64,000 bases of DNA from a virus, in IMG/VR virus record IMGVR_UViG_3300006810_006497, positions 3,918 to 67,917 of that record; one strand, written 5' to 3'. The number at the start of each line of letters is the position of its first letter. Position 1 is the first letter of the stretch. The notes beneath the pieces were generated by a model, which saw only the letters and a program-made list of their open reading frames with translations, ran no database searches and was not told the DNA's origin. Positions 1 to 64,000 of this stretch are shown piece by piece. A program made the translations under genes and the position numbers.

Positions 1-279
1 GATGGCTCCGCAGAATGATGTAGCCCCCGCCGAACCAAACGAAAGGGAGAGGTCAAGGCTCATCTTTGATGACACACCAGGTATAGGGGTTTCATCATCT
101 GCGATGACACCATCAACGGTGATTGATACGCTTGGTTGATTGAGATCCAAGGCTGCACGGGTTGCGAGCAGAGGGATTGGATATGGCCCCGTGATGGTTC
201 GTTGCACCGAGATCCCAATGTTGGTGGCTTCCAACTCAACAACCCCTCCATCTCGACGGATTAACTGAATCTTTGGCAT
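1..279 (-). CDS. tail protein downstream of the tape measure (Dit/hub-like), truncated at window edge
   Basis: ATG at 279 overlaps the TMP stop (TGATG). The frame is open to position 1: MPKIQLIRRDGGVVELEATNIGISVQRTIT... Not in the ORF track. Function inferred from position. Confidence 0.55.
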   Translation of the reverse strand, partial: MPKIQLIRRDGGVVELEATNIGISVQRTITGPYPIPLLATRAALDLNQPSVSITVDGVIADDETPIPGVSSKMSLDLSLSFGSAGATSFCGAI

Positions 280-1661
280 CAAATCACCCCTCTGGTGTAG
301 CCGTTGCCCCTTGAACGGGTTCGCATAACCTTGCTCACTTCATCGCTCACGGCCTTGGCGATCTCCTTAGCGTTGCCGCCACCGCTGACGTTGATTGTGA
401 TGTTGGTTTGGCCTCCGCCGCCTCCAATGTCGCCTTTGATCGAAACAGGGATGGTTCGGCCATCAGGGAGAGGCACGACTGCCTCAGTCCCGTGCAGAGC
501 AACTGGGTAGCCGCTTGTTGGCCCAGAGGCAACGCCACCATCGCTGAAACCGAGCATATCGGCAGCACCGCCCAAAAGACCTCCACCAATGTCCAATACC
601 TTCGACGCCCCGTCGAGGATGAATGTGATAACTTCGAGAACAGGGTCAAGGAATGCCATGATGCTATCGCTTGCACCGCTGAAATAAGTCGTAAGACTCG
701 TGAGCATTGACACCGCCCCCTCCAAAATCAAGCCGAGAATCCCTGTGATGATGCGAACAATTGGGTTTAGGAAGTCAAACACAGCCTTGACGAAACGAAC
801 CAAAGGCGGGCCAATGACCCCCCAAATCCGAATGAAAAGGGCAATTGCTTGAGCAGCCAAGATCACAATAAGTCCCCAAATCGTAAAGAAGGTTTCAATC
901 AATTTGACGAAGAACTCCATCAAGCCGCTGCTAAACAACCAGCCGATCACATAGTCAAAGGCAGACTGAATGCCGTTCAACACATCATCCATGGTGGCTC
1001 CTGTTGAAGTGATCGCATCCACGATGATGTTGTATCCAACAGCGAATGCCCCTAAGAACATCGCAACCGCACCCATAATTCGTTCAAGCATCCCTGCCTC
1101 ATTCATCTTAGCAACGATTTTACCGATGCTTTCAATGACAATTGCAATCACGCTTAGGTACACGATAACAATGTTCCCTAATGCATCCAATATAGACTGC
1201 AAAGCGGGCATGACCACCGCAGAAATTGCCCCCCAATCGGTTGCTCCAACAACAGCCACCAACGCAGAAAAACCGTCCATTAGCGATGAAAGAATCCGTT
1301 TTGCCGCATCGATCACCCCACCCAATACCTCAAAATTAGCAGAACCCTCTCCCGCTTGAGTTGCGAGCAAATACATGGCTGCGCCTACCGCAGCAAAGAC
1401 TCCCAAGATCAAGATCATGGCGGAGTTGATCATACGGAACGCTTTGAGCATAGCACCCAATGGCCCCATTGCGGTTTCGACAGCCTCTCCAGCCTCTTCG
1501 GTCTTCTCGGAGAATGTCCCCATCACCTCGCCAACGGTGTCAAAGTTGTTCTTGACGTTGACGAACAGATCCAAGAAGGGGCCAAACATCTTGTGCAGAG
1601 CCTTGTATTGAATGTTAAGGAGGTTGGCTGACTTGGTGTTTTTCTTGTTGAGCGTGTTCAT
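279..1661 (-). CDS. tail tape measure protein
   Basis: Long hydrophobic/amphipathic helical protein. C-terminal FSDGGVASGP..GYPVALHGTEAVVPL motif is typical of TMP C-termini. Follows the tail chaperones. Confidence 0.8.
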   Translation of the reverse strand: MNTLNKKNTKSANLLNIQYKALHKMFGPFLDLFVNVKNNFDTVGEVMGTFSEKTEEAGEAVETAMGPLGAMLKAFRMINSAMILILGVFAAVGAAMYLLATQAGEGSANFEVLGGVIDAAKRILSSLMDGFSALVAVVGATDWGAISAVVMPALQSILDALGNIVIVYLSVIAIVIESIGKIVAKMNEAGMLERIMGAVAMFLGAFAVGYNIIVDAITSTGATMDDVLNGIQSAFDYVIGWLFSSGLMEFFVKLIETFFTIWGLIVILAAQAIALFIRIWGVIGPPLVRFVKAVFDFLNPIVRIITGILGLILEGAVSMLTSLTTYFSGASDSIMAFLDPVLEVITFILDGASKVLDIGGGLLGGAADMLGFSDGGVASGPTSGYPVALHGTEAVVPLPDGRTIPVSIKGDIGGGGGQTNITINVSGGGNAKEIAKAVSDEVSKVMRTRSRGNGYTRGVI

Positions 1662-1701
1662 CTTTGCAAGCGAGGAAACATAGTCGTCGAGTTGTCCGAT
1701 T

Positions 1702-2067
1702 TCAATCCCCCCTCATCTGCTGATTATGCCTCTCAAAAAAGTCGCCCAGAGCGGCTCCATCGCTTGTTGTGCGTAGTGGTTGCCCCTTATTGCCTCTTCC
1801 GTGCTTCATTTGCCTTTCAGCCTGTTTCTTCATGCGCTCAAGCATCTCCGCCTTTTTGTCGCTGGCGGCACGGACAATCATGTAGTCGAGAAGAACCCTG
1901 TCGGGCGGCTGATCGTCCCAAAAGTGAGGGGGGCAATGAAAGTGAGTCCCAAGTGCGAATGTGATGGCTTGGTACGATAGGATCGTCGTTTGCGTTATGT
2001 CCAGATCAGGACGTTCGCTTTCGTCGGCTTCTTCATCGAGGAACGCGACCAATTCCTCGTACCTCAC
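1702..2067 (-). CDS. tail assembly chaperone, lambda gpT-like (probably made as a -1 frameshift extension)
   Basis: Lies between the chaperone and the TMP, in the -1 frame of 2064..2420, immediately after a C CCT TTG slippery heptamer. Confidence 0.7.
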   Translation of the reverse strand: MRYEELVAFLDEEADESERPDLDITQTTILSYQAITFALGTHFHCPPHFWDDQPPDRVLLDYMIVRAASDKKAEMLERMKKQAERQMKHGRGNKGQPLRTTSDGAALGDFFERHNQQMRGD

Positions 2068-2420
2068 TCCAAAGGGGAGATGCCACCTGCAAATTGCCCA
2101 ATGATCTCATTGAGATCGGGGAGAACCGTTCGGATGACATTTCCCACATCGGGGTGGAGGTTGAGGAGATCCTTCTTTGAAAGTGCTGGCTCAGTTTCGA
2201 CGACGCAGTTGGTCAGAACATAACGCCAATACCCGCCCAAATCAATATCAGGTGCAACAGAGCCATCATCAGTAGTCTTGAAAGAAACGAATCGGGACAT
2301 GGCGTCCTGTTGCTCAACCCATGAGAGGGGCTTGACATGAACAATCAACTCCCCCATTGGGGTTTCGAGAACGTGTCGTGTTGGGGTGTTGCTGAGGATG
2401 AAAGCATCACGCTTCGGCAT
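2064..2420 (-). CDS. tail assembly chaperone, lambda gpG-like
   Basis: 118 aa, between tail tube and TMP. Ends with an X XXY YYZ site two codons before the stop. Confidence 0.7.
   Translation of the reverse strand: MPKRDAFILSNTPTRHVLETPMGELIVHVKPLSWVEQQDAMSRFVSFKTTDDGSVAPDIDLGGYWRYVLTNCVVETEPALSKKDLLNLHPDVGNVIRTVLPDLNEIIGQFAGGISPLE
2070..2076 (-). other. -1 ribosomal frameshift slippery site C CCT TTG
   Basis: Minus strand reads TCC CCT TTG GAG TGA. A -1 slip gives CCC TTT GGA GTG AGG TAC, in frame with 1702..2067. Confidence 0.7.
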
Positions 2421-2772
2421 CTTCGCTCACCTCTTCGCCCTCGGTTTCAACGACTTCGCCTTCTGCATCGCTCTTGAGAAGCCGAAGGATCAGGTCGCTC
2501 TTGTTGCCGTAGTTGGGCAGACCCCGCTGCTCCAAAAGCACACGGAGTTCGGTGTTGGTCATGCCGTCATATTCCGACGACTGTGAGGTGATGACTTCCT
2601 CAACGGCTTGTTGCAAAGGCTCGCCGTCTTCGCCCACATAGGTTGGGAGGTTGACGAACACCTTCACGTTATCAGCCGAGAGGCCAACGCTGTGTTCAAC
2701 TTCTGTTCCCGTGATCGACCAGTCAACTGGCACACGTTGTCCGTTCACAATGACAAATCCAACAATTCTCAT
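2407..2772 (-). CDS. SAP/HeH domain protein
   Basis: YDGMTNTELRVLLEQRGLPNYGNKSDLILRL matches the SAP motif. Confidence 0.7.
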   Translation of the reverse strand: MRIVGFVIVNGQRVPVDWSITGTEVEHSVGLSADNVKVFVNLPTYVGEDGEPLQQAVEEVITSQSSEYDGMTNTELRVLLEQRGLPNYGNKSDLILRLLKSDAEGEVVETEGEEVSEDAEA

Positions 2773-2796
2773 GGTTATCCCTATCCGTTTTTTGGT

Positions 2797-2809
2797 CTTA
2801 AAGACTCAC
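2797..2809 (-). promoter_or_regulatory. putative promoter GTGAGTCTTTAAG
   Basis: TATA-like TTTAAG 25 nt upstream of ATG 2772. The GTGAGTCTT prefix recurs at 55206, 60184 and 62177. Confidence 0.45.
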
Positions 2810-2811
2810 CA

Positions 2812-4992
2812 TCAAAGGGTGAAATATGGAGAGTTTTCCTCAACCTTCAAGTGGCGAACCAACAAATCGACCTCAACAACGACTGCGCCTTTGTCATCAG
2901 GAACCTGGTGATCTGCCTTGACGATGGTGTAGTCCTCCAAGGTGATAGTAGCCGATTCACGAGTTGCGTTCGTACCTCGCTTCTTCAATCGCAACACGAT
3001 GTCGTTGGTGTTGACATGGTGCTTTCGAGTGCGAACCTGTTCCCACAGCCTGTCGTCTTCAACGATAGCAGAGAAGCGGAAGGTGTAGGCTCGCTTCGAT
3101 TCGGTGATCTCAAGAGGGGCTTGGGTGTTGCCAACCTGCACTTGATCGGAATCGGCTTGAACGCCTTCGTATCCTCGGATGTAGTGGCGGGCTTGGTTGC
3201 CGTTGGTGATTTGGAACTCGAACTGCGTACCGCGCAGCACAGGCGCACCAAACACCTCAATGGAGATGTCTTGGAAGAGGTATGGCTTCTCGCCGTCCAC
3301 GGCGATGCCAGATACCTTACGGTTGGCGGCGGTGTTTGCCGTGTCCTCAAACATACGGTGAGGCGACATCACGCCAGCCGTGTCCGTGTAGTGTCGAGTT
3401 GCCTCGTAGGACAGATCCATTTTCAACTCGCCTTCGGTGTTGGCGTTGATCGTAGCAGACTCAACCTTGCATCCGTTGTAAAGGCGAAGCAGTTGACCAT
3501 CACCAGGAGAGGCGTCGGTTCGACGGAACGACTGCTCGATCATGAAGGTGGGTAGGCGAGTTGCGCCGAACATTGTGTGGGTGATGCCGTTCTGCAACTC
3601 TTTTGAGGACGACACGATGTTGGGGCTTCCTCGCTTGCCATCGGAAAGGTAAGTCAGTCGCTCAACGCCACATGAATCGATTGCGTGTGCGAATTGGAAT
3701 GGCTCCTCAACATAGAGGTATGCGCCGCTGATTCCAATGACTCGACGGATCTCGTGCTTAAACACGGTCGGCAAAGTTGCATCTGCGCCAGGGATTGAGA
3801 AGGTATCCTTGTCAACGATGGAGATGTATTCGCCCACGGTGAACAAAGCCGCATTGGTCGCCCCAATGTCCACCCGCATATCGCCAATCGAAACGGCGGC
3901 GACGATCTTAGGAAGCAAAGCAACAACGCCGCCCGCTCTCGCATCAGCGAGTGCGCCTGTGGTGATGTCCAAACAACCCGAAAGAACGGTCGTTGCCGCA
4001 CCCGTGTACGAGCCATATTTGATGTCGTTGTCATTGGCGTTCTTTGCCACTTTGAAGATGCCTCCATCACCGAGCGTACCCGTGAGGTGAATGGTATCAA
4101 AGTTGGCTCCAAGGGTGATTGAGGTGTCCGTTGCATGGGTTGCTGAGGTCAATCCGATTAACACTTCGTCATCGACGAGGCCAGCAGCAATGCCAGTCAT
4201 CGTTGTTCCAGAAATAGCGGTGATAGCGTCTTGATCAGCAGTAGCCAAGCCCACGCCTTGAGCAGCACATCCAACCAAAGCCCCTGCCGCATCTTTGAGA
4301 TGCAGGGGCCGTGCTGTGCGGATGGTGTCAGCGGCAGATGCGCTCGACAACTCACCAGTTGTGGAGATGGAACTAACGCCACCAAGGGCGTATTTGAGCC
4401 ATCGGAGTGAGTGAGCGTTGAGCGACATGGAACCGCCAGCGAGCGTTTCTTTACCGCTGGTGAGGAGGTTCACATCTCGACCCATGCCAATGACGTGCTG
4501 TTGGCGAACGTCAATCTCAGGTTCAGGGAGGCTGAACGAATCGAGGAGTCCAAAGAATTGGTCTGTTCGGACTCGCTGCGAAGCGTCAGTCATGCCGCTA
4601 TCAAAGGTTGGGCATTGAATGGGGTGGATCGTGAGGATGTCAGCGACTCCAGCATTCCCCGCGCTTGAAACCAAAGCAGGTTGAACCGTGATGGTGTTGC
4701 TGGTCGTGTCGTTGCCGATGATGTAGTAAGAGCGTCGAGATGATGCATAGTCATCGGAGCCAAAATCGGTTCCTCCGCTGATGGTTAGCACACAGCCCAC
4801 CAATGCGTTATCAGGGAGCAAAAGGGTGGTTGACTGCCAAACAGCGGTGCTGCCGATTGTGATCAACGAGGTGTTGCCCGTGGATGAGGTCAAGGCCCAA
4901 CCAGTTGCATCACCCGTGCCGTCCAGCACCAGTCCCGTTTCTTTACCCCATGACACTTCTGCGATGTCGCCCTTGAATACCGTGTTCACCAT
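2812..4992 (-). CDS. major tail tube protein with large insertion
   Basis: Tube-like N-terminus (FKGDIAEVSWGKET). Tube-like C-terminal half (LPTFMIEQSF, YNGCKVESATIN, FEFQITNG). Position between terminator and chaperones. Confidence 0.7.
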   Translation of the reverse strand: MVNTVFKGDIAEVSWGKETGLVLDGTGDATGWALTSSTGNTSLITIGSTAVWQSTTLLLPDNALVGCVLTISGGTDFGSDDYASSRRSYYIIGNDTTSNTITVQPALVSSAGNAGVADILTIHPIQCPTFDSGMTDASQRVRTDQFFGLLDSFSLPEPEIDVRQQHVIGMGRDVNLLTSGKETLAGGSMSLNAHSLRWLKYALGGVSSISTTGELSSASAADTIRTARPLHLKDAAGALVGCAAQGVGLATADQDAITAISGTTMTGIAAGLVDDEVLIGLTSATHATDTSITLGANFDTIHLTGTLGDGGIFKVAKNANDNDIKYGSYTGAATTVLSGCLDITTGALADARAGGVVALLPKIVAAVSIGDMRVDIGATNAALFTVGEYISIVDKDTFSIPGADATLPTVFKHEIRRVIGISGAYLYVEEPFQFAHAIDSCGVERLTYLSDGKRGSPNIVSSSKELQNGITHTMFGATRLPTFMIEQSFRRTDASPGDGQLLRLYNGCKVESATINANTEGELKMDLSYEATRHYTDTAGVMSPHRMFEDTANTAANRKVSGIAVDGEKPYLFQDISIEVFGAPVLRGTQFEFQITNGNQARHYIRGYEGVQADSDQVQVGNTQAPLEITESKRAYTFRFSAIVEDDRLWEQVRTRKHHVNTNDIVLRLKKRGTNATRESATITLEDYTIVKADHQVPDDKGAVVVEVDLLVRHLKVEENSPYFTL

Positions 4993-5002
4993 TTATCTCG
5001 CC

Positions 5003-5443
5003 TCATGTGATTGTTTCCAGAACTTCGCTGAATGTGATGACTTCCGCTTGGAGTGTGTATCGGAAAAGCCCCTTGCTACGATCCGACAAGTCGGTTCTCG
5101 TCTTGAAGATTATCCTGTCAAAATCGTTCTCATTGCCCTTTCGGAACTTATGGATGATACGCCGAGCCTCATCTCGCAACTTGCTGAGTCGATCACGGCC
5201 TTTGGATGTGCGGATGTCGATGGTGAGGTTGACGTGAACATTCACGAAGTCAAAGAGCAACTCTGGCTGTGCTTCGTTGTGAGCCGTTTCAAAAATACGG
5301 ATGACGTCTTGGTCTTGAAGACGGGTACGCTTTCCCTCTCCTCGATCAAGAACGGCGATGTCCTCAATCGATGGCTTAGGCGATAGATTCCAGTTGGCGT
5401 TGAGAAGATCTCGAACGGCGAGGATTGCATCTTTTGCCATCAA
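5003..5443 (-). CDS. putative tail terminator/completion protein
   Basis: 146 aa alpha/beta protein directly upstream of the tail tube gene. Confidence 0.55.
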   Translation of the reverse strand: MMAKDAILAVRDLLNANWNLSPKPSIEDIAVLDRGEGKRTRLQDQDVIRIFETAHNEAQPELLFDFVNVHVNLTIDIRTSKGRDRLSKLRDEARRIIHKFRKGNENDFDRIIFKTRTDLSDRSKGLFRYTLQAEVITFSEVLETIT

Positions 5444-5718
5444 ATCAACCTCTTCATCTTCTGCACTTTCTCATTGATCTTCAACGAAAAGTGGTTGTTG
5501 TTTAGTCGAGCGGCGACGATGGCCTTCATCTCCTCTTCGGTGTATTCGAGGCCCATCTCCTCATTGAGCATCTTCTCCTCTTCAAGCATTCTAGCTTCCA
5601 AATCCCTAACACCGCCATTGATGGCTTCGTCAGCCAACTTACCGATGTCCTCTGCGAGTTGAATCATCTTCTCATGATTCGCAATGAGGGCGAGAAGAAC
5701 AACGGCCACCTCAGCCAC
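5440..5718 (-). CDS. hypothetical neck-region protein
   Basis: Acidic helical ORF. Start moved to a GTG near 5718/5709 because the longer ORF overlaps the upstream gene. Confidence 0.5.
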   Translation of the reverse strand: MAEVAVVLLALIANHEKMIQLAEDIGKLADEAINGGVRDLEARMLEEEKMLNEEMGLEYTEEEMKAIVAARLNNNHFSLKINEKVQKMKRLI

Positions 5719-7297
5719 CCATCCCTGCAACAATGATGGACTCTTGGTACGGCACAAGCATCCGCTTGACCTCCTCCTCCATCTTTTGCATTTTGGCGTT
5801 GAGATCCACGTTTTGAGATCCTTCTGGGAATAGCACCGTGTAGTCATCGGTCATCATGATGTCAATTGCCACCATTTTGATGCAGACTTCTTTGATCGTC
5901 TTGTCGAGATAGCGTTCGCCATAGATGTAAGACACCTTCAACGAATGATTCTCGTAAAATGGGTATTGGTTGTTGAACATAATTGCTCCGTTGTCTTCCA
6001 TCGACCACCAGTCATATTGACGCTCCTCGTCATTCATGTCAATGTTCAAGCGTTGTTGCTTGACAACAACATCAGCGGCCAATGCAGCGATTGCCCCCGT
6101 GGTCAACTCTTCAACAACCGTGAAGTCGTTCCCTGATCGAGAACATCGGGCAACATGGGTCGTCCCGCTCACGGTGTAATACACCAAACCGTGAGTCTTT
6201 GTGAAGGCAGAAGCATCTGGGATGGTGAACCCGCCGAGGCCATCGACTGACGAGATGGTTGCTTGAACACCAGTCCCCAATGAAAAAGTGAACACATCTG
6301 GGTTGGTTGTAGCGATGGTGTTGGACTCTCCTTCCTCAGTTGAGCGCATCGATGAGATCACAATTTTGCCATCGCCCTCATCGCTGTTTGCCGCAGCGAG
6401 ATATTCGTTGTTCACATAGAGTTGCTTGCCGTATTCCTCAAGTGTTCCGATAGCGATGGCAGTTCGAGAAGTGGCTGCGTCTTTGTTGATGAGGTTGGCA
6501 ATGTTTTGAGCAATGGTCTTCGATCCAAAGTCCGACTGCCATTGTCCGTTGCCTGTGCCGCTTTGTAGCGTTGCGGTGTGAGATGTACCGTTGCATAGGA
6601 AGATCTTCTCCGTGCCAGCCAATTGGGTTGAATCGCCAACCTTCATGCACGTTCGAGCGGCTCCCAACTCTCGATAATAGTCGCTTTGCCACACACCAAG
6701 GCGTAGGATTCGTTGAAGTGAGCGATGCCTCAAATAGACTGCACCGACATAATCGGTGTAGTAGCGGCGACGGTATGGCTTGAATGTGGTGAAGTTTTGG
6801 TATTCGTCCACAACGATTCGAGGACGCCATGCCATGCGGCACACCTGGTCGATGTAGTCCTGCTTTTTACGGATGAGGTTCTCCACGTGTGATCGCGTGA
6901 GGCCACGCTCTTGACTGTTGGTCAATGCATGATTGATTTGGATCTGCGCGTTGGCAGCGGTCGTGAAGGACTCCGATGCCTCAGCAGTTGCTTTGACTGC
7001 GACGTTGCCACCACCAATGCTCTCCGTACCAGATACGGTGTAGGATTTGCCCATGGCGTCGGCATCATCGTACACGGTGATCTTGGTCGTGGTGTCGAAC
7101 TTCCATCGGCGGTATTCGGCCCCGCTCACGGGGAAAAAGATCACGCCGTCCGTGATGAACGAGTCATCCGACAATGAGATCGGATCAGGAAGGGGCAGTT
7201 GAAGAAACTCCGCAACCTCGTCAACGGAGCAATACACCAACTCATCGGGTTCCAGCGGCGAACTGGGGCGATGACCAGGGTTGAAGACTTGAGGCAT
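5711..7297 (-). CDS. head-tail adaptor (SPP1 gp15/HK97 gp6-like) with beta-rich insertions
   Basis: YCSVDEVAEFL ... LIRKKQDYIDQVC ... VSYIYG ... IKEVCIKMVAIDI adaptor pattern. Confidence 0.6.
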   Translation of the reverse strand: MPQVFNPGHRPSSPLEPDELVYCSVDEVAEFLQLPLPDPISLSDDSFITDGVIFFPVSGAEYRRWKFDTTTKITVYDDADAMGKSYTVSGTESIGGGNVAVKATAEASESFTTAANAQIQINHALTNSQERGLTRSHVENLIRKKQDYIDQVCRMAWRPRIVVDEYQNFTTFKPYRRRYYTDYVGAVYLRHRSLQRILRLGVWQSDYYRELGAARTCMKVGDSTQLAGTEKIFLCNGTSHTATLQSGTGNGQWQSDFGSKTIAQNIANLINKDAATSRTAIAIGTLEEYGKQLYVNNEYLAAANSDEGDGKIVISSMRSTEEGESNTIATTNPDVFTFSLGTGVQATISSVDGLGGFTIPDASAFTKTHGLVYYTVSGTTHVARCSRSGNDFTVVEELTTGAIAALAADVVVKQQRLNIDMNDEERQYDWWSMEDNGAIMFNNQYPFYENHSLKVSYIYGERYLDKTIKEVCIKMVAIDIMMTDDYTVLFPEGSQNVDLNAKMQKMEEEVKRMLVPYQESIIVAGMGG

Positions 7298-7314
7298 TCA
7301 TTCAACTCCGTATC

Positions 7315-7629
7315 TCAACTGTGGTGGCTCCCCATGTTGAAATACATTGTTGCGCCACAAACCGCACACTCTGGAGTCCAACAGAAATGGAGAAGCCCAC
7401 ATGAAGTGCATCGAGTCCCCGATCCAATGTTTTGAATGTCCCTCGATTGTTTCTTGTCAACTTTGACGAGGCGTGTTGCTGCGTTTGCCATGTTCTCACG
7501 GCTAAACGGAGATTGATCCTCAGCGATCTGACCTGCTGAGGTCATGACTTCAAGCATACGCTTGTTGCGCCGCTTGTGAATCTCCATCGATGTTTCGAGA
7601 TCGATGTGGCCTGTTTGCATTCGAGCCAA
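7315..7629 (-). CDS. zinc-ribbon protein
   Basis: CTSCG-x8-CAVCG. Confidence 0.6.
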   Translation of the reverse strand: MARMQTGHIDLETSMEIHKRRNKRMLEVMTSAGQIAEDQSPFSRENMANAATRLVKVDKKQSRDIQNIGSGTRCTSCGLLHFCWTPECAVCGATMYFNMGSHHS

Positions 7630-7643
7630 AGGGGTTCACCCCC

Positions 7644-7994
7644 TCATGCACGTGCGCCCGTGATCATGACTCGAAGAATGACACCAGTTCCAAGACCGAT
7701 GTCCCCAGAGAGGTCGAGTCCGACAGCAGGGGTGAGGGGGATGTTTGCACCGCCAGCATCGGCAGGGTCAGTTTGAACATACGCTTGGATCTTGTTCAAG
7801 GTTCGGTCGTATTCAAACACAAAGCCGCCTTGATTCTCAATGTGAACCATGTCGGGGTTTGCAACCCATTCGCTGGCATCGAAATCAATGCCTGGTGCGG
7901 GCCACGAGGTTGCATCGGTCGCCACCTTCAACGAAACCGTCAAGCGGTTCCCTGACACATTCGTTCGTCCTTGTTGCTGCGTTTCAACGGCCAT
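7644..7994 (-). CDS. hypothetical virion protein
   Basis: Beta-rich ORF in the head module with a GAGGAG SD. Confidence 0.55.
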   Translation of the reverse strand: MAVETQQQGRTNVSGNRLTVSLKVATDATSWPAPGIDFDASEWVANPDMVHIENQGGFVFEYDRTLNKIQAYVQTDPADAGGANIPLTPAVGLDLSGDIGLGTGVILRVMITGARA

Positions 7995-8015
7995 GTTATC
8001 TCCTCAGTCGGTTTT

Positions 8016-8025
8016 CCTATTTAAG
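8016..8025 (-). promoter_or_regulatory. putative late promoter CTTAAATAGG
   Basis: TATA-like box ending 22 nt upstream of ATG 7994. Same box and spacing at 11886 and 32768. Confidence 0.5.
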
Positions 8026-8031
8026 ATGATT

Positions 8032-8556
8032 TCACTCAGTTATGATCACAACACGGATTGTCCCCGTGGGTTCGAGAATGTTTGGTGCATCAACGAAACA
8101 GTTGATGCGGCATTGCCCAACCAACAGGCCGTTCCATGCGGCAGGTTCGTCAATCGAATGCAATTCGCTTGCAGCAGTTGACGGAGCCGAAACAGCGAAA
8201 TGAAGTGAATGGGTTCCAGCGGTGCTACCTTTGTTTGCACCAGGCGTGGTTTCGAGATAGATCACTTGATCCGCTCCAGATCCAGCATAATTCAAACCAC
8301 GAATCTCATCAAAGAAGGTGTATTCCGTGGATCCGTCATCCTCGATGTCCATGGAGATGGTGAACTTGCCAATGGCTCCAGAACCAATTAAGTATGCTGA
8401 TCGAGAGGCATCAATGATGACTTTGCTCACTTTACCATTGAAGAAGGCAGTCGTTGAGAACCCGTTTGCTCCGTTCAACGTGAAGACTCGACGATTGATA
8501 CGTGTACGACTGAGATAATTCTCGCCATCGCTGATGTCCGAGAAGTTGTCAGTCAT
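8032..8556 (-). CDS. hypothetical virion protein
   Basis: Beta-rich ORF in the head module. Confidence 0.55.
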   Translation of the reverse strand: MTDNFSDISDGENYLSRTRINRRVFTLNGANGFSTTAFFNGKVSKVIIDASRSAYLIGSGAIGKFTISMDIEDDGSTEYTFFDEIRGLNYAGSGADQVIYLETTPGANKGSTAGTHSLHFAVSAPSTAASELHSIDEPAAWNGLLVGQCRINCFVDAPNILEPTGTIRVVIITE

Positions 8557-8561
8557 TCAAC

Positions 8562-8918
8562 TCACGCTCCGAGTTTAGCCAAAAGGTCAGCCTTTTTGTC
8601 GGAGTTGCTGGTTTCGATCCCACGCTCTTTGCAAAGAGCCATCAGTTTGGCACGAGTCAGCGAGGACAGATCCTCAGCGGGTTCCTCAGCCTTTGGAGCC
8701 TCGACCACTTCCTTCATGGCAGCGGTTTTCTTTTCCTCGGCATCACTCACGACAGTCCAAGCAGTTGAACCTGCGTCGATGGCGGAGAGGATTCGCTCCT
8801 CGACCCATGCCTCGGGAAGATCCGTTCGAGGCGAACCACGAGCGAAGCCCATGCGGATGCCGTTGACGTTGTATTCGATGTACGGTTTGCCACCTGTGTA
8901 GGTGATGGTGTATCCCAT
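8562..8918 (-). CDS. HeH/Rho-N-like domain protein
   Basis: C-terminal DLSSLTRAKLMALCKERGIETSNSDKKADLLAKL. Confidence 0.65.
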   Translation of the reverse strand: MGYTITYTGGKPYIEYNVNGIRMGFARGSPRTDLPEAWVEERILSAIDAGSTAWTVVSDAEEKKTAAMKEVVEAPKAEEPAEDLSSLTRAKLMALCKERGIETSNSDKKADLLAKLGA

Positions 8919-8929
8919 CAGGGAACACC

Positions 8930-9298
8930 TCAACGGTACAAGAATGCAATTCGGAACTTGTCCTCTGCAACGACGCCAGAGTCGGCAGCGAACTTGATCT
9001 CAGTCGAGGTGTGGTCGCCCTGAGCCATGCGGCCAGCAGCGGTCGTAGCGTTGAATCCGTCAAGGACTGCAATGACTTCCGTGCCAGAGACGGCGTTGGT
9101 TGAGAGGGCCAAGTCGTAGGTGGTTGCGACGTTGGATGCCGTCAATTCGACCTCGACGATAGCCATGCTGATCGTGCCAGTTGCGGTGTTCGTACCCATG
9201 GGGGTCTGTTGCCAGTTAGTGTCATCGTTGCCCACACCAGCCCAAAGGGGTGCGTTCATGATCACAGTTCCATTCCCAGTAATGTTTGCGTTTGCCAT
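8930..9298 (-). CDS. putative capsid decoration/minor capsid protein
   Basis: Small T/A/N-rich beta protein directly after the MCP, with highly biased codon usage. Confidence 0.5.
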   Translation of the reverse strand: MANANITGNGTVIMNAPLWAGVGNDDTNWQQTPMGTNTATGTISMAIVEVELTASNVATTYDLALSTNAVSGTEVIAVLDGFNATTAAGRMAQGDHTSTEIKFAADSGVVAEDKFRIAFLYR

Positions 9299-9327
9299 GT
9301 TTCATCATCTCCATGTTTTGTTTGTCC

Positions 9328-10476
9328 TCATGCACTCAGATCTCGGATCTTGCCGTGTGCGCCATAGAAGAGTTGCCACAGGTCGCCCATCGTGTGGAAC
9401 AGACCGACTTGACCGAGGCGGTTGATCCCGAAGGGGTCGCCCGTTTCGATACCAGACTCGTGGTAAAGCGTTGGCTTGGCGGTGCAGAAGTAGGTGTAGT
9501 CCGTGTCGATGAAGTAAAGACGGGACAGGCCATCGTCTTCAACGTCCTTCGAGGGGATGATCGGGACGCCGTTGTAGGTGGCGACGACGAAGCCAGCGTC
9601 CATACCTGGGACACCTTGAACGCCGTTGACACTTGGGGCGACACGCTTCATCTCGGTGAAACGCTGCTGAGGTTGGAGGAGTTGCTGGATCTTCTCAACG
9701 GTGTCGTAGCCCGTGAGGATGACCTTGGGCTGACCACCACGTTCCCAGACGCTGCGGAACATTCCATCGAGGATGTTCAAGGTGAGGGGGCGTTCTGCGC
9801 CACCCGTACCAGCATCGACGTTGGCGTCGTACCACTCACGAGCCGCGCCACCAGAGGAATCACGGGTGAGGCTGTATTGGTTGTGAACGGTGGCTGCGCT
9901 GATGTCAGCGAAAGCAGAGGTTTCGATGAAGGATGAAGAGGTTGCACGGTCGATGGACTCGAAGGAGTTGCCAGCAACGGTGTTGACATCTCGAAGGAGC
10001 ATCTTGTTGATCGACTCAGCGTGGGACTTCGACATTTCCATCTTGATCACAGCACGAGCATCGCCAAGGCCATCGTCCTTGTCAGCAAGGAACATGGCGG
10101 TTTCGGAGAGGTCGAACTTGGAAGCCACAGTCTTGGGCTTGGTGCTGACCTCAGCGAAGGTTGGCTTGGTGGAGTCGGGGAGCGTCCCGTTCTCAGCAAT
10201 ACCCGATGCTTCATCGGGCTTGCCAACGACGACACGCCATCCACTCTTCTCCCAAGGCTTCTTGGGGAGGATCGAGAAGGCGTTGAACTCTTGGTTCAGT
10301 TGCGACCAAACCTTGCGGCCAAAGATGGCGTTGTAGGTTCCAGTCGTGGTGGACATGAGAGGCGAATCAGCCTTGAGCAGATCCGTGCCGCTGTAAGCCC
10401 AGGCGTTGCTTCCAGCACCTGCGCCGTAGTAAAGGCGTTCCATGTCTTCGATTGTTCGGATGTATCCTTGGGTCAT
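9328..10476 (-). CDS. major capsid protein (HK97 fold)
   Basis: 382 aa following the protease. GIAENGTLP, TKPKTVA, GGQPKVILTG and YNGVPII motifs. Strong codon bias. Confidence 0.9.
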   Translation of the reverse strand: MTQGYIRTIEDMERLYYGAGAGSNAWAYSGTDLLKADSPLMSTTTGTYNAIFGRKVWSQLNQEFNAFSILPKKPWEKSGWRVVVGKPDEASGIAENGTLPDSTKPTFAEVSTKPKTVASKFDLSETAMFLADKDDGLGDARAVIKMEMSKSHAESINKMLLRDVNTVAGNSFESIDRATSSSFIETSAFADISAATVHNQYSLTRDSSGGAAREWYDANVDAGTGGAERPLTLNILDGMFRSVWERGGQPKVILTGYDTVEKIQQLLQPQQRFTEMKRVAPSVNGVQGVPGMDAGFVVATYNGVPIIPSKDVEDDGLSRLYFIDTDYTYFCTAKPTLYHESGIETGDPFGINRLGQVGLFHTMGDLWQLFYGAHGKIRDLSA

Positions 10477-10498
10477 GTTTCATCATCTCCTGTTTGTT

Positions 10499-11863
10499 TC
10501 AATCTCCACGCAAGGCTCGCATTGCCAATGCTTCTGCGGCTCGCCAACCATCGATGTCGCTGCCCATCTGGGCGAACTCGTCATGGGTTGGTACACGGAT
10601 GGAGGTGGTGGGTGCGGATGGCACGGGGGTGGCACTCTTCTGGAGGTCGGTGTTCTCAGACTTGAGCATGGCGATCTCCTCACGGAGGGCGTTGATCTGG
10701 TGTCCGACATCGTTCTGCTTGCGGAGTTCCACAGCACGAGCGGTTTCGGATTCGTAGCGGTCTTGCCACTCCTTCTCGACGAGGCCCTTCACGGCTTCCT
10801 CATCACGCAGAGCAGCGTAGGTGCGGTAGCCCTTTTCGAGCATCTCAGGGGTGAGGGACTTGACCACGTTTTGGTTGCCAGAGGGAGCGTTCATGTTCAT
10901 GTTGGGAACGCTTGGCCCTTTGATGACGTAGTTGTTGCCGCCAGGAGAGGGGAGGGTGGGGTAGGCTGGTTCGGTTGCATCTTCACCAGATCCAACTTCA
11001 TCGCCTTGACCACGGTGGGAGAAGCCGCCGCTGCCCTGCTCAGGGAGGTAGGCTTTCTCCAAACCGAAGTGATCTCGAAGGGTGTTGAGATCCACGCCAG
11101 AGTCGTGGGCAAACTTTTCGAGGGTGTCGATGTAGGCGAGGGCGAGATCTTCCTCAGCCGACTTCTTGGTGCAGCCTTCGCAATCCGAGGATTTGCAGAC
11201 GCTACAACTCATGTTTTTGTAGGCTTTGTCCTCTTTGCCTTCGTTCAGTTCTTTGAGGACTTCGCTGAGTCCAGCCTTAATTTCATTCAGCACTTCCGTA
11301 TTGCTCATGTTTTCATCTCCATCCATTTTGAGGATCGTGTATGCCGCCTCGGGATTGATTCCCTTCTTGCATAGCGTGATCTCATGGAGTTCAAGGTCGG
11401 TGATCTCTCGATGCGTACCGAGTTCGGGCGTAGTCTTGGACACTCGAAATAGTGCCTGTCCACCAATGGAGAACGCCCGTAGGTCGCCATTGCGGATTTG
11501 CTTCTGCACTTCACGTGCTTTTTGAATGTCGTTGCGGATTTTGCAAACAACGAACAGTCCGTGATCATCAACTTCGGATTTCCAAAGGCGACCTTCGCTA
11601 TCATTGTAGGAAGGAACAACTTCTCCGACTTGGATACCAGAGTGTGCCAACTGAACATTGCGGAATGCTTTGTTGCCCATGAATTGGTCGAAAGCCTTCT
11701 TGAGGGCGTTGACAGGGATTCGATCACCCTGCTTGTCCACCATGTCAACAGATGCATAACCTGCCACATAGAGGTCGCCATTGGCGGCGGCAGACTTGAG
11801 AAGGAAATCCGAACCTTCCGCAGACCATCCTGCGGAGTTCAGTTCCATTGTCGTCGCCGTCAT
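10499..11863 (-). CDS. prohead maturation protease with C-terminal scaffold
   Basis: VAGYASVDMVDKQGD, LAHSG, LRAFSIGG and ELHEITLCKKGINPEA are HK97-type protease motifs. Coiled-coil C-terminus. Confidence 0.9.
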   Translation of the reverse strand: MTATTMELNSAGWSAEGSDFLLKSAAANGDLYVAGYASVDMVDKQGDRIPVNALKKAFDQFMGNKAFRNVQLAHSGIQVGEVVPSYNDSEGRLWKSEVDDHGLFVVCKIRNDIQKAREVQKQIRNGDLRAFSIGGQALFRVSKTTPELGTHREITDLELHEITLCKKGINPEAAYTILKMDGDENMSNTEVLNEIKAGLSEVLKELNEGKEDKAYKNMSCSVCKSSDCEGCTKKSAEEDLALAYIDTLEKFAHDSGVDLNTLRDHFGLEKAYLPEQGSGGFSHRGQGDEVGSGEDATEPAYPTLPSPGGNNYVIKGPSVPNMNMNAPSGNQNVVKSLTPEMLEKGYRTYAALRDEEAVKGLVEKEWQDRYESETARAVELRKQNDVGHQINALREEIAMLKSENTDLQKSATPVPSAPTTSIRVPTHDEFAQMGSDIDGWRAAEALAMRALRGD

Positions 11864-11885
11864 TATTCGGCAAATATCGAGTCAT

Positions 11886-11896
11886 CCTATATGAAG
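11886..11896 (-). promoter_or_regulatory. putative late promoter CTTCATATAGG
   Basis: TATA-like box ending 23 nt upstream of protease ATG 11863. Confidence 0.55.
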
Positions 11897-11907
11897 GCTA
11901 TCTCAAC

Positions 11908-11913
11908 AAAAAA
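11908..11913 (-). terminator. possible archaeal oligo-T terminator
   Basis: T6 on the minus strand just after the stop of 11922..15344. Confidence 0.3.
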
Positions 11914-11921
11914 GTGAGATC

Positions 11922-14900
11922 TCAGTCTTCGTCATCGGCCTCGGAACGATCACTCGGCTCCACTTCTTGTTCTTCGAGCATCTCCTGTTGGGTTTTCATA
12001 GGGACTCGAAGAGTTGCTTTGCCGTTTTCAACATCTAAGGTTGATGATTCGCCCTCATCTTGGCTGTCCTTGACCTTCAAATGGTACACAGGATCTCCCT
12101 CTTGAGGTTCCTCTTCGGTTTTTGGATCGTAAAACGAAACCGCTGAATCATCCAACAACTCTGTTGGCCCAGTTGGTGCGGTGATGTCGGCTTGCATACC
12201 CGCCCAGGCTCCGCCATCAGGGGAGATTCTGTTCATTCGAGGGAACATACGCTCCACAATGTCGTCATCGATTGCTTCGTTGACCGTCCATTCTCCTTTG
12301 TCCGTTTGCTCAAGTCCGTATTCGCCAGCGTACATCTCAAGCATTTTCTTGTTGAGTCCTTTGACATTCTCAATCATGTTCTCTGTTGACTTGGCTTTGT
12401 TGTCATGGGTGATGTGGCTTCGAGCAGATCTCATGATGTCGGCCACACCATGGCCCTTTTCATCAACTCCTTCAATCGCTGGCGCACGAAGAACGGTTTT
12501 TTGCAAGATCTTCAATCTTCGTGGTCGTCGCTTTTTAGATGAATGAATTGGGTTGTGAGCATCACCCGATGTGAACGTCCCCCCGCTTGAAGCAGGTGCA
12601 GCCGCCGCCCCTTCCTTTAGCAAAGCAATCGCAACAGGCCCCCAAAGAGGAGCATCTCGATTAGCCTTTGCAAACAAAACCTCATTGCCTTCAACTGCTT
12701 GAATGTTGAAACCGCCGTCGATGTATTCTCCTTTCAACACTACGGGTTCAAGAATGGAGGGATAAACCAACTTTACCTGATCTGGATAAGCGATGACCTC
12801 TGGCATGGGTGGATAAAACGCCTTAGCGATGTCCTCTTTGGCGTACCGAATCCACTTGGGGTGAACCTCCTTCTCCTTCATGAATGTGGATTTGGAATCT
12901 CGAATAAGCAACTCGTTCTTATCCAAAGCGTTGACTGTTTTGAGCAATCCCTCTTGATCGGTGGACACACAATTGGTGGGCATTGGGAAATGCACCTTTG
13001 GTGTTGAGTCGTAAAGAGTCCTCAATGCGTTGACGCGATCCTCCAACGGCTCCATGTGCATATCTGTTCCTTTGTGAACCAGCAGGTCAACAACATGAAG
13101 GACGCCATCGTCGAGGTATGCATCAAAGGTGAAATCTCCCGTAATCTCACGCAGATCCTTCCGAACATCGGACGGCAGTTTGCCGCCTTTGATGTGATTG
13201 CCCTTCTTTTCGACGAACATTCGCTCGCCACCTGGCATCTTTTGAACAACCCAATCTCCTGTGAATCCTCGCAACTTATCCATCTCGTCGAGGCTATGGA
13301 TGGTGTAGGCAGGGATGATCTTAGTCTTGAACACGCCAGTTGCTTCGTAGTCATCGGATTTGTGAATATCTCCTGTTGCTAAAGGCGATAGCCCTCGATG
13401 ATCGAGCGAACTGATTGCTTGGATGTCGCGTTGTTTCGCACCAGCGGGCAGATCAACGAAGGTTGGCCCCAACGCACCTACATGGTTTTCATGAGCCGTG
13501 CGTTGCATGATTTGGAATGGCTCCTCTGCCAAACCGAACACGATGCCTTCTTGCTTGGGGTCGTACTTCCAAGTGAGGTTTGCTGGCATTTCATGGCCCC
13601 AAAGGTGGGTGTTGCCCGTGTTGTAAATCGGAGGTGATGTTGCAAACGAGGTTGGATGGACTGGCCCCATGTTCTGAACATTCATCCGAACATTCCCCAT
13701 TTGGTCGTATGTTGGAGCCATTGCACGGTAGGTGTTGCCCATGTCCATTTTCTTCAATGCGTAGTCTGCGGCACTTGCAATTTGCTGGAGATTGCCACGA
13801 GCCAACATACCCATGTCGATGCTGGTTGGATCGGTGGGGCTTAGCACGTCTTGACCAAATTGCTTCATGACTCGAATAGCCATGTTCTGCATTGCTTGAC
13901 CCAAATGCATATCGTTGGCTGCGTAAAGAGCGTTGTGAGAATCCCAATAATCCTTAGTTGAGGAGGGGTGTTCCTCTCGAAACATACCGATTCGAGGTGC
14001 GCCCATATCCACTTGACTTGCCAAGGATCGACCCAAAGAGGATAGCATCATTTGGTCGCTTGGGACAATCATCCGCCCACCTTGGCCCTTAATCTCGCTT
14101 GGGTGGAGGAAGTGCAGATTTGAGGAATGGCTCCAATTGGAGCGTCGTTGCTCAAAGAAGTCGGAGTCGTTGAATGTTGCTTTGAGAGCATGACGGTCTG
14201 GATGCATCTCGGTGATTGGGTGGTTGACTGCATGAGGGAAGTGGCTTCCAGCATCATGCTCATATCGCATCAAAGACGATGCATTGTCATCGATGAGCAT
14301 TGAGGATAGCCATCCCTCGCCAAACCACTTAGGATATGATTGCTCAAAGATCTGCTTCAAAGAACCAATGTTTCGACCGACTCCACCCCACGGCATGAAT
14401 TGATCCCACCAATGATGGTTAATCGATTCAGCCATGTTCCCGTCTTCAAAGACCCATGGGCTCATGATATGATAATCTGCATCGTTGCTCTTTCCGATCA
14501 TACCCATGCCCATTTTGAGAGGACTGACTGGGCCGTGCCTGTCGCTTGGCCGCATCCACCAATGAAGAAGGGGGGTGAACCGCTCACGCCATGAGCGCAA
14601 CGCTCGACCCCATGAGATACCAGCCTTTTCTTGGAGTTTGTTTTGATGGAATCGGAAGTCGGGCGAACCTGGTTCGGTTTGATTCATTGACTTGAGGATG
14701 TCGATGAAGTTTTGACGTTGGTCTGTCGTGTTGTATTCCAGTCCAAACAGATAGGGAAGCAGTCCCAACTCTCTCTTCCATTCGCTCACTTTGCCCGCTT
14801 CGTAGTCCTCGTCCGATGCATGACGGTATCGGTTTCGATCACGCTTGAACAAATCGTACATCGATTCCTTTGGATCTCCATAGAAGCCTTTGTCATAGTT

Positions 14901-15344
14901 GAGGACGCGCTCCTTCTCTGCGAGTTGTTGTAGCATTGGCATACCGAAGGCAATGTGTTCAGCGTATGCAGGATCTCCGTGGATTGCACCGTGGAGCAAT
15001 GGGCAACTGTTGGACTTCATGCCAAATGGATGGTGTTCGCCATAGCGATTGTTGGCGGCAGCGGAGGGCCAATCCTTCAATGGACTGTTGGTCATCTTGG
15101 CATGACCTGCGATGAAGTCTTGATACCCAGGGATCTTCATGCTCGATACGGGCATTGCTGATTCCAAGTCCGTCATGTTGAACTCTGGGCGTTGCATCAT
15201 TCCCATTCCGAGCATGGTCGCCAAGTCCTCTTTGAGGAGATCTCGATTAGCGATTGCTTTGAGATACGGGTCGAAATCGAAATCGGATGCACGATGGACT
15301 GCGATGATCGCATCAGTCCGAAGGCGGTCAATCTCGCTCGTCAA
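11922..15344 (-). CDS. large head-module protein with a divergent ATP-dependent ligase-like (nucleotidyltransferase) domain
   Basis: WVVQKMPGGERM (motif I-like), FTFDAYL (III), HVVDLL (IIIa), PLEDRVNAL, ELLIRD (IV), KWIRY (V). Confidence 0.65.
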   Translation of the reverse strand: MTSEIDRLRTDAIIAVHRASDFDFDPYLKAIANRDLLKEDLATMLGMGMMQRPEFNMTDLESAMPVSSMKIPGYQDFIAGHAKMTNSPLKDWPSAAANNRYGEHHPFGMKSNSCPLLHGAIHGDPAYAEHIAFGMPMLQQLAEKERVLNYDKGFYGDPKESMYDLFKRDRNRYRHASDEDYEAGKVSEWKRELGLLPYLFGLEYNTTDQRQNFIDILKSMNQTEPGSPDFRFHQNKLQEKAGISWGRALRSWRERFTPLLHWWMRPSDRHGPVSPLKMGMGMIGKSNDADYHIMSPWVFEDGNMAESINHHWWDQFMPWGGVGRNIGSLKQIFEQSYPKWFGEGWLSSMLIDDNASSLMRYEHDAGSHFPHAVNHPITEMHPDRHALKATFNDSDFFEQRRSNWSHSSNLHFLHPSEIKGQGGRMIVPSDQMMLSSLGRSLASQVDMGAPRIGMFREEHPSSTKDYWDSHNALYAANDMHLGQAMQNMAIRVMKQFGQDVLSPTDPTSIDMGMLARGNLQQIASAADYALKKMDMGNTYRAMAPTYDQMGNVRMNVQNMGPVHPTSFATSPPIYNTGNTHLWGHEMPANLTWKYDPKQEGIVFGLAEEPFQIMQRTAHENHVGALGPTFVDLPAGAKQRDIQAISSLDHRGLSPLATGDIHKSDDYEATGVFKTKIIPAYTIHSLDEMDKLRGFTGDWVVQKMPGGERMFVEKKGNHIKGGKLPSDVRKDLREITGDFTFDAYLDDGVLHVVDLLVHKGTDMHMEPLEDRVNALRTLYDSTPKVHFPMPTNCVSTDQEGLLKTVNALDKNELLIRDSKSTFMKEKEVHPKWIRYAKEDIAKAFYPPMPEVIAYPDQVKLVYPSILEPVVLKGEYIDGGFNIQAVEGNEVLFAKANRDAPLWGPVAIALLKEGAAAAPASSGGTFTSGDAHNPIHSSKKRRPRRLKILQKTVLRAPAIEGVDEKGHGVADIMRSARSHITHDNKAKSTENMIENVKGLNKKMLEMYAGEYGLEQTDKGEWTVNEAIDDDIVERMFPRMNRISPDGGAWAGMQADITAPTGPTELLDDSAVSFYDPKTEEEPQEGDPVYHLKVKDSQDEGESSTLDVENGKATLRVPMKTQQEMLEEQEVEPSDRSEADDED

Positions 15345-15356
15345 TCTTTCACCTCC

Positions 15357-16325
15357 TTATTCGGAGGCCAAATGTTCCTTCACCTGTTTGATGAGGGATT
15401 CGATTTCTCCGATGACGCCTTGGTTCACCTTAGAAGCACCCTTGGTGAGCGAAGCGAGTCGCTCCTCAATTGGAGCAAGGTTTGGCAGGTTGCCAGAGTT
15501 GCCGCCGTCAGTCAAGTGCATATGCAGAGAACTGCTATTGGCGGAATAGCCCTGCTGAGAATACGCAGGGATCTTGGCCTTCTCGCTGATCGTGGTTTTC
15601 TTGATGCCATCCGTGGTGTGAGGGATGCGTTGGTTTGTGGTGTAGCCACGTGCAACCACAGCGATGCCGCCGTCCACGTTTTGGAAAGTTGGAACGCTGT
15701 TTGAGGAATCGGGTTCCTGTTCGTATTTGACGACATCCGATTTGCCAAGATCAAGAATGTTGACGAGTTTATCCTTCTTTGCTTGCATACGGATCCCACA
15801 ATTGCGGGCGGGCGTCATTCCATTTGTTGCGCCACAAGCACCATCGGGCATTGCGCCACATACATTGCAAGCCAAATGGTGGCCTCCTTCATAGTGTTCT
15901 TCGGGAGTTTCTTCTCGCAGATCATCCATTCGAGAATCAAATGCGATGGGGTTGAGTTTGCAATCAATTGCTTTGTGATCTGGGCCTTTCATGCCACAGT
16001 CTTCGTGTGGGTTTGCACCACAGGTTGGACAGTTGTCCGACGCATCGAACTTGATGACTGTTTCCTTCTTTGGCGTGGGCATTTTTGGAGGATCTTTTTG
16101 CCCTCGATCCGACTTGTAGCCCTTCTCAGCCTCAGTCTTCTTTTTCTTGCCGCCGACAACGCCACGTCCATGGAGGACATCGGCCATGGTGGTTTTGCCA
16201 TCTCCGTTGAGATCAGGGAAGCCGCCCTTCTTTTTGCCTTTGACGGCCTTCAACAGATCCTTGACCTCAGTCAAGAGTTGCCCTTCTTGAGTTTCTGCAA
16301 GCGGGTCGTACCATTGTGCGCTCAT
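15357..16325 (-). CDS. hypothetical head protein with two Zn-finger repeats and a Dx[DN]xDG loop
   Basis: CPTCGANPHEDCG and CNVCGAMPDGACG repeats. DLNGDGKTTMADV loop. Confidence 0.6.
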   Translation of the reverse strand: MSAQWYDPLAETQEGQLLTEVKDLLKAVKGKKKGGFPDLNGDGKTTMADVLHGRGVVGGKKKKTEAEKGYKSDRGQKDPPKMPTPKKETVIKFDASDNCPTCGANPHEDCGMKGPDHKAIDCKLNPIAFDSRMDDLREETPEEHYEGGHHLACNVCGAMPDGACGATNGMTPARNCGIRMQAKKDKLVNILDLGKSDVVKYEQEPDSSNSVPTFQNVDGGIAVVARGYTTNQRIPHTTDGIKKTTISEKAKIPAYSQQGYSANSSSLHMHLTDGGNSGNLPNLAPIEERLASLTKGASKVNQGVIGEIESLIKQVKEHLASE

Positions 16326-16657
16326 CCTTTCACCTGCCTTTCAGCCTCTTCCCATTCTCGAAGTTGTTGATCGCGAGATTTGAGGAACAAATCGCCGCTT
16401 CCCTCAAACGGGGTTGAGAACGAACTGTCGCCAACTGCTCGGTTCAATGGGTCGAATGTTTCGTCTGCATGAGGGGTTGAGAACTTCTTCCAGCCGTGCT
16501 TTCGCATGATAGTTTCAGGATCATCAACTGCCTTACGCAGGTTTGAGTTTTCATGTTCGAGGGCCTCAATGCGTTGGCGCATTTGGCGAACCTCGCCAAC
16601 CAACTCTTTGAGCAACTCAACTTGAGCCTGTTCATTAGAAACCTCTTCGGTCATCAC
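16322..16657 (-). CDS. coiled-coil hypothetical protein
   Basis: Translationally coupled ORF with heptad pattern. Confidence 0.6.
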   Translation of the reverse strand: MMTEEVSNEQAQVELLKELVGEVRQMRQRIEALEHENSNLRKAVDDPETIMRKHGWKKFSTPHADETFDPLNRAVGDSSFSTPFEGSGDLFLKSRDQQLREWEEAERQVKG

Positions 16658-17076
16658 ATACCCCCCATGTTTTGCATACCTGGTGGCATATTCATTGGAG
16701 GCTGTTCCATGGATGCAGCGGCCATTGGATCATTGCCCATGCCGACAGGAGCCATCGGTTGCATTTGCAAAACGCTGGCGTGTGCTTCCCGCAACATAGC
16801 CGCATCGCCTTGACACGAGAGGATTTTCTTACGCATATTCTCTGCGGCTTCTTGAAGACGAAGGGTTGGTTCAGCGGCCACATTTGCTTGCCTCGATTGC
16901 GACATGAGGTGATTGAATTGAGCCACTTGATCTGCGAGAGCGGCAATGGCGGCGTCGATCTCTCCCAACAGCGTGTCGGCTGGTGCTTTCGACTGAGCGG
17001 TCATCGGCTGTTGCTTAAGGAACGTGTCGGAGATGTGAACCGTTTTTCGGTTCGTGTTGGCATCGCTCCAATACAA
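16654..17076 (-). CDS. coiled-coil hypothetical protein
   Basis: Coupled ORF, TTG start after GGTGA. Confidence 0.55.
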   Translation of the reverse strand: MYWSDANTNRKTVHISDTFLKQQPMTAQSKAPADTLLGEIDAAIAALADQVAQFNHLMSQSRQANVAAEPTLRLQEAAENMRKKILSCQGDAAMLREAHASVLQMQPMAPVGMGNDPMAAASMEQPPMNMPPGMQNMGGM

Positions 17077-17077
17077 A

Positions 17078-17425
17078 TCAAATCACCCGATGCGGTTGGA
17101 AATATCCAGAGTCCCGTCCATGACGACTCACGCCCAACGCAACGGCGTTCTCGGTTCCGTTGTAGTCCGAGGCTTGGTTGTCGAACTGTGAAATTGCGCC
17201 GAGGAAGCGGTCGGAGGGCTGGCTCTTTGCCATGGATTTGGTGAGCATATCGTGGGTGGCGAGATCCGACTTCAACATTGAAAGTGCGTTCTCTGCCTGT
17301 TCGAGGTGAGCGGCCAAGGAATCTCGATCACCTGTGGCGATTGCCTTCTCAATGGCTTCGACAGCGGCTTTTGCCCGTCGAGCCATAGGATCCATTTTTG
17401 CAATGATGTCAAATCCGTCTGTCAT
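17078..17425 (-). CDS. hypothetical helical protein
   Basis: Start MTDGFDIIAKM after GGAGG. Several K|S/A sites. Confidence 0.6.
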   Translation of the reverse strand: MTDGFDIIAKMDPMARRAKAAVEAIEKAIATGDRDSLAAHLEQAENALSMLKSDLATHDMLTKSMAKSQPSDRFLGAISQFDNQASDYNGTENAVALGVSRHGRDSGYFQPHRVI

Positions 17426-17472
17426 GCTGCTCAAAACCTCCCATGTTATCCAACTTAAAGAGCATTTTCCTC

Positions 17473-19275
17473 TCAACTGTCCAATCCTTTACGCTTCCCC
17501 ATTTGGTTCAAACGCTCATCGGCCATCTTCTCGCCAACGGACTTGAGATCTCGTTTGTCCGTTTTCTTCTCAGCACCAGTCGGTGCGCCTTCGTTGCGCT
17601 TGACCATACCAGGGGACTGGCCTCCAGATTGGCGTGTGTTTTGACTGATGGTGCGAAGTGGCGGCAAATCTGTACCCATGGTTGATGCGAGAGCATCGTT
17701 GCCAACTGGGACTGAACCTCGACTGGAATCGAACTCTGTTCGCTTGAACATCATGGCTGGATCGTTGAGCAACTCATCCGTCTTTTGCACAGGCGGTGCT
17801 TGACCGCCTCCCTGCTGCCCCTGTTGTTGAGCAGCGGCTGCGGCTTGAGCGGCGGCAACCTCTTCTGGATTTGGCTCTTTGAAGTCAAAGTGGAGGATCT
17901 TATCATCAATGCCATCTCGAAGGCTTGCATCGTACCCTGCCTGTTTCATCTGCATCATGTTGCGGATTGCCATCTCATCACGGCGGAGTTGCATAATCTC
18001 GTCCTCCTCTTCATGTGGATTCAAGACCAACTCCCATTCATCAATGTCAAAAGCCTCAACGATTTGAGGGAACAGAACACGGTTGTAAATGGACTGTGCA
18101 TAGGCAACGGAGCGGTTGCTCACCACGATCTGCATACCCTCGTTGTTGAGGCCACCACCCGACACGTCATTCATGAACACATTGGACACGCCAAAGAATG
18201 CGGCAATGCGCTGGCGAATGTCATCCTTGATTGGGATGTATTGCAACTCTTCAAGGGTATCCATCATCCGCACATATTCCAACCCGCCACGGCCCGACTC
18301 TGTTTCAACACCAATCGTTGGGATGTAGTTTGGATCTCGTTCGAGATGTTCTTGGATGTTGCGAGCCGTCCTCTCAACCGTTTCCATGTTGGACGATTTG
18401 ATGACCATCACGCCACGAGGCATACGCTTCTTCTGGTATGCTGAATAGACGTAGTTGTCCATAGCGATGAGCGTGTTGACTTGACGCCACATTGTTGCTA
18501 CGGGGCTTCGACCGTACAACTTGGATGGCGACCATTTGCTGATGTGAATGACTTCGCCTTCGGTATAGACCTGGCCTTTGCCAACACCTGCGAGGTTCAT
18601 GTAGTGGATGGGGACGACAGGCGTCCCCGTGATTGGACATCGCTTCTTTGGGTCATTCGTTCGGAAGGTACGATCAACGAGGCTGGTGTATTGACTGCCG
18701 CCTCGAACACCACGCTTGTCAGCCAAGATCCTCATGAAAATGGGGTCTGCACGGCTAATTTCCTTCACCCGATAGAACATGACCTTCTTCGTTTCTGGGT
18801 CAACGAAATACTCCTTTGTCAAGATGAGGTAAGCGTCATCGACGATGTTGAGATCCATCTCAATCTCACGGAGAATCTCAATGAACTCTTGAAGCATACC
18901 GTTTCGAGAATGCAACATGGACTCTGCGTATTCAAGTTGCGACTTGTCGGCTTTCCGAACTTCGCCACCACACTTGGCGCACTCTTCCACCTCTTGATTG
19001 AACTTCTCATCGCATTGGCGGCACTTCACCACGAACTTTGGTTTGAAGCCGAACCCTTTACGGAAGGTTTCAACGGACAAATGGTTGAGGATGGATCGCA
19101 GAACTACACACTCGTATGATGCTGCATAGAGGGCGGGGATAGTGATACCCTGCAAAAGAGCAGGTTCTTGGATGCCAGATTGAAACAATGGCATCGTTGG
19201 CATCGGCGTTTGATGCCGTTCCATGTCAATACCGATGGCTGAGAACAGACGCTCCATCTTTTTCCTATCAGCCAT
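17473..19275 (-). CDS. portal protein with Zn-ribbon insertion
   Basis: EVIHISKWSPSKLYGRSPV, MPRGVM and IAAFFGVSNVF portal motifs. CRQC-x10-CAKC insert. Confidence 0.88.
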   Translation of the reverse strand: MADRKKMERLFSAIGIDMERHQTPMPTMPLFQSGIQEPALLQGITIPALYAASYECVVLRSILNHLSVETFRKGFGFKPKFVVKCRQCDEKFNQEVEECAKCGGEVRKADKSQLEYAESMLHSRNGMLQEFIEILREIEMDLNIVDDAYLILTKEYFVDPETKKVMFYRVKEISRADPIFMRILADKRGVRGGSQYTSLVDRTFRTNDPKKRCPITGTPVVPIHYMNLAGVGKGQVYTEGEVIHISKWSPSKLYGRSPVATMWRQVNTLIAMDNYVYSAYQKKRMPRGVMVIKSSNMETVERTARNIQEHLERDPNYIPTIGVETESGRGGLEYVRMMDTLEELQYIPIKDDIRQRIAAFFGVSNVFMNDVSGGGLNNEGMQIVVSNRSVAYAQSIYNRVLFPQIVEAFDIDEWELVLNPHEEEDEIMQLRRDEMAIRNMMQMKQAGYDASLRDGIDDKILHFDFKEPNPEEVAAAQAAAAAQQQGQQGGGQAPPVQKTDELLNDPAMMFKRTEFDSSRGSVPVGNDALASTMGTDLPPLRTISQNTRQSGGQSPGMVKRNEGAPTGAEKKTDKRDLKSVGEKMADERLNQMGKRKGLDS

Positions 19276-20515
19276 TCACAACCGCCTCCTTCAAGGATTC
19301 AAGGTCGTCATCGGAGAGGCTCCATGACTTCAACAGAGAAACCTGCTTCGACGGTGATGCCAACTGATATTTCAAACATCGGAGAGCATCTTCATGGTTA
19401 TCGATGGATTTTCTTAGGATCACGGCATCGGCTTTCCTCTCAATGATGTAAGGCAACCCCGCATCCAAAGCCTTGGCAACAGCATCTTCTCCCTCGATCA
19501 CCAATCCATCTCCTTCTGCCAACACGCCAGCGGTGTCCATCTCTTGATTGAGGGCATCGGCATAATGTTTGCAGATTGCAGAATTGAAAGGAAGAATCAA
19601 ACGTGGCTTGCCGCTTGAACTGATTTCGATTGAGCCACCGTTGTCAAACAGACCGCCAACCAAAGCACCAGCGTCTTTGATCAGCATATCCGTTCGAGAT
19701 ACATCGTAAAACATTGAACGGACATTGGATGCTTTGCCCTTACCAATGGCAGAGATCCCATAGAGGAACCCGTGTGATTTGATGAGCATTGAGATCTCAG
19801 TCGTGCTGGCCTCCAAGCCGTATGACTGCAAAGACTGAGCGTTCAAAGCACCATTCTCCGTGAGAAGGTCTTGACAACGCTTTAGGATGCCATCTTCTCG
19901 TCGAGTCAAATGATGTTGCTTTGAGATGCGGTTTGACCAAATGCCATACGCTTCATCACGTTCCTCATCGGTCGATGCATCATTCCATGATTTGACAAAG
20001 CGGCGAAACGGGATGTTCAAATTGTCGGGATTCTTTTGAAGCATTGAATAATCAAAGTCGGTGAACGGCAACTCGTCGATCAACGCTGGCGACACGGAGG
20101 GATACGATTTGAGGAGGCAGATCCGTTCTTCCCTGATCAAGGGTCGAATCAGTTGAACCAATTCATCTCGACCGCTCTTTTCCAATAGGTCGCAGATTTC
20201 CGAACCCTCCATGCCGAAGTTGTCTTTGAACCAACTCTTTTTCATGCCTGGTAAAGGCGAGGGTTGCTGGTTCAATTCCGTCCCAGGTTGTTGTGTTGGA
20301 GCGGTGCTGTTGGCAGAATCCATGCCTTCAATCCCCGAGTCTTCACGAGGGCCACCCATGGAGTTTGTGGTTTCCTCCCTTTGTTGCTTGTCATTGAACT
20401 TTTTCTTCTCATTGAGCAGTCTTATTTCTTGGTCAATGATCTTATTCGGATCGACCTTTAGCAGCGCATCCATGAAGGATTCGACGCCTTCAACTCCTTC
20501 GATCCGATTAAGCAT
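19268..20515 (-). CDS. protein with degenerate LAGLIDADG-like domain
   Basis: LVGGLFDNGGSIEI...PRLIL...LVIEGEDAVAKALDAGLPYIIERK resembles a single LAGLIDADG domain. Confidence 0.55.
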   Translation of the reverse strand: MLNRIEGVEGVESFMDALLKVDPNKIIDQEIRLLNEKKKFNDKQQREETTNSMGGPREDSGIEGMDSANSTAPTQQPGTELNQQPSPLPGMKKSWFKDNFGMEGSEICDLLEKSGRDELVQLIRPLIREERICLLKSYPSVSPALIDELPFTDFDYSMLQKNPDNLNIPFRRFVKSWNDASTDEERDEAYGIWSNRISKQHHLTRREDGILKRCQDLLTENGALNAQSLQSYGLEASTTEISMLIKSHGFLYGISAIGKGKASNVRSMFYDVSRTDMLIKDAGALVGGLFDNGGSIEISSSGKPRLILPFNSAICKHYADALNQEMDTAGVLAEGDGLVIEGEDAVAKALDAGLPYIIERKADAVILRKSIDNHEDALRCLKYQLASPSKQVSLLKSWSLSDDDLESLKEAVVNG

Positions 20516-21944
20516 CTGCCCACCCCAGTCGTGAAGACCACATCTCTGCGTCAAGAATCACGATGTTATCACGGTATTCCTTAGTGGCTTGAACCGATAA
20601 GGCGAGGGCCATCACCATGTCGTCATGACCCCCAAGACTTTCCATGCGACCGTTGTCGAGCATGGTGAACGTGGACAACTCCGTGAGCAATGTATTCATC
20701 AAACGCCGTGTCCCTCCTTCGTCCTTGTAGGGGATAATGAGGTGTCCCCGTTCAAAGTGTAGTTGGAGGGTATGAATTAAAGCCTCTTTCTTCATTCGGC
20801 TCATATTGAATGGTTTGATGGGCAGATCTCCAATCTCAGCGAGGACTTGATTGAATGCCATTGCAAAGTTGTTGGTTTCCAATTCAATGATGACAGGATT
20901 GAATCGAGCGTTCAATTCAATGATCTTATCGATTTGAGCAGAGAAGTCCATGCCCTTTTCGTGATGGGTATGCACGATTCGTTTGTGTCGATTCTCATCC
21001 ATGGCGATGACCATCATACAGGTGTAGTCGGCCTTTCGATTTGCAGAGATAGCGGGATCCCAACCGATGTAATAGTTGAGAGCCTCGTCTGGATCGGGAT
21101 AATAGGACAAGGCCAGTTGCTCATCTTTGACCTGTTCGAGGACTTCTTCGGGGAACAGGCTGGCATCGCTGGCAATCGGTTTGCAGAGATATTCACGGGT
21201 GAACGCAATCGACGTCATGTCATTGCGCCGATTGTTGAGCGCATCCAATGACCACCGCTCAGGGAACAATGGCTCGCCTGTTTGTTCGTTGATCGCGGGA
21301 TATTCACGCACGGCATACGACTTCAACTTCTTCAATTCGGCGTACAGATCTGTGAATGAGAACGGCGTTCCGACGATGCACAGTTGCGCCGTGTGGTGGA
21401 GAACTGGAAGGAGAGCGGTGTAAAACCATGATGAGATATGCTTGAGTTGGGTTTGGGCTTCGCTCGACAGGATGTCGTCAAGCACCACGATGTTAGGGTG
21501 CGCCCCACGAACTGCTTTACCAACGGACATAGCGGAGATCGAGGATTTGTTGGTGAACTTGAACTTCTGCTTGGCCCATCCACGCTTTGGTTTGAGATGG
21601 CGAAGTGCGGGGATGCTTTCGATCAACTCGTTCATTTTCGCCATGTGTTCAATTGACTGGTGTTGGCTGTGTGAGAAGAACAACACCTCAGTCCCTGGGT
21701 TGTAAGCCATTTTCCATAGCAGGTACACACGATAAAACACGGACTTTCCGTGATCTCGGCTGGCAATAATGCAGGTTTTGCTGTTGCCTTCCGACAGGTC
21801 GAACCATTCCTTGTGGAACTTCGTGAGGATCCAAGGATTGCGCTCGTCGTATTTGCCGCAGACCTCTTCAAAGAAATACTTGAAATCTCGACGTCCCATC
21901 TCGAAATCAACGCTTGCCGTTAATTCCTCCATGCCCGACGACAT
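20508..21944 (-). CDS. terL: terminase large subunit
   Basis: Walker A ASRDHGKS, RGAHPNIVVLDD Walker B, IGWDPA and HDDMVMALAL nuclease motifs. Confidence 0.95.
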   Translation of the reverse strand: MSSGMEELTASVDFEMGRRDFKYFFEEVCGKYDERNPWILTKFHKEWFDLSEGNSKTCIIASRDHGKSVFYRVYLLWKMAYNPGTEVLFFSHSQHQSIEHMAKMNELIESIPALRHLKPKRGWAKQKFKFTNKSSISAMSVGKAVRGAHPNIVVLDDILSSEAQTQLKHISSWFYTALLPVLHHTAQLCIVGTPFSFTDLYAELKKLKSYAVREYPAINEQTGEPLFPERWSLDALNNRRNDMTSIAFTREYLCKPIASDASLFPEEVLEQVKDEQLALSYYPDPDEALNYYIGWDPAISANRKADYTCMMVIAMDENRHKRIVHTHHEKGMDFSAQIDKIIELNARFNPVIIELETNNFAMAFNQVLAEIGDLPIKPFNMSRMKKEALIHTLQLHFERGHLIIPYKDEGGTRRLMNTLLTELSTFTMLDNGRMESLGGHDDMVMALALSVQATKEYRDNIVILDAEMWSSRLGWADA

Positions 21945-21958
21945 TCACACCAATCTCC

Positions 21959-23458
21959 TCAGTCCCTGTTGCCCAACAATCTCCGAGCGATGGCCTCGTT
22001 GTCGTTGCCCTCAGTTGCCTCAGTCAAAGGTGCGGAGATGTCTTTTCGAGAAGGGTCTTCACCCTGTTTCTTTTTTCGTGATTTGGATTGCGCCCTTCGT
22101 CGCTCTGCCCTCTCTGCTTTTGCAGCGGCTTTTCCGTCATAGCCTTCAAGGAGTTCCAGCACTTCTTCATGCAGATGATTTGCTGGATGGCTTTCATCCT
22201 CCAAATCACCCGTGGCTCCATAGAGCATTGACATGGCTTTTTGATTGCCGTCTTCTGCCATGTCCATGATTTCACGGACGGTATCTGCTGAGGTCGATCC
22301 GTGGATCGTGGGGATTTTCTTGACATCCTTGGCCTTGGCATTTTGGGATGCCTTTGAGTTGTTGACAAGATCTTTCATCGACATTTTACCTCCCGTTGGC
22401 TTTTCATCGCTTGGATTGACGTCTTGACCACCTTTGGTCTTTGGAGCCATTCGCTGTGGCTGCTCGGCTTCCCTCTCTTTCAATTGTTGAATCTGCGCCT
22501 CTCGATCATCACTTGGTCGCGTTATTTGCGCCCTGCTATATTCGTCTGCCCCCTCGTCCCTCTCTGTTGGTGTTTGCTCTCGAATTGCCTCATTGCTGAA
22601 TCGGTCATACAAATCCGTATTTGGCCGCAATGAACTCATGTCGTTGCCCAAAGGCCGAGGTTGGTTGACCTTCTCTTGAACTTCGGGGGTCGGCTCAATC
22701 ACCTCGGATGCTGGTGCGTCGATTGATGGAGGCTGAGGCTCCTCTGGCTGAGGCTCCTCATCATCCATGCTGTCATAAGCCTCTCGAAATATGGGGTCTT
22801 CTGGCTCTCCCTGCACCGCATTGGGTGGCCGTTCCTCAGTTTCTTTTGGTTGAAGCACGTGTCGAGGTGCGAGCGTTGCATATTGGTCTTCATAGGTTGA
22901 AGTGAGATTGGCGTGGTCATCCTCTGTCAATCGGCCATCCGCCAAAGCAGCGTCAAAACGTGAACGTGCATCGTCCATGCCTTCTTTGGCTTGATTGAAT
23001 TGCTGCCCAAGGGTTTCGACTGCCTCCATCCGCTCATCTTCCGATGCATCCATGTATCCTGATGCATTTGGATCTGCGTCTGGGTCGGTCATCCGAGTCC
23101 CAAGATCCCGATCGGGGGTTCGCTCAGTTGTCCCCTCAGCGGCTCGAACAGGAGAGTCAAAACCAAGTGTGCGAAATGCCTCATCAGCCGCATCTCGATT
23201 TGATGGGCCTTGGAATGTTCGCCCATCTCCTCGCTGTGCGGCAGGGATCCGTCCAACTGCATTTGATCGACGCCTCACAGGTCGTCGTCGAGCAGGTGGC
23301 TCTGGCGTGGGCGGGGGCTGATTTTGAGATTGGAATGCTCTATACCGTCGCGCCATCTCAGGCATACGGGCGTACATCTCACGTCGCCGTTGCTCACGTC
23401 CTCGACGGAACGGTGATTTTTGGAGGTCGCTCCATGCTCGATCAAAGGAATCGCTCAT
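21959..23458 (-). CDS. disordered acidic protein with FxxAW..K leader (putative internal head protein)
   Basis: Start MSDSFDRAWSDLQKS directly after the upstream stop. Low complexity. Confidence 0.65.
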   Translation of the reverse strand: MSDSFDRAWSDLQKSPFRRGREQRRREMYARMPEMARRYRAFQSQNQPPPTPEPPARRRPVRRRSNAVGRIPAAQRGDGRTFQGPSNRDAADEAFRTLGFDSPVRAAEGTTERTPDRDLGTRMTDPDADPNASGYMDASEDERMEAVETLGQQFNQAKEGMDDARSRFDAALADGRLTEDDHANLTSTYEDQYATLAPRHVLQPKETEERPPNAVQGEPEDPIFREAYDSMDDEEPQPEEPQPPSIDAPASEVIEPTPEVQEKVNQPRPLGNDMSSLRPNTDLYDRFSNEAIREQTPTERDEGADEYSRAQITRPSDDREAQIQQLKEREAEQPQRMAPKTKGGQDVNPSDEKPTGGKMSMKDLVNNSKASQNAKAKDVKKIPTIHGSTSADTVREIMDMAEDGNQKAMSMLYGATGDLEDESHPANHLHEEVLELLEGYDGKAAAKAERAERRRAQSKSRKKKQGEDPSRKDISAPLTEATEGNDNEAIARRLLGNRD

Positions 23459-23462
23459 TGGA

Positions 23463-24404
23463 TCACCATCGTCGAAGGTTGTCAGTTGTGTTGCGTTCTT
23501 GGATTGATTTGCGGATGGCAATCATCTCGCCCAAATCACGGTATGCCGACGATGGCGAATCAAACGAGGTCATGACTGGGGACATTCCCATTGCTCGCTG
23601 ATTCATTCGCCCTTGGGCTTGATTGTATTGTTGAGTCTGCTGTGCAGATTGCTGGTTGGCCTTTCGTCGAGCCATACCGCCCGTGGCTCCAAATTGTGAG
23701 GTTAGGCCAAGGGTTCCAACGTCCATGATCTTCCCCATCAGGGAGCGATTCTTCATGTAGGTCTGTTGCTCGGCTCCCTTTCCGCCTTGCAGCGTTTGCA
23801 TATCCTGTCCCGCTTGGAACTGTTGAGCCATCCCTTGGACTTGCGGATTCAATGTGTTTGTAGTCGTTGTTTTGACTTCCTGCGGAGATCCATCTGCATT
23901 CAAGGTCGTCGTGGTTTTCTCATCCACCGTATCGGGCATAGCGGGGTTTCCATTGGCTCCACCTGCGCCCGTGGGGTCAACGACATTTGTTGCTGGAGTT
24001 TCTGTTCCCGTTGCAGGTGGTGCGGCAGGTGGTGCGGCAGGTGGTGCGGCAGGTGGTGCGGCATTAGGGTCTGGCCCCATTGCTTCCATCCTTGCTTGCC
24101 CTTCGGCCTCAACATTTGCCAATTCTGCATCATCCAATTTACCTTGCATTGTGATGTCTTTTTTGCCCGTTGATGTAGTTGAAAATTGAGATGCCGTAGT
24201 TGGCGTTCCCGCCGCCAAGTTTCTCTGATCTTTTGCTTGGCGAGCCTTTGCTGCTTTTCCAGCCCGAACTTGATTGTCATATTGACGGGCTTGATCCCTG
24301 TTCATCTTCATGCCGCCAAAGCGCGCACCCACACGACGAACAAAACCTTTCTCAATATCCTGTTGATGCAACCTCGCCCTCAAAATAAAATCGTCATTCA
24401 TCAA
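23463..24404 (-). CDS. Q/T/A-rich hypothetical protein (putative ejection protein)
   Basis: Low-complexity ORF with APPA repeats and a glycine-rich hydrophobic segment. Confidence 0.6.
   Translation of the reverse strand: MMNDDFILRARLHQQDIEKGFVRRVGARFGGMKMNRDQARQYDNQVRAGKAAKARQAKDQRNLAAGTPTTASQFSTTSTGKKDITMQGKLDDAELANVEAEGQARMEAMGPDPNAAPPAAPPAAPPAAPPATGTETPATNVVDPTGAGGANGNPAMPDTVDEKTTTTLNADGSPQEVKTTTTNTLNPQVQGMAQQFQAGQDMQTLQGGKGAEQQTYMKNRSLMGKIMDVGTLGLTSQFGATGGMARRKANQQSAQQTQQYNQAQGRMNQRAMGMSPVMTSFDSPSSAYRDLGEMIAIRKSIQERNTTDNLRRW
24013..24063. repeat. 12-bp tandem repeat x4 (GCAGGTGGTGCG), coding for APPA
   Basis: Four exact copies visible. Confidence 0.9.
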
Positions 24405-26283
24405 ACATCACCTTGACTTTCTGCACTTCGCTATGCGCCATCCCAATGGATTTTGCCAGATTCTCCCAATTGCCTCGACTGTGAACAATTGTGATGATGT
24501 CGCTCGATGGCCGACGCATCTGCGTGGCAACGAGCGCAACATCGCTCACCGATCCAATGGAATGTTTTGCAACAGCACCGACCTCCTCCTTGGCGATCCG
24601 CATCTGCACGTCTTCGAGCATTTCCTTCAAGACTTCTTCATCGTCTTGATCGTCGGATTTGCTGAAATTAGGGAACAATGATTCGTAGTGGTATCCAAGC
24701 CTGTTCAACAAACGACTCATACGGGAACCCCTACCTGACAATACCGACGCAGGGTGAGGTTGGGCATAAGCGTTGGCCTGTGGAACTGGGGGTGGGGCGG
24801 GATTTAATGGAGCGGAGAATGCTCCAACCATGGCGGCATTTTGGGGCGGGGGTGGAGGAGTTGGATTCATTGGCGGCGGCGGAGTTAGAGGATCGGGAGA
24901 TGCGACAGGTGCAGTTGTAGCGGGTGGCGTACCTGCTGGCGGGATGACCTGTTGCCCTCCCTGTGTTCGAGGCCCCATTCGTCCAGTTGATGGTGGTGCG
25001 GCTTCTTGAGGAGCCTGTTGTTCGGTGATGGGTGATTGAATTGCCCCTCCTGGTGGAATGACTGCGTTTGGATCAACCCAAGTGGGCGGCTTTCCATCCC
25101 GCATCTCCTGTGCGTGAATTGCTTGGAGAAGACGTTCCTTCTTTGTCGAACCAGGGTGATTGCCGCTGTGAGCATCTTGGAATACATTTTGAACGATCTC
25201 ATCAGTCCACCCGTGTTTGTCCTTGAGGTTTTGAATGACCTTCTTATCCCTCGGCATGGGGTCATCGGCATTTTTGCCGTGATAGTGTGAGTTGGACTCA
25301 TAGCGACCGCTCCAAGCAGGGTTCTCACGCAGATCGGGATGGAGGAATTGGCTGTAATCGACCGTTGGATCAGAAGCCATCTCCGACGCTTGAGCCACTT
25401 CCATCGCAGCCATGTTGTCTTCGGAATACTTCCCATGCTCCAAGCCTTGGGTGTGCCGAAGGCCAGCGAACTTTTGGAACCGAGGCATTTGCTGCAACTG
25501 TTGCATTGCCAATGGAACCAACTGTTCCCTCGACAAACCAGGATTGTTGTTCTTGACGTCAATGATTGCCTGTCCCAACACGAACTTGAGGTTCTCATCC
25601 TTGAATGAGATGGTGTCGGTATGGAGGATACCTGGGTTGATCGACTTCGATGGTGTTGGGGCTTTGACATTCGGATTGCGTTCTTTACGCTCCTCGTGCA
25701 ACCCCTTCCAATACGGTCGAGCGTATGATTCGGGCTTTTGTGTTCGCTTGCTTTTGTATTGGGTGATGAGTTGCCCATATTGGTTGTGAGTCAAACCGTC
25801 TTGAGCATATCCCGCAATCCCTTGAGTCCACGCGTCTGCAACTTTGAATTGCCTTCGTTGTGATGGATCGGAGATGAATGCATCGGGTATTGGCGTGAAA
25901 CCATGACCCGATGCCTGTGCTTCTGCTTGATTGAGCAGATTCGTTCGACGAATCGCCTCATTGATGATTGGCGCACCTGCTTCCATTGCTTGAAGAAAAG
26001 CAAAACGCCATCGTTGCGGTTTGTTTGGGTCTGGGCCTTCGTTGATGATGTTCGTGATTGAGGGGTCAACCAGACCTCGCTCAACGGCAATTTTGACCGC
26101 ATCTGCCTCAACACCAGAGAACTCATCGTGGCTGAGGTCATGATGCGATTCACGAAGATTGGCGAAACCGTCCTCGACGTTATCCGCACCAAGCATGGCG
26201 TTGATGAAGTCGTGGACATTGAAGACTCCGTGTCCCTTACGAATCACGAATTGATCGAGGTCAACCCACGGCATGATGCTCAC
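24394..26283 (-). CDS. hypothetical protein, Pro-rich linker (putative internal head protein)
   Basis: 629 aa coupled ORF in the late operon. Confidence 0.65.
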   Translation of the reverse strand: MSIMPWVDLDQFVIRKGHGVFNVHDFINAMLGADNVEDGFANLRESHHDLSHDEFSGVEADAVKIAVERGLVDPSITNIINEGPDPNKPQRWRFAFLQAMEAGAPIINEAIRRTNLLNQAEAQASGHGFTPIPDAFISDPSQRRQFKVADAWTQGIAGYAQDGLTHNQYGQLITQYKSKRTQKPESYARPYWKGLHEERKERNPNVKAPTPSKSINPGILHTDTISFKDENLKFVLGQAIIDVKNNNPGLSREQLVPLAMQQLQQMPRFQKFAGLRHTQGLEHGKYSEDNMAAMEVAQASEMASDPTVDYSQFLHPDLRENPAWSGRYESNSHYHGKNADDPMPRDKKVIQNLKDKHGWTDEIVQNVFQDAHSGNHPGSTKKERLLQAIHAQEMRDGKPPTWVDPNAVIPPGGAIQSPITEQQAPQEAAPPSTGRMGPRTQGGQQVIPPAGTPPATTAPVASPDPLTPPPPMNPTPPPPPQNAAMVGAFSAPLNPAPPPVPQANAYAQPHPASVLSGRGSRMSRLLNRLGYHYESLFPNFSKSDDQDDEEVLKEMLEDVQMRIAKEEVGAVAKHSIGSVSDVALVATQMRRPSSDIITIVHSRGNWENLAKSIGMAHSEVQKVKVMFDE

Positions 26284-27788
26284 CGCTTACCTACAAGACC
26301 AATCTCAGTTGCTGCTTGCCTGTCGATAAATCGGAAAGGTGGCTCGCCCTTGATTTTGCTGGTCGTCATTCCTTCAGGGGAGGAAGACTCATCTCCGTTC
26401 ACAGTCGAACCAACCTTGGCGGCATTATCCAACTCAGGGGTGGCCTTCGTCAACTTCTCAAGTCGTCGAAGCAGAGCCTCCACCTTTCGCTTCATGTTCA
26501 TGATCTCTGATCGGTTGAGGCTTCGGACTCCGCCGCTCTTTGACTTCGCCAGCAGAGGGTCATGCGCGCCCAATGGATCTCCAACGGCATCTCGACTGAA
26601 CTTTGGCATATTTGTCCCCATACGAGATACGGGGGGCAACTTGGTTCCCCCGCCCTTCGTGCCGCCAATGGTAGTCCCCAATTTGCCAATGCCACGGGTA
26701 TCAGCGTGTTGAGTCAAGCCAGTTGGCAATGACCCCTGCATCCGTCGCATTCGCTCATATGCTTTCTTTCGTTCCCAAGCCACAGGATCTCGAAGACGAA
26801 GTGGAATGCCCTCCGACCTGGTTGCTCCCACGTTCCTCAGCGCATGGCTGTGAACATTGGGGTGGAATGCTTGGTTTCGAGATTCTCGATCAAGTTGCAG
26901 GGATACCGCTGCGCTTCGACGCTTAGTTGCTGATTTTGGTTGACGGCCACCACGGGCAGACTTCACGCCCTTCTTTCCACGCTTTTTCTTGCGCTTGTTC
27001 TTGGCTTTGCCCTTTCGCTCATCCTCGTCGCTCTCCTCGTCCTCGGTGTAGCGACGGCCCTTGTATTTCCTCCGAGCCTTCAACAGGCTGTCAAAGGTGG
27101 CCTCAAATGGGTCGTCTTCGCTTTTCCATTCTTCAATGAACTCTTGAGGGAATGGTTGCATCTGTTGCATCCGATAAGCGTATTCCTCTTGACCAGGCCT
27201 CATGGCAATGGTGGTTTCACCGCGCTCCTTGGCAGCACAGATGGTGCAGATCTTTGGGCCTCTGCGGTCTTCAATCTTCATGTCAAAGTTGATTTGCATT
27301 TTTCGACCGCACTTATCGCATCGAACATGATTGTCAAACACGCTCTTGCCCAACATGAAAGGGACGACGCTGTTCTGCGTACCGAACTTCACATTTGGCC
27401 CTTCACTACGAACAGACCCAACATTGGCTCCAGCAGAGATTCCAAGCCCCCCTCGATTCATGTCGATCATGCCCGACTCAAGCATTTGTTGCTCCTGCTC
27501 CATGATAGGGCTTCGATTCAATGACTCATCGATTTTAGCGGGCTTAAGGCCAACATGAGGGATTTTCGCTTCCAACTCACGCAATGCACGTTCTCGACGC
27601 AACCGTGGATCGCGCTGATCAACGCTTTCGCCATCTTCTGGCGTTTGGCGTGTGTGATGCGACAGGCCGTCAGCATCCTCGTTGGGGTTGATGTCGTGAT
27701 CCAACATCTCACGCGGGTTGAATCCGCCTGTCATCTCCTGTGTTCGAGGAGTCCACAACAATGGTTCACGGGGATTGCTAACGACCAT
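26280..27788 (-). CDS. basic hypothetical protein with Zn ribbon and internal leader-like motif
   Basis: CDKC-x18-CTIC. DPFEATFDSLLKA followed by a K/R-rich segment. Confidence 0.65.
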   Translation of the reverse strand: MVVSNPREPLLWTPRTQEMTGGFNPREMLDHDINPNEDADGLSHHTRQTPEDGESVDQRDPRLRRERALRELEAKIPHVGLKPAKIDESLNRSPIMEQEQQMLESGMIDMNRGGLGISAGANVGSVRSEGPNVKFGTQNSVVPFMLGKSVFDNHVRCDKCGRKMQINFDMKIEDRRGPKICTICAAKERGETTIAMRPGQEEYAYRMQQMQPFPQEFIEEWKSEDDPFEATFDSLLKARRKYKGRRYTEDEESDEDERKGKAKNKRKKKRGKKGVKSARGGRQPKSATKRRSAAVSLQLDRESRNQAFHPNVHSHALRNVGATRSEGIPLRLRDPVAWERKKAYERMRRMQGSLPTGLTQHADTRGIGKLGTTIGGTKGGGTKLPPVSRMGTNMPKFSRDAVGDPLGAHDPLLAKSKSGGVRSLNRSEIMNMKRKVEALLRRLEKLTKATPELDNAAKVGSTVNGDESSSPEGMTTSKIKGEPPFRFIDRQAATEIGLVGKR

Positions 27789-28266
27789 TCTTCAACCTCC
27801 TTCGGATGGATCGGTAAAACAAATCGATGTCGTTGCCCAAAGTCATGTACCATTGCGAAAGGGTTGGAGTCTTGGCATAGGACTTGGACATGGGCAGCAT
27901 GGCTTGCTTCAAACCGCTGAGGATTTGAGTTGCGTCCAACAACGAGATGACCTCGGCTTTTGGATTTGCACGAAGCACCTTTAGATCCTCAAAGAGCATT
28001 CTTGACGAGATCAAAGCACCGTACACTTCGGCAACCAAATCTTCAGGATTGCTGATTCCATGATCGAGAATGCTTTCATGCCAAATCTGTACGACTTCAT
28101 CGACAGAGTTGCAATAAGCCACGGCATCTTCAATCGTTATCTCATCTTTTGGAATTGATGACCGCAACACCGCATCGTGATGCGTTCCTTTCAGCATGAG
28201 CCGATGGAGGGTCTTCATCCAGTCATCACCCCTGCTGAAATCAAACGTGCCTTGAGTTCTGCCCAT
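27778..28266 (-). CDS. hypothetical helical protein
   Basis: ORF in operon. True start may be MKTLHRL near 28218. Confidence 0.55.
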   Translation of the reverse strand: MGRTQGTFDFSRGDDWMKTLHRLMLKGTHHDAVLRSSIPKDEITIEDAVAYCNSVDEVVQIWHESILDHGISNPEDLVAEVYGALISSRMLFEDLKVLRANPKAEVISLLDATQILSGLKQAMLPMSKSYAKTPTLSQWYMTLGNDIDLFYRSIRRRLKNGR

Positions 28267-28925
28267 TCGCTTGGCGACTTCTCAACGAAATACTGCTGCA
28301 TGACAGTCAGCACGGACACCGACTGTTTATCGTCAATTGATTCCGCTTTCTCCATCCACTTGGCGAGTTCGAGGAGCGTATCACGGATCTCACGATGGCC
28401 TTTGAGAACGGTTTCAACATCACGCATATTGACAACTTCTTCCTCATCGTCAAACTGATTCTCCACGTGGTCAATGACTCGGCCCATCAAACGATCAAGT
28501 CGGTTGAGGTTCTTCTCCACCCGTTGTAGGGATTCATGAACGCTTTTCATTGCGTTCGGCAAAGCCTCCAACTCAACCTGTCGCTGAATGATTGGCTTGG
28601 TGTGCATCTCCATGTGTTGCGAAATCAAACTGCTTGGCAGGTCGAGTTCGACTGCAAAGTCATCAATTCCTGCGTGTCCTTCGAGAATCGCCGCCTCAAT
28701 CTGCGCTCGCTCTTGATGCGTACACAACGGGCATTCCTCGTTGCTGTTGTTGTAATACTCACCCGAATGTCGGCGCATATGCCGATGAGAGGATCCTTCG
28801 GGCCATTGATTCAAGCGGTCGATGTATTGAACATCATGGACGCCCTTACGGATCATTTCCTCCAGTTCATCCCGATCAGGATGCTGGCAGAACGGGCAGT
28901 TCTTCCGAGTCTGCCGACCTGCCAT
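28215..28925 (-). CDS. tandem Zn-binding HTH protein, possible terminase small subunit
   Basis: Two CPxCxHxxRxxxE...HMxxH repeats followed by a coiled coil. Confidence 0.5.
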   Translation of the reverse strand: MAGRQTRKNCPFCQHPDRDELEEMIRKGVHDVQYIDRLNQWPEGSSHRHMRRHSGEYYNNSNEECPLCTHQERAQIEAAILEGHAGIDDFAVELDLPSSLISQHMEMHTKPIIQRQVELEALPNAMKSVHESLQRVEKNLNRLDRLMGRVIDHVENQFDDEEEVVNMRDVETVLKGHREIRDTLLELAKWMEKAESIDDKQSVSVLTVMQQYFVEKSPSEWAELKARLISAGVMTG

Positions 28926-28948
28926 GTCCTACTCCACGCCCGCTCGCC

Positions 28949-29203
28949 TTAATTGGATTTGTCATCGTTTTTGTGGGTATGACATCGATTGCCATATTCG
29001 GGTTTCCCTTGGTGTTGACACGGAGTCCCAGACTTTGTGATTGCACCACACCTTGACTTACGCTTTGACATCATCGCCTTGATGTCTTGAAGGTCAAAGT
29101 CGCCATCCCCGTCTTGATCGAAGCGAGTCAAGAGGGGGCTGTACGGCAATGGATTGTATCTCGAATGCCCCATATCCCTTGGGGTATCACCGAAAGGATG
29201 CAA
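28949..29203 (-). CDS. small protein with EF-hand-like loop and CCCH Zn motif
   Basis: DQDGDGDFDLQD. RCGAITKSGTPCQH...RCHTH. Start uncertain. Confidence 0.55.
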   Translation of the reverse strand: MHPFGDTPRDMGHSRYNPLPYSPLLTRFDQDGDGDFDLQDIKAMMSKRKSRCGAITKSGTPCQHQGKPEYGNRCHTHKNDDKSN

Positions 29204-29432
29204 ACTGCCGAACGGCGATAGAGAGCGTGAACATCAATCCCAATGCCCCCATTAGCACTTGGAAAGATGACAAGGAAGAACCCTTCCAAACCAACATCAC
29301 AAACAAAGCCAACATGAATGAAAGGATGTAAATCATCGTTGCACTCTCAACCAACATTTTGTTTGGGCTGAAAAACTCAACTGTGGTGTTATACAGGTTC
29401 ACCTGTTCAGGGGTTTGTTTGTCTTCTCTCAT
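29187..29432 (-). CDS. two-TM membrane protein
   Basis: Two hydrophobic helices. Confidence 0.65.
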   Translation of the reverse strand: MREDKQTPEQVNLYNTTVEFFSPNKMLVESATMIYILSFMLALFVMLVWKGSSLSSFQVLMGALGLMFTLSIAVRQFASFR

Positions 29433-30073
29433 ATGACCGCCGCTCCCAATGCTCCAACCTTAGCGGCTGACTGTCCAAAGCCACCCTGTTGCTGGACTTG
29501 ATTGCCGAGCATTCCACCGAGGAGGCTACCAAAGAAACCTGGTTGTTGCTGCGGATTCATCATGCCACCGCCCATTTGATGGGCTTGAAGGAACATCATC
29601 CGTTGTTGCTCGTTCATCTGCAACGTCTGTTGTGCCATCGACTGCATTCGAGTCATCGTCAAACCAAGGTTCTCAGGGGACAGCGTGGTGATTTCGCTTG
29701 GCATTGAGGAAACATCCAACTTGAGAATACCAGTCGATTCGTCCAACTTGAATCCGACCTGCGAGAAGAAGTCCTTGATCGAGAGGCGAACAATCTCACC
29801 AATCAAGTCCATGACCAAGGCCATGTTTTGGGTGGTGATGAATTGAGCAACAGGATCATTGAGTTGAAGCAACTTTGCAGTTGCGGCGATTGGATCATTC
29901 GCCATCTGTTGCATCATGGGGTTCTGCATCATTCCCATGCCCATGGTCGGATCCATTCCTCCCATTCCCATTCCCATGCCCATTCCCATGCCCATGCCCG
30001 CAGAACCTGCGTTCATAGTTGGCTGGCCGAACTGTTGCGTTGGCTGTGTGTCGTTCCTTGAAAACCATCCCAT
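29429..30073 (-). CDS. Met/Gly/Gln-rich protein
   Basis: MGWF N-terminus, (MG)n repeat, GFFGSLLGG near the C-terminus. Confidence 0.65.
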   Translation of the reverse strand: MGWFSRNDTQPTQQFGQPTMNAGSAGMGMGMGMGMGMGGMDPTMGMGMMQNPMMQQMANDPIAATAKLLQLNDPVAQFITTQNMALVMDLIGEIVRLSIKDFFSQVGFKLDESTGILKLDVSSMPSEITTLSPENLGLTMTRMQSMAQQTLQMNEQQRMMFLQAHQMGGGMMNPQQQPGFFGSLLGGMLGNQVQQQGGFGQSAAKVGALGAAVI

Positions 30074-30075
30074 GT

Positions 30076-31095
30076 TTATCCCTCGTTGGTCGCGTTAATT
30101 GCCGCTTGTTGCCCCGCTAATATAGCGTTGTTCATTTGACTCTGCATATTCATGCCCATTGCCATGGCATTCCTTTGAGCCAACATCGTTTCCGATTGAA
30201 TCGCTCGAAGATCGAATGTGATGGTGATGATGTCAACCACGCCTGTCGTTGGATTGGGCAACTGGTTCAATTGAACCCCTTTGCTGTGCTGAATGTCCTT
30301 ATGGATCATCTCAAAGAACGGCTCGTATTTCAGCAGCGAATCAGGGGTGCTACGGTTCTGGGCCGTTGACCCTCGCATGAGCGACTTCATACCTGGAACT
30401 TTCATAAACTTCGTACCTTTGCTCACGGGCTTAATCAAGAGTCCATCGTTTGCCATTTCATGTTCTTGGATGATGCTACGCAACGTGTGGAAAATATGCA
30501 GATGTGCGGGGCAAAGGGTGCTATTCATCTCATCGCCGTGATCGCCATGGGTTCGAGCCAATGGCTTTCGAGCGTTGCCTGTTTCTTCATCAAACCAATA
30601 GATGTCAGCCAAAGACAAGCCAACTGACTCATCAACGATGTGAGCGTATGCATTGTCCCCTTCGAGGAAACGACGAATGTCAACGCCACAACAAGCGCAC
30701 TCATGAGCGGCGTTGTAGCGGTAAATCTTGAACAGTCCCAAGTTGTATGACGGGGGCTTCAATGCCTTACGGAGCATCTTGATGTTCTGCTTTCGTGCTT
30801 TCTTAGGATTCTTTGGATTCGACTTGAGTTGGATCTCAACTGTTGGGATCAACTGCTCCTCTCCAATATCCCCTGTCGATCCTGCACTCGCCATCTCTGC
30901 ACGTTGCTGAGTCTTCAACAACTCATATGACACGCCAGACTGCGTTGCGAGAACCTGCAACTGGTCATCGGTCATGCCTCGAAGGGTCATTCCGCCGCCC
31001 CACCCAGAGAAAGCGGCCATAGGGTTGAACGCCCGTGCATTCCACGCCATCAACCCTGCCAAGGTTGACAACATGATAAATGCTTTGAATCTCAC
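30076..31095 (-). CDS. hypothetical Zn-binding protein
   Basis: CACC...CPAH. Coupled to the GTPase gene. Confidence 0.6.
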   Translation of the reverse strand: MRFKAFIMLSTLAGLMAWNARAFNPMAAFSGWGGGMTLRGMTDDQLQVLATQSGVSYELLKTQQRAEMASAGSTGDIGEEQLIPTVEIQLKSNPKNPKKARKQNIKMLRKALKPPSYNLGLFKIYRYNAAHECACCGVDIRRFLEGDNAYAHIVDESVGLSLADIYWFDEETGNARKPLARTHGDHGDEMNSTLCPAHLHIFHTLRSIIQEHEMANDGLLIKPVSKGTKFMKVPGMKSLMRGSTAQNRSTPDSLLKYEPFFEMIHKDIQHSKGVQLNQLPNPTTGVVDIITITFDLRAIQSETMLAQRNAMAMGMNMQSQMNNAILAGQQAAINATNEG

Positions 31096-31826
31096 AAAGA
31101 CTGCAATAATTCAGTCAACGACTTCTCCACATTGATCCCGTGTTGCGATGAGATCGCTTTGATCTCCGCACGAATGCCCGCTCGACGGAGCCTTTTGAGG
31201 GACTCTCGAAACGGGGCCACGATGGGATGTTCCTTCTGCAAACCGTATTGCCACAGTTGTTCGGCTTGAGGATCCCACCAAATGTCCATCTTGTTGATCA
31301 TGAGGCAAAACAACCGAGGGGTGTACGATTTTGATGCCTTCCTCGCTTTTCGTGAGATCTTCTTGCTTACGTCCTTTTTGATGATGTTGTCAACCAAATA
31401 GGTCAGCCCCGCCGCTGCATCGGCAGCAAACTGCGGCGAGGTCATTGCTCGATGATCGACCATGTAAATCACCAACTCTGCATTTCGACCGAACATATCC
31501 TCCACCCACAGATTGCGGAACATATGGTCGCCAGCCAAATCGGTGGTAATCACGGGGGTTTTGTCCTTCTTGAAACGGATGCGCTTACGGGTGGCATTTG
31601 GTGCTTGATACCCTGTTGCGGTCGATGCTTTGGGGTGGGATGTGCGAAAATGCAGAGGGATGGCCTCAATGTCGCCAGGGACGGTGAGGTATTGATCGAG
31701 AGTCGTTTTTCCGACCAATGAGGGGCCATAGACCCCAACACGATACGGCTTTAGGACGCGATAAAGGGAATAAAGGGCTGATGTTGAAGCCATCAGCATA
31801 TGGCCCGCAATGAGGGCCGACATCAC
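31092..31826 (-). CDS. Ras-superfamily (Arf/Sar-like) small GTPase
   Basis: G1 GPSLVGKT, G2 T (NATR), G3 DLAG, G4 NKMD, G5 SSQ. Hydrophobic N-terminal helix. Confidence 0.85.
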   Translation of the reverse strand: MMSALIAGHMLMASTSALYSLYRVLKPYRVGVYGPSLVGKTTLDQYLTVPGDIEAIPLHFRTSHPKASTATGYQAPNATRKRIRFKKDKTPVITTDLAGDHMFRNLWVEDMFGRNAELVIYMVDHRAMTSPQFAADAAAGLTYLVDNIIKKDVSKKISRKARKASKSYTPRLFCLMINKMDIWWDPQAEQLWQYGLQKEHPIVAPFRESLKRLRRAGIRAEIKAISSQHGINVEKSLTELLQSL

Positions 31827-31833
31827 CGATCAC

Positions 31834-32073
31834 CTACTCGAAAAGCCCACGGATGAAGTGCCACACATCGGATGGCGCAACCCCCAAAGCCTCCAGTCCA
31901 AACAGGATGCCGAAGGTCAGGGCTATGCCCCCAAAAAGTGCGACAACGGTTCGTACCCATCCAGCGACCCTCTCCATCTTACGCTCGTAGGCGTTTTCAG
32001 CCAAGATCTGGGACATCGCCTCGGTTTGGCGTTCTTGGGTAGTCGTGAAGGGCCACATGATGTTGTCCCTCAC
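31834..32073 (-). CDS. small membrane protein
   Basis: One long TM helix. MWPF motif near the start. Confidence 0.65.
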   Translation of the reverse strand: MRDNIMWPFTTTQERQTEAMSQILAENAYERKMERVAGWVRTVVALFGGIALTFGILFGLEALGVAPSDVWHFIRGLFE

Positions 32074-32531
32074 ACTTCTTTATCATCATTCTCTTCCCTT
32101 GGCTGTTGAGGGATCCCAAACTGTTGGTATCCCTGCGGCATCTGCGGCTGTTGCGATGATTGCTGACGCCAATAGTTCTGCTTGGATACTCGACGCTGAT
32201 GCAGACGCTGTTGCCCTCGCATCCACTTGTCCACTTGGTTTTCCTTTGCAAACTCTGCTCGCATAGCGAGGGAATCTCGAATGCCGCCCACGTGGAAAAG
32301 AACCATGGCGGTGCAGAGGAAGCCGAAGGCGATCAGCCCGTATTGCAAACCCATCTCAGCAGGGCCAGCATCGGGGAGATACCATCCCATGTGGGACACG
32401 GCAACAGATGTTCCAGTCAGCAACGACTGCCAAAGGAGCATGGCAATGAGGTTGACATCAATTCGGTTTGTGTCTTGCCCAACATATGGCGCAGGGTAAA
32501 ACATCGGCGGTTCTTCATTTGGTTTGTTCAT
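32070..32531 (-). CDS. two-TM membrane protein
   Basis: Two hydrophobic helices and a Q-rich tail. Confidence 0.65.
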   Translation of the reverse strand: MNKPNEEPPMFYPAPYVGQDTNRIDVNLIAMLLWQSLLTGTSVAVSHMGWYLPDAGPAEMGLQYGLIAFGFLCTAMVLFHVGGIRDSLAMRAEFAKENQVDKWMRGQQRLHQRRVSKQNYWRQQSSQQPQMPQGYQQFGIPQQPREENDDKEV

Positions 32532-32746
32532 TCAATCCTCTCCGTTGGGTGGCAGTCTTCACAGTCTGCATCAGCGCATCGATCTGGCAACAACTCTTCG
32601 CTGTGTCCAGTCTTTGCCTGTTTCTTCCATTGGAAATAGGTGTGGAGGACATGGTTCATGAACGAAGACTTCGATTCCCGCCCTCGTTCTGCTTCCATTC
32701 TCTTGAAGAGATCTTCTCTCATGACAACAGAAACGTGTCGCCCCAT
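32528..32746 (-). CDS. ribbon-helix-helix regulator
   Basis: RHVSVVMREDLFKRME..RGRESKSSFMNHVL RHH pattern. Confidence 0.65.
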   Translation of the reverse strand: MGRHVSVVMREDLFKRMEAERGRESKSSFMNHVLHTYFQWKKQAKTGHSEELLPDRCADADCEDCHPTERIE

Positions 32747-32767
32747 GAAATCCTCTCATGCCTCACA

Positions 32768-32778
32768 CCTATATGAGG
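32768..32778 (-). promoter_or_regulatory. putative promoter CCTCATATAGG
   Basis: TATA-like box ending 22 nt upstream of ATG 32746. Confidence 0.5.
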
Positions 32779-32826
32779 ATTGATATGCCCAACAACTCCA
32801 AATAAGGAGGCTCTTGTCCCATGTGC

Positions 32827-33348
32827 ATGAGCAATACGCCAACGCTTCTCGTTGCCGTGCAAACCCTGCGTTCCTACAACCAAGCATTGGCGGGAATGAA
32901 CAATGACCCCACGGCCATTGAGAATTGGATTCGACGCTACGCAGAAGCCGATTCTCGATCAAGCACATTCCCAAAGGATGCGGCCATCGGCCTCCTTTCC
33001 TATTTGGGAAACCCCGTCTTTGCATCGAGCAACATCACCGCCGATCAACAGGCGTGGTCGGCTGAGATGGCGAGCGCAGAACAGATCATGCAACAGGAAA
33101 ACAACTGGATAGGGCGTCAAACCGTTCAAAACAACGCTACAACCTTTGCACGTTTGTTTGGTTCGGATCTCGAATGGATTCAACTCTATGCTCAGTCGAA
33201 GTCAATGACCGCCAACAACGGCTGGACAAACGAATACCTCATCAACATGGTCATCGCTGATCTGCGCGTGTGCAACGGATCTGGTGGCGCAGGTGCAATT
33301 CCTCACACGGCGATGAACCCATCGTCAAGCAACAATCAGTTGCCCTGA
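32827..33348 (+). CDS. hypothetical protein (lone plus-strand gene in the late region)
   Basis: Fills the gap between two minus-strand units. Protein-like composition. Confidence 0.6.
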   Translation: MSNTPTLLVAVQTLRSYNQALAGMNNDPTAIENWIRRYAEADSRSSTFPKDAAIGLLSYLGNPVFASSNITADQQAWSAEMASAEQIMQQENNWIGRQTVQNNATTFARLFGSDLEWIQLYAQSKSMTANNGWTNEYLINMVIADLRVCNGSGGAGAIPHTAMNPSSSNNQLP

Positions 33349-34514
33349 CGCATCTTCTCCCAAGCATTTTGGAAAGCATCTTGATCGATGTTTGCCATTC
33401 CCATCAACTCGCTCTTTTTTCCTCGAACAGCACCTTTGCCGCCGCTGGTTTCCTTTCGTTGGAGTTCATGAATGTCAAAGCCCATATCGCTAATTGGGTC
33501 AACGATTTCGGGAGCAAATGAATTGAACACAACTGTTGGGAAACCGTGGCTTGCCAATCCTTCAATCAAAGCCAATGTTCGTTCTTGATCATCCATCGTA
33601 AAGAAGTCCAATGCGCCTTCTTCACCCATGTAGGGCGGATCGAGAATAAACGCATCTTTTGCGGGGTTCAACTCAATGTCGGATTCGAGTTGTTCGTGCA
33701 ACGGCCTATCTCGATATTCCCACCCCTGCATGGCTTCCGACCATGGGTCAAGTTCCCATCGACCTTTGCCTCCAAGCAACTTTTGAGGTCGGAACGTGTT
33801 GCCTGTCCCTGGTTTAAGGCGGTCTTTTTGGCCCTGCATCAAATCAAAATAAGCCGACTCAAACGATGGTTCGATTGGTTTATTCCCTGTGAATCGCAAT
33901 GAACCAGCCCATCGGTTGAACAGATTTGGGGTCTTAGGAGAATATCGCAACAAACCGTTCATCGACATATGCTGCAACACGAGGAAGAGTTGGTCTTTTC
34001 TTTGCCGCTCACGCTGACTGATGACGCCTTCTCCCTCTTTTCGTCGCAACTCATTAAACTCTTGACGCAATTCGTAAAACTTTGGCCCCATGAAGAACGG
34101 ATCTCCGCCCATCTCATCAACGAGGCTTTGAGGAACAGTTCCCAAATCCATCATCTCACCTGTGTTTGGATTTGGCATCATCACACTATCGCCCGCTTCA
34201 TAGGTGAAGGTTTCTGGCTCAAACGACAAAGAGTCTGGATCGTTGATCAAACGCTGATGAAACGATGCCAAGTCTGGGTTGATGTCCATGAGCAGAGCCT
34301 CTTGAGGCCGCATCCCCAAAGAAAGTCCCGCTGCTCCGCCAAACGGCTCAATGACTCGACGGTCTGGCATGATTTGCTTCAATGCTCGACCAATGGCTTG
34401 GTATTGAGGATTGGCTTTGTTGCCTTGGATTTTGATGGCTGGAGGCAGAGATCCTCCTGTTTGCAACGCTCTCAAAGCCTTTCGATATTGAGGGTGCATC
34501 TTACGGAGTTCCAC
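33336..34514 (-). CDS. DNA adenine methyltransferase (Dam/D12 class)
   Basis: IKIQGNK, IEPFGGAAG (motif I), DINPDL, ILDPPY (motif IV). Confidence 0.85.
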   Translation of the reverse strand: MELRKMHPQYRKALRALQTGGSLPPAIKIQGNKANPQYQAIGRALKQIMPDRRVIEPFGGAAGLSLGMRPQEALLMDINPDLASFHQRLINDPDSLSFEPETFTYEAGDSVMMPNPNTGEMMDLGTVPQSLVDEMGGDPFFMGPKFYELRQEFNELRRKEGEGVISQRERQRKDQLFLVLQHMSMNGLLRYSPKTPNLFNRWAGSLRFTGNKPIEPSFESAYFDLMQGQKDRLKPGTGNTFRPQKLLGGKGRWELDPWSEAMQGWEYRDRPLHEQLESDIELNPAKDAFILDPPYMGEEGALDFFTMDDQERTLALIEGLASHGFPTVVFNSFAPEIVDPISDMGFDIHELQRKETSGGKGAVRGKKSELMGMANIDQDAFQNAWEKMRQGN

Positions 34515-35526
34515 TCAGCATCACCTCCCATGATCGGCGGATGATGTCCCCTGTCATGGCCGCATCCCACAACTCCAACCCCGCTGAGGTCGAATCATTT
34601 GGATCAAAATACATCCCGTGAGTTCCCGTGGCGATGCCTCTCGTTAATGCAGGGATGGAATAATCGTTGCCAGCGGTCAATGAAAGAGGCACAGGGATGC
34701 CCTCTTGACGGTAGCCACCTGGTTCGGTATATTCGACATAGAGTTGTCCTTCTCGATCAGGGGCAATGTCTGTCCACGAAAGAGGAATCTGCAAAAGCGG
34801 GTCAACAGACCCCGACACTCCATGAGATCGTGCGGGACGCCATGGTTGGCCGAAGTCCTGTCGTAGTGGCAACCGTTGTTTTGGCTTCCACTTTTCTTTT
34901 GGCCCCAACGTGTTGTCGAGGATGTCGTACACCTTGTATCCAAATCGAGGGGCTTCTCCACCTGCGAAGGACAACGCAGCATCACCGAATGGGTTGCGGC
35001 CCATCTGCAAATCGCTATGCATACCGAGGATGTCCAACGGTGATTCACCTGCGTACAATCGAGCCAACTCAGCGGGGTCGAGATTGCCAGCCGTCCAAAG
35101 GTGAGCGGTTCGGTTGGCATTTCCACGTGCATCGGTGTTCGGTTGCTTTCGACCAAGCCAAGCATCAGCCTGTTTGTTTTCGTTTAGACGGAAGAACGGG
35201 TCTTTGAGAGGGAGCATATTGGCAATGCCCATGATCTGCTGGCCTCCTCGAAGAACGCTCAAGACTCCCGTATCTGGTCGGATTTGACCAGTTGATTGAA
35301 TCATGCCTGGTGAAATGTGAGGTGAATTGATGTCGATGTTGCGAAATGCCTCAATGGTGTGCGGCCTACCTACGGAAAACCCACCCCGCATCTCACGAAG
35401 ATCTCCTCCCTGCGTTTCAACTGGATAAGCCGTCAGCCCATCCATCGAAACAGTCCCTAAATCGATACGATCACGCTTGTTCCTCTGTTGGAGGAGTTGT
35501 TGCCAAGTGTCATCGAATACGCCCAT
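34501..35526 (-). CDS. hypothetical protein with leader-like N-terminus
   Basis: MGVFDDTWQQLL. No catalytic motif recognised. Confidence 0.6.
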   Translation of the reverse strand: MGVFDDTWQQLLQQRNKRDRIDLGTVSMDGLTAYPVETQGGDLREMRGGFSVGRPHTIEAFRNIDINSPHISPGMIQSTGQIRPDTGVLSVLRGGQQIMGIANMLPLKDPFFRLNENKQADAWLGRKQPNTDARGNANRTAHLWTAGNLDPAELARLYAGESPLDILGMHSDLQMGRNPFGDAALSFAGGEAPRFGYKVYDILDNTLGPKEKWKPKQRLPLRQDFGQPWRPARSHGVSGSVDPLLQIPLSWTDIAPDREGQLYVEYTEPGGYRQEGIPVPLSLTAGNDYSIPALTRGIATGTHGMYFDPNDSTSAGLELWDAAMTGDIIRRSWEVMLSGTP

Positions 35527-35535
35527 TTGAACACC

Positions 35536-36507
35536 TCAATGTTTGACATATCCAACATTTCCTTGTCCCGTGTCCCAACACGAGGAGCATCTGTTGCCTT
35601 CGCATGAGTTGATTGGATTTGTTGGATCGGATGCAGGGCAATAGTCCTCATCCAATGCACTTTGCCTAAACTGTGGTCGAGAAATAACAGAGGACGTCAA
35701 AAGTTGAGGGAATTGCTCAAGCATATCAATGTGCCTTTGGGGAAGTGGTTCAATGCCTCTTTGTTCATTTATCTCGTTATCAGTTGTTTGATCAATCATT
35801 GGAAGGGAAAGCCGCAATGCCATGTTGCCAGGTAGTCCTCCTCTCGCTTGAACAACCTTGTTCGTGAGATCCCATTCTCGCGTAGGTAGCCAAAACATCG
35901 TATCGGGCAACGATTCAGCAATTGCCATCAAATAAGCCAAGTGTTCGGGAGAATCCAAATCGCCCGAATCATGCCAACGGAAGAATGGAAGTTGGTCTTG
36001 TGTTCTTGGGATTTGATTGACCATTGCAGATGCCCATCGTTGGGGGTCGTTTTTCAACGCAGAAAAGTTCCTCAATAGATGGCGTTGGACATTGTTAAGC
36101 GGATAATGTCCTTTATCGTGAGCATAGCATCCTTCACAAACCGAACCTTTGACCCTACGCAATTTTCCACCCCTCATGCACATATGCGTAGGGAGAGAAT
36201 ATGTGGCATTGGGCATTTTCTTAGGTTCCGAAAACCCCCCTCCAAGTGCTTCTTGGATTTCGTCTTTGTTCGTCCAAATGTCTTTCGCTTTCCAAGGAGC
36301 AATATCTCTTGGCCCCATGTCGAGGTCTGCGTCAATACGCTTCCGCCTTAACGCTGCAAACTCTCCAAGTGGATCCTCTTGAAGGTATCGAAAAGCGGTT
36401 TGATCATTCTTAGGGAACGCTTCTCTGCCAATGAGGTCATCCAAATTGAAGTTGTTTGGATCGAGGGCTTTGACCAGCAAATCCCATGCCTTTGCAAACA
36501 CGTTCAT
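35536..36507 (-). CDS. Gp88-like (radical-SAM-related) protein with leader
   Basis: KMP..YSLP..C...CEGCYA, FRWHDSGD, FWLPTRE, C-terminal CPA..C..C..CW. Confidence 0.75.
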   Translation of the reverse strand: MNVFAKAWDLLVKALDPNNFNLDDLIGREAFPKNDQTAFRYLQEDPLGEFAALRRKRIDADLDMGPRDIAPWKAKDIWTNKDEIQEALGGGFSEPKKMPNATYSLPTHMCMRGGKLRRVKGSVCEGCYAHDKGHYPLNNVQRHLLRNFSALKNDPQRWASAMVNQIPRTQDQLPFFRWHDSGDLDSPEHLAYLMAIAESLPDTMFWLPTREWDLTNKVVQARGGLPGNMALRLSLPMIDQTTDNEINEQRGIEPLPQRHIDMLEQFPQLLTSSVISRPQFRQSALDEDYCPASDPTNPINSCEGNRCSSCWDTGQGNVGYVKH

Positions 36508-36512
36508 CGCGA

Positions 36513-36839
36513 TCAGTCCTTCCTTACCTTTTGGTGCAAGCGTCGAAGGGTTTCCGATTGAAGCGAATCGGTATCGCTGCCCTTTGGCCGTTCCGTTTTC
36601 TTCTTTTCATCACGGGGGACGCCTCGAACACGGTTCAGCAGGTTGCGAATCGACGAGTTGGTTGGCCCTCCTGTTTCAGGATCCTTAGTGGGTTTTGACT
36701 GTATCACGTTATCAACGGCAGCGTCGATGTCCTCCTCCATCTCAGGAGAAGGCTTGTAGGGCCAGCCCATCCGCCGATGGTATTCATCACGGGAAGACTT
36801 CATCATTTGCCACGTCTTCTCAAACGAGGCATCCGCCAT
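36513..36839 (-). CDS. small basic protein with leader
   Basis: MADASFEKTWQMMKS. Confidence 0.65.
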   Translation of the reverse strand: MADASFEKTWQMMKSSRDEYHRRMGWPYKPSPEMEEDIDAAVDNVIQSKPTKDPETGGPTNSSIRNLLNRVRGVPRDEKKKTERPKGSDTDSLQSETLRRLHQKVRKD

Positions 36840-36887
36840 GCGGATCGGTAAAGAGTCGTTTGTTTTGAAAGTGTCGTTATGAATGCC

Positions 36888-37400
36888 CTATATGTCCATC
36901 AAAATGTTCTCAAGCATTCGACGCCAATCGTAATCGGTTTGATTTGTTCGAGCAGGGAACCTTTGAGCCACTTCAATGTCTTGCGGGGGTATTGTGTGCG
37001 GAGTCCTCATTTGGGTGAAGTCCTCTTGACCGTAATCGGGGATGTAATCACCTTGGACGCGTAGCAGAACTGGTTGTTTCATCCCAACACCGTATCCCGC
37101 CAATTCATGCAAATCATGTGGCAATGCCCATGACCACTTCCCCTCAAACAGACGATTTGGATTATCATCTCCAAAAAGACGTGATGCGTGTTGTTTCATT
37201 TGATCGAGGAACGCTGTTTCATCGTAGTCATCAAATTGTTCTTCTTGGAGCATCATCGCTTCAGGGAGGTTTTGATGTGGCAGATCTCCCGTTGGCTTCA
37301 AGCCATCTCTCATGATTGAGTCAAGGTTCTCCGATTCGGTGATGTGATATGGCATTTTCAACAACTCCCAAGTCGTTTCAAAGGCCCCCAAAGCAATCAC
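36888..37400 (-). CDS. ADP-ribosyltransferase-fold (Tpt1/KptA-like) protein with leader
   Basis: YHIT..NL.SI..DGLKP, PVLLRV, HTIPPQDIEV. Confidence 0.65.
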   Translation of the reverse strand: MIALGAFETTWELLKMPYHITESENLDSIMRDGLKPTGDLPHQNLPEAMMLQEEQFDDYDETAFLDQMKQHASRLFGDDNPNRLFEGKWSWALPHDLHELAGYGVGMKQPVLLRVQGDYIPDYGQEDFTQMRTPHTIPPQDIEVAQRFPARTNQTDYDWRRMLENILMDI

Positions 37401-37669
37401 CTAAAATCATTCAAGGTTCTTTGAGCGTTGCCAAGTCTTGGCAGGGGGATGTTGAATGCATCGCCGCCAATGGCTGCACCAACTGCGGGGACGAGAACAT
37501 TTCCAAGTGCCGTATCAATCACCTTCTGTCGCTTTCCTGTCGTGTAGGTGTTGTGGCTCATTCCCTTTATGGGGGTGAGGTCATAGGTTGGATCGAAGGT
37601 TTGAGCCATAAGGAACTCTTCATCGGAAAACGGTCGAAGGTACATCACCGTTGGTCGATTGTGAGTCAT
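37397..37669 (-). CDS. C-terminal part (motifs IX-X) of a C5 cytosine methyltransferase
   Basis: LRPFSDEEFLMAQTFDPTY (IX) and ALGNVLVPAVGAAIG (X). ATG overlaps the upstream TGA. Confidence 0.65.
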   Translation of the reverse strand: MTHNRPTVMYLRPFSDEEFLMAQTFDPTYDLTPIKGMSHNTYTTGKRQKVIDTALGNVLVPAVGAAIGGDAFNIPLPRLGNAQRTLNDFR

Positions 37670-38742
37670 CCCTGAAACATGGCGGTTTGCAGGGTACGAA
37701 TGAGAAAATGAACGAGGCTGTTTGTTGCGAGGGCCTTGGCATCGTCCCATGTTGAGCCGCCTCGACCAGGGACGGTTGCACCACTCAACGAGATTTGGGG
37801 GCCAGCCCCCAATTCTCGAACTGCACTTTCAGTCAAGTTGCCTCGACTGAGCAACTCATCAAGCCAATATCGGACATCTCCTTGGTTTTCTTCCCATTCT
37901 CTCTCTAAATGAGGCATGAAGTCAAGAATTGAACGGCTTGGCAAGCGTCCAGCAATTGGATTCCTTCTTGTTCGGTCATAATGCGTTGGTCGCTTCTGCC
38001 AACCCTCGCCAATGATCATGCGGTTTCGAGTTGATGGTGCGCCGTAGTCAATTGCATTCATTCGTGGATTTTGCTTAACCGTACCCATCTCGCCTTTTCC
38101 TCGCAACATTGCAATAACCCGATTCCCAAAATCTCGATCAAGGGCGGTTTCGCCCTCGAAAAGAAGGTGTTGATTATTAAGGAGATCAGGTATCACCTCT
38201 TTGGCTTGCTCAACGTGCCAAGAATTGAGGTCAATGTCTGGGTGCTTTTGCATTTGTTGAGCGGTGTAAAATGCATTCAACACAGGGGGTATCCCTCCTA
38301 ACGCACGTTCTGCCCGTTCTTCTGCTGTCAACCCCCCCGTTCCAGCGGATGTCAACAGTTGACACGGGGGAGATGCGCCAAAGTGTCCACGGCGACCCCC
38401 CAAAGCATCTGCATAGACCTCCACTTGATCGTCGGGGTGGGCTTGGCCTTGTTCGGTTCCAAGCCATGCGGTCATGGTCTTTTCTTCGTAGGGTCTTCGG
38501 ACGGCGTTGACTGCATCCCATGCATCCACCCCCATAGCCGTAGGGATGCCCATCCGTCGCATTCCAGAAGATGTTCCGCCAACCCCCGCTTGTTCATGAA
38601 TACCTGCGATGTCATCTCGCATCGGCAATTGAGGATACATGATGTCATGAAGACGTTTCATTTCCTCTTTATCTTCTGGAGTCATGGCCTTCCACAGCAT
38701 ATCGGAGAAGGCAAACTCGAATAAAGGCTCACTCAATTCCAC
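37666..38742 (-). CDS. C5 cytosine methyltransferase, motifs I-VIII (split/frameshifted), with leader
   Basis: EQAGVGG (I), ASPPCQ (IV), VEQ (VI), DYGAPSTRNR (VIII). Confidence 0.75.
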   Translation of the reverse strand: MELSEPLFEFAFSDMLWKAMTPEDKEEMKRLHDIMYPQLPMRDDIAGIHEQAGVGGTSSGMRRMGIPTAMGVDAWDAVNAVRRPYEEKTMTAWLGTEQGQAHPDDQVEVYADALGGRRGHFGASPPCQLLTSAGTGGLTAEERAERALGGIPPVLNAFYTAQQMQKHPDIDLNSWHVEQAKEVIPDLLNNQHLLFEGETALDRDFGNRVIAMLRGKGEMGTVKQNPRMNAIDYGAPSTRNRMIIGEGWQKRPTHYDRTRRNPIAGRLPSRSILDFMPHLEREWEENQGDVRYWLDELLSRGNLTESAVRELGAGPQISLSGATVPGRGGSTWDDAKALATNSLVHFLIRTLQTAMFQG

Positions 38743-39602
38743 ACCGCCTTAAATCGATTCTTGGTTTCGTTGTATTTATTCTTGGCTGCAACTTTCAACG
38801 TAGGATTCTTGATTTTGTGTGCAAGTCTTCGAGCCGCTTTGAGGTCGGAGGACTTGACACCACAGTCAATACCCTCTTTCTCGCACCACTTGACGAGATC
38901 CTCGGTGGCAAGGTTTGCTCCAGACCCCTCAACGAAGGGGCAACCGCCAAGACCACCGATGCTGGAATCAAACTCTCGAACTCCCTTAAGATAACCAGTT
39001 GACACGTTGTTCATCAAGTGTTTGCCATGATGGAGGTGCAATGCCAGATCGTGGGTGAAATCGTTTGCCGTATCGATTCCCGCAGCGATGTCAAACGGAG
39101 TCGCCGTGCCTTTCGTGTCGCATAGCACGATTTTCGTACCAAAGCGGAGTCCATGCTGGACGGCCACGGCGAGATCCTCTTGACTGGCATCAAACGCCTC
39201 CGACAGGTACACTCGAACAGACTCTCGTGGCACACCTTGGAGGCACTTCTCATAATTCTCAAGGATCCGCTCCAACTTCAAACCGTAGTTGGCGATGTTG
39301 AAGGACTCAATTGGTGAGAAGAAAATGTTGAACAAACTCATGCCGCAACTGACGGCACGATCAAGTCCACGTTGATTTGGCACGAGGACGGACAGTCCCC
39401 GCTTATCGTCAAAGGTTTCGCACACTTCTTCGGCGTCGGCCATGTTGGGAACGGCCTTGGGATGAACAAAGGATGCGATTTCGATGTGATCGAGGCCAGC
39501 ATCCCTCAACAACTGGATGAGATGGATTTTGTCATCGGTGGACGGGACGTGCGGCAGATTTTGAAGTCCATCGCGAGGGCCGACTTCAAAGATCCGAATC
39601 AT
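38733..39602 (-). CDS. hmgL: hydroxymethylglutaryl-CoA lyase
   Basis: EVGPRDGLQN, ASFVHPKAVPNMAD, LHLH, DSSIGGLGGCPF..G..NLATEDLV. Confidence 0.88.
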   Translation of the reverse strand: MIRIFEVGPRDGLQNLPHVPSTDDKIHLIQLLRDAGLDHIEIASFVHPKAVPNMADAEEVCETFDDKRGLSVLVPNQRGLDRAVSCGMSLFNIFFSPIESFNIANYGLKLERILENYEKCLQGVPRESVRVYLSEAFDASQEDLAVAVQHGLRFGTKIVLCDTKGTATPFDIAAGIDTANDFTHDLALHLHHGKHLMNNVSTGYLKGVREFDSSIGGLGGCPFVEGSGANLATEDLVKWCEKEGIDCGVKSSDLKAARRLAHKIKNPTLKVAAKNKYNETKNRFKAVWN

Positions 39603-39605
39603 GCC

Positions 39606-40379
39606 TTAATCCTCCATTCCTTGATGAGGCCCCAACAATCCAGCCCTTCTCATCAAAATGACTGCTGTTTCGCGTTCAATTGGGTGTTTGAGGCTCCTGT
39701 ACCATGGTGCTGTTGCACCCTCCTCTATGGCCTCTTCGAGTTCTCGTTGCATTTGATCGCGCCATGCCGTCCCAAGGTGCGGCATCATCTCTGCTGTCAA
39801 CACATCTCGATGAGGCAACTCTCCTTTCAAACGCTTAATGGCATCACGCATATGGGCAACTTGTTCTTCGGGGAAATAAGTGTCAGCACTTGTTTCGATG
39901 GTTGAGGGGCCATAATCGATTGGCTCATCCTCTCCATAATCGGCTATCATACGTTCCAACGCCGCGTTAATTTTTGCCTCGACCTCTTCGTCGGACAATT
40001 GCTCTTGTGGCTCCTGCATCTCATCGAAAATGAAACTGTCTTTGTTTCCTCCTTGATCCGACATGACGTAAAAATCCTGATCAGGTACGTTTCGTGTGCG
40101 CCAAATTGCTGGACGGGTTTGTCTTAAGGGGACTCGATTTCGATCCATATCGATTAGATGCCCTCCAGGGACTCCTCCTTCAATGTCAGTAGGGAGATCT
40201 CCAACAGCAGAACCAAACAGGGCGTAGGCCAAAGCGGTATCAAAATCAGCAGTTGCATACCTCACATTGTCGTCCTTATCTCCGCCCGAATAAATGACAT
40301 CATAGGGGATCACCTCCCCATGCTCGTTGTAAATGGGGGCTTTGGTGATCGAATCCCAAGCGGCCTCAAACAAACTCAT
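39606..40379 (-). CDS. divergent ADP-ribosyltransferase-like protein with leader
   Basis: IYSGG..D.VRYATADFDTALAYALFGS. Paralog of 43449..44192. Confidence 0.5.
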   Translation of the reverse strand: MSLFEAAWDSITKAPIYNEHGEVIPYDVIYSGGDKDDNVRYATADFDTALAYALFGSAVGDLPTDIEGGVPGGHLIDMDRNRVPLRQTRPAIWRTRNVPDQDFYVMSDQGGNKDSFIFDEMQEPQEQLSDEEVEAKINAALERMIADYGEDEPIDYGPSTIETSADTYFPEEQVAHMRDAIKRLKGELPHRDVLTAEMMPHLGTAWRDQMQRELEEAIEEGATAPWYRSLKHPIERETAVILMRRAGLLGPHQGMED

Positions 40380-41761
40380 TCGTCGTCCCTCCAGTCTTTC
40401 AATTCGCTCACCGCCGACTCCGTGGCCGTTGGGAAGTCGTATTTGAGGTATGCTTGGTTGAATGAACGCTTTCCTTTGGGAGCAAACACGTAATACGTCC
40501 CATCACCATGGACTCCTTGATCATCTCCCAACAACTCCCGTATTCGATTCATAAGGCCTGGGTATTCATCATTGGGAAGATCGTGGTAGTCGAGATCACG
40601 ATATGGGGCTTTGATGCTCCCATAATCGCTGTAATTTCTTCCAAACCCGTGGGAATCAACCACTTCTCGTGGAAGCGACTGCCATGTTGAAAAGAACAAC
40701 TCAGGGTCTTGAGCCAAAAGTTCGCTTGTCTGCGTCCCCCAACCCTTCCATGAACCATCATCTCTCGCTCGAAGTGAGTTGCCAAGAGCCTCTCGCATCT
40801 CACTTTGCCCAATCAATTGTTGCAATGATTCGGGGAGTTGTGCAAGTGAGGTCGGAAGCGGAGCATTGCCTTGAACCACATCTTTTTTGTGGCGATTTAA
40901 TGCCCTTCGGATTGCTCTTGTTCGATCCCTTGCTCCTGCCATTCGGTCTGGATAGGAAAGAACGCCAGATCGTTTTGATGAGAGGGGGAACGTGTTTTGA
41001 GTCAAACCACTTTCCATAACCGAATCAACAACTGCATTTTCCAAATTGGCAAAGACTCGATTGATTCGATTCTCCGTTGAACGGTTTGTTTGCCAAGGGT
41101 CAGAAGGCAGTTGGGTCGCCAATAACCGTGGTTTCTTCAACTCCCTGTCCAAAAACCGTTGACCTACATCGGTATGAGATTTCAGCCCATGCAAGAAACG
41201 CCTATCCGCTTGTTCGCGTGAATTAGGGTCTTGAACCTCATCCAACAACATTTCATCTCGATAATTTTCGGGATGAGCCAAGTATTCCATCATGTAAGCA
41301 ACTCGTTCTTTCATCGCCTCATGTTCGGATTGCGAACGATGCCTAAACGAATGCCAGCCACTATTTCCCTCGCGATCCGAGATGTAAGACCCTCCGCCCC
41401 TATGTGGGAAAAATCCCGTGTAATTTGGATCGGCTTGGGCGTGTGCTTCATGTCCTTCTTCGTGATGCATGATTTCACGAATGTAATTCATGAGGTCTAT
41501 GTCGCCATAGCCTCGGTTCTCACCGACTCTCCCAACGCTGCCGAGGTTGACAAACATGGAATCCGTGAGTTGATTGTTATAGGGGCCATAGATGAGCGGG
41601 CCGTCTTTTCCCTCTCTGCCAATCGGAACTCGATATGTGTACGTGGCAGGTTGCCCTGTCCGAACACCTGCAAAGTCCCGACCCAATCCTCTTCGGTTCA
41701 TCCGACCGCCGAGCATGAAGTCCATCTTGGTGATCGAGTCCCAAGCCTGTTGAAACGACAT
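40376..41761 (-). CDS. zincin-like metallopeptidase domain protein with leader
   Basis: MSFQQAWDSITKM. IMHHEEGHEAH (HExxH) and a downstream E (ERVAY). Confidence 0.6.
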   Translation of the reverse strand: MSFQQAWDSITKMDFMLGGRMNRRGLGRDFAGVRTGQPATYTYRVPIGREGKDGPLIYGPYNNQLTDSMFVNLGSVGRVGENRGYGDIDLMNYIREIMHHEEGHEAHAQADPNYTGFFPHRGGGSYISDREGNSGWHSFRHRSQSEHEAMKERVAYMMEYLAHPENYRDEMLLDEVQDPNSREQADRRFLHGLKSHTDVGQRFLDRELKKPRLLATQLPSDPWQTNRSTENRINRVFANLENAVVDSVMESGLTQNTFPLSSKRSGVLSYPDRMAGARDRTRAIRRALNRHKKDVVQGNAPLPTSLAQLPESLQQLIGQSEMREALGNSLRARDDGSWKGWGTQTSELLAQDPELFFSTWQSLPREVVDSHGFGRNYSDYGSIKAPYRDLDYHDLPNDEYPGLMNRIRELLGDDQGVHGDGTYYVFAPKGKRSFNQAYLKYDFPTATESAVSELKDWRDDE

Positions 41762-42480
41762 CACAATCGCCTCCGATAGGGCCATTCTTCACGGCCTTGC
41801 CAAAAGCGGATTGCATCATCGCTTTGTGAATCGGACGGAACAATACGTTGCCCGTTGTATTCATGTAGGATCTTAGCCGCCATGTCGTAAAGAGCGGTGG
41901 CGTATCCTCGCCTTCTCAAGGCTTCACCTGTGTAGGTTCCTGTTGAATGGAAGTCTGTTTCAGAGTCAATGCCGCTCAATTGACCTGGGGGTGCAACTCG
42001 AAGGGGGCGAAAATCCGCCTCTGCTGCATGACCATCATCGATTGCAAGGGAAAGAAACGGTTTGCCCGCCCATTTTTGTGAGGTCTTTTTGCCAGTCGGA
42101 GAGTAAAATGGTCGATGAACAGCGGTTATTGGATAAACGTAATCAGCGTTTATTGGATCTTGGAACATTGCCTCGTAGTAGGCTAAGGATGGATGACCAT
42201 CGGCCTCTTCAAAATCAACTTCACGGAATGATTGAGGGACAATCGGCATTTTCACAATTGAGTCCCAAGCCTGGTCAAAGACGTCCTCGCTGGCTAATTT
42301 CTCTTGAACTTCTTGCGAAAAACCCTCTTCGGACATCTCCACAGGATTCTTGAACTCGCACATCATACACGCCCCGTTCGGATCATCTGGCATCCAAACA
42401 GGACGGCCACAGTACGAACATTTGCCGTCTTTGATGGCCTTAGCGAAAGCGATAGCGTGTTCATCGCTACCGCTGCTCAT
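41761..42480 (-). CDS. Zn finger plus internal leader plus GNAT acetyltransferase
   Basis: CSYC..CMMC, VFDQAWDSIVKMP, LRRRGYATALYD (motif A), QSDDAIRFW. Confidence 0.75.
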   Translation of the reverse strand: MSSGSDEHAIAFAKAIKDGKCSYCGRPVWMPDDPNGACMMCEFKNPVEMSEEGFSQEVQEKLASEDVFDQAWDSIVKMPIVPQSFREVDFEEADGHPSLAYYEAMFQDPINADYVYPITAVHRPFYSPTGKKTSQKWAGKPFLSLAIDDGHAAEADFRPLRVAPPGQLSGIDSETDFHSTGTYTGEALRRRGYATALYDMAAKILHEYNGQRIVPSDSQSDDAIRFWQGREEWPYRRRL

Positions 42481-42688
42481 GCATCCGACATACAGGCTGT
42501 TCTCTTCAAATTATCTCAACGGTGGCGCACGTGCGCTCGCTTATCGAGGTTCACGGCTGAACACGTGTATTGCTCACCTCGACCGATCCACTTCACAACT
42601 CCGCCCTCCGCCCCGAACAGGTCAAAACCGATTCGTTGTTGCTTATCCATGAAGGGCCACCGATCAAGCGTGATGCGGCAGATCCTTA

Positions 42689-42844
42689 TCATGGTTCGCC
42701 CTTGCGAAGACCATCCCAACACAATTGTTGCAATTCCTCTTCGCTGGTAAAGATCACCACATCGCTGCCCAGATCATTGGTTGCCAGCCACATTGTCAAG
42801 AATCCAGCGATAAATGCAAGCACGAATAGCACGACCAAAGTTGT
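42689..42844 (-). CDS. small single-TM protein
   Basis: TTLVVLFVLAFIAGFLTMWLA. Start approximate, near a TTG after GAGGGAGG. Confidence 0.4.
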   Translation of the reverse strand, partial: TTLVVLFVLAFIAGFLTMWLATNDLGSDVVIFTSEEELQQLCWDGLRKGEP

Positions 42845-43452
42845 CAATACAATCCCTCCCTCAAAACATAGGGCGGATGACGTGCCATCCCCATGCCCAT
42901 ATATCGTTGCCAAAAGTCGGACGCCAAGAACTCATCCATCACCCGTTCATCGAAATCGATAGCCATTCGGTCATGGATGTTCCTCGCAATATCGGGGTCT
43001 TCGTCTTGATCTTCATACAATGCATCAACATCTGGATAATTTTGACTGCCTGTGAACGCCACTTTGAGCATTTCAGGAGGGATGTTCTCCAAAACCGAAA
43101 AGTCATGATATGAGGGATTGAATTGAAAGCCCTTCAATCCTTCAACATCATCTGCAATCTCAATGACAACTGGGTGTGAATCAGGAGTCATTTCTCCAAT
43201 GTCCATATGAGGTTCGAGGTTGGCTGTTGCAAACCTCAATGCCCTTCTTGGATTTGGGGCCATGAATGCTCGGCTCTCGCCTTCATAAGGCGTTTCGTCT
43301 TCTTCCATGTACGAAAAATCATTGGCGTAGTTGCCTTCATCATGAGCGTGTGGAGTCAAACCATGTTGCATGATTGAGGGGATGTTCTTTGACGATGTGC
43401 CGTGATAATACGGCATCTTCAACAAAGCCCACGCTTGATCGAAGGCGGTCAT
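42844..43452 (-). CDS. ADP-ribosyltransferase-fold (Tpt1/PARP-like) protein with leader
   Basis: YYHGTS..NI.SIMQHGLTP, AFMAPNPRRALRFA, PVVIEI, ENIPPEML. Confidence 0.7.
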   Translation of the reverse strand: MTAFDQAWALLKMPYYHGTSSKNIPSIMQHGLTPHAHDEGNYANDFSYMEEDETPYEGESRAFMAPNPRRALRFATANLEPHMDIGEMTPDSHPVVIEIADDVEGLKGFQFNPSYHDFSVLENIPPEMLKVAFTGSQNYPDVDALYEDQDEDPDIARNIHDRMAIDFDERVMDEFLASDFWQRYMGMGMARHPPYVLREGLY

Positions 43453-43454
43453 TC
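43428..43454. repeat. 27-bp direct repeat, copy 1 (leader-coding)
   Basis: cccacgcttgatcgaaggcggtcattc, identical at 44168..44194. Confidence 0.9.
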
Positions 43455-44192
43455 CCAATCCTCCTCCGTATAACCCGCTTCGAGAGCAGCCTCACGTTGC
43501 CAGTCCTCCAAATCATTCCAGTCGCCAAGCATATCGGCCATATTGCCATCATAGCGAAGTGCCTCTATGAAATCGTCATAATCTGCCGTCCTAAACACGT
43601 CGCCGTCCATATCGTAGGTTGGTGGCGTGGGGTTGAACCTTTCAAGCGATTCGTTGTTCCTGTAAGCAATCAAACGGCTCAAGGCATCCTGTGCGTGTTT
43701 CAAACGCTGTGGAGCCGAATAGAGGTCGCCAGTTGTCCCTCCCAACTCCCCCCTGTACCTTCCTTCTTCGATGTATTGCTGCAACAATTCAATGACTTGA
43801 TCATGCGACATTGATTCGCCACCTATGTCTTCTTCGTCCATCACGCCAACGCCTGGGCTAAACGGATCCTCAATCATCAAACCAGGTTCATCCTCTTCGT
43901 ACCATCTCGGATCAATTGTCGTGATCCTTGGTATCGTTCTTCGCATTGGCGGCGAGGGCAAATCTTCCGTATCTCTTCGTCCCATGCGGTCTGCATAAGG
44001 AATAGCCGATCCATACAATGCATAATTCAAAGCAACATCAGGGTCTGTTGAATAATATCGTGGATCATCTCGAACGTCGCCGCCCGAATAAAGCATCTCA
44101 TCATCGCCAATTTCTCTGACTCTGCCACGTTCTGCTGCATAAACATCAATGGGGGCTTTCATCAAGTCCCACGCTTGATCGAAGGCGGTCAT
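43449..44192 (-). CDS. divergent ADP-ribosyltransferase-like protein with leader
   Basis: LYSGG...PRYYSTDPDVALNYALYGS. Confidence 0.5.
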   Translation of the reverse strand: MTAFDQAWDLMKAPIDVYAAERGRVREIGDDEMLYSGGDVRDDPRYYSTDPDVALNYALYGSAIPYADRMGRRDTEDLPSPPMRRTIPRITTIDPRWYEEDEPGLMIEDPFSPGVGVMDEEDIGGESMSHDQVIELLQQYIEEGRYRGELGGTTGDLYSAPQRLKHAQDALSRLIAYRNNESLERFNPTPPTYDMDGDVFRTADYDDFIEALRYDGNMADMLGDWNDLEDWQREAALEAGYTEEDWE

Positions 44193-44194
44193 TC
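44168..44194. repeat. 27-bp direct repeat, copy 2 (leader-coding)
   Basis: Identical to 43428..43454. Degenerate third copy near 44977..45001. Confidence 0.9.
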
Positions 44195-45001
44195 AAGCCC
44201 CTCCAACCATTTTGGCTTGCCTTCAACCAAGACTTTGTTTGGATTGTCGGAGAACGGTTCAAGTGCTTCCAATGCGCCTCGATAATGGATGTCGGGATAA
44301 TCAACACGATCCATTTCATTCAGCATCCTTGATGCTGGCAACTGGATTCCATAACGGTCAAGGTGTTCTTGCCACCCTTCCCCTGCTGGCAGTCCATCAT
44401 GACCGAGCATTTCCGTGTGATGTGGCATTATCAATTCGCCCTCTTTGTCGTATTCGTTGAACCAAGCATCAAATCCACCGTATCGGTATGGGTCAAGATC
44501 CATAACTCGATAATTGCCATGCTGATCTTTCATGTAATTGAAAGCATTCTCCAAATCTCCAAAGGCATACCCTAAAGCCTCTTTGGTTGATCTTGCGTTT
44601 TGAATTGGTTCATCTTTGGGTCGATCAATCAAACGAGGTTGAATCGTGTAAGCCTGACCGTGGTTTCCAATTGCGAGTTGTTCTCCCACGATTGGATAAC
44701 CCAACTTCTCCATGAAGGCATAAAAATCGTCATTAGCCGCCCTTCCTTCAGCGAAGGTGTTTGAAAACTCTTCAACATCGTTTGCATAATCCTCCCAAGA
44801 ATCTTCCCCTCCATGCTTGGGACGTTTTACCACGAATCGATTATCAAAAGGGTGTTGATAGACCATCATGTTTGAACCCCTTCCTTCTTGAGATAAAGGC
44901 GGTTGGCCCTCACCACCAAGGAGCGGCAGTTGCTTTGCTGCGCCCCTCCAATTGAGGCTGAACATCTTCACCAGATCCCAAGCGGTGTCGAATGCGGTCA
45001 T
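44189..45001 (-). CDS. protein kinase-like protein with leader
   Basis: GRGSNMMVY, FVVK, GDL...N, VMDLD. Confidence 0.55.
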   Translation of the reverse strand: MTAFDTAWDLVKMFSLNWRGAAKQLPLLGGEGQPPLSQEGRGSNMMVYQHPFDNRFVVKRPKHGGEDSWEDYANDVEEFSNTFAEGRAANDDFYAFMEKLGYPIVGEQLAIGNHGQAYTIQPRLIDRPKDEPIQNARSTKEALGYAFGDLENAFNYMKDQHGNYRVMDLDPYRYGGFDAWFNEYDKEGELIMPHHTEMLGHDGLPAGEGWQEHLDRYGIQLPASRMLNEMDRVDYPDIHYRGALEALEPFSDNPNKVLVEGKPKWLEGLE

Positions 45002-46215
45002 GCCAAGAACCTCCGCTTCGTCTGCTCAGGCATATTCGTCGTTGCAATGACCTCGATCTGGGGCAAAGCATTCGCCTTGGGCTTTCGCATCCACGGATAA
45101 ATGTCGGCCTCAACGTCCAAAAGGTCGCTGATCAAGTCGTAATACGGCACTTTGGAGTCCCGTGGGAACATATAATTGGAATAAATCGATGGCCCCACGT
45201 GTTCGCCCATCAAATCGACAACATCTCGTTGATCGTCATCATATTGCATTCCCCAGTCCTGTTTGGCATCGCCACCGTATTCGACCCTACGGCTCATGTA
45301 CGGGGGGTCGTTATACCACAAGTGCTGAGGCGTCAAGAAATCAAACGCATCACGGAAATCCTCGTTGAGAATATCAACTCCTTGCAAAGCGTTTGACCAT
45401 GGAGTCATGTTAAGGCGACCAACCATACCTGGCATCACACGAAAGTTGGGATGATCGCGTGGTTTGGTTGACTCACGGAACGATGCCCCCCCATATATTC
45501 CATCGGTGTACCACGCTTGAGGTTCTTCATCCCAAGGTTTGAATGAAAACATTCCATCCCGTTGCGTGTTGTTCGCACCGATCATCAACTCTGCCAAAAA
45601 TTGATTTTCGTCTTGAGTCAACGGTGTTCCTTCAACATCTCGAATACGCCGCAGATAATTGATGGTGTTGATCATTTCCCGCAACTCGTCAAGGTTTGTG
45701 GGCAGGGACACGTTGCCAAGTCCCCGTTGAGTCTGTTCCATAATGTTGGTTAGGTCTGGGTTGATGTCGTTGTAAATAGACCCCTTCTTGGGGCCAAAAC
45801 CAAACAAAAACGAACCACTACCCCCAAACATCTCCGCTGGAATGTAGTCATGACGCACATCCTGTGCCAATGTCCTCAACTGAGGCATCAACGAAGTCTT
45901 GCCGCCGATCCAATTCATGAACGTAGGCATCATCTCGTCTTGACCTTGGAAACCTGGGAGGCTGGTCAGCGCATCGGATGTACCCTCTCGGTACATTTGA
46001 GTCCATGGAACACCAACTCGACGGCCTCCAGCAGATCGAGGCCCCCCTTGAAACGGCAATTTGGGCAGCGGATTCGCCTTCTTGTCCTGTACGAAGGCGT
46101 CATAGTGGTCGGTGATCATCGGAAGGACGTCATCAATGTCCTCGTATTCCATCCCATCCCAGATAATGCCCTTCTCGATCAGCCCGTTCCACGCATCGTG
46201 AAACGCTCGGCTCAT
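44998..46215 (-). CDS. DNA adenine methyltransferase (Dam/D12 class) with leader
   Basis: FMNWIGGKT, EMFGGSGS, NDINPDL, YNDPPY. Confidence 0.88.
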   Translation of the reverse strand: MSRAFHDAWNGLIEKGIIWDGMEYEDIDDVLPMITDHYDAFVQDKKANPLPKLPFQGGPRSAGGRRVGVPWTQMYREGTSDALTSLPGFQGQDEMMPTFMNWIGGKTSLMPQLRTLAQDVRHDYIPAEMFGGSGSFLFGFGPKKGSIYNDINPDLTNIMEQTQRGLGNVSLPTNLDELREMINTINYLRRIRDVEGTPLTQDENQFLAELMIGANNTQRDGMFSFKPWDEEPQAWYTDGIYGGASFRESTKPRDHPNFRVMPGMVGRLNMTPWSNALQGVDILNEDFRDAFDFLTPQHLWYNDPPYMSRRVEYGGDAKQDWGMQYDDDQRDVVDLMGEHVGPSIYSNYMFPRDSKVPYYDLISDLLDVEADIYPWMRKPKANALPQIEVIATTNMPEQTKRRFLA

Positions 46216-46337
46216 GATCCTCGCATGGACAAATGTGGCTTAATTCCTTCGTTGAATGGAGAGCCTTTATACCGCTTTTCACCAACCACGATTTGGACGG
46301 CGGCAGGTTTCCACTTCGGCTTCGGGCAGTCGATCAT
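46212..46337 (-). CDS. 41-aa hypothetical peptide
   Basis: AGGTGA SD. MIDCPKPKWKP... Stop overlaps the next ATG. Confidence 0.35.
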   Translation of the reverse strand: MIDCPKPKWKPAAVQIVVGEKRYKGSPFNEGIKPHLSMRGS

Positions 46338-46676
46338 GGTTCTTTCTCACCTTCTTCCCCTGCCGCCGTCCTCCCGCTCAACAAAAAAATATGGGCATAA
46401 AACGGCCTATTTGACGCCCCGTCGAGATTCGACGAGATCTCAACAAAAAATTGTCTTCGGATTTTTTTTCAAGGAACGAAGCCACACGACTCGGTTGTAC
46501 GCAGATCTGGAGAAATACCCCCAGAAAAGCCAAACAAACCGTATTTCCGCATCATCTCACGCGTAAAACGCTGTGCGGGGGTCGTTGGGCGTGGGCCTTG
46601 AAAGGCCGAAGCAAACACGCTTGCCACGGTAAATGCTAACCATCCGCTATATATGTAATCTTCTCAGTCCTGTCAA

Positions 46677-47342
46677 TCACAACATATGGCGACCAACCAA
46701 CTTCAAAGACGGATCTCGACGGAGAGAATACAACGTGTCGTGATCATCAACATCATGGTATCCAATGTAGGAATAACCGAGATCCGCTATCGCCCTCTCG
46801 ATCTCCTCGCCCCATTCTTTCACGCCGCCATAACCTCCCTCAACATTGGCCTCCCATCGAGTTGGATTATCTGTGATGTCGGGGGTGTTCAAGCCCATGA
46901 CATAACGACCGACAAGATCCTTGATGTCCTTCATTGAGTCGATAAATCGATTTTCGTCCTCGTAATATCCAGGCGGATACAATTCGAGTCGATTGCCCAA
47001 ATTGTTGAGGAGCATTTGGTATTGCTCATCCGTGAGATTCTCTTCTCGCATCACCTGCAAAGGATCGTCAAGCAAATCCGATTCAAAGCGCATCACGTAA
47101 GGAACGGACATCGGTTGGTCGTCTGGATCGTAATAGTGTTCCATCGTTGCAAGACGCTCATGTGCGTAATTCTCTGCGGCGGAACGATCCGTGGTCAAGA
47201 AACCAGGATCCTCCAAAGAATACGCTTGTTGCATCCCTTTGTGATGATTGAATGGCGGCTGGTTCGGATAACCAAAGGGAGCAGCGGTTCCTCGATAGAC
47301 CGTGGCCTTGAGCAGATCCCAACTGCGTTCAAATGCGCTCAT
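46677..47342 (-). CDS. ADP-ribosyltransferase-like protein with leader
   Basis: VYRGT, GFLTTDRSAAENYA, PYVMRF, LGYSYIGYHD. Confidence 0.6.
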   Translation of the reverse strand: MSAFERSWDLLKATVYRGTAAPFGYPNQPPFNHHKGMQQAYSLEDPGFLTTDRSAAENYAHERLATMEHYYDPDDQPMSVPYVMRFESDLLDDPLQVMREENLTDEQYQMLLNNLGNRLELYPPGYYEDENRFIDSMKDIKDLVGRYVMGLNTPDITDNPTRWEANVEGGYGGVKEWGEEIERAIADLGYSYIGYHDVDDHDTLYSLRRDPSLKLVGRHML

Positions 47343-47353
47343 AGGTAGCCCCA

Positions 47354-64000: not shown

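Follow-up and report, generated by a model that had tools for sequence, protein, structure and literature searches.

A peptide tag borders a variable row of cargo genes in a magrovirus-like archaeal virus and may address their products to the virus head

Results

A peptide tag underlies the direct repeats

The direct repeats in the window, that is, the whole 64-kb stretch of viral DNA analyzed here, are the DNA footprint of a 12-residue peptide tag with the consensus MTAFDxAWxLLK. On balance we favor the view that the repeats mark a tag kept by selection, that the cargo genes turn over at the linker carrying it, and that the tag addresses the cargo proteins to the virus head.

Magroviruses are viruses of Marine Group II archaea and count among the commonest archaeal viruses in surface waters of the ocean; to our knowledge, none is in culture so far. 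The contig belongs to a magrovirus-like archaeal tailed virus from an ocean or estuary setting. Its capsid protein shows 33% identity to the capsid proteins of HVTV-1 and the HCTV viruses, and the virus encodes a thermosome subunit (thermosome alpha model, 530.8 bits; cut-off, 450). A capsid protein of the haloarchaeal-tailed-virus type and a thermosome or GroEL gene are described as magrovirus traits in sections of PMC5434244. Genes for DNA polymerase B and primase are absent from the contig, which is incomplete. The prohead protease matches Peptidase_S78.

The tag was found on 13 of 16 consecutive minus-strand genes at 33.3-47.8 kb, either at the N-terminus or behind an N-terminal extension, and on 14 of the 16 when one degenerate, decayed copy is included (Table 1). 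It also occurs at internal and C-terminal sites. The proteins behind the tags are unrelated, and most of them had no Pfam or NCBIfam match, even at E-values up to 1. The tag consensus is an amphipathic helix whose phenylalanine and tryptophan are invariant in 14 of 14 aligned tags, and in AlphaFold models of two cargo families residues 3-11 are helical and lie ahead of the domain. The second, AWDSI subfamily that the original prediction placed at about 40350, 41735 and 42260 is real (40348-40370, 41733-41755 and 42257-42279). The C-terminal 'RFKAVWN' of the HMGL gene was considered as a further tag and dropped; its F is replaced by V in G002.

Table 1. Tagged genes, repeats and related features of the window
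Feature	Position	Strand	Remarks or basis
Major capsid protein	9328-10476	-	N-terminal NAWAYSGTDLLK-A resembles tag end
S78 prohead protease fused to scaffold-like C-terminal half	10499-11863	-	Five hydrophobic-hydrophobic-Lys-small (ΦΦK-small) sites; presumed processing enzyme
Conserved gene adjoining terminase	21959-23521	-	Tag near N-terminus, then arginine-rich stretch
Conserved 502-aa protein	26280-27788	-	Internal tag-like motif (PFEATFDSLLK), then very basic region
D12 methyltransferase	33336-34514	-	Tag-like C-terminus (DAFQNAWEKM), kept in G003 and G004 orthologues
Tagged protein	34501-35526	-	Fused to next methyltransferase in G003 and G004
Tag codons (MGVFDDTWQQLLQ) of gene 34501-35526	35491-35526	-	
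Cargo, GP88 family (PF17338)	35536-36507	-	Positionally stable
Tag codons (MNVFAKAWDLLVK) of gene 35536-36507	36472-36507	-	
Small cargo without family match	36513-36839	-	Positionally stable
Tag codons (ASFEKTWQMMK) of gene 36513-36839	36798-36833	-	
Cargo, second ART-fold paralogue	36888-37400	-	
Tag codons (GAFETTWELLK) of gene 36888-37400	37356-37391	-	
Single gene, split in window by 1-nt difference at 37735	37397-38742	-	Weak C5-methyltransferase-like match
HMGL-like (HMG-CoA lyase family) gene, untagged	38733-39602	-	Most conserved of array
Cargo, divergent paralogue of 43449-44192	39606-40379	-	
Tag codons (MSLFEAAWDSITK) of gene 39606-40379	40344-40379	-	AWDSI subfamily
Cargo with HExxH motif (by eye), without family match	40376-41785	-	
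Tag codons (MSFQQAWDSITK) of gene 40376-41785	41729-41764	-	AWDSI subfamily
Zinc-ribbon N-extension, internal tag, then GNAT-like cargo (weak)	41761-42480	-	
Internal tag (DVFDQAWDSIVK) of gene 41761-42480	42253-42288	-	Residue 66; AWDSI subfamily
Cargo, Tpt1/KptA-like ADP-ribosyltransferase (ART)-fold protein	42844-43458	-	Tag is predicted helix, residues 3-11
Exact 27-nt repeat, copy 1	43428-43454	-	ATGA overlap and codons MTAFDQAW of gene 42844-43458
Cargo without family match	43449-44192	-	Flanked by both 27-mers; comparison with G001
Exact 27-nt repeat, copy 2	44168-44194	-	ATGA overlap and codons MTAFDQAW of gene 43449-44192
Cargo without family match (F4)	44189-45001	-	Same place in G002; unrelated cargo instead in G001
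Degenerate third copy, tag codons (MTAFDTAWDLVK) of gene 44189-45001	44966-45001	-	Repeat-family comparison
Cargo, D12-class N6-adenine DNA methyltransferase	44998-46215	-	Positionally stable in G001 and G002
Tag codons (SRAFHDAWNGLIEK) of gene 44998-46215	46177-46212	-	Alignment
Cargo without family match	46677-47354	-	This genome only, among those compared; genome comparison
Tag codons (MSAFERSWDLLK) of gene 46677-47354	47307-47342	-	Repeat family D1, alignment
Cargo, small acidic protein, zinc ribbon (weak)	47354-47782	-	Zn_ribbon_8, E 0.02
Tag codons (SGAFDLVWRIMK) of gene 47354-47782	47726-47761	-	Alignment

The border of a cassette is a compact linker: GGAGG about 12 nt upstream, an ATG (often ATGA) and then the 36 tag bases. 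The original prediction had the genes joined by ATGA or TGATG overlaps; 4-nt ATGA overlaps were found at 4 of 15 array junctions, and no TGATG overlap was seen in the array.

Among the window tags, 105 synonymous codons are shared against 111 expected by codon usage (260 same-residue codon pairs), and tags of different cargo families have a mean identity of 54% over 33 nt. Codon comparison thus indicates that the tag is held by selection on the peptide and that the synonymous sites of its DNA are free to drift in this genome, with the exception of the 27-mer pair. Since there was no Rfam match anywhere in the window and no synonymous constraint, the tag is unlikely to contain a functional RNA or DNA element.

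An exact 27-nt repeat brackets one cassette

As originally predicted, the exact 27-mer has two copies in the window and only two; no third copy was found at up to three mismatches in the 64 kb (0.00 expected from 100 shuffles). On the minus, coding strand it comprises two bases of the upstream gene, the ATG, the codons for T-A-F-D-Q-A-W and one further base, and its ATG overlaps the upstream TGA as ATGA. The degenerate copy predicted near 44977-45001 is also present; its tag codons lie at 44966-45001, and the stretch 44967-45003 has 73% identity to the 37-nt reference. All three copies span the ATGA stop/start overlap and the codons for M-T-A-F-D-x-A-W, which bears out the claim that each copy covers the previous stop, the ATG and the tag codons. 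The claim that the cargo diverges immediately afterwards is also correct: BLASTP of the product of 43449-44192 against that of 42844-43458 aligned only residues 1-14 (11 of 14 identical) and gave no other alignment at E < 1.

The exact 27-mers bracket cassette 43449-44192, which has another location in the closest relatives. The G001 orthologue (75% nucleotide identity) lies between the HMGL-like gene and an ART-like gene. The first 25 tag bases of the cassette match its neighbor at 25 of 25 positions and its orthologues at only 19 of 25. Thus the two 27-mers may be a duplicated tag that remains on either side of a recently placed cassette. A profile of this cargo had no match in the PDB, and its structure model (pLDDT 59) was too poor for a fold search.

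It is very improbable that the 27-mer pair is instead left over from the tandem duplication of a gene. The two genes do lie side by side, and single-linkage clustering puts their products into one loose superfamily, linked through third proteins. However, direct BLASTP finds no similarity past residue 14; one gene product has the Tpt1-like ART fold, to which the other shows no detectable relation; and a duplication old enough to erase the likeness of the cargos would not spare 27 identical bases.

Cargo genes turn over at the tag linker

The tag profile gave 3-17 matches per array in ten arrays (W0 and L103-L111), 9-13 matches in each of five further records, and none in 21 loci from a different group of viruses in which the HMGL gene is also present; judged by this profile, the tag is specific to this lineage. 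Behind the tags, 32 cargo families were counted among 88 tagged genes of eight arrays. Between G000 and G001, 7235 of 14447 bases are alignable in the array and 32284 of 36650 outside it. L165 and L166 are 80% identical in their flanks and have little in common within their arrays beyond the tags.

The closest pair of relatives is G001 and G002, whose flanks are 86-92% identical. Alignment of relatives, the check put forward with the original prediction, revealed in this pair four indels or cargo swaps with edges at or in tag codons. One is a 590-nt in-frame tag-to-tag indel, at whose junction the two tags share only a few bases, and another is a 963-nt one-cassette indel with a tag at either end. 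In the two cargo swaps, 68/75 and 70/75 bases match upstream of the tag, 32/36 match within it in both cases, and 12/42 and 8/42 match directly after it; one swap ends on its 3' side at the ATG of the next tag. At the two swapped sites the tag pairs are identical at 34/39 positions, against a background of 22/39 (sd 5.3, n = 121), with exact 24- to 26-nt runs between tags of unrelated cargos. The median best tag-DNA identity was 28/36 at variable positions and 23/36 at stable ones (p = 2e-4). These comparisons indicate that, among related viruses, the tag linker forms the edges of the insertions, deletions, fusions and replacements of cargo genes.

Break points at tag edges would also be expected from selection that keeps only tag-retaining products. 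If such a filter acted alone, illegitimate recombination would strike random sites, tag homology would play no part, and the survivors would be those with a working tag, frame and ribosome site. The peptide-level selection on the tag, the few bases common to both tags at the 590-nt indel junction and the tight packing of the array genes, because of which whole-gene events end near a tag, are compatible with this. We nevertheless regard it as rather unlikely, because the two swaps keep the resident tag at flank-level identity to its last codon, one of them has the ATG of the next tag as its 3' edge, and the tags most alike as DNA are those at variable sites.

The original prediction held that recombination between leaders inserts, deletes and swaps the cassettes. 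In that case the tag DNA itself would be the engine: direct repeats within a genome would recombine often, perhaps via excised circles, in the manner of an integron free of an integrase. The cassette flanked by the exact 27-mer pair, the 24- to 26-nt runs at the swapped sites, and the in-frame tag-to-tag junction and one-cassette indel are in line with such an engine, as is the synonymous tag identity above expectation in L106 (329 vs 215) and L107 (196 vs 149). We consider it possible but doubtful. The DNA of the window tags is no more similar than the shared peptide would demand, and its 54% mean identity makes it a poor substrate for homologous recombination. Tag identity in the window is 0.544 within the genome and 0.547 between genomes, so that within-genome homogenization is absent there; it was found only in L110 (0.628 vs 0.542) and, weakly, in L106. 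Canonical tag DNA was found in only 14 stretches on 10 IMG/VR contigs. In the assembled contigs of four runs there was no joint between the two 27-mers, and neither an integrase nor an attC-like inverted repeat was found. The prediction is thus partly supported: the edges of the four events at tags and the cassette bracketed by the 27-mers speak for it, and the low likeness of the window tags as DNA speaks against it.

In one X3 contig, 38076 is connected with 43439 (likeness setting, 88%); the joint agrees with the G001 gene order, and the contig may come from a related virus. The contigs of run X7 leave about 39976-42111 uncovered, which by itself is uninformative.

In the reading that we favor, the selected tag with cargo turnover at the linker, exchange would occur in the linker or survive only there. 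Its route may be ordinary recombination, through long or short homologies, between relatives that infect the same cell, or else recombination among those tags whose DNA has remained near-identical.

The tag as a candidate head-loading address

The tag is probably a capsid-loading address that brings proteins into the virus head, comparable to the capsid targeting sequence (CTS) of T4; this proposal is based on analogy and gene position. The arrays always adjoin the morphogenesis module in the same orientation, and five relatives have a second small array after the tail-fibre genes. Two conserved basic proteins (21959-23521 and 26280-27788) also bear the tag. The ΦΦK-small motif has 5 occurrences in the protease-scaffold protein, where 0.47 are expected and none of 500 shuffles gave as many, and 2 in the capsid protein, where 0.26 are expected; these counts are weak evidence, because the helicase-like gene 50296-53748 is also enriched (4 vs 1.0 expected). 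The scaffold C-terminus of this genome has no resemblance to the tag. In lineage G010, F replaces W in 7 of 9 cargo tags, and W is kept in the N-termini of the capsid protein and protease. Since the change is confined to cargo tags, these and the N-termini need not share a receptor, and this test of co-variation identified none.

The tag would send its cargo to the assembling head. The cargo so addressed would include DNA methyltransferases, Tpt1-like ART-fold proteins, a GNAT-like protein and many proteins without a family match. Cleavage by the S78 prohead protease behind the hydrophobic-hydrophobic-Lys end of the tag may then remove it, in the way that phage T4 removes the CTS.

Alternatively, the tag is real but docks another partner, such as a thermosome-type chaperonin or a host hub protein, or times turnover. 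The virus encodes a thermosome subunit, internal and C-terminal tags fit a short docking motif as well as a propeptide, and it is analogy and gene position that speak for packaging of the tagged proteins. On the other hand, the arrays are joined to the structural module in the same direction while the chaperonin lies in the oppositely oriented arm; both the capsid protein and the protease-scaffold protein have sites that resemble the end of the tag; and methyltransferases and ART-fold proteins are among the cargo types that phages inject. We therefore give another partner only a minor chance.

Discussion

The tagged array is a variant, found in archaeal viruses and written in coding sequence, of the internal-protein loci of T-even phages and of the shuffling of cassettes by PeSLs. 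In T-even phages the CTS, a short N-terminal peptide on otherwise unrelated proteins, directs them to the prohead core; the internal-protein (IP) genes form small, highly variable loci, and IPs are injected counter-defence proteins (passages in PMC3012670, PMC12373910 and PMC2839356). Their shuffling is attributed, in a part of PMC2839356, to promoter/stem-loop repeats beside the genes. The present system likewise places one short N-terminal peptide on unrelated bodies. It differs in having a presumed archaeal host, an S78 protease instead of the gp21 type, 13-17 tagged genes per array instead of three, internal and C-terminal tags as well, and a shuffling repeat that is the coding tag itself. 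The peptide is also another one, its sequence being presumably different from that of the T4 CTS. Because the protease and the tag sequence differ from those of T4, the tag system is an analogue of the CTS and not a member.

PeSLs of T4-type phages are short conserved repeats bordering non-essential genes in hyperplastic regions, and insertions, deletions and replacements that distinguish close relatives map to them (Arbiol et al. 2010, PMC2839356); modular shuffling mediated by PeSLs is also the subject of Comeau et al. 2014 (PMC4122927). The magrovirus-like arrays, too, have a conserved repeat flanking variable genes, and the four events between the close relatives G001 and G002 have their edges there. 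However, a PeSL is an intergenic promoter and terminator cassette, whereas the repeat here is translated and carries the start codon. No repeat of the promoter and stem-loop type was found here; the repeat is coding, with ATGA overlaps and no border inverted repeats.

The likeness to an integron lies in the one-way row of compact, mostly promoterless cassettes with fast turnover of content. Searches for integrase families gave no match (67 ORFs against Pfam, 51 against PHROGs; the contig is incomplete), as originally predicted, and no attC-type inverted repeats were found at cassette ends in 33-48 kb, where the sole inverted-repeat pair is inside a gene. Here recombination is not site-specific, and the cassettes are translationally linked and share a peptide. 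'Integron-like' therefore holds as an analogy only.

Two further systems resemble the array in part. In CdiA/Rhs toxin loci, a conserved motif precedes a variable C-terminal module, and the DNA of the motif offers homology for in-frame exchange; these loci are bacterial and consist of one long carrier with orphan tips and immunity genes, whereas the array has many separate genes with another function. The encapsulin cargo-loading peptide is a short terminal peptide that, at either terminus, docks diverse enzymes in an HK97-fold shell. Its sequence is unrelated, and the putative shell here is a DNA-filled virus head with a protease. The main text of the magrovirus papers PMC5434244 and PMC11706807 does not mention the tag, and a literature search for capsid-targeting tags of archaeal viruses gave only unrelated work.

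If the head-loading reading is correct, the 13-17 fast-changing genes that share the tag in each genome can be picked out from sequence alone as encoding candidates for a set of proteins delivered together with the DNA, and the tag linker offers a mechanism for the turnover of that set. The tag would also be a portable address peptide, testable for loading foreign proteins into HK97-type shells.

More tentatively, the linker (GGAGG, ATGA and 36 tag bases) could be a dual-use module, a capsid address as peptide and a preferred crossover as DNA. Magroviruses infecting the same cell could then trade in-frame, translationally coupled genes that already carry their address, possibly via excised circles that re-enter any resident tag. 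Such an event is suggested by the identical 27-mers on both sides of 43449-44192. We think this has some chance of being right, though a limited one; if true, the dual-use linker would be an integrase-free counterpart of the integron, in the coding sequence of archaeal viruses.

A search for related loci with gene 40376-41785 found none, and its tag is decayed in the G001 and G002 orthologues. The N-terminus of gene 37397-38742 is a diverged tag (LFEFAFSDMLWK), and one orthologue of this gene has W in it.

Sequence of the tag and its spread

A six-frame search with the pattern F-x-x-(A/T/S/V)-W-x-x-(L/I/M) found the 12-residue tag (consensus MTAFDxAWxLLK) at or near the N-terminus of 12 genes of the consecutive array and once internally, at residue 66 of 41761-42480. 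The gene at 37397-38742 starts with a diverged copy (the W is present in one orthologue), the methyltransferase at 33336-34514 has a tag-like C-terminal stretch that is kept in orthologues, and the HMGL-like gene is the only array gene without any tag. F and W are invariant across 14 aligned tags. The same codon was used in 105 of the 260 same-residue codon pairs of the window's array, compared with 111 expected from codon usage. Thus, synonymous sites are free, and selection acts on the tag peptide, not on its DNA or RNA. No Rfam family matched in the window. In AlphaFold models of two families of cargo, the protein body behind the tag, residues 3-11 form a helix that precedes the domain (mean pLDDT 66 and 59).

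A tag profile gave 13 matches in the window's array and 4, 11, 11, 17, 13, 3, 14, 9 and 9 in the related arrays L103 to L111, respectively, as well as 9-13 apiece in five additional records, and 0 matches in 21 loci of a different virus group that share merely an HMGL gene. Eight arrays together hold 88 tagged genes, which represent 32 cargo families, 17 of these with a single member. Single ORFs with two tags occur in L107 (10229-11419, 397 aa) and L106 (7308-8837, 509 aa). In these two and in 58442-60175 of the relative G002, two tags or an internal tag lie at the joints of modules that other genomes encode as individual tagged genes; such ORFs are fused cassettes. Tags are more homogeneous in some lineages: 329 codons are shared in L106, where 215 are expected, and in L110/L111 (genome G010, 2.3-9.5 kb) F-x-x-A-F replaces F-x-x-A-W in 7 of 9 tags, a concerted change. 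The N-termini of the G010 capsid protein and protease retain W.

In the window, the tag of cargo 40376-41785 is complete (MSFQQAWDSITK); in G001 and G002, the closest pair of relatives, it is decayed (HNVA-x-AK), with F and W missing, which suggests that tags can be lost. The same MDF residues follow this tag in the window and the decayed tags of L104 7404-8789 and L105 5784-7187. Contigs of three other public sequencing runs (X2, X3 and X5) have one additional T at window 37735, by which ORFs 37397-37750 and 37666-38742 merge into one of about 449 aa; orthologues of the merged gene have 444-471 aa. The window therefore contains a 1-nt frameshift at 37735, either real or assembly-derived. A 363-nt gap in the array (42481-42843) is conserved above its neighbours, with 85.7% identity to G001 over 42695-42846, and may contain either a regulatory element or a small gene, for which there is a 68-aa ORF at 42516-42722. 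Another gap is found at 46216-46676.

The 27-bp repeat

The original prediction started from an exact 27-bp repeat, and both occurrences (43428-43454 and 44168-44194) were confirmed, as was a third, degenerate copy (44967-45003, 73% identity). No further copy was found at ≤3 mismatches, where the chance expectation is zero. As had been claimed, the 27-mer covers, in coding orientation, an overlap of stop and start codons (ATGA) together with the codons M-T-A-F-D-Q-A-W, and the cargo diverges immediately behind it, the alignment of the two proteins being limited to residues 1-14. The proposed AWDSI subfamily at about 40350, 41735 and 42260 is real, and the ATGA gene overlaps are present at 4 of 15 array junctions. 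GGAGG precedes 8 of the 17 starts examined by 10-15 nt, mostly 12-13.

The first 25 tag bases of cassette 43449-44192 are identical to those of its neighbour (25/25) and match those of its own orthologues at only 19/25. The segment between the 27-mer copies is exactly the cassette that in G001 occupies a different place, flanked by the HMGL-like gene and an ART-like gene. Entry of a cassette at a resident tag, with one tag copy left on each side, would produce this pattern. The identity of the two copies could also be due to chance: from codon frequencies we estimate p ~0.004 for six synonymous matches given the shared residues. Deletion between the 27-mers was absent from the contigs of four public runs, in which rare variants get dropped.

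Tag DNA as a possible crossover point

Recombination between leaders had been proposed to insert, delete and swap cargo. Tags of different cargo families within the window are 54% identical over 33 nt, as they are to tags of other genomes (0.544 vs 0.547), so that on within-window evidence tag DNA does not drive shuffling, the 27-mer pair excepted. Support for part of the proposal comes from relatives. The alignment of G000 with G001 takes in 32284 of 36650 bases outside the array and only 7235 of 14447 inside. The array flanks of G001 and G002 are 86-92% identical, and the two arrays differ by four clear events, all edged at tags, as the original prediction required of indel breakpoints. A 590-nt segment (one cargo) is missing from G002, with the junction within the last tag codons and an internal tag fused in frame to the tag of the next gene. 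A 963-nt cassette with a tag on either side is found in G002 only, and the lone G001 tag resembles a hybrid of the two G002 tags. Behind the 468-aa gene, an unrelated cargo replaces the cargo, and identity is 68/75 upstream, 32/36 in the tag and 12/42 just behind it. The cargo behind the HMGL gene is replaced likewise (70/75, 32/36 and 8/42), and homology restarts precisely with the start codon (ATG) of the following tag. Tag pairs at these two swapped sites are identical at 34/39 positions, compared with 22/39 (sd 5.3) for all 121 cross-pairs. At a fifth site, behind the methyltransferase, the cargo is swapped and the tag is less similar (26/39).

Tag DNA is more alike among positionally variable cassettes than among stable ones (median best identity 28/36 vs 23/36; Mann-Whitney p=2e-4), in classes that we set ourselves and with non-independent orthologues. 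In two other relatives, L165 and L166, flanks are 80% identical, and the 13-14-gene arrays share little except tags and two or three cargos.

Gene packing and selection might place edges at tags without tag homology as the cause, since in genes packed end to end whole-gene events necessarily end close to a tag, and selection would also remove products without one. What favours crossovers within the linker (GGAGG, ATG(A) and 36 tag bases) is that identity breaks off sharply at the last tag codon, that the resident tag is as well conserved as the flanks, and that one junction joins tag to tag in frame, though homology as the cause of these crossovers is not proven.

Cargo and probable loading into the head

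Every array borders on the morphogenesis module and has the same orientation as that module, and replication-type genes are on the other arm. Five longer relatives (G006, G007, G003, G005 and G009) have an additional, small array behind giant (~1650 and ~2510 aa) tail-fibre-like genes, which comprises 2-5 tagged genes and lies at 80-82 kb in G006; this region is missing from the window's contig. Outside the array, the conserved gene 21959-23521 has an N-terminal tag followed by an arginine-rich stretch. In the conserved 502-aa protein of 26280-27788, a zinc ribbon and an internal tag-like motif precede a long, very basic region rich in lysine and arginine; the protein resembles an internal virion protein that binds DNA.

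The tag ends in two hydrophobic residues and Lys, followed by a small residue. The protease-scaffold protein contains 5 copies of this motif (0.47 expected; a number reached in 0 of 500 shuffles), the 428-aa gene that lies between those for terminase and portal has 4, and the capsid protein has 2, one of them DLLK-A (residues 32-36). All 9-10 genomes compared keep the N-termini NAW-x5-DLLK-A in the capsid protein and W-x6-FLLK-S in the protease. In this genome, no likeness was seen between the tag and the C-terminal tail of the scaffold. Because the helicase-like gene also shows an excess (4 vs 1.0), the likeness is suggestive only.

According to passages of PMC3012670 and PMC12373910, the capsid targeting sequence of phage T4 is the sole conserved part of diverse injected counter-defence proteins. 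A T4-like route, in which tagged proteins would be packed into the head and then delivered along with the DNA, fits the tagged cargo and is probable by analogy. Most cargos had no family match; the others are listed in the table.

The closest known cases are the T-even internal-protein loci and the modular shuffling mediated by PeSLs, promoter/stem-loop repeats, in T4-type phages. There, as far as passages of PMC2839356 describe them, the recombining repeats are intergenic regulatory cassettes, whereas here the repeat is a translated tag with its start codon. The array is not an integron. No integrase family matched among the scanned ORFs, in line with the predicted lack of a recognisable integrase, and there are no attC-like repeats. 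The literature searched yielded no published description of the tag or of tag-bounded shuffling.

Genome layout

Genes of the virus and matched cargo
Feature	Position	Strand	Support
Tape-measure-like gene	left 48 kb	-	
Tail tube gene	left 48 kb	-	
Major capsid protein	9328-10476	-	
S78 prohead protease fused to scaffold-like half	10499-11863	-	
Portal	17473-19275	-	
Large terminase	20508-21944	-	
Helicase-like gene	right arm, 48-64 kb	+	
Thermosome alpha-type chaperonin	60222-61796, replication-side arm		530.8 bits (NCBIfam equivalog cut-off 450)
Cargo: two D12 DNA methyltransferases			
Cargo: GP88-family protein			
Cargo: two Tpt1/KptA-like ART-fold proteins			profile E 4e-4; Foldseek E 5e-4
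Cargo: GNAT			weak match
Cargo: C5-methyltransferase-like protein			weak match

The record has 67,917 bases, of which the window is 3918-67917. Related records reach 92-97 kb at an estimated completeness of 88-92%, so the window's contig is a fragment. The capsid gene has 254 confirmed relatives in IMG/VR; its product shares 33% identity with the capsid proteins of the haloarchaeal siphoviruses HVTV-1 and HCTV, and its other matches in the phage collection are archaeal viruses in 11 of 11 records. The gene make-up, with the thermosome gene, is that given for magroviruses in passages of PMC5434244.

Genes of the left 48 kb are on the minus strand, with a sole plus-strand gene (32821-33348) at the 3' end of the array, which is kept in 5 of 6 genomes compared and for which no family match was found. 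The plus-strand right arm has a GC content of 0.59, against 0.50. Between the arms, 47783-48800 is without a convincing gene, and GC rises there from 0.50 to about 0.60. An X3 contig spans 47221-48500, so the junction of the arms is not an assembly chimera. Short direct repeats lie near this junction, at 48930-48993.
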